Shown here one piece after another: positions 1-64,000 of a DNA stretch of 64,000 nucleotides; the first letter of the stretch is position 1, and each line of letters begins with the position of its first letter. Made by a program: the position numbers and the translations under genes. The notes under the pieces are model-generated. The model was not told the origin of the DNA. It saw only the letters and a list, made by a program, of their open reading frames with translations, and did not search any database. This stretch comes from Macrostomum lignano (lineage: Eukaryota): NCBI GenBank assembly GCA_002269645.1, contig NIVC01002463.1, forward strand, positions 1 through 64,000, in the 5' to 3' direction.

Positions 1-859
1 AATCCAGATATGTTTTGCTTCCAAGAAGAATCGCAGTCCATGCGCGCGTGCAAGACCGGGCCAAAGGAAACGCCTCAGAGATCTTTGGTGCGGGCAACAT
101 CTGCCGCTAGCCTAGCTGACGCGCTTGCACCGCGGGTGCTGCTGTGTGGCCCAAGGCTTGAAGCGATTGAACTGGCAAGGGGGGGGGGGGTCCGGCGCCG
201 CCTCTCGCCTTCTGCATGACTATTAAATTCAAGTCAGGCGGGCCCTGCATGTCTTTTTTTAGCCATGGGGGGTGGGGGCGCACGGGATTAAGGATAAGCG
301 GGCCGAGTTGGGGGGCTAAGCTGGGGAGGGGGGGGGCAGGGAAAGGCAGAGGCTACACGGCCGCATGCTTGCTGTTATACTGGCAGTTCTGGCTCGATGC
401 CAATGGGAAATATGAGGATCTGAAGATTAGAGCTAGAGAAGGTCAGTCCCGATTATTATTGAGCTCGATTATTAATATTATTAATTATTAAGAGCTGATT
501 GCAAGCTGTCCGATTGTGTGCGGATCGTGCAAACTCAAGGCTGCCTATGCAAGCAATGAACTCTGCATCAGTAGGTAGGCTGACCTCGCAAAGGATTACC
601 GGGAGTTTACCTTTTGTCAAGAGTTCCTAGCATTTCTCGTAATTCATTATTGAGTCCAGCTGCAAGGTGGAGACTATGGAGAAGAGAGAGCTACATGTAT
701 ATGGCGAACACCGAAAAAACAACCTGAACCGGAGGGGCAATGTATTTTCCTTTGGATATTTGTACTTTAGAACCAGTATCAGAAGATACGTGTTGATGTC
801 AAATAGACTCGTAGAAATGACACGAAGATTCAATTCTCGACCCACTCGAAACAATTTGC

Positions 860-1036
860 GTCCTTGAGCAAGGCACTTTACATTGCTTCAGTTCACGCAG
901 TAAAATGAGTGCCAAAATAAATGACCGCCCAGTCCTTGGACTGAACAGCCGTACGCAGCCTTCAGATGCGCCGCGTAATAGCTGCGGCTGAGCTGTCGGT
1001 TGCACATCTGTCCATTAGGGCAGGTGTAATAAAAAA
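860..1036 (+). mobile_element. 5'-truncated copy of the tRNA-derived CORE-like SINE
   Basis: gtccttgagcaaggcact...cagtccttggactgaacagccgtacgcagccttcagatgcgccgc...gcacatctg matches the body and 3' part of the copies at 15558-15846 and 44603-44890; ends in an A-rich tail. Confidence 0.85.
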
Positions 1037-1044
1037 GTAATCTC

Positions 1045-1232
1045 TAGGAGTGATCTCTCACTAGTTTCTAGAGAGATCTCTAGGAGATTCAGGGTGGTCT
1101 CATCGAGATTCGGAAGATCTCTGAGAGATTCCTATAGAGATCTCAAGGAGATTCTGGGAAAAAACACATGAAGATCTGTTGAGATCTCAAGGAGGTTCAA
1201 TATGATCTACGCCAGGTTCAGAGAGATCTCAA
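1045..1232. repeat. Degenerate cluster of GAGATCTC/AGATCT palindromic motifs
   Basis: Repeated gagatctc/agatct words just upstream of the GTPase exon. Confidence 0.5.
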
Positions 1233-1275
1233 TACCACACTCTTCAAAAGTGCACGTTTCAACCTCGGGATCCAG

Positions 1276-1520
1276 GTCAGGAAGAGTACGACCAGCTGCG
1301 GATTCTGAGCTACCCGCAGACCGACGTGATGATAATCTGTTTCTCGCTGGACAACCCGGTAAGCTGTGACAATGTCCGCTCCAAGTGGGTGCCGGAGGTC
1401 CGACACTACGCGCCGAACACCCCGATCCTGCTGGTGGGCACCAAGCGCGATCTCAGGGAAGACCCAGCTACAGTGGAACGGCTGAAGGCCAAGAATCGAA
1501 GCCCTGTGTCGACACTGAAG
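1276..1520 (+). CDS. Rho-family small GTPase (Rac/RhoG/MIG-2-like), internal exon; the N-terminal exon(s) were not found in the window
   Basis: Acceptor ccag at 1272-1275, phase 1. Reads (G)[81 protein letters not shown], containing switch II and G4 (TKRD). Donor gtgagt at 1521. Confidence 0.93.
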
Positions 1521-2168
1521 GTGAGTTTTTAGACTGTACAGGTGGTGGTGCACAATGAATTTGCATTAATTTGGTTGAATTATCGTTCGACGGATGCATG
1601 ACCTAATGAGTCAAATGCTGGTGAATATACGAGCGTATGTTTGCCGAAGTAGCGGAGCTTTTGTCTATGGTAGCAAGCCGACACTGCAGCAGTTAATTTG
1701 GTTGAGACCCAATCATGAGCTACAATGTGGTACAAGGTGACGTCAAAAATGCAATCTGCTTACATCTAACTATAACAAAAACAAAAATGAGCACTTTAGC
1801 CTAGTCAAAAGAAGCCCTTGGCGTTCGTTCGACAGTCTTAGCACATAGTCCACGATTCTGGGGCTAATCTTGATCCTCCACAGCCGTTGCAAATGAAGCA
1901 TTACTTTCGTCCTCACTGCTTGTGACATGAAAATCTAAGGGGTGAAACTTTAAAGCCGTTATGGACCAAATTAAATGTTGCAGTGCCAAGCCTCGCTATC
2001 ATAGACAAAAGCTCCGTTACTTTGGCAAACATATTCAATATCTTGGATTAAATTAAATTCAATGCGTGTAAGCCTAAATGGGCTTGACAAAAGTGCATAT
2101 TTTACTTACAAAGTTTCAGCTAAAGTATACACCTAAGCAATTATTACGAATAATGCTATAAAAACTAG

Positions 2169-2330
2169 GGCACGGCTCTGGCCAAGGAGGTCCGAGCCGT
2201 CCGCTACCTCGAATGCTCCTCCAAGCTGCAGCACGAGGTCAAGGCCGTGTTCGACGAGGCCATTCGAATCGTGCTGACGCCCGGCCCGCAGAAGAAGGAG
2301 CAAAGAAAGAAGGACTGCGCCATGCTGTAG
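2169..2330 (+). CDS. Rho-family GTPase terminal exon with CAAX box
   Basis: Acceptor ctag at 2165-2168, phase 0. Reads [53 protein letters not shown]: G5 motif, polybasic tail and CAML prenylation motif. Confidence 0.93.
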
Positions 2331-4093
2331 CTCTGATCCTAAGCTGCCTTCGTGCAGATTGGCCACCTCCGCTTCCGCCCAGCAACACTTTTTTCCGCTC
2401 TGTGTTATGAAAGATTTTTTTGGACAAAAGCGCAATTTTCATAGCATTAATTGCAGTTTTGGCGCAGGCGGCACCTGTTGCTTTCAGAAACACCTGCTAC
2501 TGCTGCTGCCGTGTAAGGGTTGAAAGACAAGCTGCAATGCTAAACTGCAATTCTTTAACTTTTTTCACTTCCTATGTCGCTATTTTATAGTTAGTTGTAA
2601 AGGAAAGCTTTTTTCAAGAATTATTCTCAAGTAAGCTTATTTTATTCTTAAAAGTGTCCTATTGGGAATTGAGGACCAAGGGTCAGACCAGGCTTTTTCG
2701 ACTGCAATTTAATTTTTATGTAAGACAGAATTCGTTGATAACGTCTTGTCGCTTCATGTGGCAAAAAATGAGACAAAACACGATACGTTAAATTTGGCTA
2801 TAGTTGCTTATAATTACGAAAGTCATATTTATTCCTCGTTACTGTAATGTACTTGTAAATACCAAAATTTTGAATAATTACAGAAAAAATGATGTAGAAG
2901 CAACTATATTATGTACTTGTAAAATATGATTAATAACTATACGCCCTCTTTATGGCCAGTCTGTAATAATCAATCCGGCAAAAAATAAAAAACAGATCTT
3001 CTTCATGAACTTTGCAAACTGACCTGGTGTTTCAAGATTGGTAATTTCGTCAGCGGAATTATGAACTGGTGCGAGGCGATTAGTGGGTGAAGGCCTGGGG
3101 ATGGGGGATGGCGCCTGCGCACCTGGTCCAGGCCAGCAGCCCCTTGTTGAAGGCGCCATAATTAGTTTGCCTTTCTTTCAACTCTCCACACTGTGAGGCT
3201 TCGCTGACCGCCAGACTAAAGGAACTATCAGCCGATGGATGAGTCAGCACTGCTGGCCGGACTGTGCTCGTTCAGGGACTTCTGGGAACATCCCTGGACT
3301 GGAAAGGAAGCTTTTTTAGCACTGTTGAAGAGAGATCGACTCAAAATTTGGTTGCTCGAGTAGAAAACTTTTCCCGGAGCTTGTCGCGACTCGCGATATT
3401 CTCGTCAACAAGGAAAATCCGGAGGCTCAGTGCATGTACGTATCCATGCTTGAGCACAGGTAGACATGTCTGCTTGCCTCCTTGTTGGCTGGGGGTTGAA
3501 TTTTCAAAAAATAATTTGTATGTCCTTTAATAACTTTTGATTAAACTAACGTAATTAACTTCATTAAGTACTAAAGTACTACTTATTAATTAACTTAAGT
3601 AGTCTATTAAAACCAAATCCCGTAAGACCTTATAGTCTCACTTATCTCAGTTTGTAGTTCAAATAAAGTATTTATTCATGAACCGCGGATTCAGTCTAAA
3701 ACGTGGGCTTCCAGTCCAGACTGTAGTAGTCTACGGGAGTCCATGGCTTCACTGACAAATCCTGTCCATGAGGTGTTAGTTCGCTGGTCCTGTTTCTACA
3801 AGTTTCGCGACTAAACCAGGCGAAGAACTTTTTTAGCAGCTAGCGGTAGCGGACCAGCCAGCCAGTCAGTCAGTTCCGTTATCAGCTATCTGGAAATCTT
3901 ATGCCGCCTGTCTTTCTCTCTGTGAGGCAGCGGGGCTTTAACTGATTCTCGCTGTTTGGGAAGTCTTTCACGGCTATAACAGACCATATTTACAGTGGTC
4001 CTTGCATCAGTGGCGTACGAGCGGGGACCAAACGCCAAAAAAGTGGGATTCACTGTCACTCCCAGGGGCACCATATTTGGCCGTCGTGGGAGT

Positions 4094-4622
4094 CTGACTA
4101 TTGGGGTGTCTCGGGACTGACAATTGGGGTGTCTCGGGGCTGACAATTCCAGTGTCTCGGGACTGACAATTGGGGTGTCTCGGGACTGACAATTGGGGTG
4201 TCTCGGGGCTGACAATTGGGGTGTCTCGGGACTGACAATTGGGGTGTCTTGGGGCTGACAATTGGGGTGTCTCGGGACTGACAATTGGGGTGTCTCGGGG
4301 CTGACAATTGGGGTGTCTCGGGACTGACAATTCCAGTGTCTGGGGGCTGACAATTCCAGTGTCTGGGGGCTGACAATTCTAGTGTCTGGGGGCTGACAAC
4401 TCCAGTGTCTCGGGGCTGAGAATTCCAGTGTCTGGGGGCTGACAACTCCAGTGTCTGGGGGCTGACAACTCCAGTGTCTCGGGGCTGACAATTCCAGTGT
4501 CTGGGGGCTGACAACTCCAGTGTCTGGGGGCTGACAACTCCAGTGTCTGGGGGCTGACAACTCTAGTGTCTGGGGGCTGACAACTCCAATGTCTGGGGCT
4601 GAAAATTTCAGTGTCTGGGGCA
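4094..4622. repeat. 23-bp minisatellite, about 23 copies
   Basis: Unit CTGACAATTGGGGTGTCTCGGG(A/G) changing to CTGACAA(C/T)TCCAGTGTCTGGGGG; explains the SPETPQL/PRHPNCQ pseudo-ORFs. Confidence 0.95.
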
Positions 4623-5016
4623 CTAAATCCACTGTTGGCTGCTGCCACTGCAAGAGCTCCGGTTTTCGCTCAGTCCAAGCCCCACACTCGGTGGGCTTTA
4701 AGCGGCGACAGGATGTCCGAAAAAATCCCCGTTCCCGGGCCGAAGCGGGACTACCTGCAGTCTGGCTGCAGTCGCGAATCCCCGGGTTCATTCAGACAGA
4801 GGCCGCGTATCGACGAGTCTGCACTGCAGAGAATTACTGCACACCCGGCCCAGCCAGTTGCTATGGGCCTTCGTAGTTGTTGCTTGTTTTTCACTGTCAG
4901 GTCGCATAGACTGCACAGCTAGCCCCATAGCTATGCACTTTTGTTGCCGCGGCTAAGCAGATAATTTCCTGGATAGTCGATGAATTCTGTAAACAGAATT
5001 TCTGCACGAGATCGGA

Positions 5017-5263
<247 letters not shown>

Positions 5264-5264
<1 letters not shown>

Positions 5265-5625
5265 GTTTCCGGTGATCTTGTGTGCGTGCTTTCAGCTTGA
5301 TTGGCTGCGGCAAGCAAGCTCGAAAGAGCTCGCTTCGCTCGCTCTTTCTCGCTATCTACCATCTATTGCCAGGACCTGCACCGGAGCGGTTACGAAAATT
5401 AGATTTCTCGGTAGTTGCACGTACTCTTTTGCACTACTTGAGTAGTCTGATTTTCGTTCGGCATGGCTGGTTCCAGCAGGTAGTTCCTCTGGATAAAAGC
5501 GCTTACCGCGCCCATTGGCTTTCCAGCTGCCTTAATCGTTTCCGGTGATCTTGTGTGCGTGCTTTCAGCTTGATTGGCTGCGGCAAGCAAGCTCGAAAGA
5601 GCTCGCTTCGCTCGCTCTTTCTCGC

Positions 5626-5631
<6 letters not shown>
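5264..5631. repeat. About 95-bp direct duplication (5264-5358 and 5537-5631) between two (TATC)n arrays
   Basis: cgtttccggtgatcttgtgtgcgtgctttcagcttgattggctgcggcaagcaagctcgaaagagctcgcttcgctcgctctttctcgctatctac occurs twice. Confidence 0.9.
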
Positions 5632-5814
<183 letters not shown>

Positions 5815-6611
5815 AAACGAAAAGTTAACTAAAAGAAATAAAAATTGTACTTAAGGAATACTACTCGTAACTTTGCTAGTTTAACTCAGAAATGTATGCT
5901 ACTATTCATGCTATACTGACAGACAATTCAGAATTTGCTTTAGAATTGACGAAACTAATGCTTTACCGATACTACTGAATACCGTAGTAGTACGAAATGT
6001 TTATAATAAAAAACTGAACCAGATTTAAGCTGCTATGGCCTTCTAAAGATATATTTACTGCCAACTTTTAATGTCAATATTGTAGTCAACTGACAACACG
6101 AAATATCACTGATGGAAAAAGTACTTACAGGTAGGTACTACTTGGTATATAAGTAATACTTGTAGCAAGTTGGACTATATAATATATCTTCAAATTAGGG
6201 AGCGGAGAATGACAATAAATTGTTTTGAGAAGACAATTCTAATTGAAACAGTGAAACTGGGTCGCAGTAAAACCAGCTAAATATATATTTTTGCACGAGT
6301 TAGTCAAGTTAAATCTTTTATCAGAAGATGACTGTTTGCCCGGTTTTCGTTGCATAGAATTTGGAGAGAATCGAAGTTTTTCATTTCCTAAGCTCTCGAA
6401 TTGCAAACGGGGGCAAGTAAGGACATCGCGCTTGTCGTGAAGGCTGATGCAGTAATTTCTCGGGATAGAGTCTGAATGGAAGACAGCAACATGCCGGATG
6501 CAACTGTGAGCTTGAAGGGGATTTTGAAAATTTTGGTTCTTAGTATCATTTTTTGAATGGACACTCCGTCTGGAAAATTTGCCCTGCTTGCCCAACGTCT
6601 ATAAAAATAGC

Positions 6612-6856
6612 TTGAGAACCTTGAGAACCTCGTAACCTTGAGAATTTCGTAAGGCCGCATAAAATGAAATGTCATACAGTACGAGTACATAAGCATTTTG
6701 AGTTTTCGGTCTTATGAAGTTTCGGTCTTGTGAAGGGCCCTGCATTTTGAGTTTTCGGCGTTGTGAAATTTCGGTCTTATGAAGTTTCGGTCTTGTGAAA
6801 TTTCGGTCTTATGAAATTTCGGTCTTATGAAATTTCGGTCTTATGAAAGCGACCCT
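6612..6856. repeat. Tandem 16-bp GAAATTTCGGTCTT(A/G)T motif cluster, possibly the subterminal repeats of a non-autonomous DNA transposon end
   Basis: About 8 copies of tttcggtctt(a/g)tgaa at 6700-6848 ending in gcgaccc; a gggtcgc at about 6259 could be the other terminus (weak). Confidence 0.5.
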
Positions 6857-7265
6857 CTAAGACGACGAGATTTCGCGGTACGAGTTGCCAAAAACTCTTC
6901 GAAGAGTCGCCTAAGAGTCAATTTGAGGTGTTTTATTGCCTGCATTTCTAAAACTACTCTGGGGCCGTAGAGTCAGATCTGTGCTCGAGTCGTTGTAGAA
7001 TCGCTGAGTTGCGTCTAAAGCGCACCTGCGTTACTTTAAGAAATTAGAATAGCATTTCTACTTGCCTACTTGAGTTAGTAGAAAGTTTAGCGCTAACACA
7101 ACAAAATAGTAGAACGAAGTTGTTTGCAATGACTCTTTAGCGACTCTTTTTCAAGACAGCGTTTTCAACGGGGGTAAAGCTAGAAAGCTGAAAACTTCTC
7201 ATCTTGCACACACGCAGCTTCCTTTTATTCGAGTTTTTTAATCACGCAAGACAAAAAAATGTAGG

Positions 7266-8314
7266 TCAATCGCCGCTCCTGCCAGATGCGTCAGCCTCGC
7301 CGGCAGCGGTTGTCGTCGTCTCCGCTGTTGCCGCTTCACCCGGGCTGTTCAACTCGCTGGGATAGTCCAGCCACCTGTAGGCCCTGGAGATGAGCAGCAG
7401 GGACACCACCATGAGCTCCATCATGATGAGGAACACCAGCCAGGCCAGCCGCTGCAGGGTGCCGCCGATCAGGAGGCCCACCAGGATGGCCAGAGCGGAC
7501 ACGGACCTGAAGATGCCCTGCGCAATGTCCATCTCGCCAAGCGGCAGGCCTTTGCTGTACATGCTGTCGGGCAGGGCGATGGCGAACGGGATGCCGATCA
7601 CGTGACCAACGATTCCGGTCAGCAGCAGGCCGATGTACAGCGACTTCTGGTGGTTGTTGATGAAGATCAGCGTGACGAAGCTCCAGAAGTACACCGCGAT
7701 GAGGAAGGCGACGCCGAGAATCAACAGCAGCCGGTCGGGGAACTTCGAGGACAGGTAGCGGACCAGGAGGTACACGAAGATGACTAGGATGCCTGCGCCC
7801 AGGTACACCAGGCTGGTGTTCTGCTCGTCCCAGTCAAAGTAGCGCTGAGCCACCGGCAACAGGACGGACTCGAGCGCCATCAGGCTAAAGTAGCTGGAGA
7901 AGGTGACGAACAGCATTGCGAAGGTGTCCGGCTTGAAGAACATGCGCACCTTGGCGGAGTTAAGCTGTCGAGTCAGCCGGTCGCACAGCCGGCGACAGCG
8001 GCCTCCCTCGCTGGCCTCCGTCGGCGGCAGCGACAGCGGCGGGTCGGCGGCGGCGGCATCGGCGGCGCTGAGATTCTCGTTGGAGGCGGCGCGCGACGAC
8101 TTGGCGCTGACGGTGGTCGGCTCGGCTGATTCGGCTGCCGCCTGGCCGTCCGGCTGCATGCGGTCGTGGCTGATGTAGGGGTACACCACGATGACGGCCA
8201 CCGTGTGCACAGCCCACAGAAAGGCCATGAGCAGCCCGGGCGTGTTGTACACGTTGATGACAAAGTTCTGCACCCGGTAGCGCACCGGATGAATTATCAG
8301 TGTCAGGGCCGGGC
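7266..8314 (-). CDS. MFSD8: MFSD8/CLN7-like major facilitator transporter, exon 3 (terminal)
   Basis: Acceptor accag at 8315-8319, phase 1. Reads (G)PALTLIIHPVRYRVQNFVINVYNTPGLLMAFLW...ESVLLPVAQRYFDW...; multiple TM helices; TGA at 7266-7268. Confidence 0.85.
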
Positions 8315-8440
8315 CTGGTGGTTACGGGATGGGAGTGGCGTTGTTGCCCAACTGACTGAACTTCTCTATGGACGGTTTTCCACGAGGTGCTCCTCCGTGG
8401 ATTAAAGACTGGCTGCTGTACCGTTTCGATGCAACGGTTA

Positions 8441-8463
8441 TCTCTACCTATAAAAATCAAAAC

Positions 8464-8496
<33 letters not shown>

Positions 8497-9799
8497 GGAC
8501 AAATTACTTCGCTATGGACTCCCAAACCGCTCAACCAAATTACACCAAACTTTACACCCACCCTAAACTTACTACGGAGAATGTCTTAGGCTACCTTTAA
8601 ATTTCCTAAATTTGAGTCTTCCTACCTAGAAGTACAAAAAAGTGCTCAAAATGCGCGATATTTTCACTAAATCCTCAATAGCGCCGCTCCAATTTTACCG
8701 ATTCTCTTCAAATTTGACACAGACAATCTTCAACTATTTTGGCACAACCATGTAAAATTTCGAGTCTTAAAGTTAATCCTGAGCGGTGCTGTGTACTTTT
8801 AAAATTAGGCTGTTTTTTGCAGCGTAGCAACCACCCCAACCTCCGCCCGCCTGCCTCTCTTTCCCGATCTGGGCCCAGATGTGTAAAAGGGTTTCAAAAT
8901 TGACTAACTTTCAGCTGCCATAAGTTTGCTCCACGTAAAGCGATTGACTTCAAACTTGACACAATTCTTCATTGACTCATTCTCTATCTAAATGTAAAGT
9001 TTCAACTCTGTATCTCAATCAGGACGGAAACTGTAAGCATGTGAAGTTTGTCTGCTTTTTCTGTTGTTTGTGCCACTCACTCACTCATTGCCCCAGCCCA
9101 GACGAAGGGTCAGGCGATAGGGCTGAATGTACATGGCAACGTACAGTGTTTTGGAATAACTTTTAATAGCCTTCTCTGCACCCCGCGAGTGGAGAGGCGT
9201 GGAGAGGAGAGACAGTTTCAGCGAGAGATTCAATCCACTGTCCTCTGTATAGACAAGTCTGCAGCAGTTTAACAGTGGATGGCAAACAGGCAAATCAAGG
9301 CGATGCGGGATGGTTTGTAAAAATAGCGAAAAATTAATGAATAACTTATTACAATGCAAACCTACTAAATTAGTTACACCATGAAGCTTTTAACATAAAG
9401 TTTCGCATAGTGTAACTTTAAAATTTAAATGACTCCTAAGAAATGCGCATTTCCTTGGTTGTTAGACTGCTGCAGAGTGCAGACTGTGGTGGTGGAGCTG
9501 GAGATACACAAATTCCTCTCAGGGCTGCTAATTGGCCAGAAAGGTGACGTGATTAAAGCATGAGAAATGATAACCATGATAGTACTACATCCCACAAACT
9601 GGCTTTCGAAGCAGGGATCGGTAGATTTTTAACTCAAAGGCCAGATAAAGAATCCAGCTCATGGAGTCATGGGCACATGGCTGCGGGCCAGATGAGAGTG
9701 AAAAAGAAAAGGAATAGACTATTAGAAAGAGAGGAAGGGCGAGAGGGGGGTAAGAGAAAAGATATAAGATAACAGGAGAGAGGAGATAAGAGATGAGAA

Positions 9800-9875
<76 letters not shown>

Positions 9876-11487
9876 AAGAAAGAAGAGAGGAGAAAGGAGA
9901 GATGATAAAGTAAAGGGAAGAAGAGGAGAGAGGAAAGAGATGAGATTGTGGAGATGAGAGATGAAGGAAGAGAGGGCAGAGTGCAAAGAGACAAGAGAAG
10001 AGAATAGAGGGGAGAGAGTATAGAAGAGGGAAGAGAAGAGGAGTAAGAAGAGAGGATTCAGTAGAGGGGAAAGAGAAGAGTACACAGGAGAGTGGAGAGT
10101 AAAGATGACAGAAGAGAGTGGGGGTAGAGAGCAAAGATGAGAGTGAACGCGATATATGAGAGGAGAGAGGAGAGTGAAGAGAGAAAAGAGAAGACAAGAG
10201 AGGGAGAGAATAGAAGAGGGAAGAGAAGAGAAGGGAAAAAGGAGAAAGGAAAGAGAGGAGTCAAAAGAGGGGAAAGATCGAAGAGTACAGATGAGAGAGG
10301 TGAGAGAACATACGAGTATAAGAGAGTAAAGATGGCAGATGAGAGAGGGGAGATGAGAGACCAGAGACGAGAGTGAACAGATAAGAGATGGGAGAGTGGA
10401 GAGAAAAAAGGATAGAAATAAGAGATGAGAGGTGAGACAAAGGGAGAGAGAAGTGAGTGAGGAGAGAGGAGGGGAGGGGAGAGAACTGAGAGGACAGGGG
10501 AAAGAGGAGAAAGGACGAGAGAGTAGAGAGAATCTGAGTGAGGAGAGAGGATGGGAGGGGAGAGAATCTGAGTGAGGAGAGAGGATGGGAGGGGAGAGAA
10601 TCTGAGTGAGGAGAGAGGATGGGAGGGGAGAGAATCGAGAGGCCAGGGGAAATTGGTGTAAAGGAGAAGATAGGAGAGGAAAGAGGGGAGAGATTAGAGA
10701 GAAGAGAGATGAGAGGAGAGAGAGAAAGGGGGAGAGGAGAGAGAGCAGATAGAAATGAGAAAAGAGAAGACAGAGAAAATAAAAGAAGAGAAATGAGAGA
10801 TAAGAGAGGAAAGAAGAGAAAACTGAGAGGTGAGGGAAGAGACGATAGAAGAGATGAGAGGAGAGAGTGGACAGAGGAGAGGAGAGAGTTGAAAGAAGAG
10901 AGGAAAAAGGAGAGAGGAGATATGAGGGAAGTGTTGAGAGAGAGTACAGTAAAGAGTGAGAAGAGGGGAGAGGGAACAGAGAGTAGAGAGCAGAGAGAAG
11001 AGAGAGCAGAGAAGAGAGAGTAGAGAGCAGAAAGAAATGAGAAGAGATAAAAGAGGAGAAAGGAGATTTTTGAGATCAAAGACCAGAAAGAAGAGAGGAG
11101 GAGAGAGAAAGGAATAGAGGGGAGAGGGAAGAGACGAGAGAAGAGGGGAGAGAGGAGAGAGGAGAGGTGAGAGACGAGAGAGAAGATAGGAAACAGAAGA
11201 GAAGATAGAAGTTTCAAAGGATACAAGGGACATGGGGAGAAGCAGAGGTAAAGGCCAGGCCAGAGTTTGCCTGACATTCTGGGCAGCACCCCAGCTAATA
11301 ATTTCAATATTTGCCACAAATCCTAATTTTACATGAATGTACTCTATTTTATTTTTAGCTCTATCCTAAATTACTAACTATTAATAAGTTTTTGTTTAAG
11401 TATGACTTCCGATTGTAGAATACACGCAAAAATAGTTCCGGGGATTGGAGTTCCACGGGTTTAAAATCCGCGGGTTTCAACAGCTTG
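8441..11487 (+). mobile_element. Non-autonomous Helitron-like element, copy 1 (about 3.05 kb)
   Basis: Preceded by A. Starts TCTCTACCTATAAAAA followed by a short (TCTG)n; ends with a GC hairpin/palindrome (ccgcgg) and CTTG (CTRR-like). Carries a long GA-rich tract and no Rep/helicase ORF. Confidence 0.75.
9690..11260. repeat. Purine-rich (GA) low-complexity tract inside Helitron-like copy 1
   Basis: Almost only G/A on the + strand; includes (GA)n and a triplicated 33-mer near 10527-10630. Confidence 0.9.
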
Positions 11488-14400
11488 TCTCTACCTATAA
11501 AAACCAAAACTCTGTCTGTCTGTCTGTGGACAAATTACTTCGCTATGGACTCCCAAACCGCTCAACCAAATTACACCAAACTTTACACCCACCCTAAACT
11601 TACTACGGAGAATGTCTTAGGCTACCTTAAAATTTCCTAGACTCAAGTCTTCCTACCTAAAAGTACAAAAAACTGCTCAAAATGCGCGATTTTTTCACTA
11701 AATCCTCCATAGCGCCACTCCACTTTTACCAATCCTCTTCAAATTTGACACGAACAATGTTAAACTATTTTGACACAATCGTGTAAAATTTCGAGTCCCA
11801 AAGTTAATCCTGAACAGCGCTGTGCACTTTTAAAGTTAGGCTGCTTTTTTTCAGCGAGACAGCCACCCCAACCTCCGCCCGCCTGCCTCTCTTTCCCGAT
11901 CTGGGCCCAGATGTGTAAAAGGGGTTTCAAAATTGACTAACTTTCGGCTGCCATAAGTTTGCTCCACGTAAAGCGATTGACTTCAAATTTAACACAATTC
12001 TTCTTTGACTCATTCTCTGACTAAATGTAAAGTCTCAACTCTGTATCTCAATCAGGACGGAAACTGTAAGCATGTGAAGTTTGTCTGCTTTTTCTGTATT
12101 TTGCGCCGCTAAATCACTCTCACTCTTCCCCACGCCCAGACGAAGGGTCATGCGATAGGGCTCAATGTACATAGCAAATGTACAGTGTTTTGGAATAACT
12201 TTTTAATAGCCTTCTCTGTACCCCCGCGAGTGGAGAGGCGTGGAGAGGAGAGAGTTTAGCCAGAGATTCAAACCAGTCCTCTGTATAGACAAGTCGCAGC
12301 AGTTAACCTTTTAAAGTGTTTAAACCTTAAAAACAAGGATGGCAAATCAAGGCGATGTGGGAAGGTTTGTAAAAATAGCGAAAAATTAATGAATAACTGA
12401 TTACAATGCAATCCTATTATCCTACTAAATTAGTTACACCATGAAAATTTTAACATTAAGATTCGCATAAGGTACTTTAAAATTTAAATGGTCTCCTAAG
12501 AAATGCGTATTTCCTTGGTTGTTAGACTGCTGCAGACTGTGGTGGTGGAGCTGGAGAATGGAGATACAAAAATTCCTCTCAGGGCTGCTAATTGGCCAGA
12601 AAGATGACGTGATTAAAGCATGAGAAATGATAACAACCATGATAGTACTATGTCCCATGATAGTACTTTCGAAGCAGGGATCGGCAGATTTTTATCTCAA
12701 AGGCCAGATAAAGAATCCAGCTCAGGGCTGCGGGCCAGATGAGAGTGAAAAGGAAAAGGAATAGACTATTAGAGAGGAAGGAGGGGCGAGAGGGGGATAA
12801 GAGAAAAGATAGAAGATAATAGGAGAGACGAGGGGGTTGAAGAGAGAGCAGAGAATATGGACGAAGAAGCGAGAGGAGGGGAGAGAGAAGGGAGAGGAAA
12901 TAGTAGAGGTGAGAAGATGGAGAGAGAAGAGGGGAGAGATGAGACAGAGGATCAAACAGAGAGGAGAGTAGAGAAGAGTGAGAAGAGATGAGAGAACAGA
13001 GGTACCTTAAGGTAGATGAGAGAGGATCGAGAGGAGAGATTCGAAAGGATAGAGAAGAGAGGAGATAAGGGGGGAGAGAGGGGAAGAGAGAGGAGTGAGA
13101 AGAGGAGATAAGAGATGAGAGTGAGAGATGAGTGAGAAGATGAGATAAGAGATAAGAGATAAGAGAGAGAGAGTTGAGAAAGAAGAGAGGAGAAAGGAGA
13201 GATGATAGAGTAAAGGGAAGAGGAGGAGAGAGTGGAGATGACAGATGAAGGAAGAGAGGGCAGAGTGCAGAGAGACGAGAGAAGAGAATATAGAGGGGAG
13301 AGAGTATAGAAGAGGGAAGAGAAGAGAGGAGTAAGGAAAGAGATTAGTCAGAAGAGGGGAAAGAGAAGAGTACACAGTAGAGAGGAGAGTAGAGATGACA
13401 GAAGAGAGAGGGGAATGAGAGAGTGAAGATGAGGGTGAACAGACGATATAAGAGAGGAGAGAGGAGAGTGAGAGAGAAGAGAGAAGAAAAGAGAGGGAGA
13501 GAGTATAGAAGAGAGAAGTGAAGAGACGAGAAGAAAGAAGAAAAGATCGAGTCCTCCTGAGTCAAAAAAGGGGAAAGAGAGGAGTAAAAGGTGAGAGAGG
13601 AAAGAGGTGAGAGAACATATGAGAGTAAAGATGAAATATGAGAGAGGGGAGATGAGAGATCAGAAACGAGAGTGAACAGACGAGAGATGGGAGAGTGGAG
13701 AAAAAAGGAGAACTATAAGAAATAAGAGATGAGAGGTAAGTGAGGAGAGAGGAGGGGAAGGGAGAGAATCGGGAGGACATGGGAAATTGGTGAAAAGGAC
13801 GAGAGAGGAGAGGAAAGAGGGGAGAGATTAGAGAGAAGAGAGATAGGACAGGAGAGAGCAGAGAGATAAGAGATGAGAGACAGAGAAGGGAGGGGAGAGA
13901 AAGCAGAGATTTGAGAAAAGATAAGAGAGAGAAGACAAAAGAAGAGAAATAAGAGATAAGAGAGCAAAGACGAGAGAGGAGGTGAGGGAAGAGACGATAG
14001 AAGACATGAGAGGAGAGAGTTGAGAGAAGAGAGGAAAAAGGAGAGAGTAGAGATAAGGAAAGTGTTGAGAGAGGGTAGAGTAAGGAGTGAGAAGAGAGGT
14101 GAGGGAAGAGAGAGTAGAGAGCAGAGGGAAGAGAGAGTAGAGAGCAGAGAGAAATGAGAAGAGATAAAAAAGGAAAAAGGAGATATGAGAGACCAGAGAG
14201 AAGAGAGGAGAGGAGATAGAAAAGAATAGAAGGGAGAGGGAAGAGACGAGAGAGGAGAGAGGACAGAGGAGAGAAGAAAGAAAAGATAACAGGAGACAGA
14301 GAGAGAAGAGACGAGACAGAAGATAGGAAACAGAAAAGAAGATGGAAGTTTCAAAGGATGCAAAGGACATAGGGAGAGGCAGAGGTACAGGCCTGAGTTT

Positions 14401-14610
14401 ACCTAACATTCTGCGCAGCACCCCAGCCAACAATATCAATGTTTGCCTCAAATCCTAATTTTACATGAATGTACAACATTTTATGTTTAACTCTATCCTA
14501 ACTATTAACAAGTTTTATTTGAATTTGACCTCAGATTTTAGAATACATGCAAAAATAATTCCGGGGATTGGAATTCCCTGGGTTCAAAATCCGCGGGTTT
14601 CAACAGCTTG
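11488..14610 (+). mobile_element. Non-autonomous Helitron-like element, copy 2 (about 3.12 kb), head-to-tail with copy 1
   Basis: Junction cagcttg|tctctacctataaaaa at 11487/11488. Same 3' end aatccgcgggtttcaacagcttg, followed by T at 14611. Homologous throughout to copy 1 but diverged. Confidence 0.75.
12740..14390. repeat. Purine-rich (GA) low-complexity tract inside Helitron-like copy 2
   Basis: Alignable by eye to the 9690-11260 tract. Confidence 0.9.
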
Positions 14611-14946
14611 TAGATATATAAAAAAAGCATGAGGCCAGCGAAGCCTCTCTATCCGGCCCTCGGGTCTTTTGAAACTTCAAAATAGCAATCCAGCCCGCTC
14701 AAGGTTTGTGTCTCTTCTCAGCTCTTTTCTCTCCTTTCTCCGGTGAGTCCATAGCCCAGTAATGAAAACTAAGACCTGATGAAGAAGAGTCAGAACCCAG
14801 AGAGATGTCAGTCAGTTAGTTTGCAGTGAAGTCAGACTTGACAAAGTAGAAAAACTTAGAGAATGGTCCTGGTACTTTGTTAAAACCTTTTATATCGTAT
14901 CAGCTACCAGTTTTGCTCTCCTATCCTCTGCGGACTATGCTCTCAC

Positions 14947-15376
14947 CCGCGATGAGTCCGAACTGTCGCACCAGCAGCAGGTACACAATAACGGAGGTGC
15001 GCTCTCTCTTGGTGGTCACTCGGACCACGTCGGCGTACAGCGGCGGCTCCGCTCCAGCTCCAGCGCCGGCCACGAATCGGCCCAGCAGGATGAGCCAGGG
15101 CTGGGAGGCGGCGAAGTAGATCAGGTTGCCGGCGATCTCCAGCTGATTGGCGATGATGATGAGCAGCTTCACCCGGAGCAGATTCCTGCGCGACAGCCAG
15201 CCGAACAGCGGGGTGCAGAACAGGGCGGACACGTTGAAGGCGGCCAGGGTGGCGCCGTAGAACTGCACGCTGGTCTTCAGGTCGAAGCGGGTGTACAGGT
15301 ACAGCCAGAGCGTCGGCAGGATGATGGACCGCTCGACTCCGGTGAGCAGGCCCCAGAAGCCGCCGATGACGGTGAC
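14947..15376 (-). CDS. MFSD8: MFSD8/CLN7-like transporter, exon 2
   Basis: Acceptor ttacag, phase 0. Reads VTVIGGFWGLLTGVERSIILPTLWLYL...LFGWLSRR...LLGRFVAGAGAG...GLIA(G), with MFS motif A-like and GRF motifs. Donor gtgaga, phase 1, matching exon 3. Confidence 0.88.
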
Positions 15377-15557
15377 CTGTAAGGTGAATTGATTTGATTT
15401 CCAGTGACCAGGTGAGATTCCGCAAAGGTGTTTCAAGCAATATTGATCAACACGTTTAAGACCGTTGAGACTTCTTCGTATACTTGATATGCCAACGACT
15501 AAAAACTCTTAAACCGGTGCTGGTGCCTTATGACTACGCTTATTATTACGAGCTATC

Positions 15558-15846
15558 ATTATTTATTCACCTGCCCTAACAGGCAGATGTGCAACCGACA
15601 GCTCAGCCGCAGCTATTGCGCGGCGCATCTGAAGGCTGCGTACGGCTGTTCAGTCCAAGGACTGGGGGGTCGCCACACACACCCTCAATTACCCCAGCTG
15701 GCACCCATTTTACAGCTGGGTGAACTGAAGCAATGCAGAGTTAAGTGTCTTGCTCAAGGACACATTATTCCGACTGGGATCGGGAATCGAACCCCTGACC
15801 TTCAAGTCGTGAGTCCGACGCTCTAACCATTAGGCTACAACCCCTT
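15558..15846 (-). mobile_element. Full-length tRNA-derived SINE with MIR/CORE-like central domain
   Basis: Minus strand: GGGGTTGTAGCCTAATGGTTAGAGCG (A box)...GGTTCGATTCCC (B box), then TGTGTCCTTGAGCAAGACACTTAACTCTGCATTGCTTCAGTTCACCCAGCTGTAAAATGGGT (CORE-like), then an AT-rich tail. Confidence 0.9.
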
Positions 15847-18800
15847 GGCTACAGCCCCTTGGCTACAACCCCTTGGCTACAACCCCTTAGCTACAGCCCT
15901 CTTGGCTACAGCCCCCTTGGCTACAACCCCTTAGCTACAGCCCTCTTGGCTATAACCCCTTGGCTACAGCCCCCTTGGCTACAACCCCTTGGCTACAGCC
16001 CTCTTGGCTACAACCCCTTGGCTACAACCCCTTGGCTACAGCCCCCTTGGCTACAACCCCTTGGCTACAGCCCCCTTGGCTACAGCCCCCTTGGCTACAG
16101 CCCCCTTGGCTACAACCCCTTGTCTACAGCCCTATTGGCTACAGCCCCCTTGGCTACAGCCCCCTTGGCTACAGCCCCCTTGGCTACAACCCCTTGGCTA
16201 CAACCCCTTGGCTACAGCCCCCTTGGCTACAACCCCTTGGCTACAGCCCCCTTGGCTACAGCCCCCTTGGCTACAACCCCTTAGCTACAGCCCCCTTGGC
16301 TACAGCCCCCTTGGCTACAGCATCCTTGGCTACAGCCCCCTTGGCTACAGCCCCCTTGGCTACAGCCCCTTGGCTACAACCCCTTAGCTACAGCCCCCTT
16401 GGCTACAGCCCCCTTGGCTACAACCCCTTAGCTACAGCCCCCTTGGCTACAGCCCCCTTGGCTACAACCCCTTAGCTACAGCCCTCTTGGCTACAACCCC
16501 TTGGCTACAACCCCTTGGCTACAGCCCCCTTGGCTACAACCCCTTAGCTACAGCCCTCTTGGCTACAACCCCTTAGCTACAACCCCTTGGCTACAGCCCC
16601 CTTGGCTACAACCCCTTGGCTACAGCCCCCTTGGCTACAGCCCCCTTGGCTACAGCCCCCTTGGCTACAACCCCTTAGCTACAGCCCTCTTGGCTATAAC
16701 CCCTTGGCTACAGCCCCCTTGGCTACAACCCCTTGGCTACAGCCCTCTTGGCTACAACCCCTTGGCTACAACCCCTTGGCTACAGCCCCCTTGGCTACAA
16801 CCCCTTGGCTACAGCCCTCTTGGCTACAACCCCTTGGCTACAACCCCTTGGCTACAGCCCCCTTGGCTACAACCCCTTGGCTACAGCCCCCTTGGCTACA
16901 GCCCCCTTGGCTACAGCCCCCTTGACTACAACCCCTTGTCTACAGCCCCCTTGGCTACAGCCCCCTTGGCTACAGCCCCCTTGGCTACAGCCCCCTTGGC
17001 TACAACCCCTTGGCTACAACCCCTTGGCTACAGCCCCCTTGGCTACAACCCCTTGGCTACAGCCCCCTTGGCTACAACCCCTTAGCTACAGCCCCCTTGG
17101 CTACAGCCCCCTTGGCTACAACCCCTTAGCTACAGCCCCCTTGGCTACAGCCCCCTTGGCTACAGCATCCTTGGCTACAGCCCCCTTGGCTACAGCCCCC
17201 TTGGCTACAGCCCCTTGGCTACAACCCCTTGGCTACAGCCCCCTTGGCTACAACCCCTTGGCTACAACCCCTTAGCTACAGCCCTCTTGGCTATAACCCC
17301 TTAGCTACAGCCCCCTTGGCTACAGCCCCCTTGGCTACAACCCCTTAGCTACGGCCCTCTTGGCTATAACCCCTTGGCTACAGCCCCCTTGGCTACAACC
17401 CCTTGGCTACAGCCCTCTTGGCTACAACCCCTTGGCTACAGCCCCCTTGGCTTCAACCCCTTGGCTACAGCCCTCTTGGCTACAACCCCTTGGCTACAAC
17501 CTCTTGGCTACAGCCCCCTTGGCTACAACCCCTTGGCTACAGCCCCCTTGGCTACAGCCCCCTTGGCTACAGCCCCCTTGGCTACAACCCCTTGGCTACA
17601 GCCCCCTTGGCTACAGCCCCCTTGGCTACAGCCCCCTTGGCTACAACCCCTTGGCTACAACCCCTTGGCTACAGCCCCCTTGGCTACAGCCCCCTTGGCT
17701 ACAGCCCCCTTGGCTACAACCCCTTGGCTACAGCCCCCTTGGCTACAACCCCTTAGCTACAGCCCCCTTGGCTACAGCCCCCTTGGCTACAACCCCTTAG
17801 CTACAGCCCCCTTGGCTACAGCCCCCTTGGCTACAGCATCCTTGGCTACAGCCCCCTTGGCTACAACCCCTTAGCTACAGCCCCCTTGGCTACAACCCCT
17901 TGGCTACAGCCCCCTTGGCTACAGCCCCCTTGGCTACAACCCCTTAGCTACAGCCCCCTTGGCTACAACCCCTTCGCTACAGCCCCCTTGGCTACAGCCC
18001 CCTTGGCTACAGCCCCCTTGGCTACAGCCCCCTTGGCTACAGCCCCCTTGGCTACAACCCCTTGGCTACAACCCCTTGGCTACAGCCCCCTTGGCTACAA
18101 CCCCTTGGCTACAGCCCCCTTGGCTACAACCCCTTGGCTACAGCCCCCTTGGCTACAGCCCCCTTGGCTACAACCCCTTGGCTACATCCCCCTTGGCTAC
18201 AGCCCCCTTGGCTACAGCCCCCTTGGCTACAGCCCCCTTGGCTACAACCCCTTGGCTACAGCCCCCTTTGCTACAGCCCCCTTGGCTACAGCCCCCTTGG
18301 CTACAGCCCCCTTGGCTACAACCCCTTGGCTACAACCCCTTGGCTACAACCCCTTGGCTACAGCCCCCTTGGCTACAGCCCCCTTGGCTACAACCCCTTA
18401 GCTACAGCCCCTTGGCTACAACCCCTTGGCTACAGCCCCCTTGGCTACAGCCCCTTGGCTACAGCCCCCTTGGCTACAACCCCTTGTCTACAGCCCTCTT
18501 GGCTACAACCCCTTGGCTACAGCCCCCTTGGCTACAGCCCCCTTGGCTACAACCCCTTAGCTACAGCCCCCTTGGCTACAACCCCTTAGCTACAGCCCTC
18601 TTGGCTACAACCCCTTGGCTACAACCCCTTGGCTACAGCCCCCTTGGCTACAACCCCTTAGCTACAGCCCTCTTGGCTACAACCCCTTAGCTACAACCCC
18701 TTGGCTACAGCCCCCTTGGCTACAACCCCTTGGCTACAGCCCCCTTGGCTACAGCCCCCTTGGCTACAGCCCCCTTGGCTACAACCCCTTAGCTACAGCC

Positions 18801-21800
18801 CCCTTGGCTACAACCCCTTAGCTACAGCCCCCTTGGCTACAACCCCTTGGCTACAGCCCCCTTGGCTACAGCCCCCTTGGCTACAGCCCCCTTGGCTACA
18901 ACCCCTTGTCTACAGCCCTCTTGGCTACAACCCCTTGGCTACAGCCCCCTTGGCTACAGCCCCCTTGGCTACAACCCCTTAGCTACAGACCCTTGGCTAC
19001 AACCCCTTAGCTACAGCCCTCTTGGCTACAACCCCTTGGCTACAACCCCTTGGCTACAGCCCCCTTGGCTACAACCCCTTAGCTACAGCCCTCTTGGCTA
19101 CAACCCCTTAGCTACAACCCCTTGGCTACAGCCCCCTTGGCTACAGCCCCCTTGGCTACAGCCCCCTTGGCTACAACCCCTTAGCTACAGCCCTCTTGGC
19201 TATAACCCCTTGGCTACAGCCCCCTTGGCTACAACCCCTTGGCTACAGCCCTCTTGGCTACAACCCCTTGGCTACAACCCCTTGGCTACAGCCCCCTTGG
19301 CTACAACCCCTTGGCTACAGCCCTCTTGGCTACAACCCCTTGGCTACAACCCCTTGGCTACAGCCCCCTTGGCTACAACCCCTTGGCTACAGCCCCCTTG
19401 GCTACAGCCCCCTTGGCTACAGCCCCCTTGACTACAACCCCTTGTCTACAGCCCCTTGGCTACAGCCCCCTTGGCTACAGCCCCCTTGGCTACAGCCCCC
19501 TTGGCTACAACCCCTTGGCTACAACCCCTTGGCTACAGCCCCCTTGGCTACAACCCCTTGGCTACAGCCCCCTTGGCTACAACCCCTTAGCTACAGCCCC
19601 CTTGGCTACAGCCCCCTTGGCTACAACCCCTTAGCTACAGCCCCCTTGGCTACAACCCCTTGGCTACAGCCCCCTTGGCTACAGCCCCCTTGGCTACAGC
19701 CCCCTTGGCTACAGCCCCCTTGGCTACAACCCCTTGGCTACAACCCCTTAGCTACAGCCCTCTTGGCTATAACCCCTTGGCTACAGCCCCCTTGGCTACA
19801 GCCCCCTTGGCTACAACCCCTTAGCTACAGCCCTCTTGGCTATAACCCCTTGGCTACAGCCCCCTTGGCTACAACCCCTTGGCTACAGCCCTCTTGGCTA
19901 CAACCCCTTGGCTACAGCCCCCTTGGCTACAGCCCCCTTGGCTACAACCCCTTAGCTACAGCCCCCTTGGCTACAGCCCTCTTGGCTACAACCCCTTGGC
20001 TACAACCCCTTGGCTACAGCCCCCTTGGCTACAACCCCTTGGCTACAGCCCTCTTGGCTACAACCCCTTGGCTACAGCCCCCTTGGCTACAACCCCTTGG
20101 CTACAGCCCCCTTGGCTACAGCCCCCTTGGCTACAGCCCCCTTGGCTACAGCCCCCTTGGCTACAACCCCTTGGCTACAGCCCCCTTGGCTACAGCCCCC
20201 TTGGCTACAGCCCCCTTGGCTACAGCCCCCTTTGCTACAACCCCTTGGCTACAACCCCTTGGCTACAACCCCTTGGCTACAACCCCTTGGCTACAGCCCC
20301 CTTGGCTACAGCCCCCTTGGCTACAACCCCTTAGCTACAGCCCCCTTGGCTACAACCCCTTGGCTACAGCCCCCTTGGCTACAGCCCCCTTGGCTACAGC
20401 CCCCTTGGCTACAACCCCTTGTCTACAGCCCTCTTGGCTACAACCCCTTGGCTACAGCCCCCTTGGCTACAGCCCCCTTGGCTACAACCCCTTAGCTACA
20501 GCCCCCTTGGCTACAACCCCTTAGCTACAGCCCTCTTGGCTACAACCCCTTGGCTACAACCCCTTGGCTACAGCCCCCTTGGCTACAACCCCTTAGCTAC
20601 AGCCCTCTTGGCTACAACCCCTTAGCTACAACCCCTTGGCTACAGCCCCCTTGGCTACAACCCCTTGGCTACAGCCCCCTTGGCTACAGCCCCCTTGGCT
20701 ACAGCCCCCTTGGCTACAACCCCTTAGCTACAGCCCTCTTGGCTATAACCCCTTGGCTACAGCCCCCTTGGCTACAACCCCTTGGCTACAGCCCTCTTGG
20801 CTACAACCCCTTGGCTACAACCCCTTGGCTACAGCCCCCTTGGCTACAACCCCTTGGCTACAGCCCTCTTGGCTACAACCCCTTGGCTACAACCCCTTGG
20901 CTACAGCCCCCTTGGCTACAACCCCTTGGCTACAGCCCCCTTGGCTACAGCCCCCTTGGCTACAGCCCCCTTGGCTACAGCCCCCTTGGCTACAACCCCT
21001 TGGCTACAGCCCCCTTGGCTACAACCCCTTGGCTACAGCCCCCTTGGCTACAACCCCTTAGCTACAGCCCCCTTGGCTACAGCCCCCTTGGCTACAACCC
21101 CTTAGCTACAGCCCCCTTGGCTACAACCCCTTGGCTACAGCCCCCTTGGCTACAGCCCCCTTGGCTACAGCCCCCTTGGCTACAGCCCCCTTGGCTACAA
21201 CCCCTTGGCTACAACCCCTTAGCTACAGCCCTCTTGGCTATAACCCCTTGGCTACAGCCCCCTTGGCTACAGCCCCCTTGGCTACAACCCCTTAGCTACA
21301 GCCCTCTTGGCTATAACCCCTTGGCTACAGCCCCTTGGCTACAACCCCTTGGCTACAGCCCTCTTGGCTACAACCCCTTGGCTACAACCCCTTGGCTACA
21401 GCCCCCTTGGCTACAACCCCTTGGCTACAGCCCTCTTGGCTACAACCCCTTGGCTACAACCCCTTGGCTACAGCCCCCTTGGCTACAACCCCTTGGCTAC
21501 AGCCCCCTTGGCTACAACCCCTTGGCTACAGCCCCCTTGGCTACAGCCCCCTTGGCTACAACCCCTTGGCTACAGCCCCCTTGGCTACAGCCCCCTTGGC
21601 TACAGCCCCCTTGGCTACAGCCCCCTTGGCTACAACCCCTTGGCTACAGCCCCCTTGGCTACAGCCCCTTGGCTACAGCCCCCTTGGCTACAGCCCCCTT
21701 GGCTACAACCCCTTGGCTACAGCCCCCTTGGCTACAGCCCCCTTGGCTACAGCCCCCTTGGCTACAGCCCCCTTGGCTACAACCCCTTGGCTACAGCCCC

Positions 21801-22325
21801 CTTGGCTACAGCCCCTTAGCTACAGCCCTCTTGGCTACAACCCCTTGGCTACAACCCCTTGGCTACAGCCCCCTTGGCTACAACCCCTTAGCTACAGCCC
21901 TCTTGGCTACAACCCCTTAGCTACAACCCCTTGGCTACAGCCCCCTTGGCTACAACCCCTTGGCTACAGCCCCCTTGGCTACAGCCCCCTTGGCTACAGC
22001 CCCCTTGGCTACAACCCCTTGACTACAGCCCCCTTGGCTACAGCCCCCTTGGCTACAGCCCCCTTGGCTACAGCCCCCTTGGCTACAGCCCCCTTGGCTA
22101 CAGCCCCCTTGGCTACAATCCCTTAGCTACAGCCCCCTTGGCTACAACCCCTTGGCTACAGCCCCCTTGGCTACAGCCCCCTTGGCTACAACCCCCTTGG
22201 CTACAACCCCCTTGGCTACAACCCCTTGACTACGACCCCCTTGGCTACGACCCCCTTGGCTACAGCATCCTTGGCTACAGCCCCCTTGGCTACAACCCCC
22301 TTAGCTACAGCCCCCCTGACTACAC
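15833..22325. repeat. 6.5-kb satellite of 14/15-nt units GGCTACAACCCCTT / GGCTACAGCCCCCTT
   Basis: Uninterrupted array of several hundred units with recurring variants; lies entirely in MFSD8 intron 1. Confidence 0.98.
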
Positions 22326-22369
22326 CACCTTTGCACAAAACACAGAAAGAAATGGATGTGCTAGCAAAC

Positions 22370-22525
22370 CTTGGCCTTGGCTGACAACGGGAACTGACTG
22401 CGCAGCCACTCGCAGAAGTGCGCCAGCTTTCGCACCGGCCGGTTGCTGGTGAGACCGGTGTTCTCTCCGCTGGGCTGCTGCTGCTGATCATCACTGTTTG
22501 TCTGGCGTTGATACGGATGCGTCAT
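22370..22525 (-). CDS. MFSD8: MFSD8/CLN7-like transporter, exon 1 (predicted)
   Basis: ATG at 22525; MTHPYQRQTNSDDQQQQPSGENTGLTSNRPVRKLAHFCEWLRSQFPLSAKAK, donor gtttgc, phase 0, joining exon 2 in frame. Total CDS 1635 nt, 544 aa. Confidence 0.7.
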
Positions 22526-22719
22526 CGAAGCTGTCGACCGCTTAATTGAGGGATAGTTGGGGATCCGTTACAGTATGATGAAGTGTATTATGACCTAGTA
22601 GCATCGCAATATTTTCAACATGATATTTTGCCTCACGTGTCCGGTTGACTTCATATGCAGTCTTTTTAAATAAAATCTTTTACATACTGGCGATTCTGGC
22701 CCACTGCACTGACTCCTGA

Positions 22720-23050
22720 GCACGTACTCCAGTACTGTACTTCAGCACGCACTCAAACATACGCTCACACAGGGTGTACAGTCACGCGCAAGCTCAGGAA
22801 CATCCTTGTGAACCAAAACGGGAAGGATATTCGGGCCCTCGTCATGACCTTTACCGGCCATGGCTACCTCGCCAGGTAACCGCTTCCTCCTCCGAGGCAA
22901 CCTCAAGAGTGACATTTGCCCCTTTTGCGAATCCGACAATAAAGATGCTCAGCGGCGGACCGACCTGACCGGCCACACGCTTCTGCTTCAAGGGCTAGCG
23001 GAATGGGCGAACCTCGCCTCCCCGCTGTGTCTACGCACCACCCTGCAGCT
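22720..23050 (+). mobile_element. Degenerate non-LTR retrotransposon ORF2 3' fragment (zinc-knuckle region)
   Basis: Frameshifted KDIRALVMTFTGHGYLAR/RFLLRGNLKSDICPFC, similar to the fragment at 38490; a separate TPEHVLQYC piece lies upstream. Confidence 0.6.
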
Positions 23051-23982
23051 AAGTCAAGTCAAGTCAAGATCACCTGACCTCTGAGGTGCTCCGCCCTGCT
23101 TCCTTAGTTAACAACCTCTCAGGACTCGCTCACCTCCTTCACGCGCTTCGACAATGAGAAAAAGTGTCCAGCTACCAGCTGTTTGCCAGGCTTTTAGCAG
23201 AGTGCAGTTTAGGCCACTAACTCTGCTGAGAAGGCCCGAAGATCGCGCGATACCAGCAGCCTCAGTTAGCTGGGAAAGCCTCCCAAATTGACTGGCTGGA
23301 ACCCTCCAGCATTAAAGTGTTTGTCGGGGGGAGTTTTTTAGAATAAAAAATGCTCCATCCCCCCTTGCGGACTCCCCAGAGGTCTGGTTAACTATCAGCA
23401 AATAGCATGCATGCTGGACCCACTGCCCAGCCTCACGGGGCCGCGATGGGGAGCTCCAGATGATGATGAAGTGGCAGAAGCTGGCTGTGTCCGGGATCCA
23501 CCACCCCTCCATGTTGCATCCCCCAGCCCTGCAGCAGTGAGCGCCCACTGTGGCAGGCATGGAAAGCAATTTTAATAGCAGCTCTCAGAGCTTATATATG
23601 GATGGTCAATGATGGGGCATTATGAATTTTGACCCCCAACAAGCTCAGCTGCTCTGTTCTGCCGTGGGATATGGGCTGCCTGCACGGGGCCACGGCGCGG
23701 AAGTCTGAAATTTCCAGCCGCTGTTGCTGATGCAGCTTCCCAAGTCCTATGGGAAGTTTTCCCAAAATGGCTACACCGCACCGCTAGCCTGCCCTACTCA
23801 TAAAAAGTTGAATTTCAAACAAATAAGTGACTGATGCGATTTTCTGCTTTGTTCACGATCTCTTCATCTCGAATGTATGGAGTAGAAAACGCGCACGATA
23901 CTACTTTCTCAGCAAAATGCATCTCCGAGATAAAAGGCTTCAGTACTTTAGCGCTAAATGAGAGTTGACAGACAGGCACTAA

Positions 23983-24240
<258 letters not shown>

Positions 24241-24787
24241 AATACTAGTAGAAATAAGCAGAACCGAACCTACTCAGGTTGACTCAGTGAACAAGAAGGC
24301 TCACTCTGAGAAATTCATTTCCCGCAAGACCGAAGCAGAAGTATTAAAGGCTTCGCGAATTCATTTAAGCCGGGTGCTCCATCTGCTAGAAAATTCTTTT
24401 ATTTCAGAACTATAAAATCTTTACAGTTATAGAATTGTGTACAGTTTATTGATTATTCGACGCTTTGAAACGCTGCTACTAAATGTGAATCTGATGGAGC
24501 GAGCGGATCAGACAGAGTACAGGGGAAGTACAGACGTCTGCACTTTTTAGCGTTAGCTACGCAAGCGATTTACACCTCGCTCCATGGCAAATTAATGAAG
24601 ATTAGCTTGTGTTGATAACTATAGCATGATAAAGTCGATTTCAGCTAAGCAAAATATTAACTACTTATAGTAACTAATAATGTTTTAGTGAAAATATGCC
24701 TTTAATTATTTTTTAATTGTAGGTTAAGAATGGATCACTCCATGCACCTGAGAAATGCTACCCCATCAGCATCTCGCTGCATTAATT

Positions 24788-25050
24788 TAGTCAGCATCCA
24801 GCTGCATCAATCAGCATCCATCTTCATCAATCAGCATCCAGCTGCATCAATCAGCATCCAGCTGCATCAATCAGCATCCAGCTGCATCAATCAACATCCA
24901 GTTGCATCAATCAGCATTCAGCTGCATCAATCAGCATCCAGCTGCATCAATCAACATCCAGCTGCATCAATCAGCATCCAGCTGCATCAATCAGCATCCA
25001 GCTGCATCAATCAGCATCCAGCTGCATCAATTAGCATCCAGCTGCATCAG
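24788..25050. repeat. 20-bp minisatellite CAGCATCCAGCTGCATCAAT, about 13 copies, just downstream of the LHFPL-like gene stop
   Basis: Direct reading. Confidence 0.93.
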
Positions 25051-25065
25051 TATTCCTCATCAGCT

Positions 25066-25729
25066 TCATCGCCGCCCACCAGATGCTGCATTCGCAGCAG
25101 CCACTTCATCATCCAGCCTCATTTCAGCGTCCTCCGCTCCGCACGAAGACGAGCCGCCGTCATTTTCAAGTACGTCGTCAGCACTTGGGAAATTTTCTGT
25201 CGCGAGTTGGTCCTGACGCTGCCGCTGCTGCCCTTGCTGCTGCTCCAGCGGCTGCTCCAGTTGGCATTGCTGTTGCTGCTGCATGGGGTGCGGCTGGGTG
25301 ACGTCATCAACGCAGCACTCGGCCGTGCTGGCGTAGGTGCACACGCTGGGCGGCCGGCTGCCAGCGTAAGAGGCGGCCGAGTGCTGCTGATGCAGCTGCT
25401 GCATCGAATGGTAGGAGACGTAGCCGTAGCGAGAGCCGCCGGCCCCGGCAGCGGCCCCAGCCGGGTAGCAACCGAGCAGCTGGTGGCCCATCATTGCCTG
25501 ACGCGGCGGCGCTTGCAGGTAAAACTGCTGGTGCGGCTGCTGGTGATGGTGCAAGCGCTGGTACTCCAGCTGGTGCGGTTGCTGCGGTTGGCGCTGACGC
25601 TGCCAGCTGTGGTGATCCGGGAAGCGCTCGGATAGTGCTGCGCCATCTGGACGGGGAAGACAACGGTGAGTGCGGACAGGAAGCCTCCTGCGCAGGCCAG
25701 GACGAAGGCCCAGCCCAGGTGGCAGTGAC
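25066..25729 (-). CDS. LHFPL/TMHS-family tetraspan protein, exon 4 (TM4 and C-tail). Stop at 25491 as assembled, or at 25066 if a base is missing near 25630
   Basis: Acceptor ccgcag, phase 1. (G)HCHLGWAFVLACAGGFLSALTVVFPVQMAQHYP matches the LHFP C-x-LGWA motif; the overlapping frame encodes a Q/H-rich tail to 25066. Confidence 0.75.
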
Positions 25730-25767
25730 CTGCGGAGGGGAGTGCAGGCGGCTTGATTTTGGTGTTT

Positions 25768-25950
25768 AATAATAATAGAATAGTAATTACCCCAGCTAAT
25801 GCTGGCACTCATTTTACAGCTGGGTGAACTGAAGCAATGCTGAGTTAAATGTCTTGCTCAAGGACACAAATTGTTCCTAGTAGGTCTAGAATCGAACCCC
25901 CGACCTTTCAGTCGTGATTCCGACGCTCTGACCACTGGGCTACACTCCCC
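25768..25950 (-). mobile_element. tRNA-derived CORE-like SINE copy (3' part missing)
   Basis: Minus strand gggagtgtagcccagtggtcagagcgtcgg...ggttcgattc...gtgtccttgagcaagacatttaactcagcattgcttcagttcacccagctgtaaaatgag. Confidence 0.85.
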
Positions 25951-27170
25951 ATTTTTAAATATTTTTTTATCTTTAGAAGAACATCAAAATTTAGAAGATA
26001 ATGAAACTCGTGATAGACGCAGGTCGCTTTTTTGAGCTTGTGAAACTTCATTAGCTCGAAACTTCACATCGTTGAAACTTCTAGTGCAAGTCACTTCCGC
26101 CAACTCACTGCAAGCTCACAATTTATACGATGTAAATTTTCTAGCTTGTGAAAGTGATTCACTCCAGAATAATGATGTTTGAAATCCAATTTCACTATCT
26201 GCCATGCGTAATTCTTTTGGTCAGAACTGTAAGAGATTCGCTTCGAATTCGTTTCTCACTACTCGTGTTAGTAGGCTCATTTTGTTATTATTAAGATCTT
26301 ATTGTCCATGTTACAAAAGTTCTGAAGTTTAGAAGAGAATTTGTGTCAAAATTTCGAAACATTTTGCTCAATTCTGCTGGCAGTAATGTTTCTTTCTTAA
26401 ACTAATATGGACCATCCGCATGACGCATGTTTCTATATTTGGAACTCCATTGCATGACTTCATCGGTGGCGAATTGTCAATATTATGGCTTTCTGAGGAC
26501 AATTAAATGTTTATAATTAGATAGGCAATAAAATAATAAAAACACTTTGTCCTTAATAAAACTAAGTTCCAAGTAATGTTCTATATTTAGAACGCAATCA
26601 AGTGACGTCATTTTCTATTTTTAAACTACAACTTAGTATTACTCAAAAGATCGAGTCGTAATGTTCTATATATTTAGAACACAAATCAAATGATGTCATT
26701 TTCTATTTTTAATCCCAATTTAACTTACCTCAAAATATCTAAACACTCATACTAAGAGTAAACTGGCTGCCAAAAGGCCTAAAATGTCTTCTGTTTCAAT
26801 ACACAGACTGCTCTCTAACCAAACTTGTTATGCATGCCAGGTTAAGCGTGAACTGAGAGGTCTTCTCGGGCTGGACAGCGGAGCCCCTGCTGGCTCGTCT
26901 TTTCATCAATTTTCTATGCGGGATTCTGCACCCGCTCTCCCCTCCCTATCTCTCCATCTCTATCACTCCATCCAGCTCCGCATCTACTGGCGCAATTTCC
27001 TTCGGCTAACTCCCTAAATATCCCCACCAACCCCCCCCCCCGCAGCCCCATGCAGCTCTGAGGCGGTGCAGCCTGACTGCAAGCAGAACGCATTGGGGGG
27101 GGGGGCACACGAGACTCATGGCCCTAAAGCGTCGAATTTTGCCGAATAGTCCAGAATGATGGAACGGGGT

Positions 27171-27280
<110 letters not shown>

Positions 27281-27734
27281 AGATGCATGGGGGAAACACG
27301 AGTGAAGAAGATGTTCAGCTGTGCATGTGCGCCAGCCTGCAGTGCAGGTCCTGCATGCCATGCAACTGGGGGAGGGACAAGTTTTCCGGAATCCAACGCA
27401 TCACAGGCGGCACGCAACGCGTCCCTCTGCCTCTCCCCATCTCTCGCATGTGCCGATATCTTTCACCAGCCCCATCCTGCAGAGCGTGTTCGCGGAAAAA
27501 GTTTTACACAGCAGAAAGCGGAGAGCTTCGGTGCAAGGAAATTCCTCCTTCATAGTCCAGTCATCATGACTTCTCTGCAGCTTGCAGGCACGAAGGCATG
27601 CCATGAGCGGCAGAAGGCACGCACACACAGACACACAGAGACGCACAGAGACGGACACAGACAGACACAAAAGCAGACACAGTGATACACTGAGACAGAG
27701 ACAAGACAGCGGGCAGACACGGAGACAGTCACAG

Positions 27735-28510
27735 AGACAAATAGAGACAGTCACGGAGACAGGCACAGAAGCAAACAGAGACGGTCACGGAGACAGGCAC
27801 AGAAGCAAACAGAGACGGTCACGGAGACAGGCACAGAAGCAAACAGAGACGGTCACGGAGACAGGCACAGAAGCAAACAGAGACGGTCACGGAGACAGGC
27901 ACAGAAGCAAACAGAGACGGTCACGGAGACAGGCACAGAAGCAAACAGAGACGGTCACGGAGACAGGCACAGAAGCAAACAGAGACGGTCACGGAGACAG
28001 GCACAGAAGCGAATAGAGACGGTCACGGAGACAGGCACAGAAGCAAACAGAGACGGTCACGGAGACAGGCACAGAAGCAAACAGAGACGGTCACGGAGAC
28101 AGGCACAGAAGCAAACAGAGACGGTCACGGAGACAGGCACAGAAGCAAACAGAGACGGTCACGGAGACAGGCACAGAAGCGAATAGAGACGGTCACGGAG
28201 ACAGGCACAGAAGCAAACAGAGACGGTCACGGAGACAGGCACAGAAGCAAACAGAGACGGTCACGGAGACAGGCACAGAGATAAATAGAGACAGTCACGG
28301 AGACAGGCACAGAGACAAATAGAGACAGTCACGGAGACAGGCACAGAGACAAATAGAGACAGTCACGGAGACAGGCACAGAGACAAATAGAGACAGTCAC
28401 GGAGACAGGCACAGAGATAAATAGAGACAGTCACGGAGACAGGCACAGAGACAAATAGAGACAGTCACAGAGACAGGCACAGAGACAAATAGAGACAGTC
28501 ACGGAGACAG
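27735..28510. repeat. 34-bp minisatellite GACAGGCACAGAAGCAAACAGAGACGGTCACGGA, about 22 copies
   Basis: Direct reading; a second variant (gagacaaatagagacagtc) dominates the right end. Confidence 0.95.
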
Positions 28511-28985
28511 TCAGAGACAGACAGACCAAACATTCTCTGCTATCCTCCTTTGCCCGCTATCCCTCCCCCCTCCCGCCCAAGATACGCTGGCATGAAATTT
28601 TCTCCGGATCGCAGCATCTGGTCGAAGCAGTGAGGGGGAACTGGGGCGGAGAGGGAGGGGAGGTAGAGCCCTCGAGAGTTCAAATCTGCAGTTTAATTGA
28701 AGCCAGAAAAACTGGCGGGTCGGTTTGGGGTTGAATGGAAGAATGGGGAAGACCAGCTAAACAGGCATGCAGAGCGGCTCATAGACGCTCTGACTCTGAG
28801 TCAGAATATTGGAGTGGAAATAAACTGCCTAGCAGTTTATTCCGTTCGGAAGGGAATGAAATCGATTGCGTCTGCCAGACTGGCAATCAACAGACAGACT
28901 GACAGGCAGACCCTAAGGCGTTAGGAAACTCAGAAAGTCAGCCAAAAGTAGTATAAAGAGAACAATTACTAGACCACAGGCAGAA

Positions 28986-29048
28986 AAAAGACAGACAGAC
29001 AGACAGACAGAAACACAGACAGACATAAAGACAGACAGGCAGACAGGC

Positions 29049-29093
<45 letters not shown>

Positions 29094-29108
29094 CTAAGAC
29101 AGACACTA

Positions 29109-29153
<45 letters not shown>

Positions 29154-29156
29154 CTA

Positions 29157-29229
<73 letters not shown>

Positions 29230-29232
29230 CTA

Positions 29233-29297
<65 letters not shown>
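28986..29297. repeat. (GACA)n microsatellite with CACTAA interruptions, adjacent to the LHFPL exon 3 donor
   Basis: Direct reading. Confidence 0.96.
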
Positions 29298-29305
29298 TGT
29301 CTCAC

Positions 29306-29407
29306 CTGCACTGAAGGCCCCAGCCGCCGGTCCGCACACCTGGCTGACTTCCGGATTCGACTGCCAGCCGGCCGGGTAGAGCAGGCAGGCGAGGATGATG
29401 CAGAAAG
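29306..29407 (-). CDS. LHFPL/TMHS-family protein, exon 3
   Basis: Acceptor acgcag, donor gtgaga, phase 1-1. (A)[33 protein letters not shown](G) carries the family YPxGW...V...CG motif. Confidence 0.9.
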
Positions 29408-31312
29408 CTGCGTGATCAGTTTGGGGGGGTTGGCAGCGATCAGTCCAGCTCAGATGCGAATAATTGCAGTTCAGTCAAGCGGCAAGCGGCCCATCCCGTG
29501 AAGAAGGAAGCCAGACCTACTCGACTCGACAAGTGAAAGAATGGCGGCATCCGGAAACTGAGCGGCAGAATTTGAAGCGGATGGCAGCTGCGGCCACTCA
29601 ACACCTTTGTGGCTGCAGCGGGCGCTGATTGATGGCTAAATTAATTGCCATTGACGGCTGCTACTGCAGATGAAGGAGTCTGGGGGATGTGGAACAGCCA
29701 GGTAAGGCCAAGTCTGACACGGCTGCAGCCACTGTGCAAAATTCAATTTCTGCTTTGACAACAATTTTTTTGTCAAAACGAAATTTGCTCCAAAGGCTGG
29801 CAATGTTTTTCTAAGAAACAGCAGCTTTCCTGGCGGATTGAAGGCCGTGGGAAACAAGCCAGCTGGCCCGGCCTCTGGTCCGGCAGCAGCAGGAGCAGCA
29901 AGATGAGTGCCGCAGGTGGAAGCAAGTTTACCGATTAGGAAAAGTGCATCAAGAAGGGGGTGGGAGAGCCGGGCCGCTGTCTCCCCGCTGGGATGTTGCC
30001 AAGTGCTTGAGGGATCAAGCTTTGAAGGGGGGAAATGGAGAGAGAGAATGGGGGAATTCGATTTGCCCCCCCCCCGCAGCGAAGCAAATCCGATCTCAAG
30101 TTTCGATATGTGTGGATGAGATGGAGCTGTGGGTGGTGAGGCTGGGAGCGCCAGCGACTGTTGCTCCTGGTGAGACCGCACTGTCTGTCTGACAGCTTTG
30201 ACGCCAGTATCGACTGTGTGCGATGGAGAGCATACCAGATGCTGGCAGACTTGGCCAGTTTTGGATAAATAGATTATCTGCCGGATGTGGGAACAACCAG
30301 CCCCGGGTGTGGGAAAACTTCCCTTGGTGTCGCCAATTAAAAAGCGCTCAAAGCATCTAAAAAAACCCAGCTTGCACCCGCAGCCAGCTGTTCCGCTGAA
30401 TCCCGAGCGCTCACAAAGGTGCATTCTGTTCTGGTTCACAGGACAGCCAAGGGAGGTGAAATATTGTTTTAAAAAGTTGGCCATCAAGCCGCTGGCTGTA
30501 GGCTTGGAATGGGGTCAAAAATGACGGTTGGGAAAACTGACTGGGGATTAGAGTTTAGGGGGGATATTCCTCCGATTTCCGTCTGTTCGAGCTGTACTAA
30601 AGCTGAACTCGAGCTCAGTGCAGTGTAATTTGCCTTTAACTGTGGCTGCCTTGAAAACTTCAAACTGGCTACTAACCGTGCCCAACATCTGCTTAACTTG
30701 CATCTATTCAATTATTTGTTCATGAGTTCGTCCACTGGGCCTAATTGGACCAGAGTGAACAATGAGATTCTTCAATCTAAAGTAACCTGAGGCGTTTGAG
30801 CCGCTCAGTTCTCCGATTCAAAGCGGGACTCAATGAATCGGCCCCAGTGGACAGTGATCAATCACTGATGAGGCGCCGTGCTGGTCTCTGCGCACTACAA
30901 CAGCAATCCATCCTTCGATTTGCCCTCTCTTACCCGATCCGGCTCTAATTCTCTCCTAGAAGGAAGAAGACGGACAGGCAAAAGAAAGTTCGAAGTCAAG
31001 ATAGGAGCTTTACAAATCCTGACGGATATTCCAATTTTTAATCGCATCGCCCTTGTTTCCGCGTGGTTCTGCGCGTGTCCGGATCCCGCTGATTGCTGCA
31101 TGAGGTCGGCCGGGCTGCGCAGATGAGGATGAAGTTGTGCGCAGAAGCTGGATCCTCTTTCCAAAAAATGTCTTCCCCTTGCAAACTGGGACTCTGGCAT
31201 CGAGGGTTTACCTCTTGGCTGAAGAAACTGCAACAACTGGTCTGCAAGCATAGGATTGCGAGCGCTTGTGAAGGACAGACCCGCGGGTGTATGGGGCAAC
31301 TGCAAAGAGACC

Positions 31313-32145
<833 letters not shown>

Positions 32146-32153
32146 CTCTTACG

Positions 32154-35100
32154 ACTGTCTGTGTGTTTAGCGGGACCTGAGTTATGTTAATGCGTTACGT
32201 GGACCACGCAATTCCGGTTAAAAAATAGAGTCTGTTTTGACAACGCGAAAGGCTAGCTAGGGTTATCTTTTTGTTAACTTGACGGAATAGCCAGTTCGGG
32301 GAAACTGTGGTGGTTCACTAACTACGTTTTGGGGACCGGGTTAGGTGGACCGCAAAAAAACAGTTGGTTTAGTTAGACCTCTTTCGTTGTAGAAAATTTA
32401 TTGATTTAAACTGTTCTTTTGAACTAATTAAAACAGAAATTCTCAAAAAGAACAGATAAAAGGGTTACGACGTCATTTAATGAAAATATCCCAAGTTCAA
32501 ACCAATTTATTTAGCATTACTAATCGGGTTAATCGGTTAAACAAATGTACGATCGCATTAGTTAGTTGCGTCGCGTGAATACAAGAAGGTGAATGAAAAT
32601 AAAGCATTTTGAAAATAAATACAGAATCATATCAAATACTAACTGTAAACTCATTAAAACTAATTTAGGTCAAAATGTATGCTTCAAATACATGTTAACA
32701 AACGTAAGATTCCATTAGTTAAAAAGGTCATCCGAGTACGAGCCTACAAGAAGTTGAAGGGCATTTTTAATAACGACAAAAGTTACTAAAACTGAAATTA
32801 AATTGATTTGACTACATCAGTCCTATTATACTGAATGAGTTTGTGAGCAATCATATGATAAGCCAATCATTTTACCGACTTTCATCTTTTCGTTCACGCA
32901 GATGATGGATTAATCTTCTCGACAGAGAAATCTGTTCGAGTTGTGTCTGTAGGTTAGGTGGACCAGCTACTCCACAGCACTTCTAGGCGATAATCTGAGC
33001 CAGGAGTCTCCGAGAGACTTTCGTTACACATCCAGATGTTCTGCCTTGATGCTGGACTAGCTCACTTTCTAGGAATCTGTTCTGATTGCATTCTAACAAA
33101 CTGAAGCATTTTCTGCACTAAACTTTCTCGGCGGCTCTGAGAGCCAGAGCCTAAACAGACAGAGAAATCTGTTCGAGTTGTGTCTGTAGGTTAGGTGGAC
33201 CAGCTACTCCACAGCACTTCTAGGCGATAATCTGAGCCAGGAGTCTTCGAGAGACTTTCGTTACACATCCAGATGTTCTGCCTTGATGCTGGACTAGCTC
33301 ACTTTCTAGGAATCTGTTCTGATTGCATTCTAACAAACTGAAGCATTCTCGGCACTAAACTTTCTCGGCGGCTCTGAGAGCCAGAGCCTCAAACAGACAG
33401 AGAAATCTGTTCGAGTTGTGTCTGTAGGTTAGGTGGACCAGCTACTGAGAGCCAAAGCCTCAAACAGACTGAGAGAGCTGCTTCAGTTGTGTCTGTAGGT
33501 TATGTGGACCACCTAAGAGCCAGAGCCCTAAACAGACAGAGAAATCTGTTCGAGTTGTGTCTGTAGGTTAGGTGGACCAGCTACTCCACAGCACTTCTAG
33601 GCGATAATCTGAGCCAGGAGTCTTCGAGAGACTTTCGTTACACATCCAGATGTTCTGCCTTGATGCTGGACTAGCTCACTTTCTAGGAATCTGTTCTGAT
33701 TGCATTCTAACAAACTGAAGCATTCTCGGCACTAAACTTTCTCGGCGGCTCTGAGAGCCAGAGCCTCAAACAGACAGAGAAATCTGTTCGAGTTGTGTCT
33801 GTAGGTTAGGTGGACCAGCTACTCCACAGCACTTCTAGGCGATAATCTGAGCCAGGAATCTCCGAGAGCCTCTCGTTACACATCCAGATGTTCTGCCTTG
33901 ATGCTGGACTAGCTCACTTTCTAGGAATCTGTTCTGATTGCATTCTAACAAACTGAAGCATTCTCGGCACTAAACTTTCTCGGCGGCTCTGAGAGCCAGA
34001 GCCTCAAACAGACAGAGAAATCTGTTCGAGTTGTGTCTGTAGGTTAGGTGGACCAGCTATTCTACAGCACTTCTAGGCGATAATCTGAGCCAGGAATCTC
34101 CGAGAGCCTCTCGTTACACATCCAGATGTTCTGCCTTGATGCTGGACTAGCTCACTTTCTAGGAATCTGTTCTGATTGCATTCTAACAAACTGAAGCATT
34201 TTCTGCACTAAACTTTCTCGGCGGCTCTGAGAGCCAGAGCCTAAACAGACAGAGAAATCTGTTCGAGTTGTGTCTGTAGGTTAGGTGGACCACCTTCTGA
34301 GAGCCAAAGCCTCAAACAGACTGAGAGAGCTGCTTCAGTTGTGTCTGTAGGTTATGAGGACCACCTAAGAGCCAGAGCCTCAAACAGACAGAGAAATCTG
34401 TTCGAGTTGTGTCTGTAGGTTAGGTGGACCAGCTACTCCACAGCACTTCTAGGCGATAATCTGAGCCAGGAGTCTCCGAGAGACTTTCGTTACACATCCA
34501 GATGTTCTGCCTTGATGCTGGACTAGCTCACTTTCTAGGAATCTGTTCTGATTGCATTCTAACAAACTGAAGCATTTTCTGCACTAAACTTTCTCGGCGG
34601 CTCTGAGAGCCAGAGCCTAAACAGACAGAGAAATCTGTTCGAGTTGTGTCTGTAGGTTAGGTGGACCAGCTACTCCACAGCACTTCTAGGCGATAATCTG
34701 AGCCAGGAGTCTCCGAGAGACTTTCGTTACACATCCAGATGTTCTGCCTTGATGCTGGACTAGCTCACTTTCTAGGAATCTGTTCTGATTGCATTCTAAC
34801 AAACTGAAGCATTCTCGGCACTAAACTTTCTCGGCGGCTCTGACAGCCAGAGCCTCAAACAGACAGAGAAATCTGTTCGAGTTGTGTCTGTAGGTTAGGT
34901 GGACCAGCTACTGAGAGCCAAAGCCTCAAACAGACTGAGAGAGCTGCTTCAGTTGTGTCTGTAGGTTATGTGGACCACCTAAGAGCCAGAGCCCTAAACA
35001 GACAGAGAAATCTGTTCGAGTTGTGTCTGTAGGTTAGGTGGACCAGCTACTCCACAGCACTTCTAGGCGATAATCTGAGCCAGGAGTCTTCGAGAGACTT

Positions 35101-37701
35101 TCGTTACACATCCAGATGTTCTGCCTTGATGCTGGACTAGCTCACTTTCTAGGAATCTGTTCTGATTGCATTCTAACAAACTGAAGCATTCTCGGCACTA
35201 AACTTTCTCGGCGGCTCTGAGAGCCAGAGCCTCAAACAGACAGAGAAATCTGTTCGAGTTGTGTCTGTAGGTTAGGTGGACCAGCTATTCTACAGCACTT
35301 CTAGGCGATAATCTGAGCCAGGAGTCTCCGAGAGACTTTCGTTACACATCCAGATGTTCTGCCTTGATGCTGGACTAGCTCACTTTCTAGGAATCTGTTC
35401 TGATTGCATTCTAACAAACTGAAGCATTCTCGGCACTAAACTTTCTCGGCGGCTCTGAGAGCCAGAGCCTCAAACAGACAGAGAAATCTGTTCGAGTTGT
35501 GTCTGTAGGTTAGGTGGACCAGCTACTGAGAGCCAAAGCCTCAAACAGACTGAGAGAGCTGCTTCAGTTGTGTCTGTAGGTTATGTGGACCACCTAAGAG
35601 CCAGAGCCCTAAACAGACAGAGAAATCTGTTCGAGTTGTGTCTGTAGGTTAGGTGGACCAGCTACTCCACAGCACTTCTAGGCGATAATCTGAGCCAGGA
35701 ATCTCCGAGAGCCTCTCGTTACACATCCAGATGTTCTACCTCGATGCTGGACTAGCTCACTTTCTAGGAATATGTTCTGATTGCATTCTAACAAACTGAA
35801 GCATTCTCGGCACTAAACTTTCTCGGCGGCTCTGAGAGCCAGAGCCTCAAACAGACAGAGAAATCTGTTCGAGTTGTGTCTGTAGGTTAGGTGGACCACC
35901 TTCTGAGAGCCAAAGCCTCAAACAGACTGAGAGAGCTGATTCAGTTGTGTCTGTAGGTTAGGTGGACCAGCTTCTCTACAGCAATTGAGTTGCAGGCCTT
36001 GCAGCTAGCTACTTTGAGATCATCAAACGAAACTCACTTTTCTGGACTCGGTGTCGACGGATTTGCGAGCAGACTGATGATTTTCACCAGGCGATGCGGC
36101 TTCTTCGATTTCGCAGTGGCTTTTTGCGACGGTGTTTTTTTAGTTTTTATTTTAGGCTTGGCGTCCTTTTTTGCGGGTCATCATATCTTGGTTGTAGATT
36201 ACAGTTTTTGGCACAATAAATTTATATATGGATGAAACTTGGAGTAAGGATTAACATTAGACCTATTAAGTATAAAAAAACCGTTCTAATCTATACAATT
36301 GCAATCCTTTAGAGTTGTATAGTATGGATTATAAGTACTTTCTTTTAAACTGTCTGTGTCTGGTCTCACTACGCCATGGTTTACGTGGACCACCCGCTTA
36401 GACATTATATATCCCTCTCTCCACTGTCTTACCTTCAGAACGCTTGCGGGTTTCCTATTGGCTGCGGTCGGTCCCATTGTTGGGGTGGATCTATCCTCCT
36501 AAGTGTTAACCAGCCAATTATAGAAAGGGAGGTCTGTCTGTCTGTCTGTTCCAACCCTATACTCCTGCACATGTGTTTACGAGGACCAAACAGACAGTGA
36601 GTGTTAGGCTGACTGTTAATGCGTTCTTAGTTTTACTGGGACCGCAATCAAGACCCGATCGCTAGCTAAAAGGCCCTTCTTAATTGCGTCCTCTTGATCA
36701 AATCTTTTGCATGTACATGTATGAATTGTCCTTTTCAATTAGGTAAATTGCATCTTCAACTTTGCACTTGAAAGGCTGCAGCTTAGGATCTTCTTCTTCC
36801 AACATTGGAGGAGGATAGAACAGGATATCCCATAGTGTTTAGGATAGAATTGGCAAGCACTTAATTTATGAAGTTGCTATTTTCTTCTTGTGTAATGGTA
36901 GAGCCTCAGAAATTCGCATTTACACAGTGTGGCTATCAAGGACCACTGGGAGTTCTTGAGAAGTCATTGAAGAATACTATTTAAGCTTCACTTAAATATC
37001 TTTCTTGTCTCGGAGTCTTTATCGTTTGATCTGGTTAGCGAATTGGATTTCTTTACGTTGGTGTCTTACTCTGTGAGTCTGTGCTCAGAGTACGATACCG
37101 GAATTGCTGGAACTGAGCTAATTAAATGGAGTTTAAAGTTTACTGTATCAAATTCATTTCGCATACGAGGTTTCAGAATTTTTAATTAACCTGCGCACCT
37201 ACTTGAATGTCAAAGAACTGAACGCATATTGTTTTAAAGCCAGTAGCGGTCATAATATGATGCCAACATAGCCCTTTGTTCGTAAGGTAATGATCTGTAA
37301 AAAATTCAGTTTTGCATCGAATCTATGCTTAATAACTGCTATACACAAACAGACACAAACAGACACAAACAGACACAAACAGACACAAACAGACGATTTT
37401 CGAAAAATTTTCTAAAATTTTTCGGTTTACGTGGACCAGACTCGCTCGGTTTAGGTAGACCAGGCTGGAGGTCCAGCTAAACTGAAATGCAAATAACTTT
37501 GGAAAAATCCATGCTAGACATCCCAAAATTGCTTAAGCCTTTCTTGACCCGCCTGACATTAATGTGAGATCCTCATCAACGTCTTAACCCCACCAGAGAC
37601 AAAATTATTTGGTGGTCCACCTAAGTGGTCTACCTACACCGGTTGGTCCAGCTAACGAGGCTACTGAACTTCCAAAAAGTCCACGTAAACACACAGACAG
37701 T
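32154..37701. mobile_element. Putative non-autonomous TIR element (about 5.5 kb) inserted in a (GACA)n array
   Basis: Perfect 16-bp inverted repeat ACTGTCTGTGTGTTTA (32154-32169 and 37686-37701). GTGGACC motifs occur direct at 32199, 32345, 36385, 37431 and inverted at 37614, 37679. No transposase seen; TSD not resolvable. Confidence 0.5.
32921..35975. repeat. Higher-order satellite of about 238-bp long units and paired about 70-bp short units
   Basis: Every unit starts GACAGAGAAATCTGTTCGAGTTGTGTCTGTAGGTTAGGTGGACC or a close variant; order LL-SS-LLL-SS-LL-SS-LL-SS-L-SS. Confidence 0.93.
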
Positions 37702-37704
37702 AGA

Positions 37705-37797
<93 letters not shown>
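37705..37797. repeat. (GACA)n microsatellite adjacent to the LHFPL exon 2 donor
   Basis: Direct reading. Confidence 0.97.
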
Positions 37798-37805
37798 AGT
37801 CTCAC

Positions 37806-38070
37806 CGCTCAGGCCCTGTGCGGCGGCGCACACGCCAATCACCTGGCGAATGCGCAGCACGGCCAGCCGGAAGCCGCTGAAGGCCAGAAAGAAGGTGAGC
37901 AGCAGCAGCAGGCAGCAGGCGGTGGACATGAGCACGAAGGCGGCCCGCCAGCACGGGCTGGGGATGTTCATGAAGTGCTGGTAGTGGCTGCAGTCCAGCG
38001 CCAGCTGAATGGTGCCATCGGGTGCCTGGGCGGGGTACACGCACAGTCTGAATAGGCCCAGGTCGCTGGT
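37806..38070 (-). CDS. LHFPL/TMHS-family protein, exon 2
   Basis: Acceptor ccgcag (phase 0), donor gtgaga (phase 1). TSDLGLFRLCVYPAQAPDGTIQLALDCSHYQHFMNIPSPCWRAAFVLMSTACCLLLLLTFF... contains the GLFRxC-Y-P and F..IPS..W motifs of LHFP. Confidence 0.92.
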
Positions 38071-38489
38071 CTGCGGGACGGGCGGGTTGTCAAAATGAGA
38101 CAGACGGCCCAGCCAGTCAGAGGGTTGTAAAAGATAATTACTGGTCTCGCAAGTAGTTTTATAGACAATAGACAGTTAATTGACCATGAAATCATGACGT
38201 AATTGTGCAAATAATCATTAGAAAATTATACGAGTAGACGCGAGTGTCGATTCACGAGAATTTTAAACCAATAAATTAATATTTATTATCAGAACATTAA
38301 ATTGTTCGGTCATCTGATTATTAACCTATTATTAGAATATCAAACTACTGGACCAATAAACCAATCCTGGTGGACCATTAGGCCATTTGACTATTGACTA
38401 AAGTAGTTTGACTATTGACAAAAATAGCATAGGATTGTCTCCACTCTCGAATTAACCTGTGAGCTGCTTCGACTGCCGGCAATCCCGCG

Positions 38490-38850
38490 CCTTCCCCTGA
38501 CCTTCCATTGCCATCCGCAGGGCCCTGCTTGGACTCAACCACAGGGACATCAGGGCGGTGACCATGGCCCTCTCGGGTCATGGCTGCTTTGCCAGGCATC
38601 GCCGCCTCCAGGGACAAAAACCGCTCAGCGATAAGTGCCCATTCTGCCTATCTGGTGTCGAGAATGTGGAGCACTTCATCTGTGAATGCCCCGCCTTTAC
38701 TCAGGACAGGCTCGCCTACCTCGGCCCAAGCCCGGACCTCTCCGACGTTTTCAGGCCCGAGAATCTCTGCTAGCTCGTCCGCTACCCAAGGGCTACCGGG
38801 CGAGCGACCATCCACCTCCTGGACTCACGGTAGCATAGGAGCATACTAAC
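38490..38850 (+). mobile_element. 5'-truncated non-LTR retrotransposon ORF2 3' end (CCHC knuckle; I/R1/LOA-like group)
   Basis: RDIRAVTMALSGHGCFARHRRLQGQKPLSDKCPFCLSGVENVEHFICECPAF: C-x2-C-x7-H-x4-C. Confidence 0.75.
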
Positions 38851-39959
38851 TGACTAGTAAATCCATACTATAAATTTATACATTCCGAATCAACTTTTCC
38901 GTCCTTTATCTCACTGCATCAGACCAAACAAAATAGCAAAAAGTCTGCTTGGGCAGAAAGTAAAGCCAAATTAGCAACCAAATTCAGAGTAGAATAAAAT
39001 ATGCAAATAGCCTCAGTCGCATATCAACAAGGCCAGTGGATGGGGGCTCAGAGAGAAATGAGCGCCAGCAGGCTGAGCCGTGCACTCACAGAGGGGGGAG
39101 AGGAAAAGCTGTGGCTGCTGCACGTGACAGGCCCAGCGATTGTGTCATTTTGTCTCCGAGATCCCTCTGAGCTGGGATCGGGCCAGATGCTATCTGCATT
39201 CGCCCAGCTAGGGATAAGGCTAAAGATAAGACTCAAATAAATAATTGCCTTCCCCGGGTAGAGCTGGCTGCCCGCGTCACCCGATCTATTTATGCCGAGG
39301 CCCTCAGCAACAAGAAAGGAAGGAAGATCGTAATCTTTAATAGCAGTCGCATGCGGTGGACGACGCCACAACGGAGTTCGGCAGCAAAATGCTAATGCTG
39401 CTCGGGATAGAACAGCGAAGTGGGGAAGGAAGCGGGGAGTGCAGAGCTGCCTCCGTGGTCCTGTAATTCCATTTTTATGTTCTGGGAATGCAGTACGTTG
39501 TATAAGTGGGCCCAGTTTGTCTGTAAGCCTACACGATACGAGCTAAGTCAGTGCTAGACTATGTACTATTATGCTCAGGAGGTCTGCGGACTCAAAAGGC
39601 GCTGAGGCAATTCTGCCTACGAGTAATTCCACTAACTTCTGAGCACATATACACGCGAGGATGCTGTACGCAGGCACTCAATCATACATGTTTTACAGCG
39701 GGCCCTGACTTTCTAATCGGCAGGCTTGTACACTCCCTCAGTCTCCCTGTGCCTTGGTGGCTGGCCCTCGTGGGTGTGAATCGCACGACAACCTGCCGGC
39801 CAATTTCCGTGCGCTCGAAATCAAACCAGGGGTCGTTGGGCGCGAGAGTCGGACGCGTTGACCGCTGACCTGCTCTGCCCCTCCCCACCCTGATAAAGTT
39901 GCTAACTCGTCCTTGATTTAAACCTTTTCTAAACTTTCCCAACGGAAAAGTGCACTCAC

Positions 39960-40383
39960 CTGACCACTTCCGGACCGACTGCCCTTCAGCCAGTAGGGCA
40001 GCAGGAAGCCGGCTGCGGCGCACATGCCGCTCAGCCAGCAAGCACATCAGCACCCAGCCAGCCCAGAGGCAGCGCAGACCTCTGGCGGTGCCGCCTGAGG
40101 ACGCGCGGTCCTTCACTGTCGAGTTGGCGGATGCTTCAGCTGCAGCTGCCGCTGCGGCTACCGCCGCTCGCTGCTGTCTCAGCAGCAACAGTCGGTCGGT
40201 TTTTGAGGCCGCAGACCAGGCGTAGCCCGACGCTGAAGGCACGAGTCTGTGCGGCCGCTCCAGCGTTGTCGTCGCTGACTGCGACATCGGCTGCGGCGGC
40301 GGCATGCCGTAGTAGTCGACCATGTCCGCCGGGGCATCGACCACTTCGCTGCCTCCGCGACTTCCCGAGGGCAGCGTCCACAT
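39960..40383 (-). CDS. LHFPL/TMHS-family protein, exon 1 (predicted; apparent +1 frameshift near 40035)
   Basis: Frame A: MWTLPSG...MVDYYG...TARGLRCLWAGWVLMCLL. Frame B resumes LSGMCAAAGFLLPYWLKGSRSGSGQ (compare LHFP GFFMPYWLWG) and ends at a phase-0 gtgagt donor matching exon 2. The start ATG could instead be 40323. Confidence 0.7.
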
Positions 40384-41001
40384 GGCGTCGGGGGGCGAAA
40401 GGGTTAGAGGCTGGATTATGGATGAAACTGGTCTTGGCTCAGTGGGAGCAACAAGGCTAATCCTCTGCTCTTTTACAGTTGCGATTAGCTCGCTCCCATT
40501 CCTGCCAGTCTCCCATTGGATGGAGCCAGACATAAGCCAATGGCTTGAAACTCTACAGTGTACTTTTAATTTATTTCATCATTTGGCATGTACAGTGCTT
40601 GTTCACTCGTGCAAGCGTCTTCTCTCTTTGTGGCATCCTCAAGCAAGGAGTACCAGTGTCTTGTGTGTGTGGCAACCTGTTCAAGCAAGTCTTTGGCTTT
40701 CCCACAGAGGTCGCAGTATGGCTAAAGGCATCGCGCCACCAGCCATTTGTGAGTGGCTCGTTCTGCTAAAAATAACATCATTTTTGCGTCAGTGCGTGAG
40801 TCCGCATCGCGCGAGTGGTTCCACCCACAGCATATTGCGATGCAATGAGTGGTTCGATCAAGGTACTCGTATACTCGTACTTACATGTAGCTTTTCCGAC
40901 CTCTCTAAAAGCATAAATACTGGCGCTGGCTGGAGCGCAAAATCGCTCACTCAGGACCAGAGACAGCTTAGGCTTAACCTATCCTCAGCTACAACTCGAA
41001 G

Positions 41002-42635
41002 ATGATGAAGTTCCTAGCCGTGATTCTGGCTGTCTGCGTTGTCGGCAACAGCGCGTTCAGCTTCCGTCGTTGCGGTGAGTTATCGTGACACAATTTATGA
41101 CAAAATAAATATTCCGGCCTGATTTAATCAACCTTCACCTCCTCTCTGGACTTCAGGTGGCAACAATGACCTCGATGTTATCAGCGCCAACGTGAGGCCC
41201 GCCCTGATCAGCTTCCCCGGCCGATCCAGCGTCAGCTTTGCTGGCAAGGTCACCCGCAGCTTCAGCGACCTCGACCTGAAGCTGGAGGTCTTCCTGAAGT
41301 CTTCTTTCGGAGAGTTCAAGATCCCCTGCCTGTTCAACTTTGGCTCTTGGTAAGTCGGGTAGCCTCGGCTTAAAGACGTCCACCGATGCACTGTGGAGCC
41401 GCAGAAGAACTCGTCTCCTCTCTGGACTGTTTAGGGACTGCTAGAGTTAAGGGACTGCTAGAGTTAAGGGACTGCTAGAGTTAAGGGACTGCTAGAGTTA
41501 AGGGACTGCTAGAGTTAAGGGACTGCTAGAGTTAAGGGACTGCTAGAGTTAAGGGACTGCTAGAGTTAAGGGACTGCTAGAGTTAAGGGACTGCTAGAGT
41601 TAAGGGACTGCTAGAGTTAAGGGACTGCTAGAGTTAAGGGACTGCTAGAGTTAAGGGACTGCTAGAGTTAAGGGACTGCTAGAGTTCAAGGCCGACATTT
41701 GAGGATGGCTGACGATATGTTTCTCTAAACATTTACTCTCTCATCGCCCAATTTAAACATAGAGCAGGAAGCTTAAGTCTCGAGGGGGGAAGAGAGTGCA
41801 CGTCTATGTATTTCGTACTTGCGAATTTAATGAGCACAAAGCAAAAAGTATTGAATGCAAATACAAAATACAAATATATCAAAGGGGTAGCGGTGGCCAT
41901 TTAAACAACATACTACCTGACAAAATATTTTTGTTGTAAAAAGAAACTTCTAATAAAATTGAGACTTATCTCACGCAGCAACTATGACCGCGTGTGCTCC
42001 ATCCTAGACCGCATGGAGCGTGAGAACTGGGGCGGAGTCGGCACCCAGCTGTCTAGGAGGATCCAAGACAGCCTTGAAGGCGCCGGTGACCATCTGTGCC
42101 CCTTCACCCCGGCTGAGGTCAACATCAGCAACCTCGCCATCGACCTGCCGAGCCTGCCGCCGCAGATGGGCTTTCTCAACTCTGTGAGTTTCCGAATTTA
42201 CCGACTCATCCATCACATCCGGTACCTGCGATCTTCCAGGACTCACCAATTCTCAGTCATTCATAATATACTCGTACAGCACGCGTCGACCGGCACTCGT
42301 TCACGACATTCATCACACACCGACCCGCACTCATTTACAGCATCCAGAACGCACAGCTGATCTCATTCACCCGCTTCATCAAGGACCCTTCAAGCCAAAT
42401 TTCTGATAGCTCGTACCATAGTTTTCAGCCCGTTGGTTTGGCTGTATGCATGAAGTAAATATAAATAGAGCTCAACCTGCTCAGCAGTACAATTTACTGA
42501 GTACAATACTGAGTACAATCCTCAACTTTGAACTTTCAGGGCCGGTACCGTGCCCGCGCCCAGCTGTTCAACCGCGACTCTAAGCGTCTGATGAGCTGCT
42601 TCGAGATCGAGTTCGAGATGCACAAGGCCGACTAA
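41002..42635 (+). CDS. GM2A: GM2 ganglioside activator-like (ML-domain) secreted/lysosomal lipid-binding protein, paralog 1, 188 aa
   Basis: Exons 41002-41074, 41157-41349, 41979-42183, 42540-42635 with GT-AG and consistent phases. Signal peptide MMKFLAVILAVCVVGNSAFSFRRC; KIPCLFNFGSCNYDRVC; LCPF; GRYRARAQL...LMSCFEIEF. Confidence 0.88.
41432..41686. repeat. 17-bp minisatellite GGGACTGCTAGAGTTAA, about 15 copies, in GM2A-like paralog 1 intron 2
   Basis: Direct reading. Confidence 0.95.
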
Positions 42636-42974
42636 ACGAAGCGCAAATGCTGAAGTACATATACTTTACTGAATTCACAAAACAAAATACGGTTGCTCAG
42701 CAACAAGTTTCGCTTGTAGTCGGATCGAAGTGTAGCCTAGCCGCTAAAACTTTCGGAATATATTTTTTTAATTGTCAACAAAATTTGACAGGGTTTATCT
42801 GTTTGTTATCGAAACTTGCAGTTAGCAGGTAAAATCTCCAACAGAGTTTCATTTTTGGGTTGGCATGGTCGCGAGGTCGAGTTTATAAACAGAATTTCTC
42901 TTCGAAAGTCTCTTCGATGCATATCTTCTCACGCGCATGCAATCGGACTTGTGTATTATATATATTATTTCATA

Positions 42975-43440
42975 TAGAGACTCAAGACGATGCTTTTGGA
43001 CACTACCGCAAATCAAGGCGATAGTCAAACTCCCAGCCATACAACTTTTGCTGGTCCCTTGGGCACAAGCAGCCTCCCGGATACGCAAACGGGGCACACA
43101 CATGGTCCTAAATTTCATGACAATGTTCATGACAATTAATGTACACCATGTGACTCATCGGCTTGAATCAAACAAAAATGTCTACTGAGGCGTGCTCAGC
43201 AGCTGACAGCAGACCAGTCGGTCGGCAGGTGGATTCTGATCGCTGGCTTATTTATTTGAAAAACCTTTCTGGTACTTGCTGTCCCTCCGTAGCGAGTCAG
43301 AGCAATCTGAGCACTCTAACAGATCCATAGCTGCCTGCAATCGGAGACCTCAGGGCTCTCAGTTCCATTTAGCTACTAGATCAGAGCCATCGTATCCATC
43401 GCGGGTGCAAGGCATCAACACTGCGGTAGTGTACATGTAA
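42975..43440 (+). pseudogene. Degenerate duplicate of pieces of the downstream membrane-protein gene
   Basis: 42975-43105 resembles 48495-48630 (intron 1). 43290-43440 resembles 49440-49585, including the exon 3 start gtgcaaggcatcaacact with the acceptor cag mutated to cgg. Confidence 0.65.
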
Positions 43441-44104
43441 GCTCAAGCAAACAGTACTCCGTGTCTTGTGGTTGTGTGCGTAGAATCTTCAGAAAACAGT
43501 AAAAGTATCTTGTATGTGGCAACTCTTTTTCTATTTGAGAACGAATCCAAGTCAAAACAAAGTAGAGTGAATTAAGCATAGCCCGTATTTAAAATGCACA
43601 TAGTTACTATTCAACAACATTACTATATCTTTTTGCAGGACAATAAGGTACCTTAAGGACGTACCCCTGAGACGAGAAAAAAAAAGAAAAATCACGATCG
43701 CCCTGTTGCGAGTGGGGAGGGGGGACTTTCAGCCACGCCAAGCCGTCATGAATGCCACACAGTTGGATTGGGGTTTGAACTCGCGCGCAGACTTCAGCTT
43801 TCCCACAGAGGTCGCAGTATGGCTAAAGGCATCGCGCCACCAGCCATTTGTGAGAGGCTCGTTCTGCTAAAAATAACAATACTTTTGCGTGCTCATTTAC
43901 GTGTGCGTCAGTCGTCATTGCGCGAGTGGTTCCACCCACAGCATTTTTCGATGCAATGAGTGGTTCGATCAAGGTACGTTTAGCTTATCTCGCCTCTGCA
44001 GGCTTCTCTGCAAGCATAAATACTGGCGCTAGCTGGAGCGCAAACTCGCTCACTCAGGACCAGAGACAGCTTAGGCTTAACCTATCCTCAGCTACAACTC
44101 GAAG

Positions 44105-46047
44105 ATGATGAAGTTCCTAGCCGTGATTCTGGCTGTCTGCGTTGTCGGCAACAGCGCGTTCAGCTTCCGTCGTTGCGGTGAGTTATCGTGACACAATTTA
44201 TGACAAAATAAATATTCCGGCCTGATTTAATCAACCTTCACCTCCTCTCTGGACTTCAGGTGGCAACAATGACCTCGATGTTATCAGCGCCAACGTGAGG
44301 CCCGCCCTGATCAGCTTCCCCGGCCGATCCAGCGTCAGCTTTGCTGGCAAGGTCACCCGCAGCTTCAGCGACCTCGACCTGAAGCTGGAGGTCTTCCTGA
44401 AGTCTGCTGTCGGAGAGGTCAAGATCCCCTGCCTGTTCAACTTTGGCTCTTGGTAAGTCGGGTAGCCTCGGCTTAAAGACGTCCACCGATGGACTTAGGA
44501 GCAGCGGAAGCAATCGTCTCATTTTTGGACTATTTAGGGACTGCTAGAGTTTAGAGACTGTTACAGTTTAAGGACTGCTAAAGTTTAGGGGGTAATTTAA
44601 GAGGGGGTTGTAGCTATAGTGGTTAGAGCGTCGGACTCACGACTTGAAGGTCGGGTGTTCGATTCTCGATCAACTCAGAACAATGTGTCCTTGAGCAAGA
44701 CGCTTAACTCTGCATTGCTTCAGTTCACTCAGCTGTAAAGTGGATACCAGCATTAGCTGGGGTAATTGAGGGTGTGCGGCGACCCCCCCCCCCAGTCCTT
44801 GGACTGAACAGCCTTAGGCAGCTTTCAGATGCACCGCGCAATAGCTGCGGCTGAGCTGTCGGTTGTGGTTAACCAATTATTATTATTATTAGAGTTAAGG
44901 GACTGCTAGAGTTTAGGGAATGTGGACCGAATGTGTCATCGTCCCCTATGCGACCTGGGTATCGGCAGCCACCAAAGGACCAAATACACAATGATAAAAA
45001 TATTAGCAGCAGCCAGGCCACTGTTGCGCAACGCCTTCGGCGAAATCGTCCCGCAATCAGTGGTGACCAATTCTACCCTTTCCGCTGACTTCTGAGCACA
45101 TACAAGCGCGCGGATACTGTGCCTTTTTGATCGTCAGGCATGTTCACTTTTTATCTTGAAGGTTGATCCCCATGGACGTGAATTGCAGGACGACACCCAG
45201 GCTAGTAAAAATGACACCCAAGCCCTTAATGAATGGGGCAGCACACAGAATCGAACTAGGGGGTTTATGCGTTAGTTCTACTTTTGCCCCCTCCAATTGG
45301 ACCAATGGATGTTGTGCATTAGATTACGGCGTCTTTGAAGTATCAAAGGGGTAGAGGCGACAATTCAAGCAACATAAAACCACACAAAATATTTTGCTGT
45401 AAGAAATTACTAATAAACTTGATTTTCATCTCACGCAGCAACTACGACCGCATGTGCTCCATCCTGGACCGCATGGAGCGTGAGAACTGGGCCGGAGTCG
45501 GCACCCAGCTGTCCAGGGAGATTCGCAAGCTCATCGATAGCGTTGATGGCGCCGGTGACCGTCTGTGCCCCTTCACCCCGGCTGAGGTCAACGTCAGCAA
45601 CCGCGCCATCGACCTGCCGAGCCTGCCGCCGCTGCTGGCCACCATCGCCTCTGTGAGTTTCTGAATTCAGCGACTCAACTATGATATCTCTGGCACCTGC
45701 GATCATTCAGCACCCACCAATTCTCAGTCATCCATCATATCCAGTACGCATCGACTTGTACTCGTTCACGACACGACATCCATCTTCCACGGACTACTAG
45801 ATCCATAAAGCAACCATCAAGCCAAAATGCTGCTTCCATTGTTTTCAGTACTTTGTTGGTTGAGTTTTATGCCTGAGCTAACTAGAAATACAGTTCAACT
45901 TGCGCAGCAGTTCAATTTTCGGATTACAATAAATTCTCTCTGAAATTTCAGGGCCAGTACCGCGTCCGCGCCCAGCTGATCAACCGCGACTCCAACCGTC
46001 TGATGAGCTGCTTCGAGATCGAGTTCGAGATGCGCAAGGCCGACTAA
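44105..46047 (+). CDS. GM2A: GM2 ganglioside activator-like protein, paralog 2, 191 aa
   Basis: Exons 44105-44177, 44260-44452, 45439-45652, 45952-46047; same structure as paralog 1, with a 3-codon longer exon 3. Confidence 0.88.
44603..44890 (+). mobile_element. Full-length tRNA-derived CORE-like SINE in GM2A-like paralog 2 intron 2
   Basis: GGGGGTTGTAGCTATAGTGGTTAGAGCG...GTTCGATTCTC, CORE-like body, (ATT)n tail; absent from paralog 1. Confidence 0.9.
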
Positions 46048-47677
46048 ACGAAGAGCAAATGCTGAAGTCCATATAGTTTACTGAATTCACAAAATAAAAT
46101 ACGGTTGCTCAGCAACAAGTCTCACTTGGAGTCGGATCGAAGTGTAGCCGCTAAAACTTTTTGGACTTTTCTTTTTTCTTATTTTTTGAAATTAGCGATG
46201 CAATTTGATAGTGTTTCGGTTCTTTAAGAAAACTCGTAGCAGAAAAAATTGAACAGTCAGCAAAAAATTTCTAAGAGTTTCATTTTTTGGATTTGGTCAC
46301 GCGCGTGCAGGTAAATCCGGTCTGCGGAATTCCCACACTGCATGCGACAGCCTATTCCCTCTACTGACGCTCGCTTGTGGCTTACAAACCAAATGTCACG
46401 TCCCTGCAGTTCAACAAAAATTGGGAAGTTTTTGTTGATTGAATATTTAACTCTTCGTGTAGGGGCTTATCGCCGTTCACGAACTTAAGGACTTGAGTGG
46501 TACATACGCTCGTACAGGTGCTAGCTAATAAACGGTAAGTGTTTGCGTTCCCGAATAATTGTAAATTTGAACAGCAACAATAAGGGTTATCGAATAGAAA
46601 TGTTAGCGGCCCTCATTCCGACCGTCTGCATTGCTGGCAGCGGCGATTTTGACTTTCGTCGTTTCGGTCTGCAGTAGCCCAGAAAGTCGCGGGCCGAGCA
46701 ATACGCTCGTGTTCAGTGGGGTTGTAATAGTCAGGGATGAAGTTATTTTTAAAAGTTCAAGTCAAGATCAAAGCCTAAAGCTTGCCTTTCTCACATCTTG
46801 GTTCTAACATCTCACATACGGGCGTATTGAGCTCTGGCCCAAGTGAGCCATTTCTTTTGAGCTCTCTTTGACCCACCAAATAGGCACTTCTCTTTTGAGC
46901 TCTTTGACTTACTGAGCTATATTCGACTAATTATGAAATTACCTCGAGCCCTTGGCCGATGGAGTATTTCCTTAGGGACAATCTTTTTCCTAACTGGGCT
47001 GCAGGTGGGAACAATGAGTCCTGAACAAAATCAGCGCCATCAGTTTGCATGGCCGGTACAGCGTCAGCTTCGTTGGCATCGACATCGACTGAAGCCGGAG
47101 GTCTTCTTAAAGGTTGTTGTAAGCTGCTCATTTTTTGATTTGCGAGTTGATCTTCTGAATTTTGCGTGGTTTCTTTGCCTCGTTATCTAGTCACCTAATC
47201 AACACCTAATCAATGTTACCAAACGGACGTGTACGTGAATAGAATTCTGCCTCCCACGTATCAGCTTTATATCGCTAAATGGTCGCTTTCACGAAGATAC
47301 GAGTAGAAAAATCGAAATTTCAGGTCTTCGAATGGTACAAAGTGCGGACTCTATCGCAGTTTACACACGCAACGGTTTTGCTATATTTTTATACGAGAAG
47401 AGGAATTACAAGGTTCAAACGCATCTGAGCCCTCGCTGTCGGGTACATACATGTAGCTCGATGAAGTCAGACATATCCGCGAGAACTATAAAACTACAAC
47501 ACAAGCTAGCTTCATGCGTGATCAAAGGCACAAAAATTTCACAAAAACAAGCTGACTCGCTCTCTGTAGCATCCGGTTTTGGGTTACATGCCTAAAGACC
47601 ACTATGCAAATGAAGATACAACTTACTAAAATAAAAGTAACCGACTGAAAAATGCTTGTTGAGAACAACAGAGAACG

Positions 47678-50141
47678 ATGCCTGCTGCAAGTCTAGTCGC
47701 TTCGGCGTCGCCGAAAGGCCAGGAAAGAGACGAGATCGTCCTGCTACTCGCCGGCTGCCTGTTCGCTCCTTTCACCTTGCTGGCCTGCCTCGCCCTCTTC
47801 CGCTTGGCCGGCTGTCGCCGTGTTGACGACAATGATGAAGCATCAGACGGCCCGTCGCGGCGCAGCTGCCAGAGAAAGGCGGTGCTGCTGGCCTGGCTGG
47901 CAGCGGCTGCAGCCCTGGCCGGAGCAGCAACCGGCTTCAGCGCTCTGCGCGACTGGCGATTCGAGGCGGCGCCTGGCGACCAGCTGGTGATGCGGCTGGG
48001 CAGCTGGGCCGGCCTGTGCGGCGCAGTGTCGCTGGATGTAGTGGCCAACGATACTCGTAACAGCCAGGTTTTAACGGACGGCGAAGGTAAGCGGGAAAGC
48101 ATGTTGTCTGATTACCTTTGGTAGCCATCAGTGACCTTAAAAAACTTATTTGCCGGTACACGAGCTAAGCTGATACAATGTAGAGATGGCTGATCAAGGC
48201 CTTACTAATTAGATGGATTTCTGAGTGATACGTTACCGAGAAAAAGTTTCGCTCTCCCTTTGACTTTCAAATATTGAAAAAAGTCATACAAAGCCGACTG
48301 TGAATTCATTCTCATTACATCAAGTTTAAAAAGAACATTTAAACAAAGCAAAACGAAAGCACATTAACCGGCAATACCATCCATTCGATGAATCTTCAAT
48401 GTGGGTTCTGGCTTTGCACGTACATGTGGTCGGATTGGGGAGTTACGTTGATTTTTCTCGTGTGATTTTTGTAGCCATTATTTAAATATCGACGCAATGC
48501 TAGGGTTTGGAAACTACCGTAAATCAAGGCCGTGTCCGACCGCGACCGCACACGACAGTCAACGCGCAGCCATGAAACTTTGCTGGGTCCTGGGCACAAG
48601 CAGCCTCACGTATACACAGACGGGGCACAGACACAAACACACAGTCCTGACTTTTATTTTGCTAGACAGCTATTCAATTATTTCGACTCAAGAGTTTGGC
48701 GCGGTACGGTGTAGCAAATAAGGAAAGTTAAGACTTTAACGTAGACTGAAATTGTTTATCACACAATTTTTTATATTCAAAGCGCTCTCGAGACCTCCAA
48801 CGACGAGCCAGGTGGATCTGTTCAACCCCGGCTTGGCCACCGACCGCTGGCTGACAGAGCGGATCAATCGGTCAACAAGCGGCCTGATTAACAGCCCGGC
48901 AGTAGGGCCGCGACAGTCCGTGGACATCGCTTGGGAGCTGCCGGTGGCCGGGGCTGCCAGCAGCTTGACGGTGACTGCCACATTTAGGCACAGGCTGAGA
49001 CTGCTGCTGCGCAGGAAGCTGGAGCTTCATCCACTGACTGCATCAGACAGCGATGGCGGAGGATTTGCTCAAGACAAGCTGGAGTATGGCGAGCTGCTGC
49101 TGGCTGATGAGGTGAGAGAATTAAGGCACTGGAATCTGCTGATAGATTCACTGTTGATGAGACTGAGCAAATTCAGCTTTAATGGCACACTCATGGGATT
49201 CTAGCTGTTGCTCACTTCTTTGAAATGAGTCCTAGTACTCGCTGCCAATCCATACATGCGCAACCTTGGGAATCACTCGGCCGTTTCTATTGGCAACACA
49301 CACATGTAAGTCGCTATTGGCTGAGAGCAGTCACGTGACTACTATTCTGTCCAATAGCGACTTACGTGTGTGTGTGTGTGTGTGTGTGTTGCCAATAGAA
49401 ACGGCCGGGTGAATCCCTAGGTTGCGCCCAAGCATGTGCTAATCCATAGCTAATCCGAGCAATCTGAGCACTCTCTGTCTGATCCATAACTACATGCAAT
49501 CAGAGATACACAGTAGCTAATCAGAGACACCGTATCCATCGCAGGTGCAAGGCATCAACACTGTGGCGGTGTACAATGTGAGTCAGTCGGGCACTTTAAT
49601 AGTGCAGCTAACGTGTCTAGAAGACGCGCATCCGGTAACGCCAGCTCACAGTCGCAACAACTACGCCTTCTCAATCGGCCTGAACTCGGTGCGCTACGCA
49701 ACTGACAGCCCAGCTCAGAGAATTAATTGCCGCTTAGGCCAGCTGCCCTGCCTCATCGACAACCTGCCGGCCCAGTTCATATTGCAGATGGTTGAGGAGT
49801 CGCCAGTGACATCAGTCCAGCTGCACCCGAATCCGGGTAGACGACACCATATCGCCATGCGCTGCGAACGACGCTCGGCTCTGGTGGCAGCGGCGCCAGG
49901 CCTGCTAGCGGCGCTAGTGAGCGCGCCCTGCGCCCTGCTTCTGGCCGTCAATGCCATGCTGGCTGCCCGCCAGTGCCAACTGCGGTTGCCTGGCTGTCAG
50001 CGAAGCCTACAGCTATGCGGTGATGACACTGATGAAGATGGCGGCAGGATAGCAGCAGTGGCACCAATGGAAGATAAAGTCAGAGTGAACAACAAAGGAA
50101 GAAATTTAAAGAGACTTGGCGTGCGATTTCAGCTAGACTAA
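47678..50141 (+). CDS. Predicted 444-aa membrane protein, probably APD1-4 (DUF4792/DUF4793)-like, without a RING domain
   Basis: Exons 47678-48086, 48783-49111, 49545-50141 splice in frame (phases 1, 0). Two N-terminal hydrophobic helices, a Cys-containing lumenal region (APGDQLVM..LC; RY...C...PC) and CERR before a C-terminal TM. Family assignment is by recalled motif resemblance only. Confidence 0.6.
49258..49427. other. 170-bp foldback inverted repeat (MITE-like) with central AGTCACGTGACT palindrome
   Basis: Arm gcgcaaccttgggaatcactcggccgtttctattggcaacacacacatgtaagtcgctattgg is inverted at 49350-49427, with a (TG)n expansion in one arm. Confidence 0.85.
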
Positions 50142-51239
50142 CAAATAGCCACTGCATTACCTAGGCTCTACAAGCATTCCTTAAAGAAGTAGTTCAAATA
50201 TATTTAACTTTGCACTGAAGGTAGCTTAACATTTACCTATATCTATCTATTATAATTACACTCATAGCACTTTAAAAATGATTTACGAGGTAGTAGAGTG
50301 GTGCTAAATTTGTAGCTAACAAAAATCTCAAGTTATAGGAAATCACTAGTGCCGATTTTGTGCCTTGCATGCACTTGCAAGAGATCAGATTGCATTTACT
50401 GGTAGCATGTACACTATATGCAATATTGGACTAGGGAATGTTGCATATATATGCCACATGGCATATGCTTTACATATAGCAGATGATTGCTTATTAGACA
50501 TATGTGCATATATAACTATAGTAGATATGCACATGCAATCTCTAGGATTATACTAGCTATACAACTTAGTTTTATGACTTAACCAAAAACAAAATAGAAA
50601 TATTCAATTCATAATCAATTTTTGTCAAAAATAAAAGTCATAAGTAATCAAATTTGCAACTTACCTTTGGTCTAGGCCAAACTGCAATAGATTATGCATC
50701 AATATAACAATAAGCATATATTATATATTTTAATTTAATTCATTAAATTTCATTTTTATATAGTATATATGACAATTTACACCTTTCATTTATTAATTTT
50801 TTTAAATTGAAATAAAACAATTATATCATAAAATGACAAGAAACAATAAAACAAGGTTGCAAAACTTTTGTAATGTTGAAAAACTCTAAGACTCAGAACT
50901 CAGAACAACAACCATTTATGGTTCAAATGTATAAGGCTCTAAGGGGGTATGATAGAAGTAAACAACATTTGTACTAGGCCTATATAGCTTGGAATTTTGC
51001 CTTATATTGTACCCATGTCCTTTTCATAAGGCCTGCTAAGCAATTAGTTATGAATTATAGGCTTACTTGTTACTTGACTTGGTGTAGTTAAAGATTGCTT
51101 AGCTACTAAATTGACCTGAAAGCCTTAAATATAGTTTAAGCTATTTATTCTCATCACTACAAATCTTCTTTAAGCCTTAATTTTGACCACATACAGTTAT
51201 AATAAGTCCCTATTAGTTCTATCATATCCTATGTAGATA

Positions 51240-52930
51240 AAATAATAGTTTAAAATAAACTATATTTAAATTGCAGAGACAGAAGAGAAGCAAGTGGGTG
51301 CAGGGCCCAAACCAGTGTATTTATAACATTTTAACTTAAGTGTTAGGGGCATGAATGCTAGTAAAAAAGAGAGGGGTAAAGTGCGCAACTGAAGAGAGGC
51401 AAGAATGGAGAGCCAATTAGAAGGCAGCAAGGGAGAGAGAGAGAGATAAGAATAACAAGATTGAACAAGACAGAGAGTGAAAACAGAGTAAACAGAGACA
51501 AGTGAAGGTGAACTAAAGAAATGACTAAGAAAGTTGCGACACCCCCTCAAAAATGGAACATTTTTTAATTCTCAAGTAGCAATGGGAATTGTGAGTTAGA
51601 TTGGACTAAGTAGAGTTTTAATTGGACAACAAATTCAAAAAGGTGTACAACCATCAGAAAAGTCTAATACAATATCAATATGAATATGAAATGATATTTC
51701 AAGCTACAAAATTGTTGATTTCATGCAAAGTTGAGTTTTGACAAGTTAGACTTTGAAAAGAATAAATTGTATTACACTATAGACTTAATAGACAGAATAG
51801 AGATGAGCCTGGAGGACCTGCCCTCCCCCTTAAAAATTTGCAATTTTTAACAAAGACAACTGGTACATGTATAGTACAGAAAAGAATGTTAAAAATATTG
51901 TCAGTTGAGTATGAGAGATGCGATGAGATAAGAATCAAGTTGTTAAAAAGAACAACTAGAGACGACTGGAGACATTGACAAGAAAGGAGTGGAACTGAGT
52001 GAAGAAAATTTGACAAGAGACCAGTGAGATTGACTGTTGACACAGACTCCAAAGACATGATGATGACCAGAGATTAATTGTGACTATGCTGCTGGCACTG
52101 CCTCCCAAAGACGAGATCAACAGCCGAGTGAGAGAATATGCTGCTGGCCCAACTCCAAAGCAGAGAACGACAGCCCAAGTAGAGCTGCAAATATGCCCCC
52201 AGCCCAACTCCAAAGCAGAGACTGACAGCCAAAGTAGAACAGAAAATATGCTGCTAGCTCAACTCTAAAACAGAGACTGACAGCCTAAGTAGAGCTGCTA
52301 ATATGCTGCTAGCCCAACTCTGAAGCAAAGAATGACAGCCCAAGTAGAGATGCAAATATGCCACCAGCCCAACTCTGAAGCAAAGACCGACAGCCAAAGT
52401 AGAGCTGCGAATATGCCACTGGGCCAACTCCAACTCTAACTCCAAAGGCAATAGTCCAAATTGAGATATGAGACATTATGCAAAGAGTTGAGAATTTGTT
52501 CACAAGTGGCAAAAGGCAAAGAGAGGCTGGCAAATGAGACGATTAAGAGGCCAACAGACAGCAGACAAAGTGATTGAGCAATAATGACGGGACAATGAGA
52601 CAATGACAAGATGATACATGACAAACAAAGCCAGCCAACCAAGCTGGCACTTAATAAACTAACAACATATTAGGTTCTATTTTAGTTTGGGTGCCATGTG
52701 GAGAAAATAATAGTGTAAAATAAACTATATTTAAATTGCAGAGATAGAAGAGAAGCAAGTGGGTGCAGGGCCCAAACTGATATATTTATAGCACTTTAAC
52801 TTAGGTCTTAGAGGCTTGAATACTGGTAATAAAGAGAGGGGTAGAGTGCGCGACTGAAGAGACAGACAAGAACAAAAAGCCAATCAGAAGGCAGCGGGAG
52901 AGAAAGAGGAAAACTAAGAAAGTCGTAACA
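51240..52930. repeat. Diverged direct repeats (51240-51530 and 52705-52930) flanking a 55-bp degenerate tandem repeat (52145-52435)
   Basis: aaaataaactatatttaaattgcagaga(c/t)agaagagaagcaagtgggtgcagggcccaaac occurs twice; unit agcccaactc(c/t)(a/g)aagca(g/a)aga...atatgc occurs about 5 times. Confidence 0.75.
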
Positions 52931-53620
52931 GCCTATTTTTGTACTATTTTGAGAATCTTTTTTTGTATTAGAAAGGTCTTAGAACTTAAAAAATTTCCAT
53001 TATTTCAAATTGCAACTATTTTATTTTAAATGAAAAAATTAATAAATGAAAAAGAAAATTGCTATATAAGATTATAGATTTATATATAAATATAAAGAAT
53101 ATGGCTTATACTATATATTATATAATGTGCAGTATACATGCACAACTGCTAGCTGACCTGGCCAATCTGGCCACTGTAAATTGTGGTAGACCAGGGGTAA
53201 GTTGCAAAAATGCCCAGCCTAAAGAATACAGACGTAGTACTAATTAGATGACGAGGCATTTAGTTCTTATAAGACAGTCATAGTTATTCTTGCCATTTAC
53301 CCAAAATTGCATTAGGGTTTCTTTTATAGGTAAGTTGCATTTTTGGTCAAAAAGTAAGTCACATGGCTAGTGTAAATCAGGGGGTTGCACATGTATGATG
53401 TACAGTATAATAAGCCTAACAAACTAATTATATTAAATATTGGATTGCATTAGTCATAGCATATCAAAAATATTTAATCAAGCTATAGAATGCATTAATT
53501 TGATTAAATTCATTTATTAATAAAAAATTGCTATTTTTCTATGTAGTAATGTAGTATGTTTTAATAAAGTTATTTTCTACTTGACTCAAATATTAGAATA
53601 TTTTTATACAATTATAAGAG

Positions 53621-54198
53621 GGCAATCCTACACTTCCGTTTGGTAAATTATTTTGACACTGAATTTTGAACAGGCGTGTTAAATAACAATGTAACCAAAC
53701 AAAACTGAAACAGTGGAACATGGTAGCAGTCTGTTAGAGTGCATAATCACTTAGAGTGTGTCTGCAGGTCATTAAGGTGTCTACAATGGATAGTAATGTC
53801 CAATCCAGTACAGGATAGCCCCAAATGGACATTGGGGATACAGACGACGCCAGAGGAATTCCTCAATGTGTGCGTCGAAGAGAGCGTCGCTCGTGCCATA
53901 CATGTTGCAGATCTTGCGCTTCGCGTAGGCCCATGTGCCCTCCACGGTGTTGGTGTGGACTATTGGGTCCGCAGGATCTACGAAGTGCAGCCGATGGTTC
54001 ACTTCACCGAGACGTGGTTGGGTAGAGACGTGGTAAAAACAAGCAGCTCACAAGCAACAGCTCCCTTAAACTGACACCCCCTTAAACTCTGTTCGCTCAA
54101 ACTTTTGGCCATAGACACATTGCCAATCGACGTCATTTGACTCAGTGGTACGAATTCAAATGTCAAAATAATTTACCGAACGGAAGTGTAGGATTGCC
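53621..54198 (-). mobile_element. Internally deleted Merlin (IS1595/IS1016-like) DNA transposon, 578 bp
   Basis: 38-bp TIR GGCAATCCTACACTTCCGTT(T/C)GGTAAATTATTTTGACA with 1 mismatch; 9-bp TSD TTATAAGAG (53612-53620, 54199-54207). Residual ORF 53781-54002 VNHRLHFVDP..VHTNTVEGTW..AKRK...IEEFLWRR is the Merlin transposase C-terminus. Confidence 0.93.
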
Positions 54199-54934
54199 TT
54201 ATAAGAGATATTTATCAACTAACATAGGCCTATAGGACCTAACTTAGTTTAATTTAAGTAGCTTTTATATATAGATAGCATAGGCCTACTTAGGACTTAC
54301 CAATTGAATAAGGGATAGGATACTTGATGTCTTACCACTTTTCTTGTGTGATTAACTGCATAATACAATAAAAAACACATCTTTGATATTGTCCCTTGAT
54401 GTGATAAAAACAAAAACTCTTGTCTTGGTCTTTGCATTATGCAGTGAGTCACAAAGATTAAGTGAGCAACTTGGGTGATTAGGGCCTACAGTAAAAATGA
54501 AGATTGATATGGGGCTAATATGGGCAGATTATAAATTGTCATTTATTTTGGCATTATCTCTTCAAGTTCATCCCACCAAACCAGAGTCCAAGATCAGGGC
54601 ATTGAGGAATAGGCCCATTCTTAATAACAATGTCAATAATGATAAATGAAAATAGTCACGCCAATTCTAAATTAACAACAGTTTGGCCTGTTCAGTCAGT
54701 TTTAATCACCCTTTTAACATAGTTTATAAGCTTAAAGACTTAGCCATCGTCATGCCGACGATACTATTCAGTATATTGCAAGCATGCTACTGTAAACTCT
54801 CTCACACGCACACAAAATATATCCATGACCTATTATTATTTATTATTACCAATAGCAATATAGACCTAGGCTTAGAGTCCTGGTCCAGTGGTCCTGGCTT
54901 CAACTCTCTTTGACGGTCAAAAGGACAGGGAGTA

Positions 54935-57693
54935 GGGTGATGGTCATTTCGTCAACTGGCGTTTCGTCAACTCGGGGCCTTTTCATATTGCTTGTTCTGG
55001 TTCCAGAACCAGAACCAAATTGTGAAGTATAACTTTTTGTCTCCATAACTAGAGGGATATGCGTGCTATAAAGTTTTTATTATTGAATGACAATCGCCAA
55101 GAAGAAAGTAAAAATTGTGTTAAGTGAGGTTGTTAAGGCAGTCAAACATTCAACAGAATTAAATAGTTATAGGCCTACTGCTGTTTTTCTTGGAAGATCC
55201 GAACCGATTCTGATTCTGGAATTGGTAATATGAAAAGCCCCGAAGTGACCAAAGTGTTGGGGCGACTTTACTGGTGGTTGACGAAGTGACCAATGCCTAG
55301 GTCCTTCCCATTTGCTTGTTGACGAAGTGACTAAAATTTTCATTACATGAATGATATACGTATGTAGCTGATACAGCTGCATATCTTGTATAGCTTACAA
55401 TTATTGTTATATCGATGACTTGTTTTATTAATTGCCTTATTTTTAAAAAACGAACAAATTTTGCAATTTTGCAATACCAGACTGCATGTCCATTAGGTTA
55501 AATGTTTCGATGCAAATATTCTATGCAAATGCGGCACCCCATGAGCACTCATACTCATATGCGTCCGGGCATTAATGAATTTTGAGTATTTGTGTTATGC
55601 GACCATACATGCGACTACATAACACGGGTATTTCTCCTATCAAAACGCGTCGAGGACTGCTATAAAGTCCCCTATATATGGAGTCGTGAAAATTAGTGGA
55701 CGCGCCTTCCCACCCCTCCACCCCGCTGTGCACAGTCAGCCGAAGCCCCCGCAGCGAATTTTGATATCCGGTAATGCTTTTGATCGGAGTATATAATTAC
55801 GCACGATTCACGCGCGCTCATCGATCGATCATGCCGTACATGTATAAGGTATTCCCTCACTCCCTGTCATGCTTAACACTAAAATGTACAATTCACTGTA
55901 AGAAGGCACAAGCAGACACGAGCAGACAGACGCAAAGGCACAGGCAGACGCGCAAACCGATCGGCGATATTGGGTGCAGTACCACACCACAGCGGCGTGC
56001 TCTTGATTCGTGCATTCCTGCTCATGTAGCTGCACAAGACTTGGCCATGTGCCTAAGCCTAGTGCTTTTACGTGTAGGGTCAGCAAACATTTTACCTCAA
56101 GGGGCCAGATTGAGAACCTAGCGAAATGACTGCCCTTCTGGGTCCGCTTCGCTGGGCCCCTAAGCAAAATGCACCCAGGAGTCCCTGATGATTGCAAGCC
56201 AAAGGAGGGAGAGAGGATAGGAAATAGAGAAGAGAAATACGAGCTGGCGTACTCGAAGAATAAACGAGAGGCGAAGGAATAAGGATAAGAGAGTATACGA
56301 TCGAGAGGAGAGATGAAATAGGAGAGGATCGATCGAGAGGAGAGGAGAGATGAAATAGAAGAGAGAGAGAGGAGAGACGAAATAGAGGAGAGAGGAGAGG
56401 AGAGGATCGAGAGAGGAGGGAAGGGAGAAGAGAATGGAGAAGAAAAGGAAGAGGAGAGGAGAGAGGTTAAAGCTAAAAGAATAGACAGCGCCAAGAGATC
56501 CAGAAAATTACTGGTCTTGCCCTTGCAATTTTCATTCATTTGAGATATCTATGACTTACTAAATAAATTAGTCAAGGACCACTGAAGTCACTTAAGCGCA
56601 GTCCTTGAAATGAGTGCAGTACAGTTGCGCAATGTTTGAATTAGTTGAAAATTTGAGCATTTTCAGCTAGACTTTTGGCTACTCCAACACAGAATTGAAT
56701 ATTGGGCTGGTTATGTCATATTGCCACAAACTCATATAACAGCAGGAGTTTGGGTGCCCTTAGATTAGAAGAAATTATGTGCAATGGCCCTCCCATCAAA
56801 TAGCCCCCCCCTCCCCCACTCTGAAACATGTTCCGACACTACTGGCTTGAGCTACAGTACATTTATATGTAGTCTGGGGAGTCCTGCAGTCCGAGACCAG
56901 CTTAATGTACAGCTGACCGCTAGAGGGCAGCGTTGTTCCAGGCGAGGCGGTGATCGAGACCGTCCTGCTGTACACTGTCAAGACCTGGACGCTGATGAAG
57001 TCGCTCGAGCAACAAGTTGACGCGGCGCACGCTGGCCTGCTGCGCGCCGCCTAATTCAAGTTAAGATCGCCTACGCGAGTGACCAACGCAGCTTTTGTAT
57101 CACCGCGCCGACCTGTTCCCTCCAAGCGACCTGCTGCGCAGTCATACATGACCACATTCATGTATGTAATAGCTTGATTTGGAATGCTTTCTATATGTGT
57201 TTTGCGAATAGAGGACCCAGCCACTTCAAGCGTTATCTTTGGTCCGGGTTCTCCTCAACTACATGTACTAATTCTTAATTAACTTCTGCATTCAAGATTT
57301 AACATATACAAATGTGTAACACGGGATCTCAACCCCGTCGTGCTGCACACGTTTCAAACACATGAGCGCATTATATTTTGTTAGTGCATGTACAAGCGTA
57401 TAACAGAGACGCATCAATCGAAAGCCGGCAGATGTTGCAGAAGGGTATGAATATTAATTAGCCTGTTGACTTAGTTATTTCAGGGTTCAGTTTTACCTTT
57501 TTGCGGCTGCGGGGGGTAGTTTATTGGCAGTTGACGAAGTGACCAATATTGGAACACTTCCTATTGGCCAGTTGACGAAGTGACTGAGGTTTGAGATTGC
57601 TTCATTGGCTAGTTGACGAAACGACCAGTGATAAAACCGAGTTGACGAAATGGCCAGTTGACGAAACGCCAGTTGACGAAATGACTAGGACCC
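54935..57693. mobile_element. Unclassified non-autonomous TIR element (about 2.76 kb) with tandem GTTGACGAA subterminal motifs
   Basis: Left GGGTGATGGTCATTTCGTCAACTGGCGTTTCGTCAACT vs right reverse complement GGGTCCTAGTCATTTCGTCAACTGGCGTTTCGTCAACT; TA on both flanks; more GTTGACGAA copies at 55257, 55317 and 57530-57680. Confidence 0.65.
56940..57145 (+). pseudogene. Decayed RTE-clade LINE fragment (post-RT region)
   Basis: AVIETVLLYTVKTWTLMKSLEQQVDAAHAGLLRAA*...VTNAALY resembles the RTE motif LLYGxExWTL...LR...VTN..LY. Confidence 0.65.
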
Positions 57694-59196
57694 TATATGT
57701 CAATGTATTTAATAATAGTTCAAGACTCAAGAGTAGAAGGAGATCTATTTATGCATAAAGAACGAGCAATAATATAGTATTTGAAAGAGTGCCTAAATTT
57801 TTTCTACGAAACTTTAAACGATCTTTAGCGACTAACGAAGCAAAAAGTATTTAAGTAAGGAATTAAAAAACAAATATTGTATAAACTTGATGTATAGCAA
57901 TTCAATTGATCCCGTAGGTGACAAAAAAGTATATAGGTGTTAATCAGGCAATAAAAAAATTGATATCAAATGTAAGGATTGCAGGCAATTATTAGGTATT
58001 AAAGATGAGGGTTATTTTTTTTATAGACGAAGGAAATTAGACTATCACAAAGTTTTAGGTAGGCATTAAGTGTTTGCGATTAAAGAAATTATGATACACA
58101 GATATTCGCGTAATGCGGGAGAAAATGCACTGGTACTTTTTAAACGAAGAGAAGCAGAAACTTAATTGCAGCTTAGCTTAGTGGCCAGTGACTTCTTTAG
58201 TCGCTTCAAATCGGTGCTCAATTTTCAGAAGTCCCAGTCAATTTAAACAAATTAGGAGTGCAATGGGGCTCTAGCTGCTGAGTTTCTTAGGCTGAGAGGG
58301 AGGGTAACTGCAGTGGCCGTGGCTAAGTGGTCAAAGATGATGCCGTCCATCAGAATGCCGAGCAGCCAGGATTGCTGCAGGGTTTTTAGATGCTATGGAC
58401 AAGCTAGTTTTTGTCGAGTGGTTGATTTTTTAATTTATTACTTTAGTAGGTCGTCTGCTGCCACCACACTGCTGTAATTCGCAGAGAAGACCCTAAGACT
58501 AAATTAATTAATTAAACTTAGATCGCTAAGGATCAAATAATGCAGTCCGAAGTTACGAAAAGTGTAGGAACAACTATAATTGATTTAATAAACCGCTTGA
58601 AATTATGCACTTTCGTAGATATGTTGATTTGGAAGCTAAGTTTATTCGGAAGCTAAGTTCGGTTTAACGAAAAACTAACATAATTGCACGCAGTTACTTT
58701 TATAGTAGCTATAGGGGAACCAGCTGCAGGTCGGGCTTTCACGGGTATCATGCAGGCTATAGGTAATTAAAGGGCTGCACCTAGAGTAGCTATTGGAATT
58801 AAATGTAAGAATTTATTAAGGGGCTGATCTGTTGGTATTCCACTTAAGTCGAGGGAATGACGTTGTTGTATAACTTAGTGAATGAGACATTGTATGTTAA
58901 AGACGCTGAGTCATACAACCTTTAGACTAAGGACCACTGGAACACTTCGTTATAGTCCTTGCTTTAGACTCGCTCTGTCAGCTTGTACCCGCATTTCCCC
59001 GCTCCCCCGGTATATATAAAAAGCCGGAACATGCTATGGCTGCGGTAAGGATTGAGGAGGGCCCAAGGGCCAGGAAATAAAACAGTATGCTATAATTGTT
59101 CTCGAATGGGGAACAAATTAAGTTTTGATTTTTGGAGACACTTCCAAGAAGACCCTATCTCTCTTCCGCGAGCTCCAAGTCCTTTTGTGCCCCAGC

Positions 59197-61113
59197 CAAG
59201 GACAACTTGATAACTCAGGACCGGAAACGAGCCAATTCATGGCGAAAAAAGTATGAGGCTCGTTTAAAAGCATTGTTCTATGGCCCATCCGTATGCGCAT
59301 GCTTTCAGTTGCCAATGTATACTCGTATCATATTTGACTTTTTGATAGGCAGTCAGAAGGCGGCTGCAGGGTCGGTTTTCTTAAATCTTGAATAGTTTTA
59401 TTACATGTTACGCAGCATCCCCAGAACATCTGCTTCAGGGAAGTAAAACTCGCCAACGGCAGCAAACAATTCCGCACTCGCAAAGCACATGACGGTGATC
59501 GCAGCGAAATGAAGCATCCGAAACAGAGGCAAGCAAAATTGAACAGCTACTTACCAAGATGAAAAATTGGTATCAGCCTTAGAACAAATGGCTTACCGCC
59601 GAACAATGGCTTCAACATTATTGCGAGCACTGTTCGAGCAGTTTTGTTATGATTGTCTGACGCTTGGCCGAGCAGATGTTGGCACCGATAGCGAATCGAT
59701 GGCTGGACATACATTTCATCGAAAATCAACACACAAGACTTCTGCTGCGGTTTCAGTTTGGCAAATGTGACCTTTACGATCTCGTGTGCATCATTTTCAG
59801 TGCCAATCTCTCCTAGACCAGCCAACTGAGTGCGTAATGTGCCTTGATGGGGCAAAGGAAGGAGCGTCTGTGCATGCGCGTGTGCAGAACTGCTAATCAG
59901 ATAAAGCAAAGCAGATTGGCGCATAGTGGCAATGTCGTATCGTCGATTGTTTGGGTGCGTTGTGGCGAACTCGAGTAGCTTCAGGATGAATGTAACCGAT
60001 GTGTCCGGTACAACTCCATCGTGGTTAAAGGCAATAGAAAGGTTCTTAGATAATGCCTTCACCTCACTTTCGACGTCCACTGTAGAGTTTTTACAACGAT
60101 TTATGATAGCTTCAAGTTGCGACCAATATTTTAATGTTGGTTGAAATCCAAGCAGATCTCAAGCCGCAACTGGTGAGTGTAACCGAAAGCATCGCACGGA
60201 ATAGTTTGGTGAAACGAAAACCCGCAGAACCATTTCGGCATTGGCGCTTAACGAGAAGATAAACACCTCCTCTTGAACAATGGTAACAATAAGCTGATGT
60301 GCTTTGATGACGTCTGAACAGTGAATGGATGCTCGGAATTCAGTCCACGATGGCAGCATGTCACGCTCTCGAAATTCTACTAGTTCATAGTTCATCTTGG
60401 AAAAGTCATCGTTCGGACAACAGCACGCCCCTTCCCTCAGCATGTCGACTGGCACGCACTGCAATATCCAAGCACGCATCTTAGTGTTTCGTTTCGACCC
60501 TATTTGATGGAGTGCAAATACGCTCGAATATTTGAATTAAAGCAGTAGAAATTCACAAACCTTGTGTTTGAACGAGGCAGGACTGCTGGACTCCGTCGAA
60601 AACTGATGGTGGATGTAGCGGCCTTTCATTTCTTCCCTTTTTTATCATTGGTGCATCTTGAGACCAGTGCTTAGCACACTCGCCCATGTAGTCTGTCACG
60701 GTCTAAACAACAACAAAATTGTTAATGAATTCATGTGGACAGGCTAAATCTGATTCACAAAGCACATTTGAAGAAAGTCTTACCGTCAGTTGATTAGGCA
60801 GTGACAGTCGCCAAGCCTCTCGTTCAGTTGCATCTTTGGAAACTAAAATACTGCAACATTCCGATCACGGTTACTATTGTAGTTTGCACAACAGAAAATG
60901 ACGCTGCATTTTCTCGGCATGATATTTAGTTTCAGCGAGAATAAAAGTTCTCTCTCTCAATTGCAAGTGCATGCGAAGAATTCAATTTTCAGCTCAGATT
61001 TCTTCGCTTTTGTACCTTTGGGTGGGCCATAGAACAATGCTTTTAAACGAGCCTCATACTTTTTTCGCCATGAATTGGCTCGTTTCCGGTCCTGAGATAT
61101 CAAGTTGTCCTTG
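59197..61113 (-). mobile_element. Internally deleted P-element/THAP9-superfamily DNA transposon, 1917 bp
   Basis: 91-bp TIR starting CAAGG with 1 mismatch (59197-59287, 61023-61113); perfect 8-bp TSD GCCCCAGC. Spliced, disrupted THAP domain (ATG 60920: MPRKCSVIFC...FP...W; CAKHW...PPSVF) and transposase LPLP...TLR...CVLIFDEM (59547-60080), truncated afterwards. Confidence 0.92.
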
Positions 61114-61582
61114 GCCCCAGCACAGCAGTAGAATAAATTGGCATCACAACAAGCTGGATAGAATCCAATAGTTTAGGGCACAGATACTATATAACTAGAT
61201 AGGTCACTCGGTTAATTTACTCTCACGCTACTCTTAGGACCAGCCATCAGTAGTGAAAAATAGCCAAAATAAAGAATCAATGGTAAAGCGCCTCTGCATG
61301 GTAAAGCAGGTTTAGAAGAGATTCATTTTCTGCATGCGTGCATGGTAAAGCAGTATTCAAGTTGTCGAGTTCGTGTCATAGACAAAACATATTAATAGCA
61401 CTGCGCCGCAGCGATGCCTAGCACTTTTTCCTAAAAATATATATATAGATATGGCTCTCTTCTTCTGCTTGGTCAAGCAAAAGGGTCTTTTAGCCATAGA
61501 CAACAAAATTAACAGCGGTGCCCAGTCATATATGTAGGAGAAAGGAAACCAAGACAACGCTTTAGTCGCTGCTGTTGCTGTT

Positions 61583-63900
61583 GTTGTTGTTGTTGTTTGC
61601 GCTGAAGGCGCGAACATCCTAGTTTGCATCGTTCTCTTTCCACTTGGTGCGGTACCAGGCCCAGTACCGGAGCGCCACCTCTGGATGCTCGTTGAGGTGG
61701 TGCAGCTCCGTGGGCCCGTCCAGCCTTCGCCTGATCTCCGTGGCCGGGCACTGACTGCTCACATGTACGACCGTTTCTTCTTCGGTCCCGCACGCCGGGC
61801 ACATTGCGTCGGTGGTTCTGCCTATCCGCCGGCAGTAGGCCCTCAACTCCAGCGAGTGGCCCGTGCGGAATCGAATAAAGCTAACCGCCTCCGCCCTGTT
61901 CTTGTAGGCTGGGTGCCTGGCCGTACCGAGGTGGCCATAGGTGTCTTTCGATCTTTCGTGCGACCAGTACCTGCTGTTCTGGCTGGCCGCCTTCGTCTCG
62001 GCTGCCAGTCGTCTGCGGACAACGCTCGCCAGTACTCCGGCCTCCGCCTGCGGCAGTGTCGTCGCGCCGCCGGCCACTTCGTCCGCGGCCTCGTTGCCTT
62101 CCAGACCGCAGTGGGCCGGCGTCCAGCAGAGCGCAATCACTCGTCCGGTCTGGCAGGTCCTCGATAGCAGCTGGCGGATCTTTGTCGCGATCGGATTGCG
62201 GCCTCGGCCCTGCACTGCGAGGAGCCCACTCTTGCTGTCGGAAGCTATTAGCGCAGTTCTCCACGCCGGCTGCTCGCTGAGCCATTCCACCGCTAGCTCT
62301 AGGGCGGTGAGCTCGGCTTGCAGCGAGGAGGCCGGCTGCCCGGCTGCCCTCCGGAGGCTGATCTGATCTCCGACCTGCTCTCCTGTTAGACGCCCGCTCC
62401 GATAGATGACCGCACCGCTGCCGCCGCCCTCCCTCCGCACCGATCCGTCCGTGAAGATAGTGATGTCCGGGTCTGAGCTGGCCTGGTTGATCTTCGCTTG
62501 GGCCATCTCAAGGTTTCCGGCGCGCGACTCTTTCCTGGCATCGTCGGTGGATACGAAGAAGCTGATGTTATCTCTCCAACTCTGCCACGGGGGGAGGTCC
62601 GACATGTCCTCTAGCCTAGCCACCTCGGCTAGACCGGTGTTGGCGAGACCCTTCCTGGCCTGGGCTCTCCAACCCAGCCTCTTCAGCCTTTGCCGGGTCT
62701 GCTGGGTGCCGAGGCGGTATCTTGGCGAGCTGTGCTCGAGCCTGAGCCATCGGTCCAGTTTTGCGCTCCATATCACCTCGCTCTGCTCCCGGATCGACAT
62801 CATCCCGCTTTCGCAGCGTAGGGCCTCAACCGGGGTGGTGGCGACCGCGCCGGTAATGATGCGTTCCGCGCTGTGCTGCACCACTTCGAGCTTACGCCAG
62901 GCCACGCAAGTGAGCCACGGCATCCAGGCGCAGGCCCCATACAGCATCTTGCTCCGGATGAGGGCAACGTAGGTGTTGCGGATCAGCTCGGCCTGCCAGC
63001 CCCAAGAGCTGCCTGCGAGGCGCCGCATTAGGTTGAGGCGGTTCCGGCAGCTGTGGATCACATTGTCAGCGTGCGCTGTGAACCTCAGCTGTCTGTCAAA
63101 CGTAAGCCCGAGGAACTTGGGCTGCTCAACCCATTGCATCGTCTGCCCTTGAAGCACGACGTTCGTGGCACCGGCCCTCTGCGGGGTCATCGCCGGGTCA
63201 CTGGAGAAGAGGGTGAGCGAGCATTTCCCCGTGGCAACCGGTAGCAGCCATGCTTTGCTCCAAGCCTCCAGGGTGTCAACCGCCTTCTGCTGGGTGGACA
63301 AGGCCTCCGCTACTCTTCTGCTGCTGGTCCAGGTGGCTAGATCGTCCGCATAGCCGCTCACCTGCAGGTCCGGGATAGCGTCAAGTTGCCTGAGAAGGTC
63401 ATCGATGAAGACGATGAAGAGCAGCGGCGAAAGCACGGATCCCTGCGGCAGCCCTTGCCGGAAAAGTTCCCGCTTGCTGTCCACGTCGCCGACCCGGACG
63501 CACGCCAGCCTGTTCGCTAGCCAGCTCTGTATCCATCTGACCGTTTTTGGGCCAATGCCAGCTTTAAGCAGCTTGATCAGCAGCCCGTCACGCCAAACCT
63601 TGTCGAACGCGCGCGCAAAGTTGAACAGCGCCAGAACCGTTAGTTTTCGCTCTTGGAAGGCGTCGTCAATCGATTGGGACAGCCGGAGCAGTTGATCCTC
63701 CGTGGACCTGCCCCCTCTGAACCCCGCTTGCGCTTCGCTGAGACCGCCGGTGGACTCCAGAACATGCTTGATTCGGTTCGCAAGCACCCGTTCCATCCAC
63801 TTACCTAAGCTGGAGGTTAGGCTAACCGGGCGGTAGGATCCTATGTCCTTGACGGGCTTTCCGCTCTTAAGAAGAGGTATGATGCGGGCCGTGCGCCAGT
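61583..63900 (-). mobile_element. 5'-truncated non-LTR retrotransposon (I-group, RNase H-bearing), about 2.3 kb
   Basis: (CAA)n tail at about 61583-61598; candidate 13-bp TSD TGCTGTTGCTGTT (61570-61582, 63904-63916); the 5' end breaks at the start of the RT domain. Confidence 0.9.
61619..63897 (-). CDS. LINE ORF2 remnant: reverse transcriptase, RNase H and CCHC knuckle, uninterrupted
   Basis: WRTARIIPLLKSGK..SYRPVSLTS, QAGFR, LPQGSVLSP, YADD; RNase H IFTDGS/AEL/SDS/WTPAHCG..GNE.AD; C-x2-C-x7-H-x4-C. Confidence 0.93.
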
Positions 63901-64000
63901 TGTTGCTGTTGCTGTTTCAGTTCTTTCAGTGCACTTCCCTATTAAAAAATAAATATATATTTGGTGCGACATAGACAACTACGATGTCGAAGATACCGAA

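Follow-up and report, generated by a model that had tools for sequence, protein, structure and literature searches.

A 6.5-kb intronic minisatellite in a flatworm, probably derived from the 5' end of an adjoining tRNA-derived SINE

When a long tandem array ends exactly where a short retroposon begins, the question is which of the two gave rise to the other, and by which process the array then grew. This question is raised by the window, the whole 64-kb stretch of DNA of a Macrostomum-like flatworm that was analyzed, in which a minisatellite and a SINE lie together in the first intron of one gene. The gene was assigned to the MFS transporters by Pfam MFS_1 and by a tblastn search in which P0002, a protein of M. 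lignano, was the query, and the parts of it that matter here are the following:

22370..22525, minus strand: exon 1 coding sequence, 52 codons (MTHPYQ...LSAKAK), from the sequence
15377..22369, minus strand: intron 1, 6,993 nt, from splice sites and exon matches
14936..15376, minus strand: exon 2 (VTVIGGFWGLLTGVER...), from tblastn with P0002

The splice sites of the intron are AAG/GTTTGC and TTACAG/GTCACC, and array and SINE together take up all of it but about 199 nt (38 + 161). P0002 has ENRGLVSDQPVNR and LTAKLR at places colinear with ENTGLTSNRPVRK and LSAKAK of exon 1, and tblastn gave 78% identity between exon 2 and residues 42-190 of this protein; the best identity of the MFS exon in the protein collections was 57% (Macrostomum).

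The rest of the intron is mostly the array, which was delimited by TRF, a unit census, the unit-code string and internal repeats:

15845..22331, minus strand: minisatellite array proper
22318..22331, minus strand: degenerate distal end unit AAGGTGGTGTAGTC, read from the sequence

Together with the unit that belongs to the SINE head, the array spans 15833-22331 on the minus strand, and TRF reported periods of 15, 29 and 44, about 445 copies, 87-90% matches and a score of 9442. It is about 6.5 kb long as assembled, which makes it the largest array of the window. Splitting it gave 446 units, 189 of them 14 nt long (AAGGGGTTGTAGCC on the minus strand) and 253 of them 15 nt long (AAGGGGGCTGTAGCC); the main types were GGCTACAGCCCCCTT (179 units), GGCTACAACCCCTT (158 units) and a group of about 47 units with AGCTAC. 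The unit-code string showed that the two forms follow each other in irregular higher-order patterns (aG, aGG, aGGG) and that long multi-unit motifs recur along the array. GC content is 60% and GC skew is -0.45 on the plus strand, so the gene-sense strand of the array is G-rich. The units at the edges are the most degenerate, which is where homogenisation would be expected to be weakest; the distal end unit agrees with the consensus of the units in 11 of 14 nt, and it may be an edge unit that has decayed or a piece of the original flank that was involved in seeding the array.

Searches for the unit beyond the array gave little. Within the 64 kb, no other occurrence was found at up to 2 mismatches except in the head of one further SINE copy (copy C below). 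A scan of JGI metagenome contigs and GTDB genomes with the unit dimer found 11 loci, none of them related, all being two-unit coding repeats (GYNP or ATAP type) that lack the TT linker, and a 456-aa pseudo-ORF of the array had only two unrelated low-complexity matches among 5.8 billion proteins. Hairpin-driven slippage was considered and rejected, since single-strand DNA folding of four 147-nt array segments was no better than that of shuffled sequences (z from -0.8 to +1.1).

The SINE itself is present in four copies in the window, about 185-310 nt long and 87-95% identical, which were found by blastn and aligned with one another. The copy next to the array is copy A:

15538..15844, minus strand: SINE copy A, from blastn against the window, the four-copy alignment and the sequence
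15775..15844, minus strand: tRNA-like head of copy A, from the RF00005 match
15837-15827, minus strand: box A, TAGCCTAATGG, from the tRNA-model alignment
15793-15783, minus strand: box B, GGTTCGATTCC, from the tRNA-model alignment
15704..15764, minus strand: CORE-like central domain, TGTGTCCTTGAGCAAGACACTTAACTCTGC...CTGTAAAATGGG, from local alignment to the MIR core
25766..25950, minus strand: SINE copy B, head GGGGAGTGTAGCC, (ATT)n tail
44603..44891, plus strand: SINE copy C, head GGGGGTTGTAGCTA, (ATT)n tail
829..1040, plus strand: SINE copy D, no recognisable head

Copy A lies in the same orientation as the MFS gene and consists of the tRNA-like head, a MIR-like CORE domain, a 3' region in common with copies C and D (94.6% identity between copy D and copy A in the 3' part) and an AAT-rich tail. 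Positions 1-71 of the RF00005 tRNA model align to 15844-15775 on the minus strand with 34.1 bits, above the gathering score of 29. The anticodon-position triplet is CAC, and ARAGORN called no tRNA gene in the head of copy A, as would be expected of a tRNA-derived head that has decayed. As in tRNA-derived SINEs, Pol III boxes A and B are present, the copies are short, non-coding and dispersed, and copies A, B and C have simple-repeat tails of (ATT)n or (AAT)n. The CORE-like domain is conserved in all four copies, and it aligned locally over 62 nt, with about 80% identity and a score of 55 (shuffles: mean 15.4, maximum 27), to a mammalian MIR consensus that did not come from a curated library. 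This similarity is a strong lead towards membership of the element in the MIR-like CORE-SINEs; a literature text search for its core sequence returned no matches. The only LINE of the window (ORF 61619-63796, best protein identity in the collections 41%) had no blastn match to the SINE, whose 3' region would be shared with a partner LINE; this partner may lie outside the window.

The junction between array and SINE is the main evidence on origin. The head of copy A starts with GGGGTTGTAGCC followed by TAATGG, and its first 12 nt are at the same time the last unit of the array, in phase and without a spacer. By our own calculation, an in-phase identity of 12 nt is expected by chance with a probability of about 4^-12 = 6e-8. 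The commonest 14-mer of the array equals these 12 nt plus AA, and of box A the units include the first 5 nt and no more. The sequence-only reading had described a spacer-free transition in which the whole unit of 14 nt was shared with the SINE; the transition was found as described, and the shared part is 12 nt, with the remaining AA absent in front of both other heads (...AAAAAT/GGGGAG and ...TAAGA/GGGGGTT). The AA of the 14-nt seed possibly came from the flank. That reading had further seen a link between the TAGCTAC variant and the head of copy C, a single-base coincidence to which we give no weight.

Its observation that the other head-bearing copies (25950 minus and 44603 plus) lack such an array held when their upstream flanks were inspected, so that one of the three head-bearing copies of the window, copy A, has a head-derived array. 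Copy B, whose body is internally shortened, has none upstream, and copy C was inserted within an unrelated 17-mer minisatellite. We considered whether this 17-mer array could be an old head-derived array and rejected the idea, because the same minisatellite is found without a SINE in a paralogous intron (41429-41691). Because copies B and C share the head without the array, the head appears ancestral and the array derived from it, and the same direction is indicated by the position of the head within a full-length tRNA-model match. The earlier claim that the array was built from the tRNA-derived head is thus supported by comparison of the copies, and we regard the 5' end of the adjoining head as the probable source of the array.

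How the array then grew can be read in part from its units. Only 158 of the 446 units (35%) are identical to the head, and 65% are not. The 15-mers make up 57% of the units, and the main one, GGGGGCTG, is two mutational steps away from the GGGGTTG of the head; both intermediates between head and 15-mer are present in the array, GGGGCTG in 7 copies and GGGGGTTG in 3 copies. The mutated units and intermediates mean that amplification went on after the DNA had mutated. Large internal duplications were found as well, one block of 964 bp at 97.2% identity (lag 1935) and one of 714 bp at 97.6% (lag 4049), with exact internal repeats of 479, 353, 351 and 345 bp. Derived units and block duplications of this size point to unequal exchange or slippage at the DNA level after mutation. 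The sequence-only reading had proposed seeding by the tRNA head followed by growth, with reiterative template jumping as one route; the origin from the head stands, and the structure of the array indicates growth at the DNA level after insertion and argues against growth by template jumping.

Blocks of kilobase scale that are nearly identical are also a structure that assemblers can duplicate or collapse, so the junction could be real while the length and block structure of the array were collapsed or inflated from long noisy reads. We think such an artefact quite unlikely, since the unit variants are rich and non-periodic with nested duplications rather than one uniform consensus, the unique flanks on the two sides are consecutive exons of one conserved gene, and comparable arrays are found across the window as well as in the M. 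lignano locus, which was assembled independently.

Reverse transcription could still have made the first few units at most. In such a case the reverse transcriptase of a LINE would have added non-templated nucleotides and recopied the terminal 12 nt or so during retrotransposition, and DNA-level expansion would have followed. The 5' terminus of the RNA is indeed exactly where the repeated segment ends, and between the units stand 2 nt (AA) that are absent from the SINE. Extra nucleotides occur at template jumps of non-LTR reverse transcriptases, and the AA linker resembles them. A cDNA end with TT that paired with A14-A15 of the head would however produce units one A longer (TTAGGCTAC...), which were not observed; copies B and C are without a head multimer; and with 65% of the units differing from the head and a size that came from block duplications, the process would explain the first units only. 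We therefore consider seeding at retrotransposition unlikely, although of the alternatives it is the one we would take most seriously. Schemes in which the cDNA end simply pairs again with the SINE RNA were rejected separately, as the units that they predict, carrying either an additional A or an inserted ATTA, were not seen.

A possible target-site duplication also bears on the order of events:

22317..22323, minus strand: candidate 5' target-site duplication GTAGTCA, directly upstream of the first good array unit
15531..15537, minus strand: candidate 3' target-site duplication GTAGTCA, directly after the AAT-rich tail (...AATAATAAGC/GTAGTCA/TAAGG)

The two 7-nt copies bracket the array and the SINE together, as seeding at retrotransposition would have it, and when extended to G.GTAGTCA they match at 9 of 10 positions. 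Shuffles gave a 7-nt match in 1.5% of cases with windows of about 25 nt, whose offset by one base cut the real match to 6 nt, and in 13% of cases with windows of 56 x 71 nt. The motif also overlaps unit-like sequence (GTAGTC against GTAGCC in the unit), and GTAGTCA is thus a weak candidate for a duplication that encloses array and SINE. The target-site duplications of copies B and C are ambiguous, lying in A/T-rich or tandem-repeat contexts.

Unit-like sequence on both sides, 3' of the SINE (GTAGTCATAAGG) and in the distal flank (AAGGTGGTGTAGTC), would also be expected if a 14/15-mer array had already been present in the intron and the SINE had joined it by homology-guided 5' attachment or recombination; such an array might perhaps have been one of many and originally have come from another SINE head. 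Copy C shows that this SINE can land inside a minisatellite. On the 3' side of copy A, however, there is no array sequence beyond one 7-nt motif, the unit is found nowhere else in the 64 kb, and neither the protein scan nor the DNA scan (JGI metagenome, GTDB), both in collections without the source genome, returned related arrays. The in-phase junction of 12 nt would moreover need either the coincidence of about 6e-8 or an earlier origin from a SINE head, so we hold a pre-existing array to be very unlikely.

The genome around this locus is rich in such repeats. Tandem arrays with a period of at least 10 occupy 12.2 kb, or 19%, of the window, and the orthologous M. lignano locus, no less densely packed, has more than 15 minisatellites in 32 kb. 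A 15-mer array fills one intron of that locus, and the first unit of this array is a copy of the adjacent exon. No SINE copy, no tRNA-like match and no intron at the homologous position were found in these 32 kb, so the locus offers no empty-site comparison. For the M. lignano genome as a whole, 15% simple and tandem repeats have been reported (PMC5730564).

The account that we favor as the probable one, drawn from this single locus, starts with the SINE. A tRNA-derived SINE with a MIR-like CORE would have inserted, in gene orientation, into a first intron of about 200 nt in the MFS gene, and a 14-nt segment at its 5' junction would have been tandemly duplicated, the seed being the first 12 nt of the head (the 5' strand of the acceptor stem and the first bases of box A) plus AA. 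We infer that this seed was then amplified in DNA, chiefly through unequal exchange of multi-unit blocks and to a lesser extent through replication slippage, and that a mutated 15-nt unit arose during growth and was co-amplified with the original 14-nt unit. The outcome would be the present 6.5-kb minisatellite of about 445 units and an intron enlarged about 35-fold. The driver in this account would be the general minisatellite-generating activity of the genome acting on a local seed, rather than a SINE-specific pathway. It is improbable, in our judgment, that the 5' terminus of the SINE is a recurrent and mechanistically specific nucleation point of minisatellites in the flatworm lineage, with short head multimers and non-templated 2-nt linkers made by the reverse transcriptase of the partner LINE as cDNA synthesis ended and expanded later; if it were, retrotransposition would feed the unusually large minisatellite load and inflate short introns.

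By itself the locus reveals no new pathway. It is a clean, well-bounded case of a transposable-element fragment that appears to have become a tandem array, with a seed that can be named to the base, and ancestral units, derived units and intermediates stand together in one array in which growth by block duplication is visible. A short intron of a conserved transporter gene would have been inflated this far with the reading frame apparently intact. The main value of the locus is that it illustrates how very actively minisatellites form in Macrostomum-type genomes, and it can serve as a marker locus for comparisons of populations or species.

Tandem arrays at the 5' end of non-LTR retroposons are known from the (CCCTCT)n hexamer array of SVA and the monomer arrays of mouse L1, which are transcribed, mobilised with the element and present on many copies. 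The flatworm array, in contrast, occurs at none of the other copies, and at copy A it is positioned upstream of a Pol III type-2 promoter element. It resembles the ordinary intronic minisatellites of Macrostomum, which have periods of 14-48 nt, extend over hundreds of bp to kb and are seeded locally, as with the M. lignano 15-mer from an exon and the 17-mer of the window in paralogous introns; what sets it apart from them is its seed, by chance a SINE head, and its size, the largest of the window.

The sequence-only reading had taken the arrangement to be undescribed, but minisatellites derived from transposable elements in human (PMC3389668) and satellites derived from SINEs in squamates (PMC10702118) have been published. 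Transposable elements account for 23% of human mini- and satellites (Ahmed & Liang 2012, PMC3389668), Alu-derived minisatellites among them (Jurka & Gentles 2006, as cited in PMC3389668). As in those cases, a SINE fragment would have become a minisatellite at one locus. Their initiation was ascribed to slippage or unequal crossover between direct repeats of 5-10 bp (mostly 7 bp), or to the time of retrotransposition, and their expansion was slow and local (PMC3389668). The human cases have mostly 2-3 units, with 17 as a large example, and usually repeat internal segments of the element (PMC3389668), whereas the flatworm array has about 445 units and repeats the 5' terminus of the SINE.

A close likeness is to the squamate satellites sSat1/2/3 (Vassetzky, Kosushkin & Ryskov 2023, Mob DNA 14:21, PMC10702118). 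There too the tandem unit comes from part of a tRNA-derived SINE (here 12 of the 14 bases of the unit), one end unit is longer and continues through the rest of the SINE to its terminus, and the proposed route is primary duplication followed by amplification and homogenisation. Squamate loci have hundreds to about 1000 units, in which 2-3 locus-specific subvariants often alternate, and some variants started from the 5'-terminal or tRNA-related parts (PMC10702118). Their units are 67-215 nt long, simple repeats having been excluded by the authors (PMC10702118), whereas the flatworm units of 14/15 nt belong to the minisatellite class and consist of the extreme 5' 12 nt plus 2 nt from outside the SINE. 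The squamate loci are numerous, tend to be subtelomeric and belong to vertebrates, whereas the flatworm array is known from one locus, in 64 kb, within an intron of a conserved gene. The resemblance is thus one of anatomy and origin and not of unit length, and with the present array, SINE-derived tandem arrays would reach beyond vertebrates into a flatworm, and their unit size would go down to 14 nt.

The exons flanking the array had Macrostomum lignano MFS transporters as their best protein matches (55-57% identity overall, and 78% identity of exon 2 to an M. lignano MFS protein). Intron 1 of this gene was filled by the array and a SINE copy (copy A), both co-oriented with the gene, and the other sequence in it came to only 38 + 161 nt, which meant that an intron of about 200 nt had been inflated about 35-fold.

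22525-22370, minus strand, exon 1 of the MFS gene, 52 codons, ending AAG/GTTTGC
15377-22369, minus strand, intron 1 of the MFS gene, 6,993 nt
From 15376, minus strand, exon 2 of the MFS gene, after TTACAG/

The orthologous M. lignano MFS locus L012 (NIVC01000890.1) lacked this SINE and had no intron at the position homologous to intron 1. There, residues 1-193 lay on one exon, and the counterpart of 15377-22369 was missing in 10001-10579; intron positions of the gene differed in both directions between the two loci. Two kb-sized purine-rich (GA/AGAGAG-type) low-complexity blocks were found in intron 2 (9753-11202 and 13051-14339), and a third such block at 56303-56466.

Tandem Repeats Finder placed the array at 15833-22331 of the window, with periods of 15, 29 and 44, about 445 copies and 87-90% matches. 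Splitting gave 446 units, 189 of 14 nt and 253 of 15 nt, and the main units on the plus strand were as follows.

GGCTACAGCCCCCTT, plus strand, 179 copies
GGCTACAACCCCTT, plus strand, 158 copies
AGCTAC variants, plus strand, about 47 copies
...CCCTCTT variants, plus strand, about 37 copies

On the minus strand the units read AAGGGGGCTGTAGCC and AAGGGGTTGTAGCC. The array had a GC content of 60% and a GC skew of -0.45 on the plus strand, so its G-rich strand was the sense strand of the MFS gene, and single-strand folding gave no sign of unusual hairpins in it. Elsewhere in the window the unit was absent, save for the head of SINE copy C at two mismatches.

At its low-coordinate end the array ran in phase into the head (tRNA-like 5' part) of copy A (...AAGGGGTTGTAGCC/TAATGGTTAGAGCGTCGGACTC...). 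Positions 1-71 of the Rfam tRNA model, its full extent, aligned with the minus strand at 15844-15775 (34.1 bits; gathering score, 29), with boxes A (TAGCCTAATGG) and B (GGTTCGATTCC) both in place, and ARAGORN called no tRNA gene at this head, which fits a decayed, tRNA-derived sequence. Because the tRNA model started at 15844, the first 12 nt of the head were identical to the 14-mer unit minus AA, two bases absent from the SINE; by our own calculation, the probability of such an in-phase match by chance was near 6e-8. The 446 units, this identity and the tRNA model match confirmed the junction without a spacer that the sequence-only reading had described.

Four SINE copies were found in the window by blastn of the element followed by alignment.

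15844-15538, minus strand, SINE copy A
25950-25766, minus strand, SINE copy B
44603-44891, plus strand, SINE copy C
About 829-1040, plus strand, SINE copy D, without the head

The copies had in common a central domain (TGTGTCCTTGAGCAAGACACTTAAC...CTGTAAAATGGG), an (AAT)n/(ATT)n tail and a 3' region, and all except D had the tRNA-like head. The central domain aligned over 62 nt with the mammalian MIR core at a score of 55 (shuffle mean 15, maximum 27), so the element is probably a CORE-SINE, an assignment that serves as a lead since the MIR sequence used was not a curated one. Copies B and C carried the same head as copy A (GGGGAGTGTAGCC and GGGGGTTGTAGCTA), and the sequence beside both heads bore out that they were free of a head-derived array, so one of the three head-bearing copies in the window had one. 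This means that the head was ancestral and the array derived from it; together with the 12-nt identity, it supported the proposed origin of the array from the adjoining SINE's head.

Copy C was inserted within a different, 17-mer minisatellite, which also occurred SINE-free in a paralogous intron (41429-41691) and was therefore unrelated to the SINE. Paralogous intron starts (gtaagtcgggtagcctcggcttaaagacgtccaccgatg...) lay at 41350-41700 and 44455-44930, each with this minisatellite (GTTAAGGGACTGCTAGA), intact with 15 units in the former, decayed and interrupted by copy C in the latter. These introns indicate a local segmental duplication that predates the insertion of copy C.

Other elements were also present. 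The 3' portion of a non-LTR retrotransposon was represented by a 725-aa ORF (61619-63796, minus strand) that encodes reverse transcriptase and RNase H domains; the ORF's best database relatives were only 39-41% identical, most of them also with an endonuclease domain, and blastn of the SINE against the window found no sequence common to the two. A 177-aa ORF (59547-60080, minus strand) had a weak hit to PF21787, the TNP-like RNase H N-terminal domain (23.0 bits at E = 1e-4, slightly short of the 24.6-bit cutoff), and may be a piece of a P-element/THAP9-like transposase. An 80-nt element at 49296-49375 gave 37.6 and 35.9 bits on its two strands with a miRNA-precursor model, far short of the gathering score of 100, which meant a palindromic hairpin that is nearly perfect and may be a MITE end or a foldback.

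Units equal to the head made up 35% of the array. The majority 15-mer differed from the head by T>C and a 1-nt insertion (GGGGTTG to GGGGGCTG), and both one-step intermediates occurred (GGGGCTG, 7 copies; GGGGGTTG, 3 copies), so amplification had continued after the units mutated. The two main units were interleaved as aG, aGG and aGGG, and long multi-unit motifs recurred. Internal blocks of 964 bp (97.2% identity, lag 1935) and 714 bp (97.6%, lag 4049) were duplicated, with exact repeats of 479, 353, 351 and 345 bp, the pattern that unequal exchange of segments in the kb range leaves behind. The most degenerate units were those at the array edges, as expected where homogenisation is weakest. 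Unit composition, higher-order patterns and block duplications argue for amplification at the DNA level after insertion, not through reverse transcription copying the RNA end again and again, and we consider it likely that a junctional 14-nt seed underwent locus-specific expansion by slippage and unequal exchange after the SINE had inserted. Reiterative template jumping, which had been offered as the builder of the array, found no support in these features. That reverse transcription made the first few units seems unlikely; simple cDNA re-annealing on the SINE RNA predicts units with extra bases, but such units were not seen in the array, so we rejected it as a source of the AA linker, which it leaves without explanation.

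The sequence-only reading had also called for a target-site duplication (TSD) spanning array and SINE. A 7-bp match was present at the distal border (...TGCAAAGGTGGT GTAGTCA GGGGGGCTGTAGCT...) and 3' of the SINE tail (...AATAATAAGC GTAGTCA TAAGGCACC).

22323-22317 and 15537-15531, minus strand, candidate TSD GTAGTCA, 7 bp, enclosing array and SINE

Shuffled sequence gave a 7-nt match in 1.5% of trials with approximately 25-nt windows at both borders (these were one base off and clipped the real match to 6 nt) and in 13% with 56 x 71-nt windows, and GTAGTCA resembles the unit's own GTAGCC, so support for a TSD is modest. If it is real, the array originated at or after SINE insertion. Of the 14 nt that form the array's distal edge (AAGGTGGTGTAGTC), 11 agreed with the unit; this stretch may be either a decayed unit or original flank resembling the head by chance. 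If flank, it would have formed a two-copy seed with the head and supplied the AA missing from the SINE, which would fit the short-direct-repeat model as cited by Ahmed & Liang (PMC3389668).

Tandem arrays with periods of at least 10 made up 19% of the window, and simple and tandem repeats are reported to form 15% in M. lignano (PMC5730564).

4106-4621, minisatellite, period 23 nt
24791-25049, minisatellite, period 20 nt
27718-28517, minisatellite, period 34 nt
52135-52433, minisatellite, period 55 nt

A 3-kb compound satellite (32921-35975) showed nesting of two periods, 237/238 bp and 68-71 bp, with 96-98% identity. Over 15 minisatellites, their periods ranging from 14 to 48, lay in the 32-kb L012 locus, and its intron 20415-21813 was almost wholly a 15-mer array of about 90 units, where the window had an uninterrupted exon (about 7800-7840). 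The first unit of that array (GCAGTGTACCTGGTGCTGG) was a copy of the beginning of the exon that follows (GCAGGTGTACCTGGGCGCTGG), with an alignment score reached by 0 of 1000 shuffles. From this match, it looks like an exon-segment duplication seeded an array that splicing now removes, which could be one way for introns to arise. It thus seems that arrays in these genomes are generally seeded from whatever sequence lies nearby, with the SINE head as one such seed.

SINE-derived satellites were described in 56 squamate genomes by Vassetzky et al. 2023 (PMC10702118), in which subvariants alternate, arrays reach about 1000 units and a longer terminal unit continues to the SINE terminus; some started from 5'-terminal or tRNA parts, and the model proposed was primary duplication, amplification and homogenisation. 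In human, 23% of mini/satellites were assigned to TEs (Ahmed & Liang 2012, PMC3389668, who cite Jurka & Gentles 2006 for Alu-derived minisatellites). The array shares the anatomy of these published cases and most likely their mechanism. The suggestion of a new SINE-head satellite pathway was not supported. However, its unit is 14/15 nt compared with 67-215 nt in squamates, and unlike the known cases, it uses the extreme 5' end of the SINE plus two non-SINE bases, occurs in a different host phylum and sits in an intron of a conserved gene.
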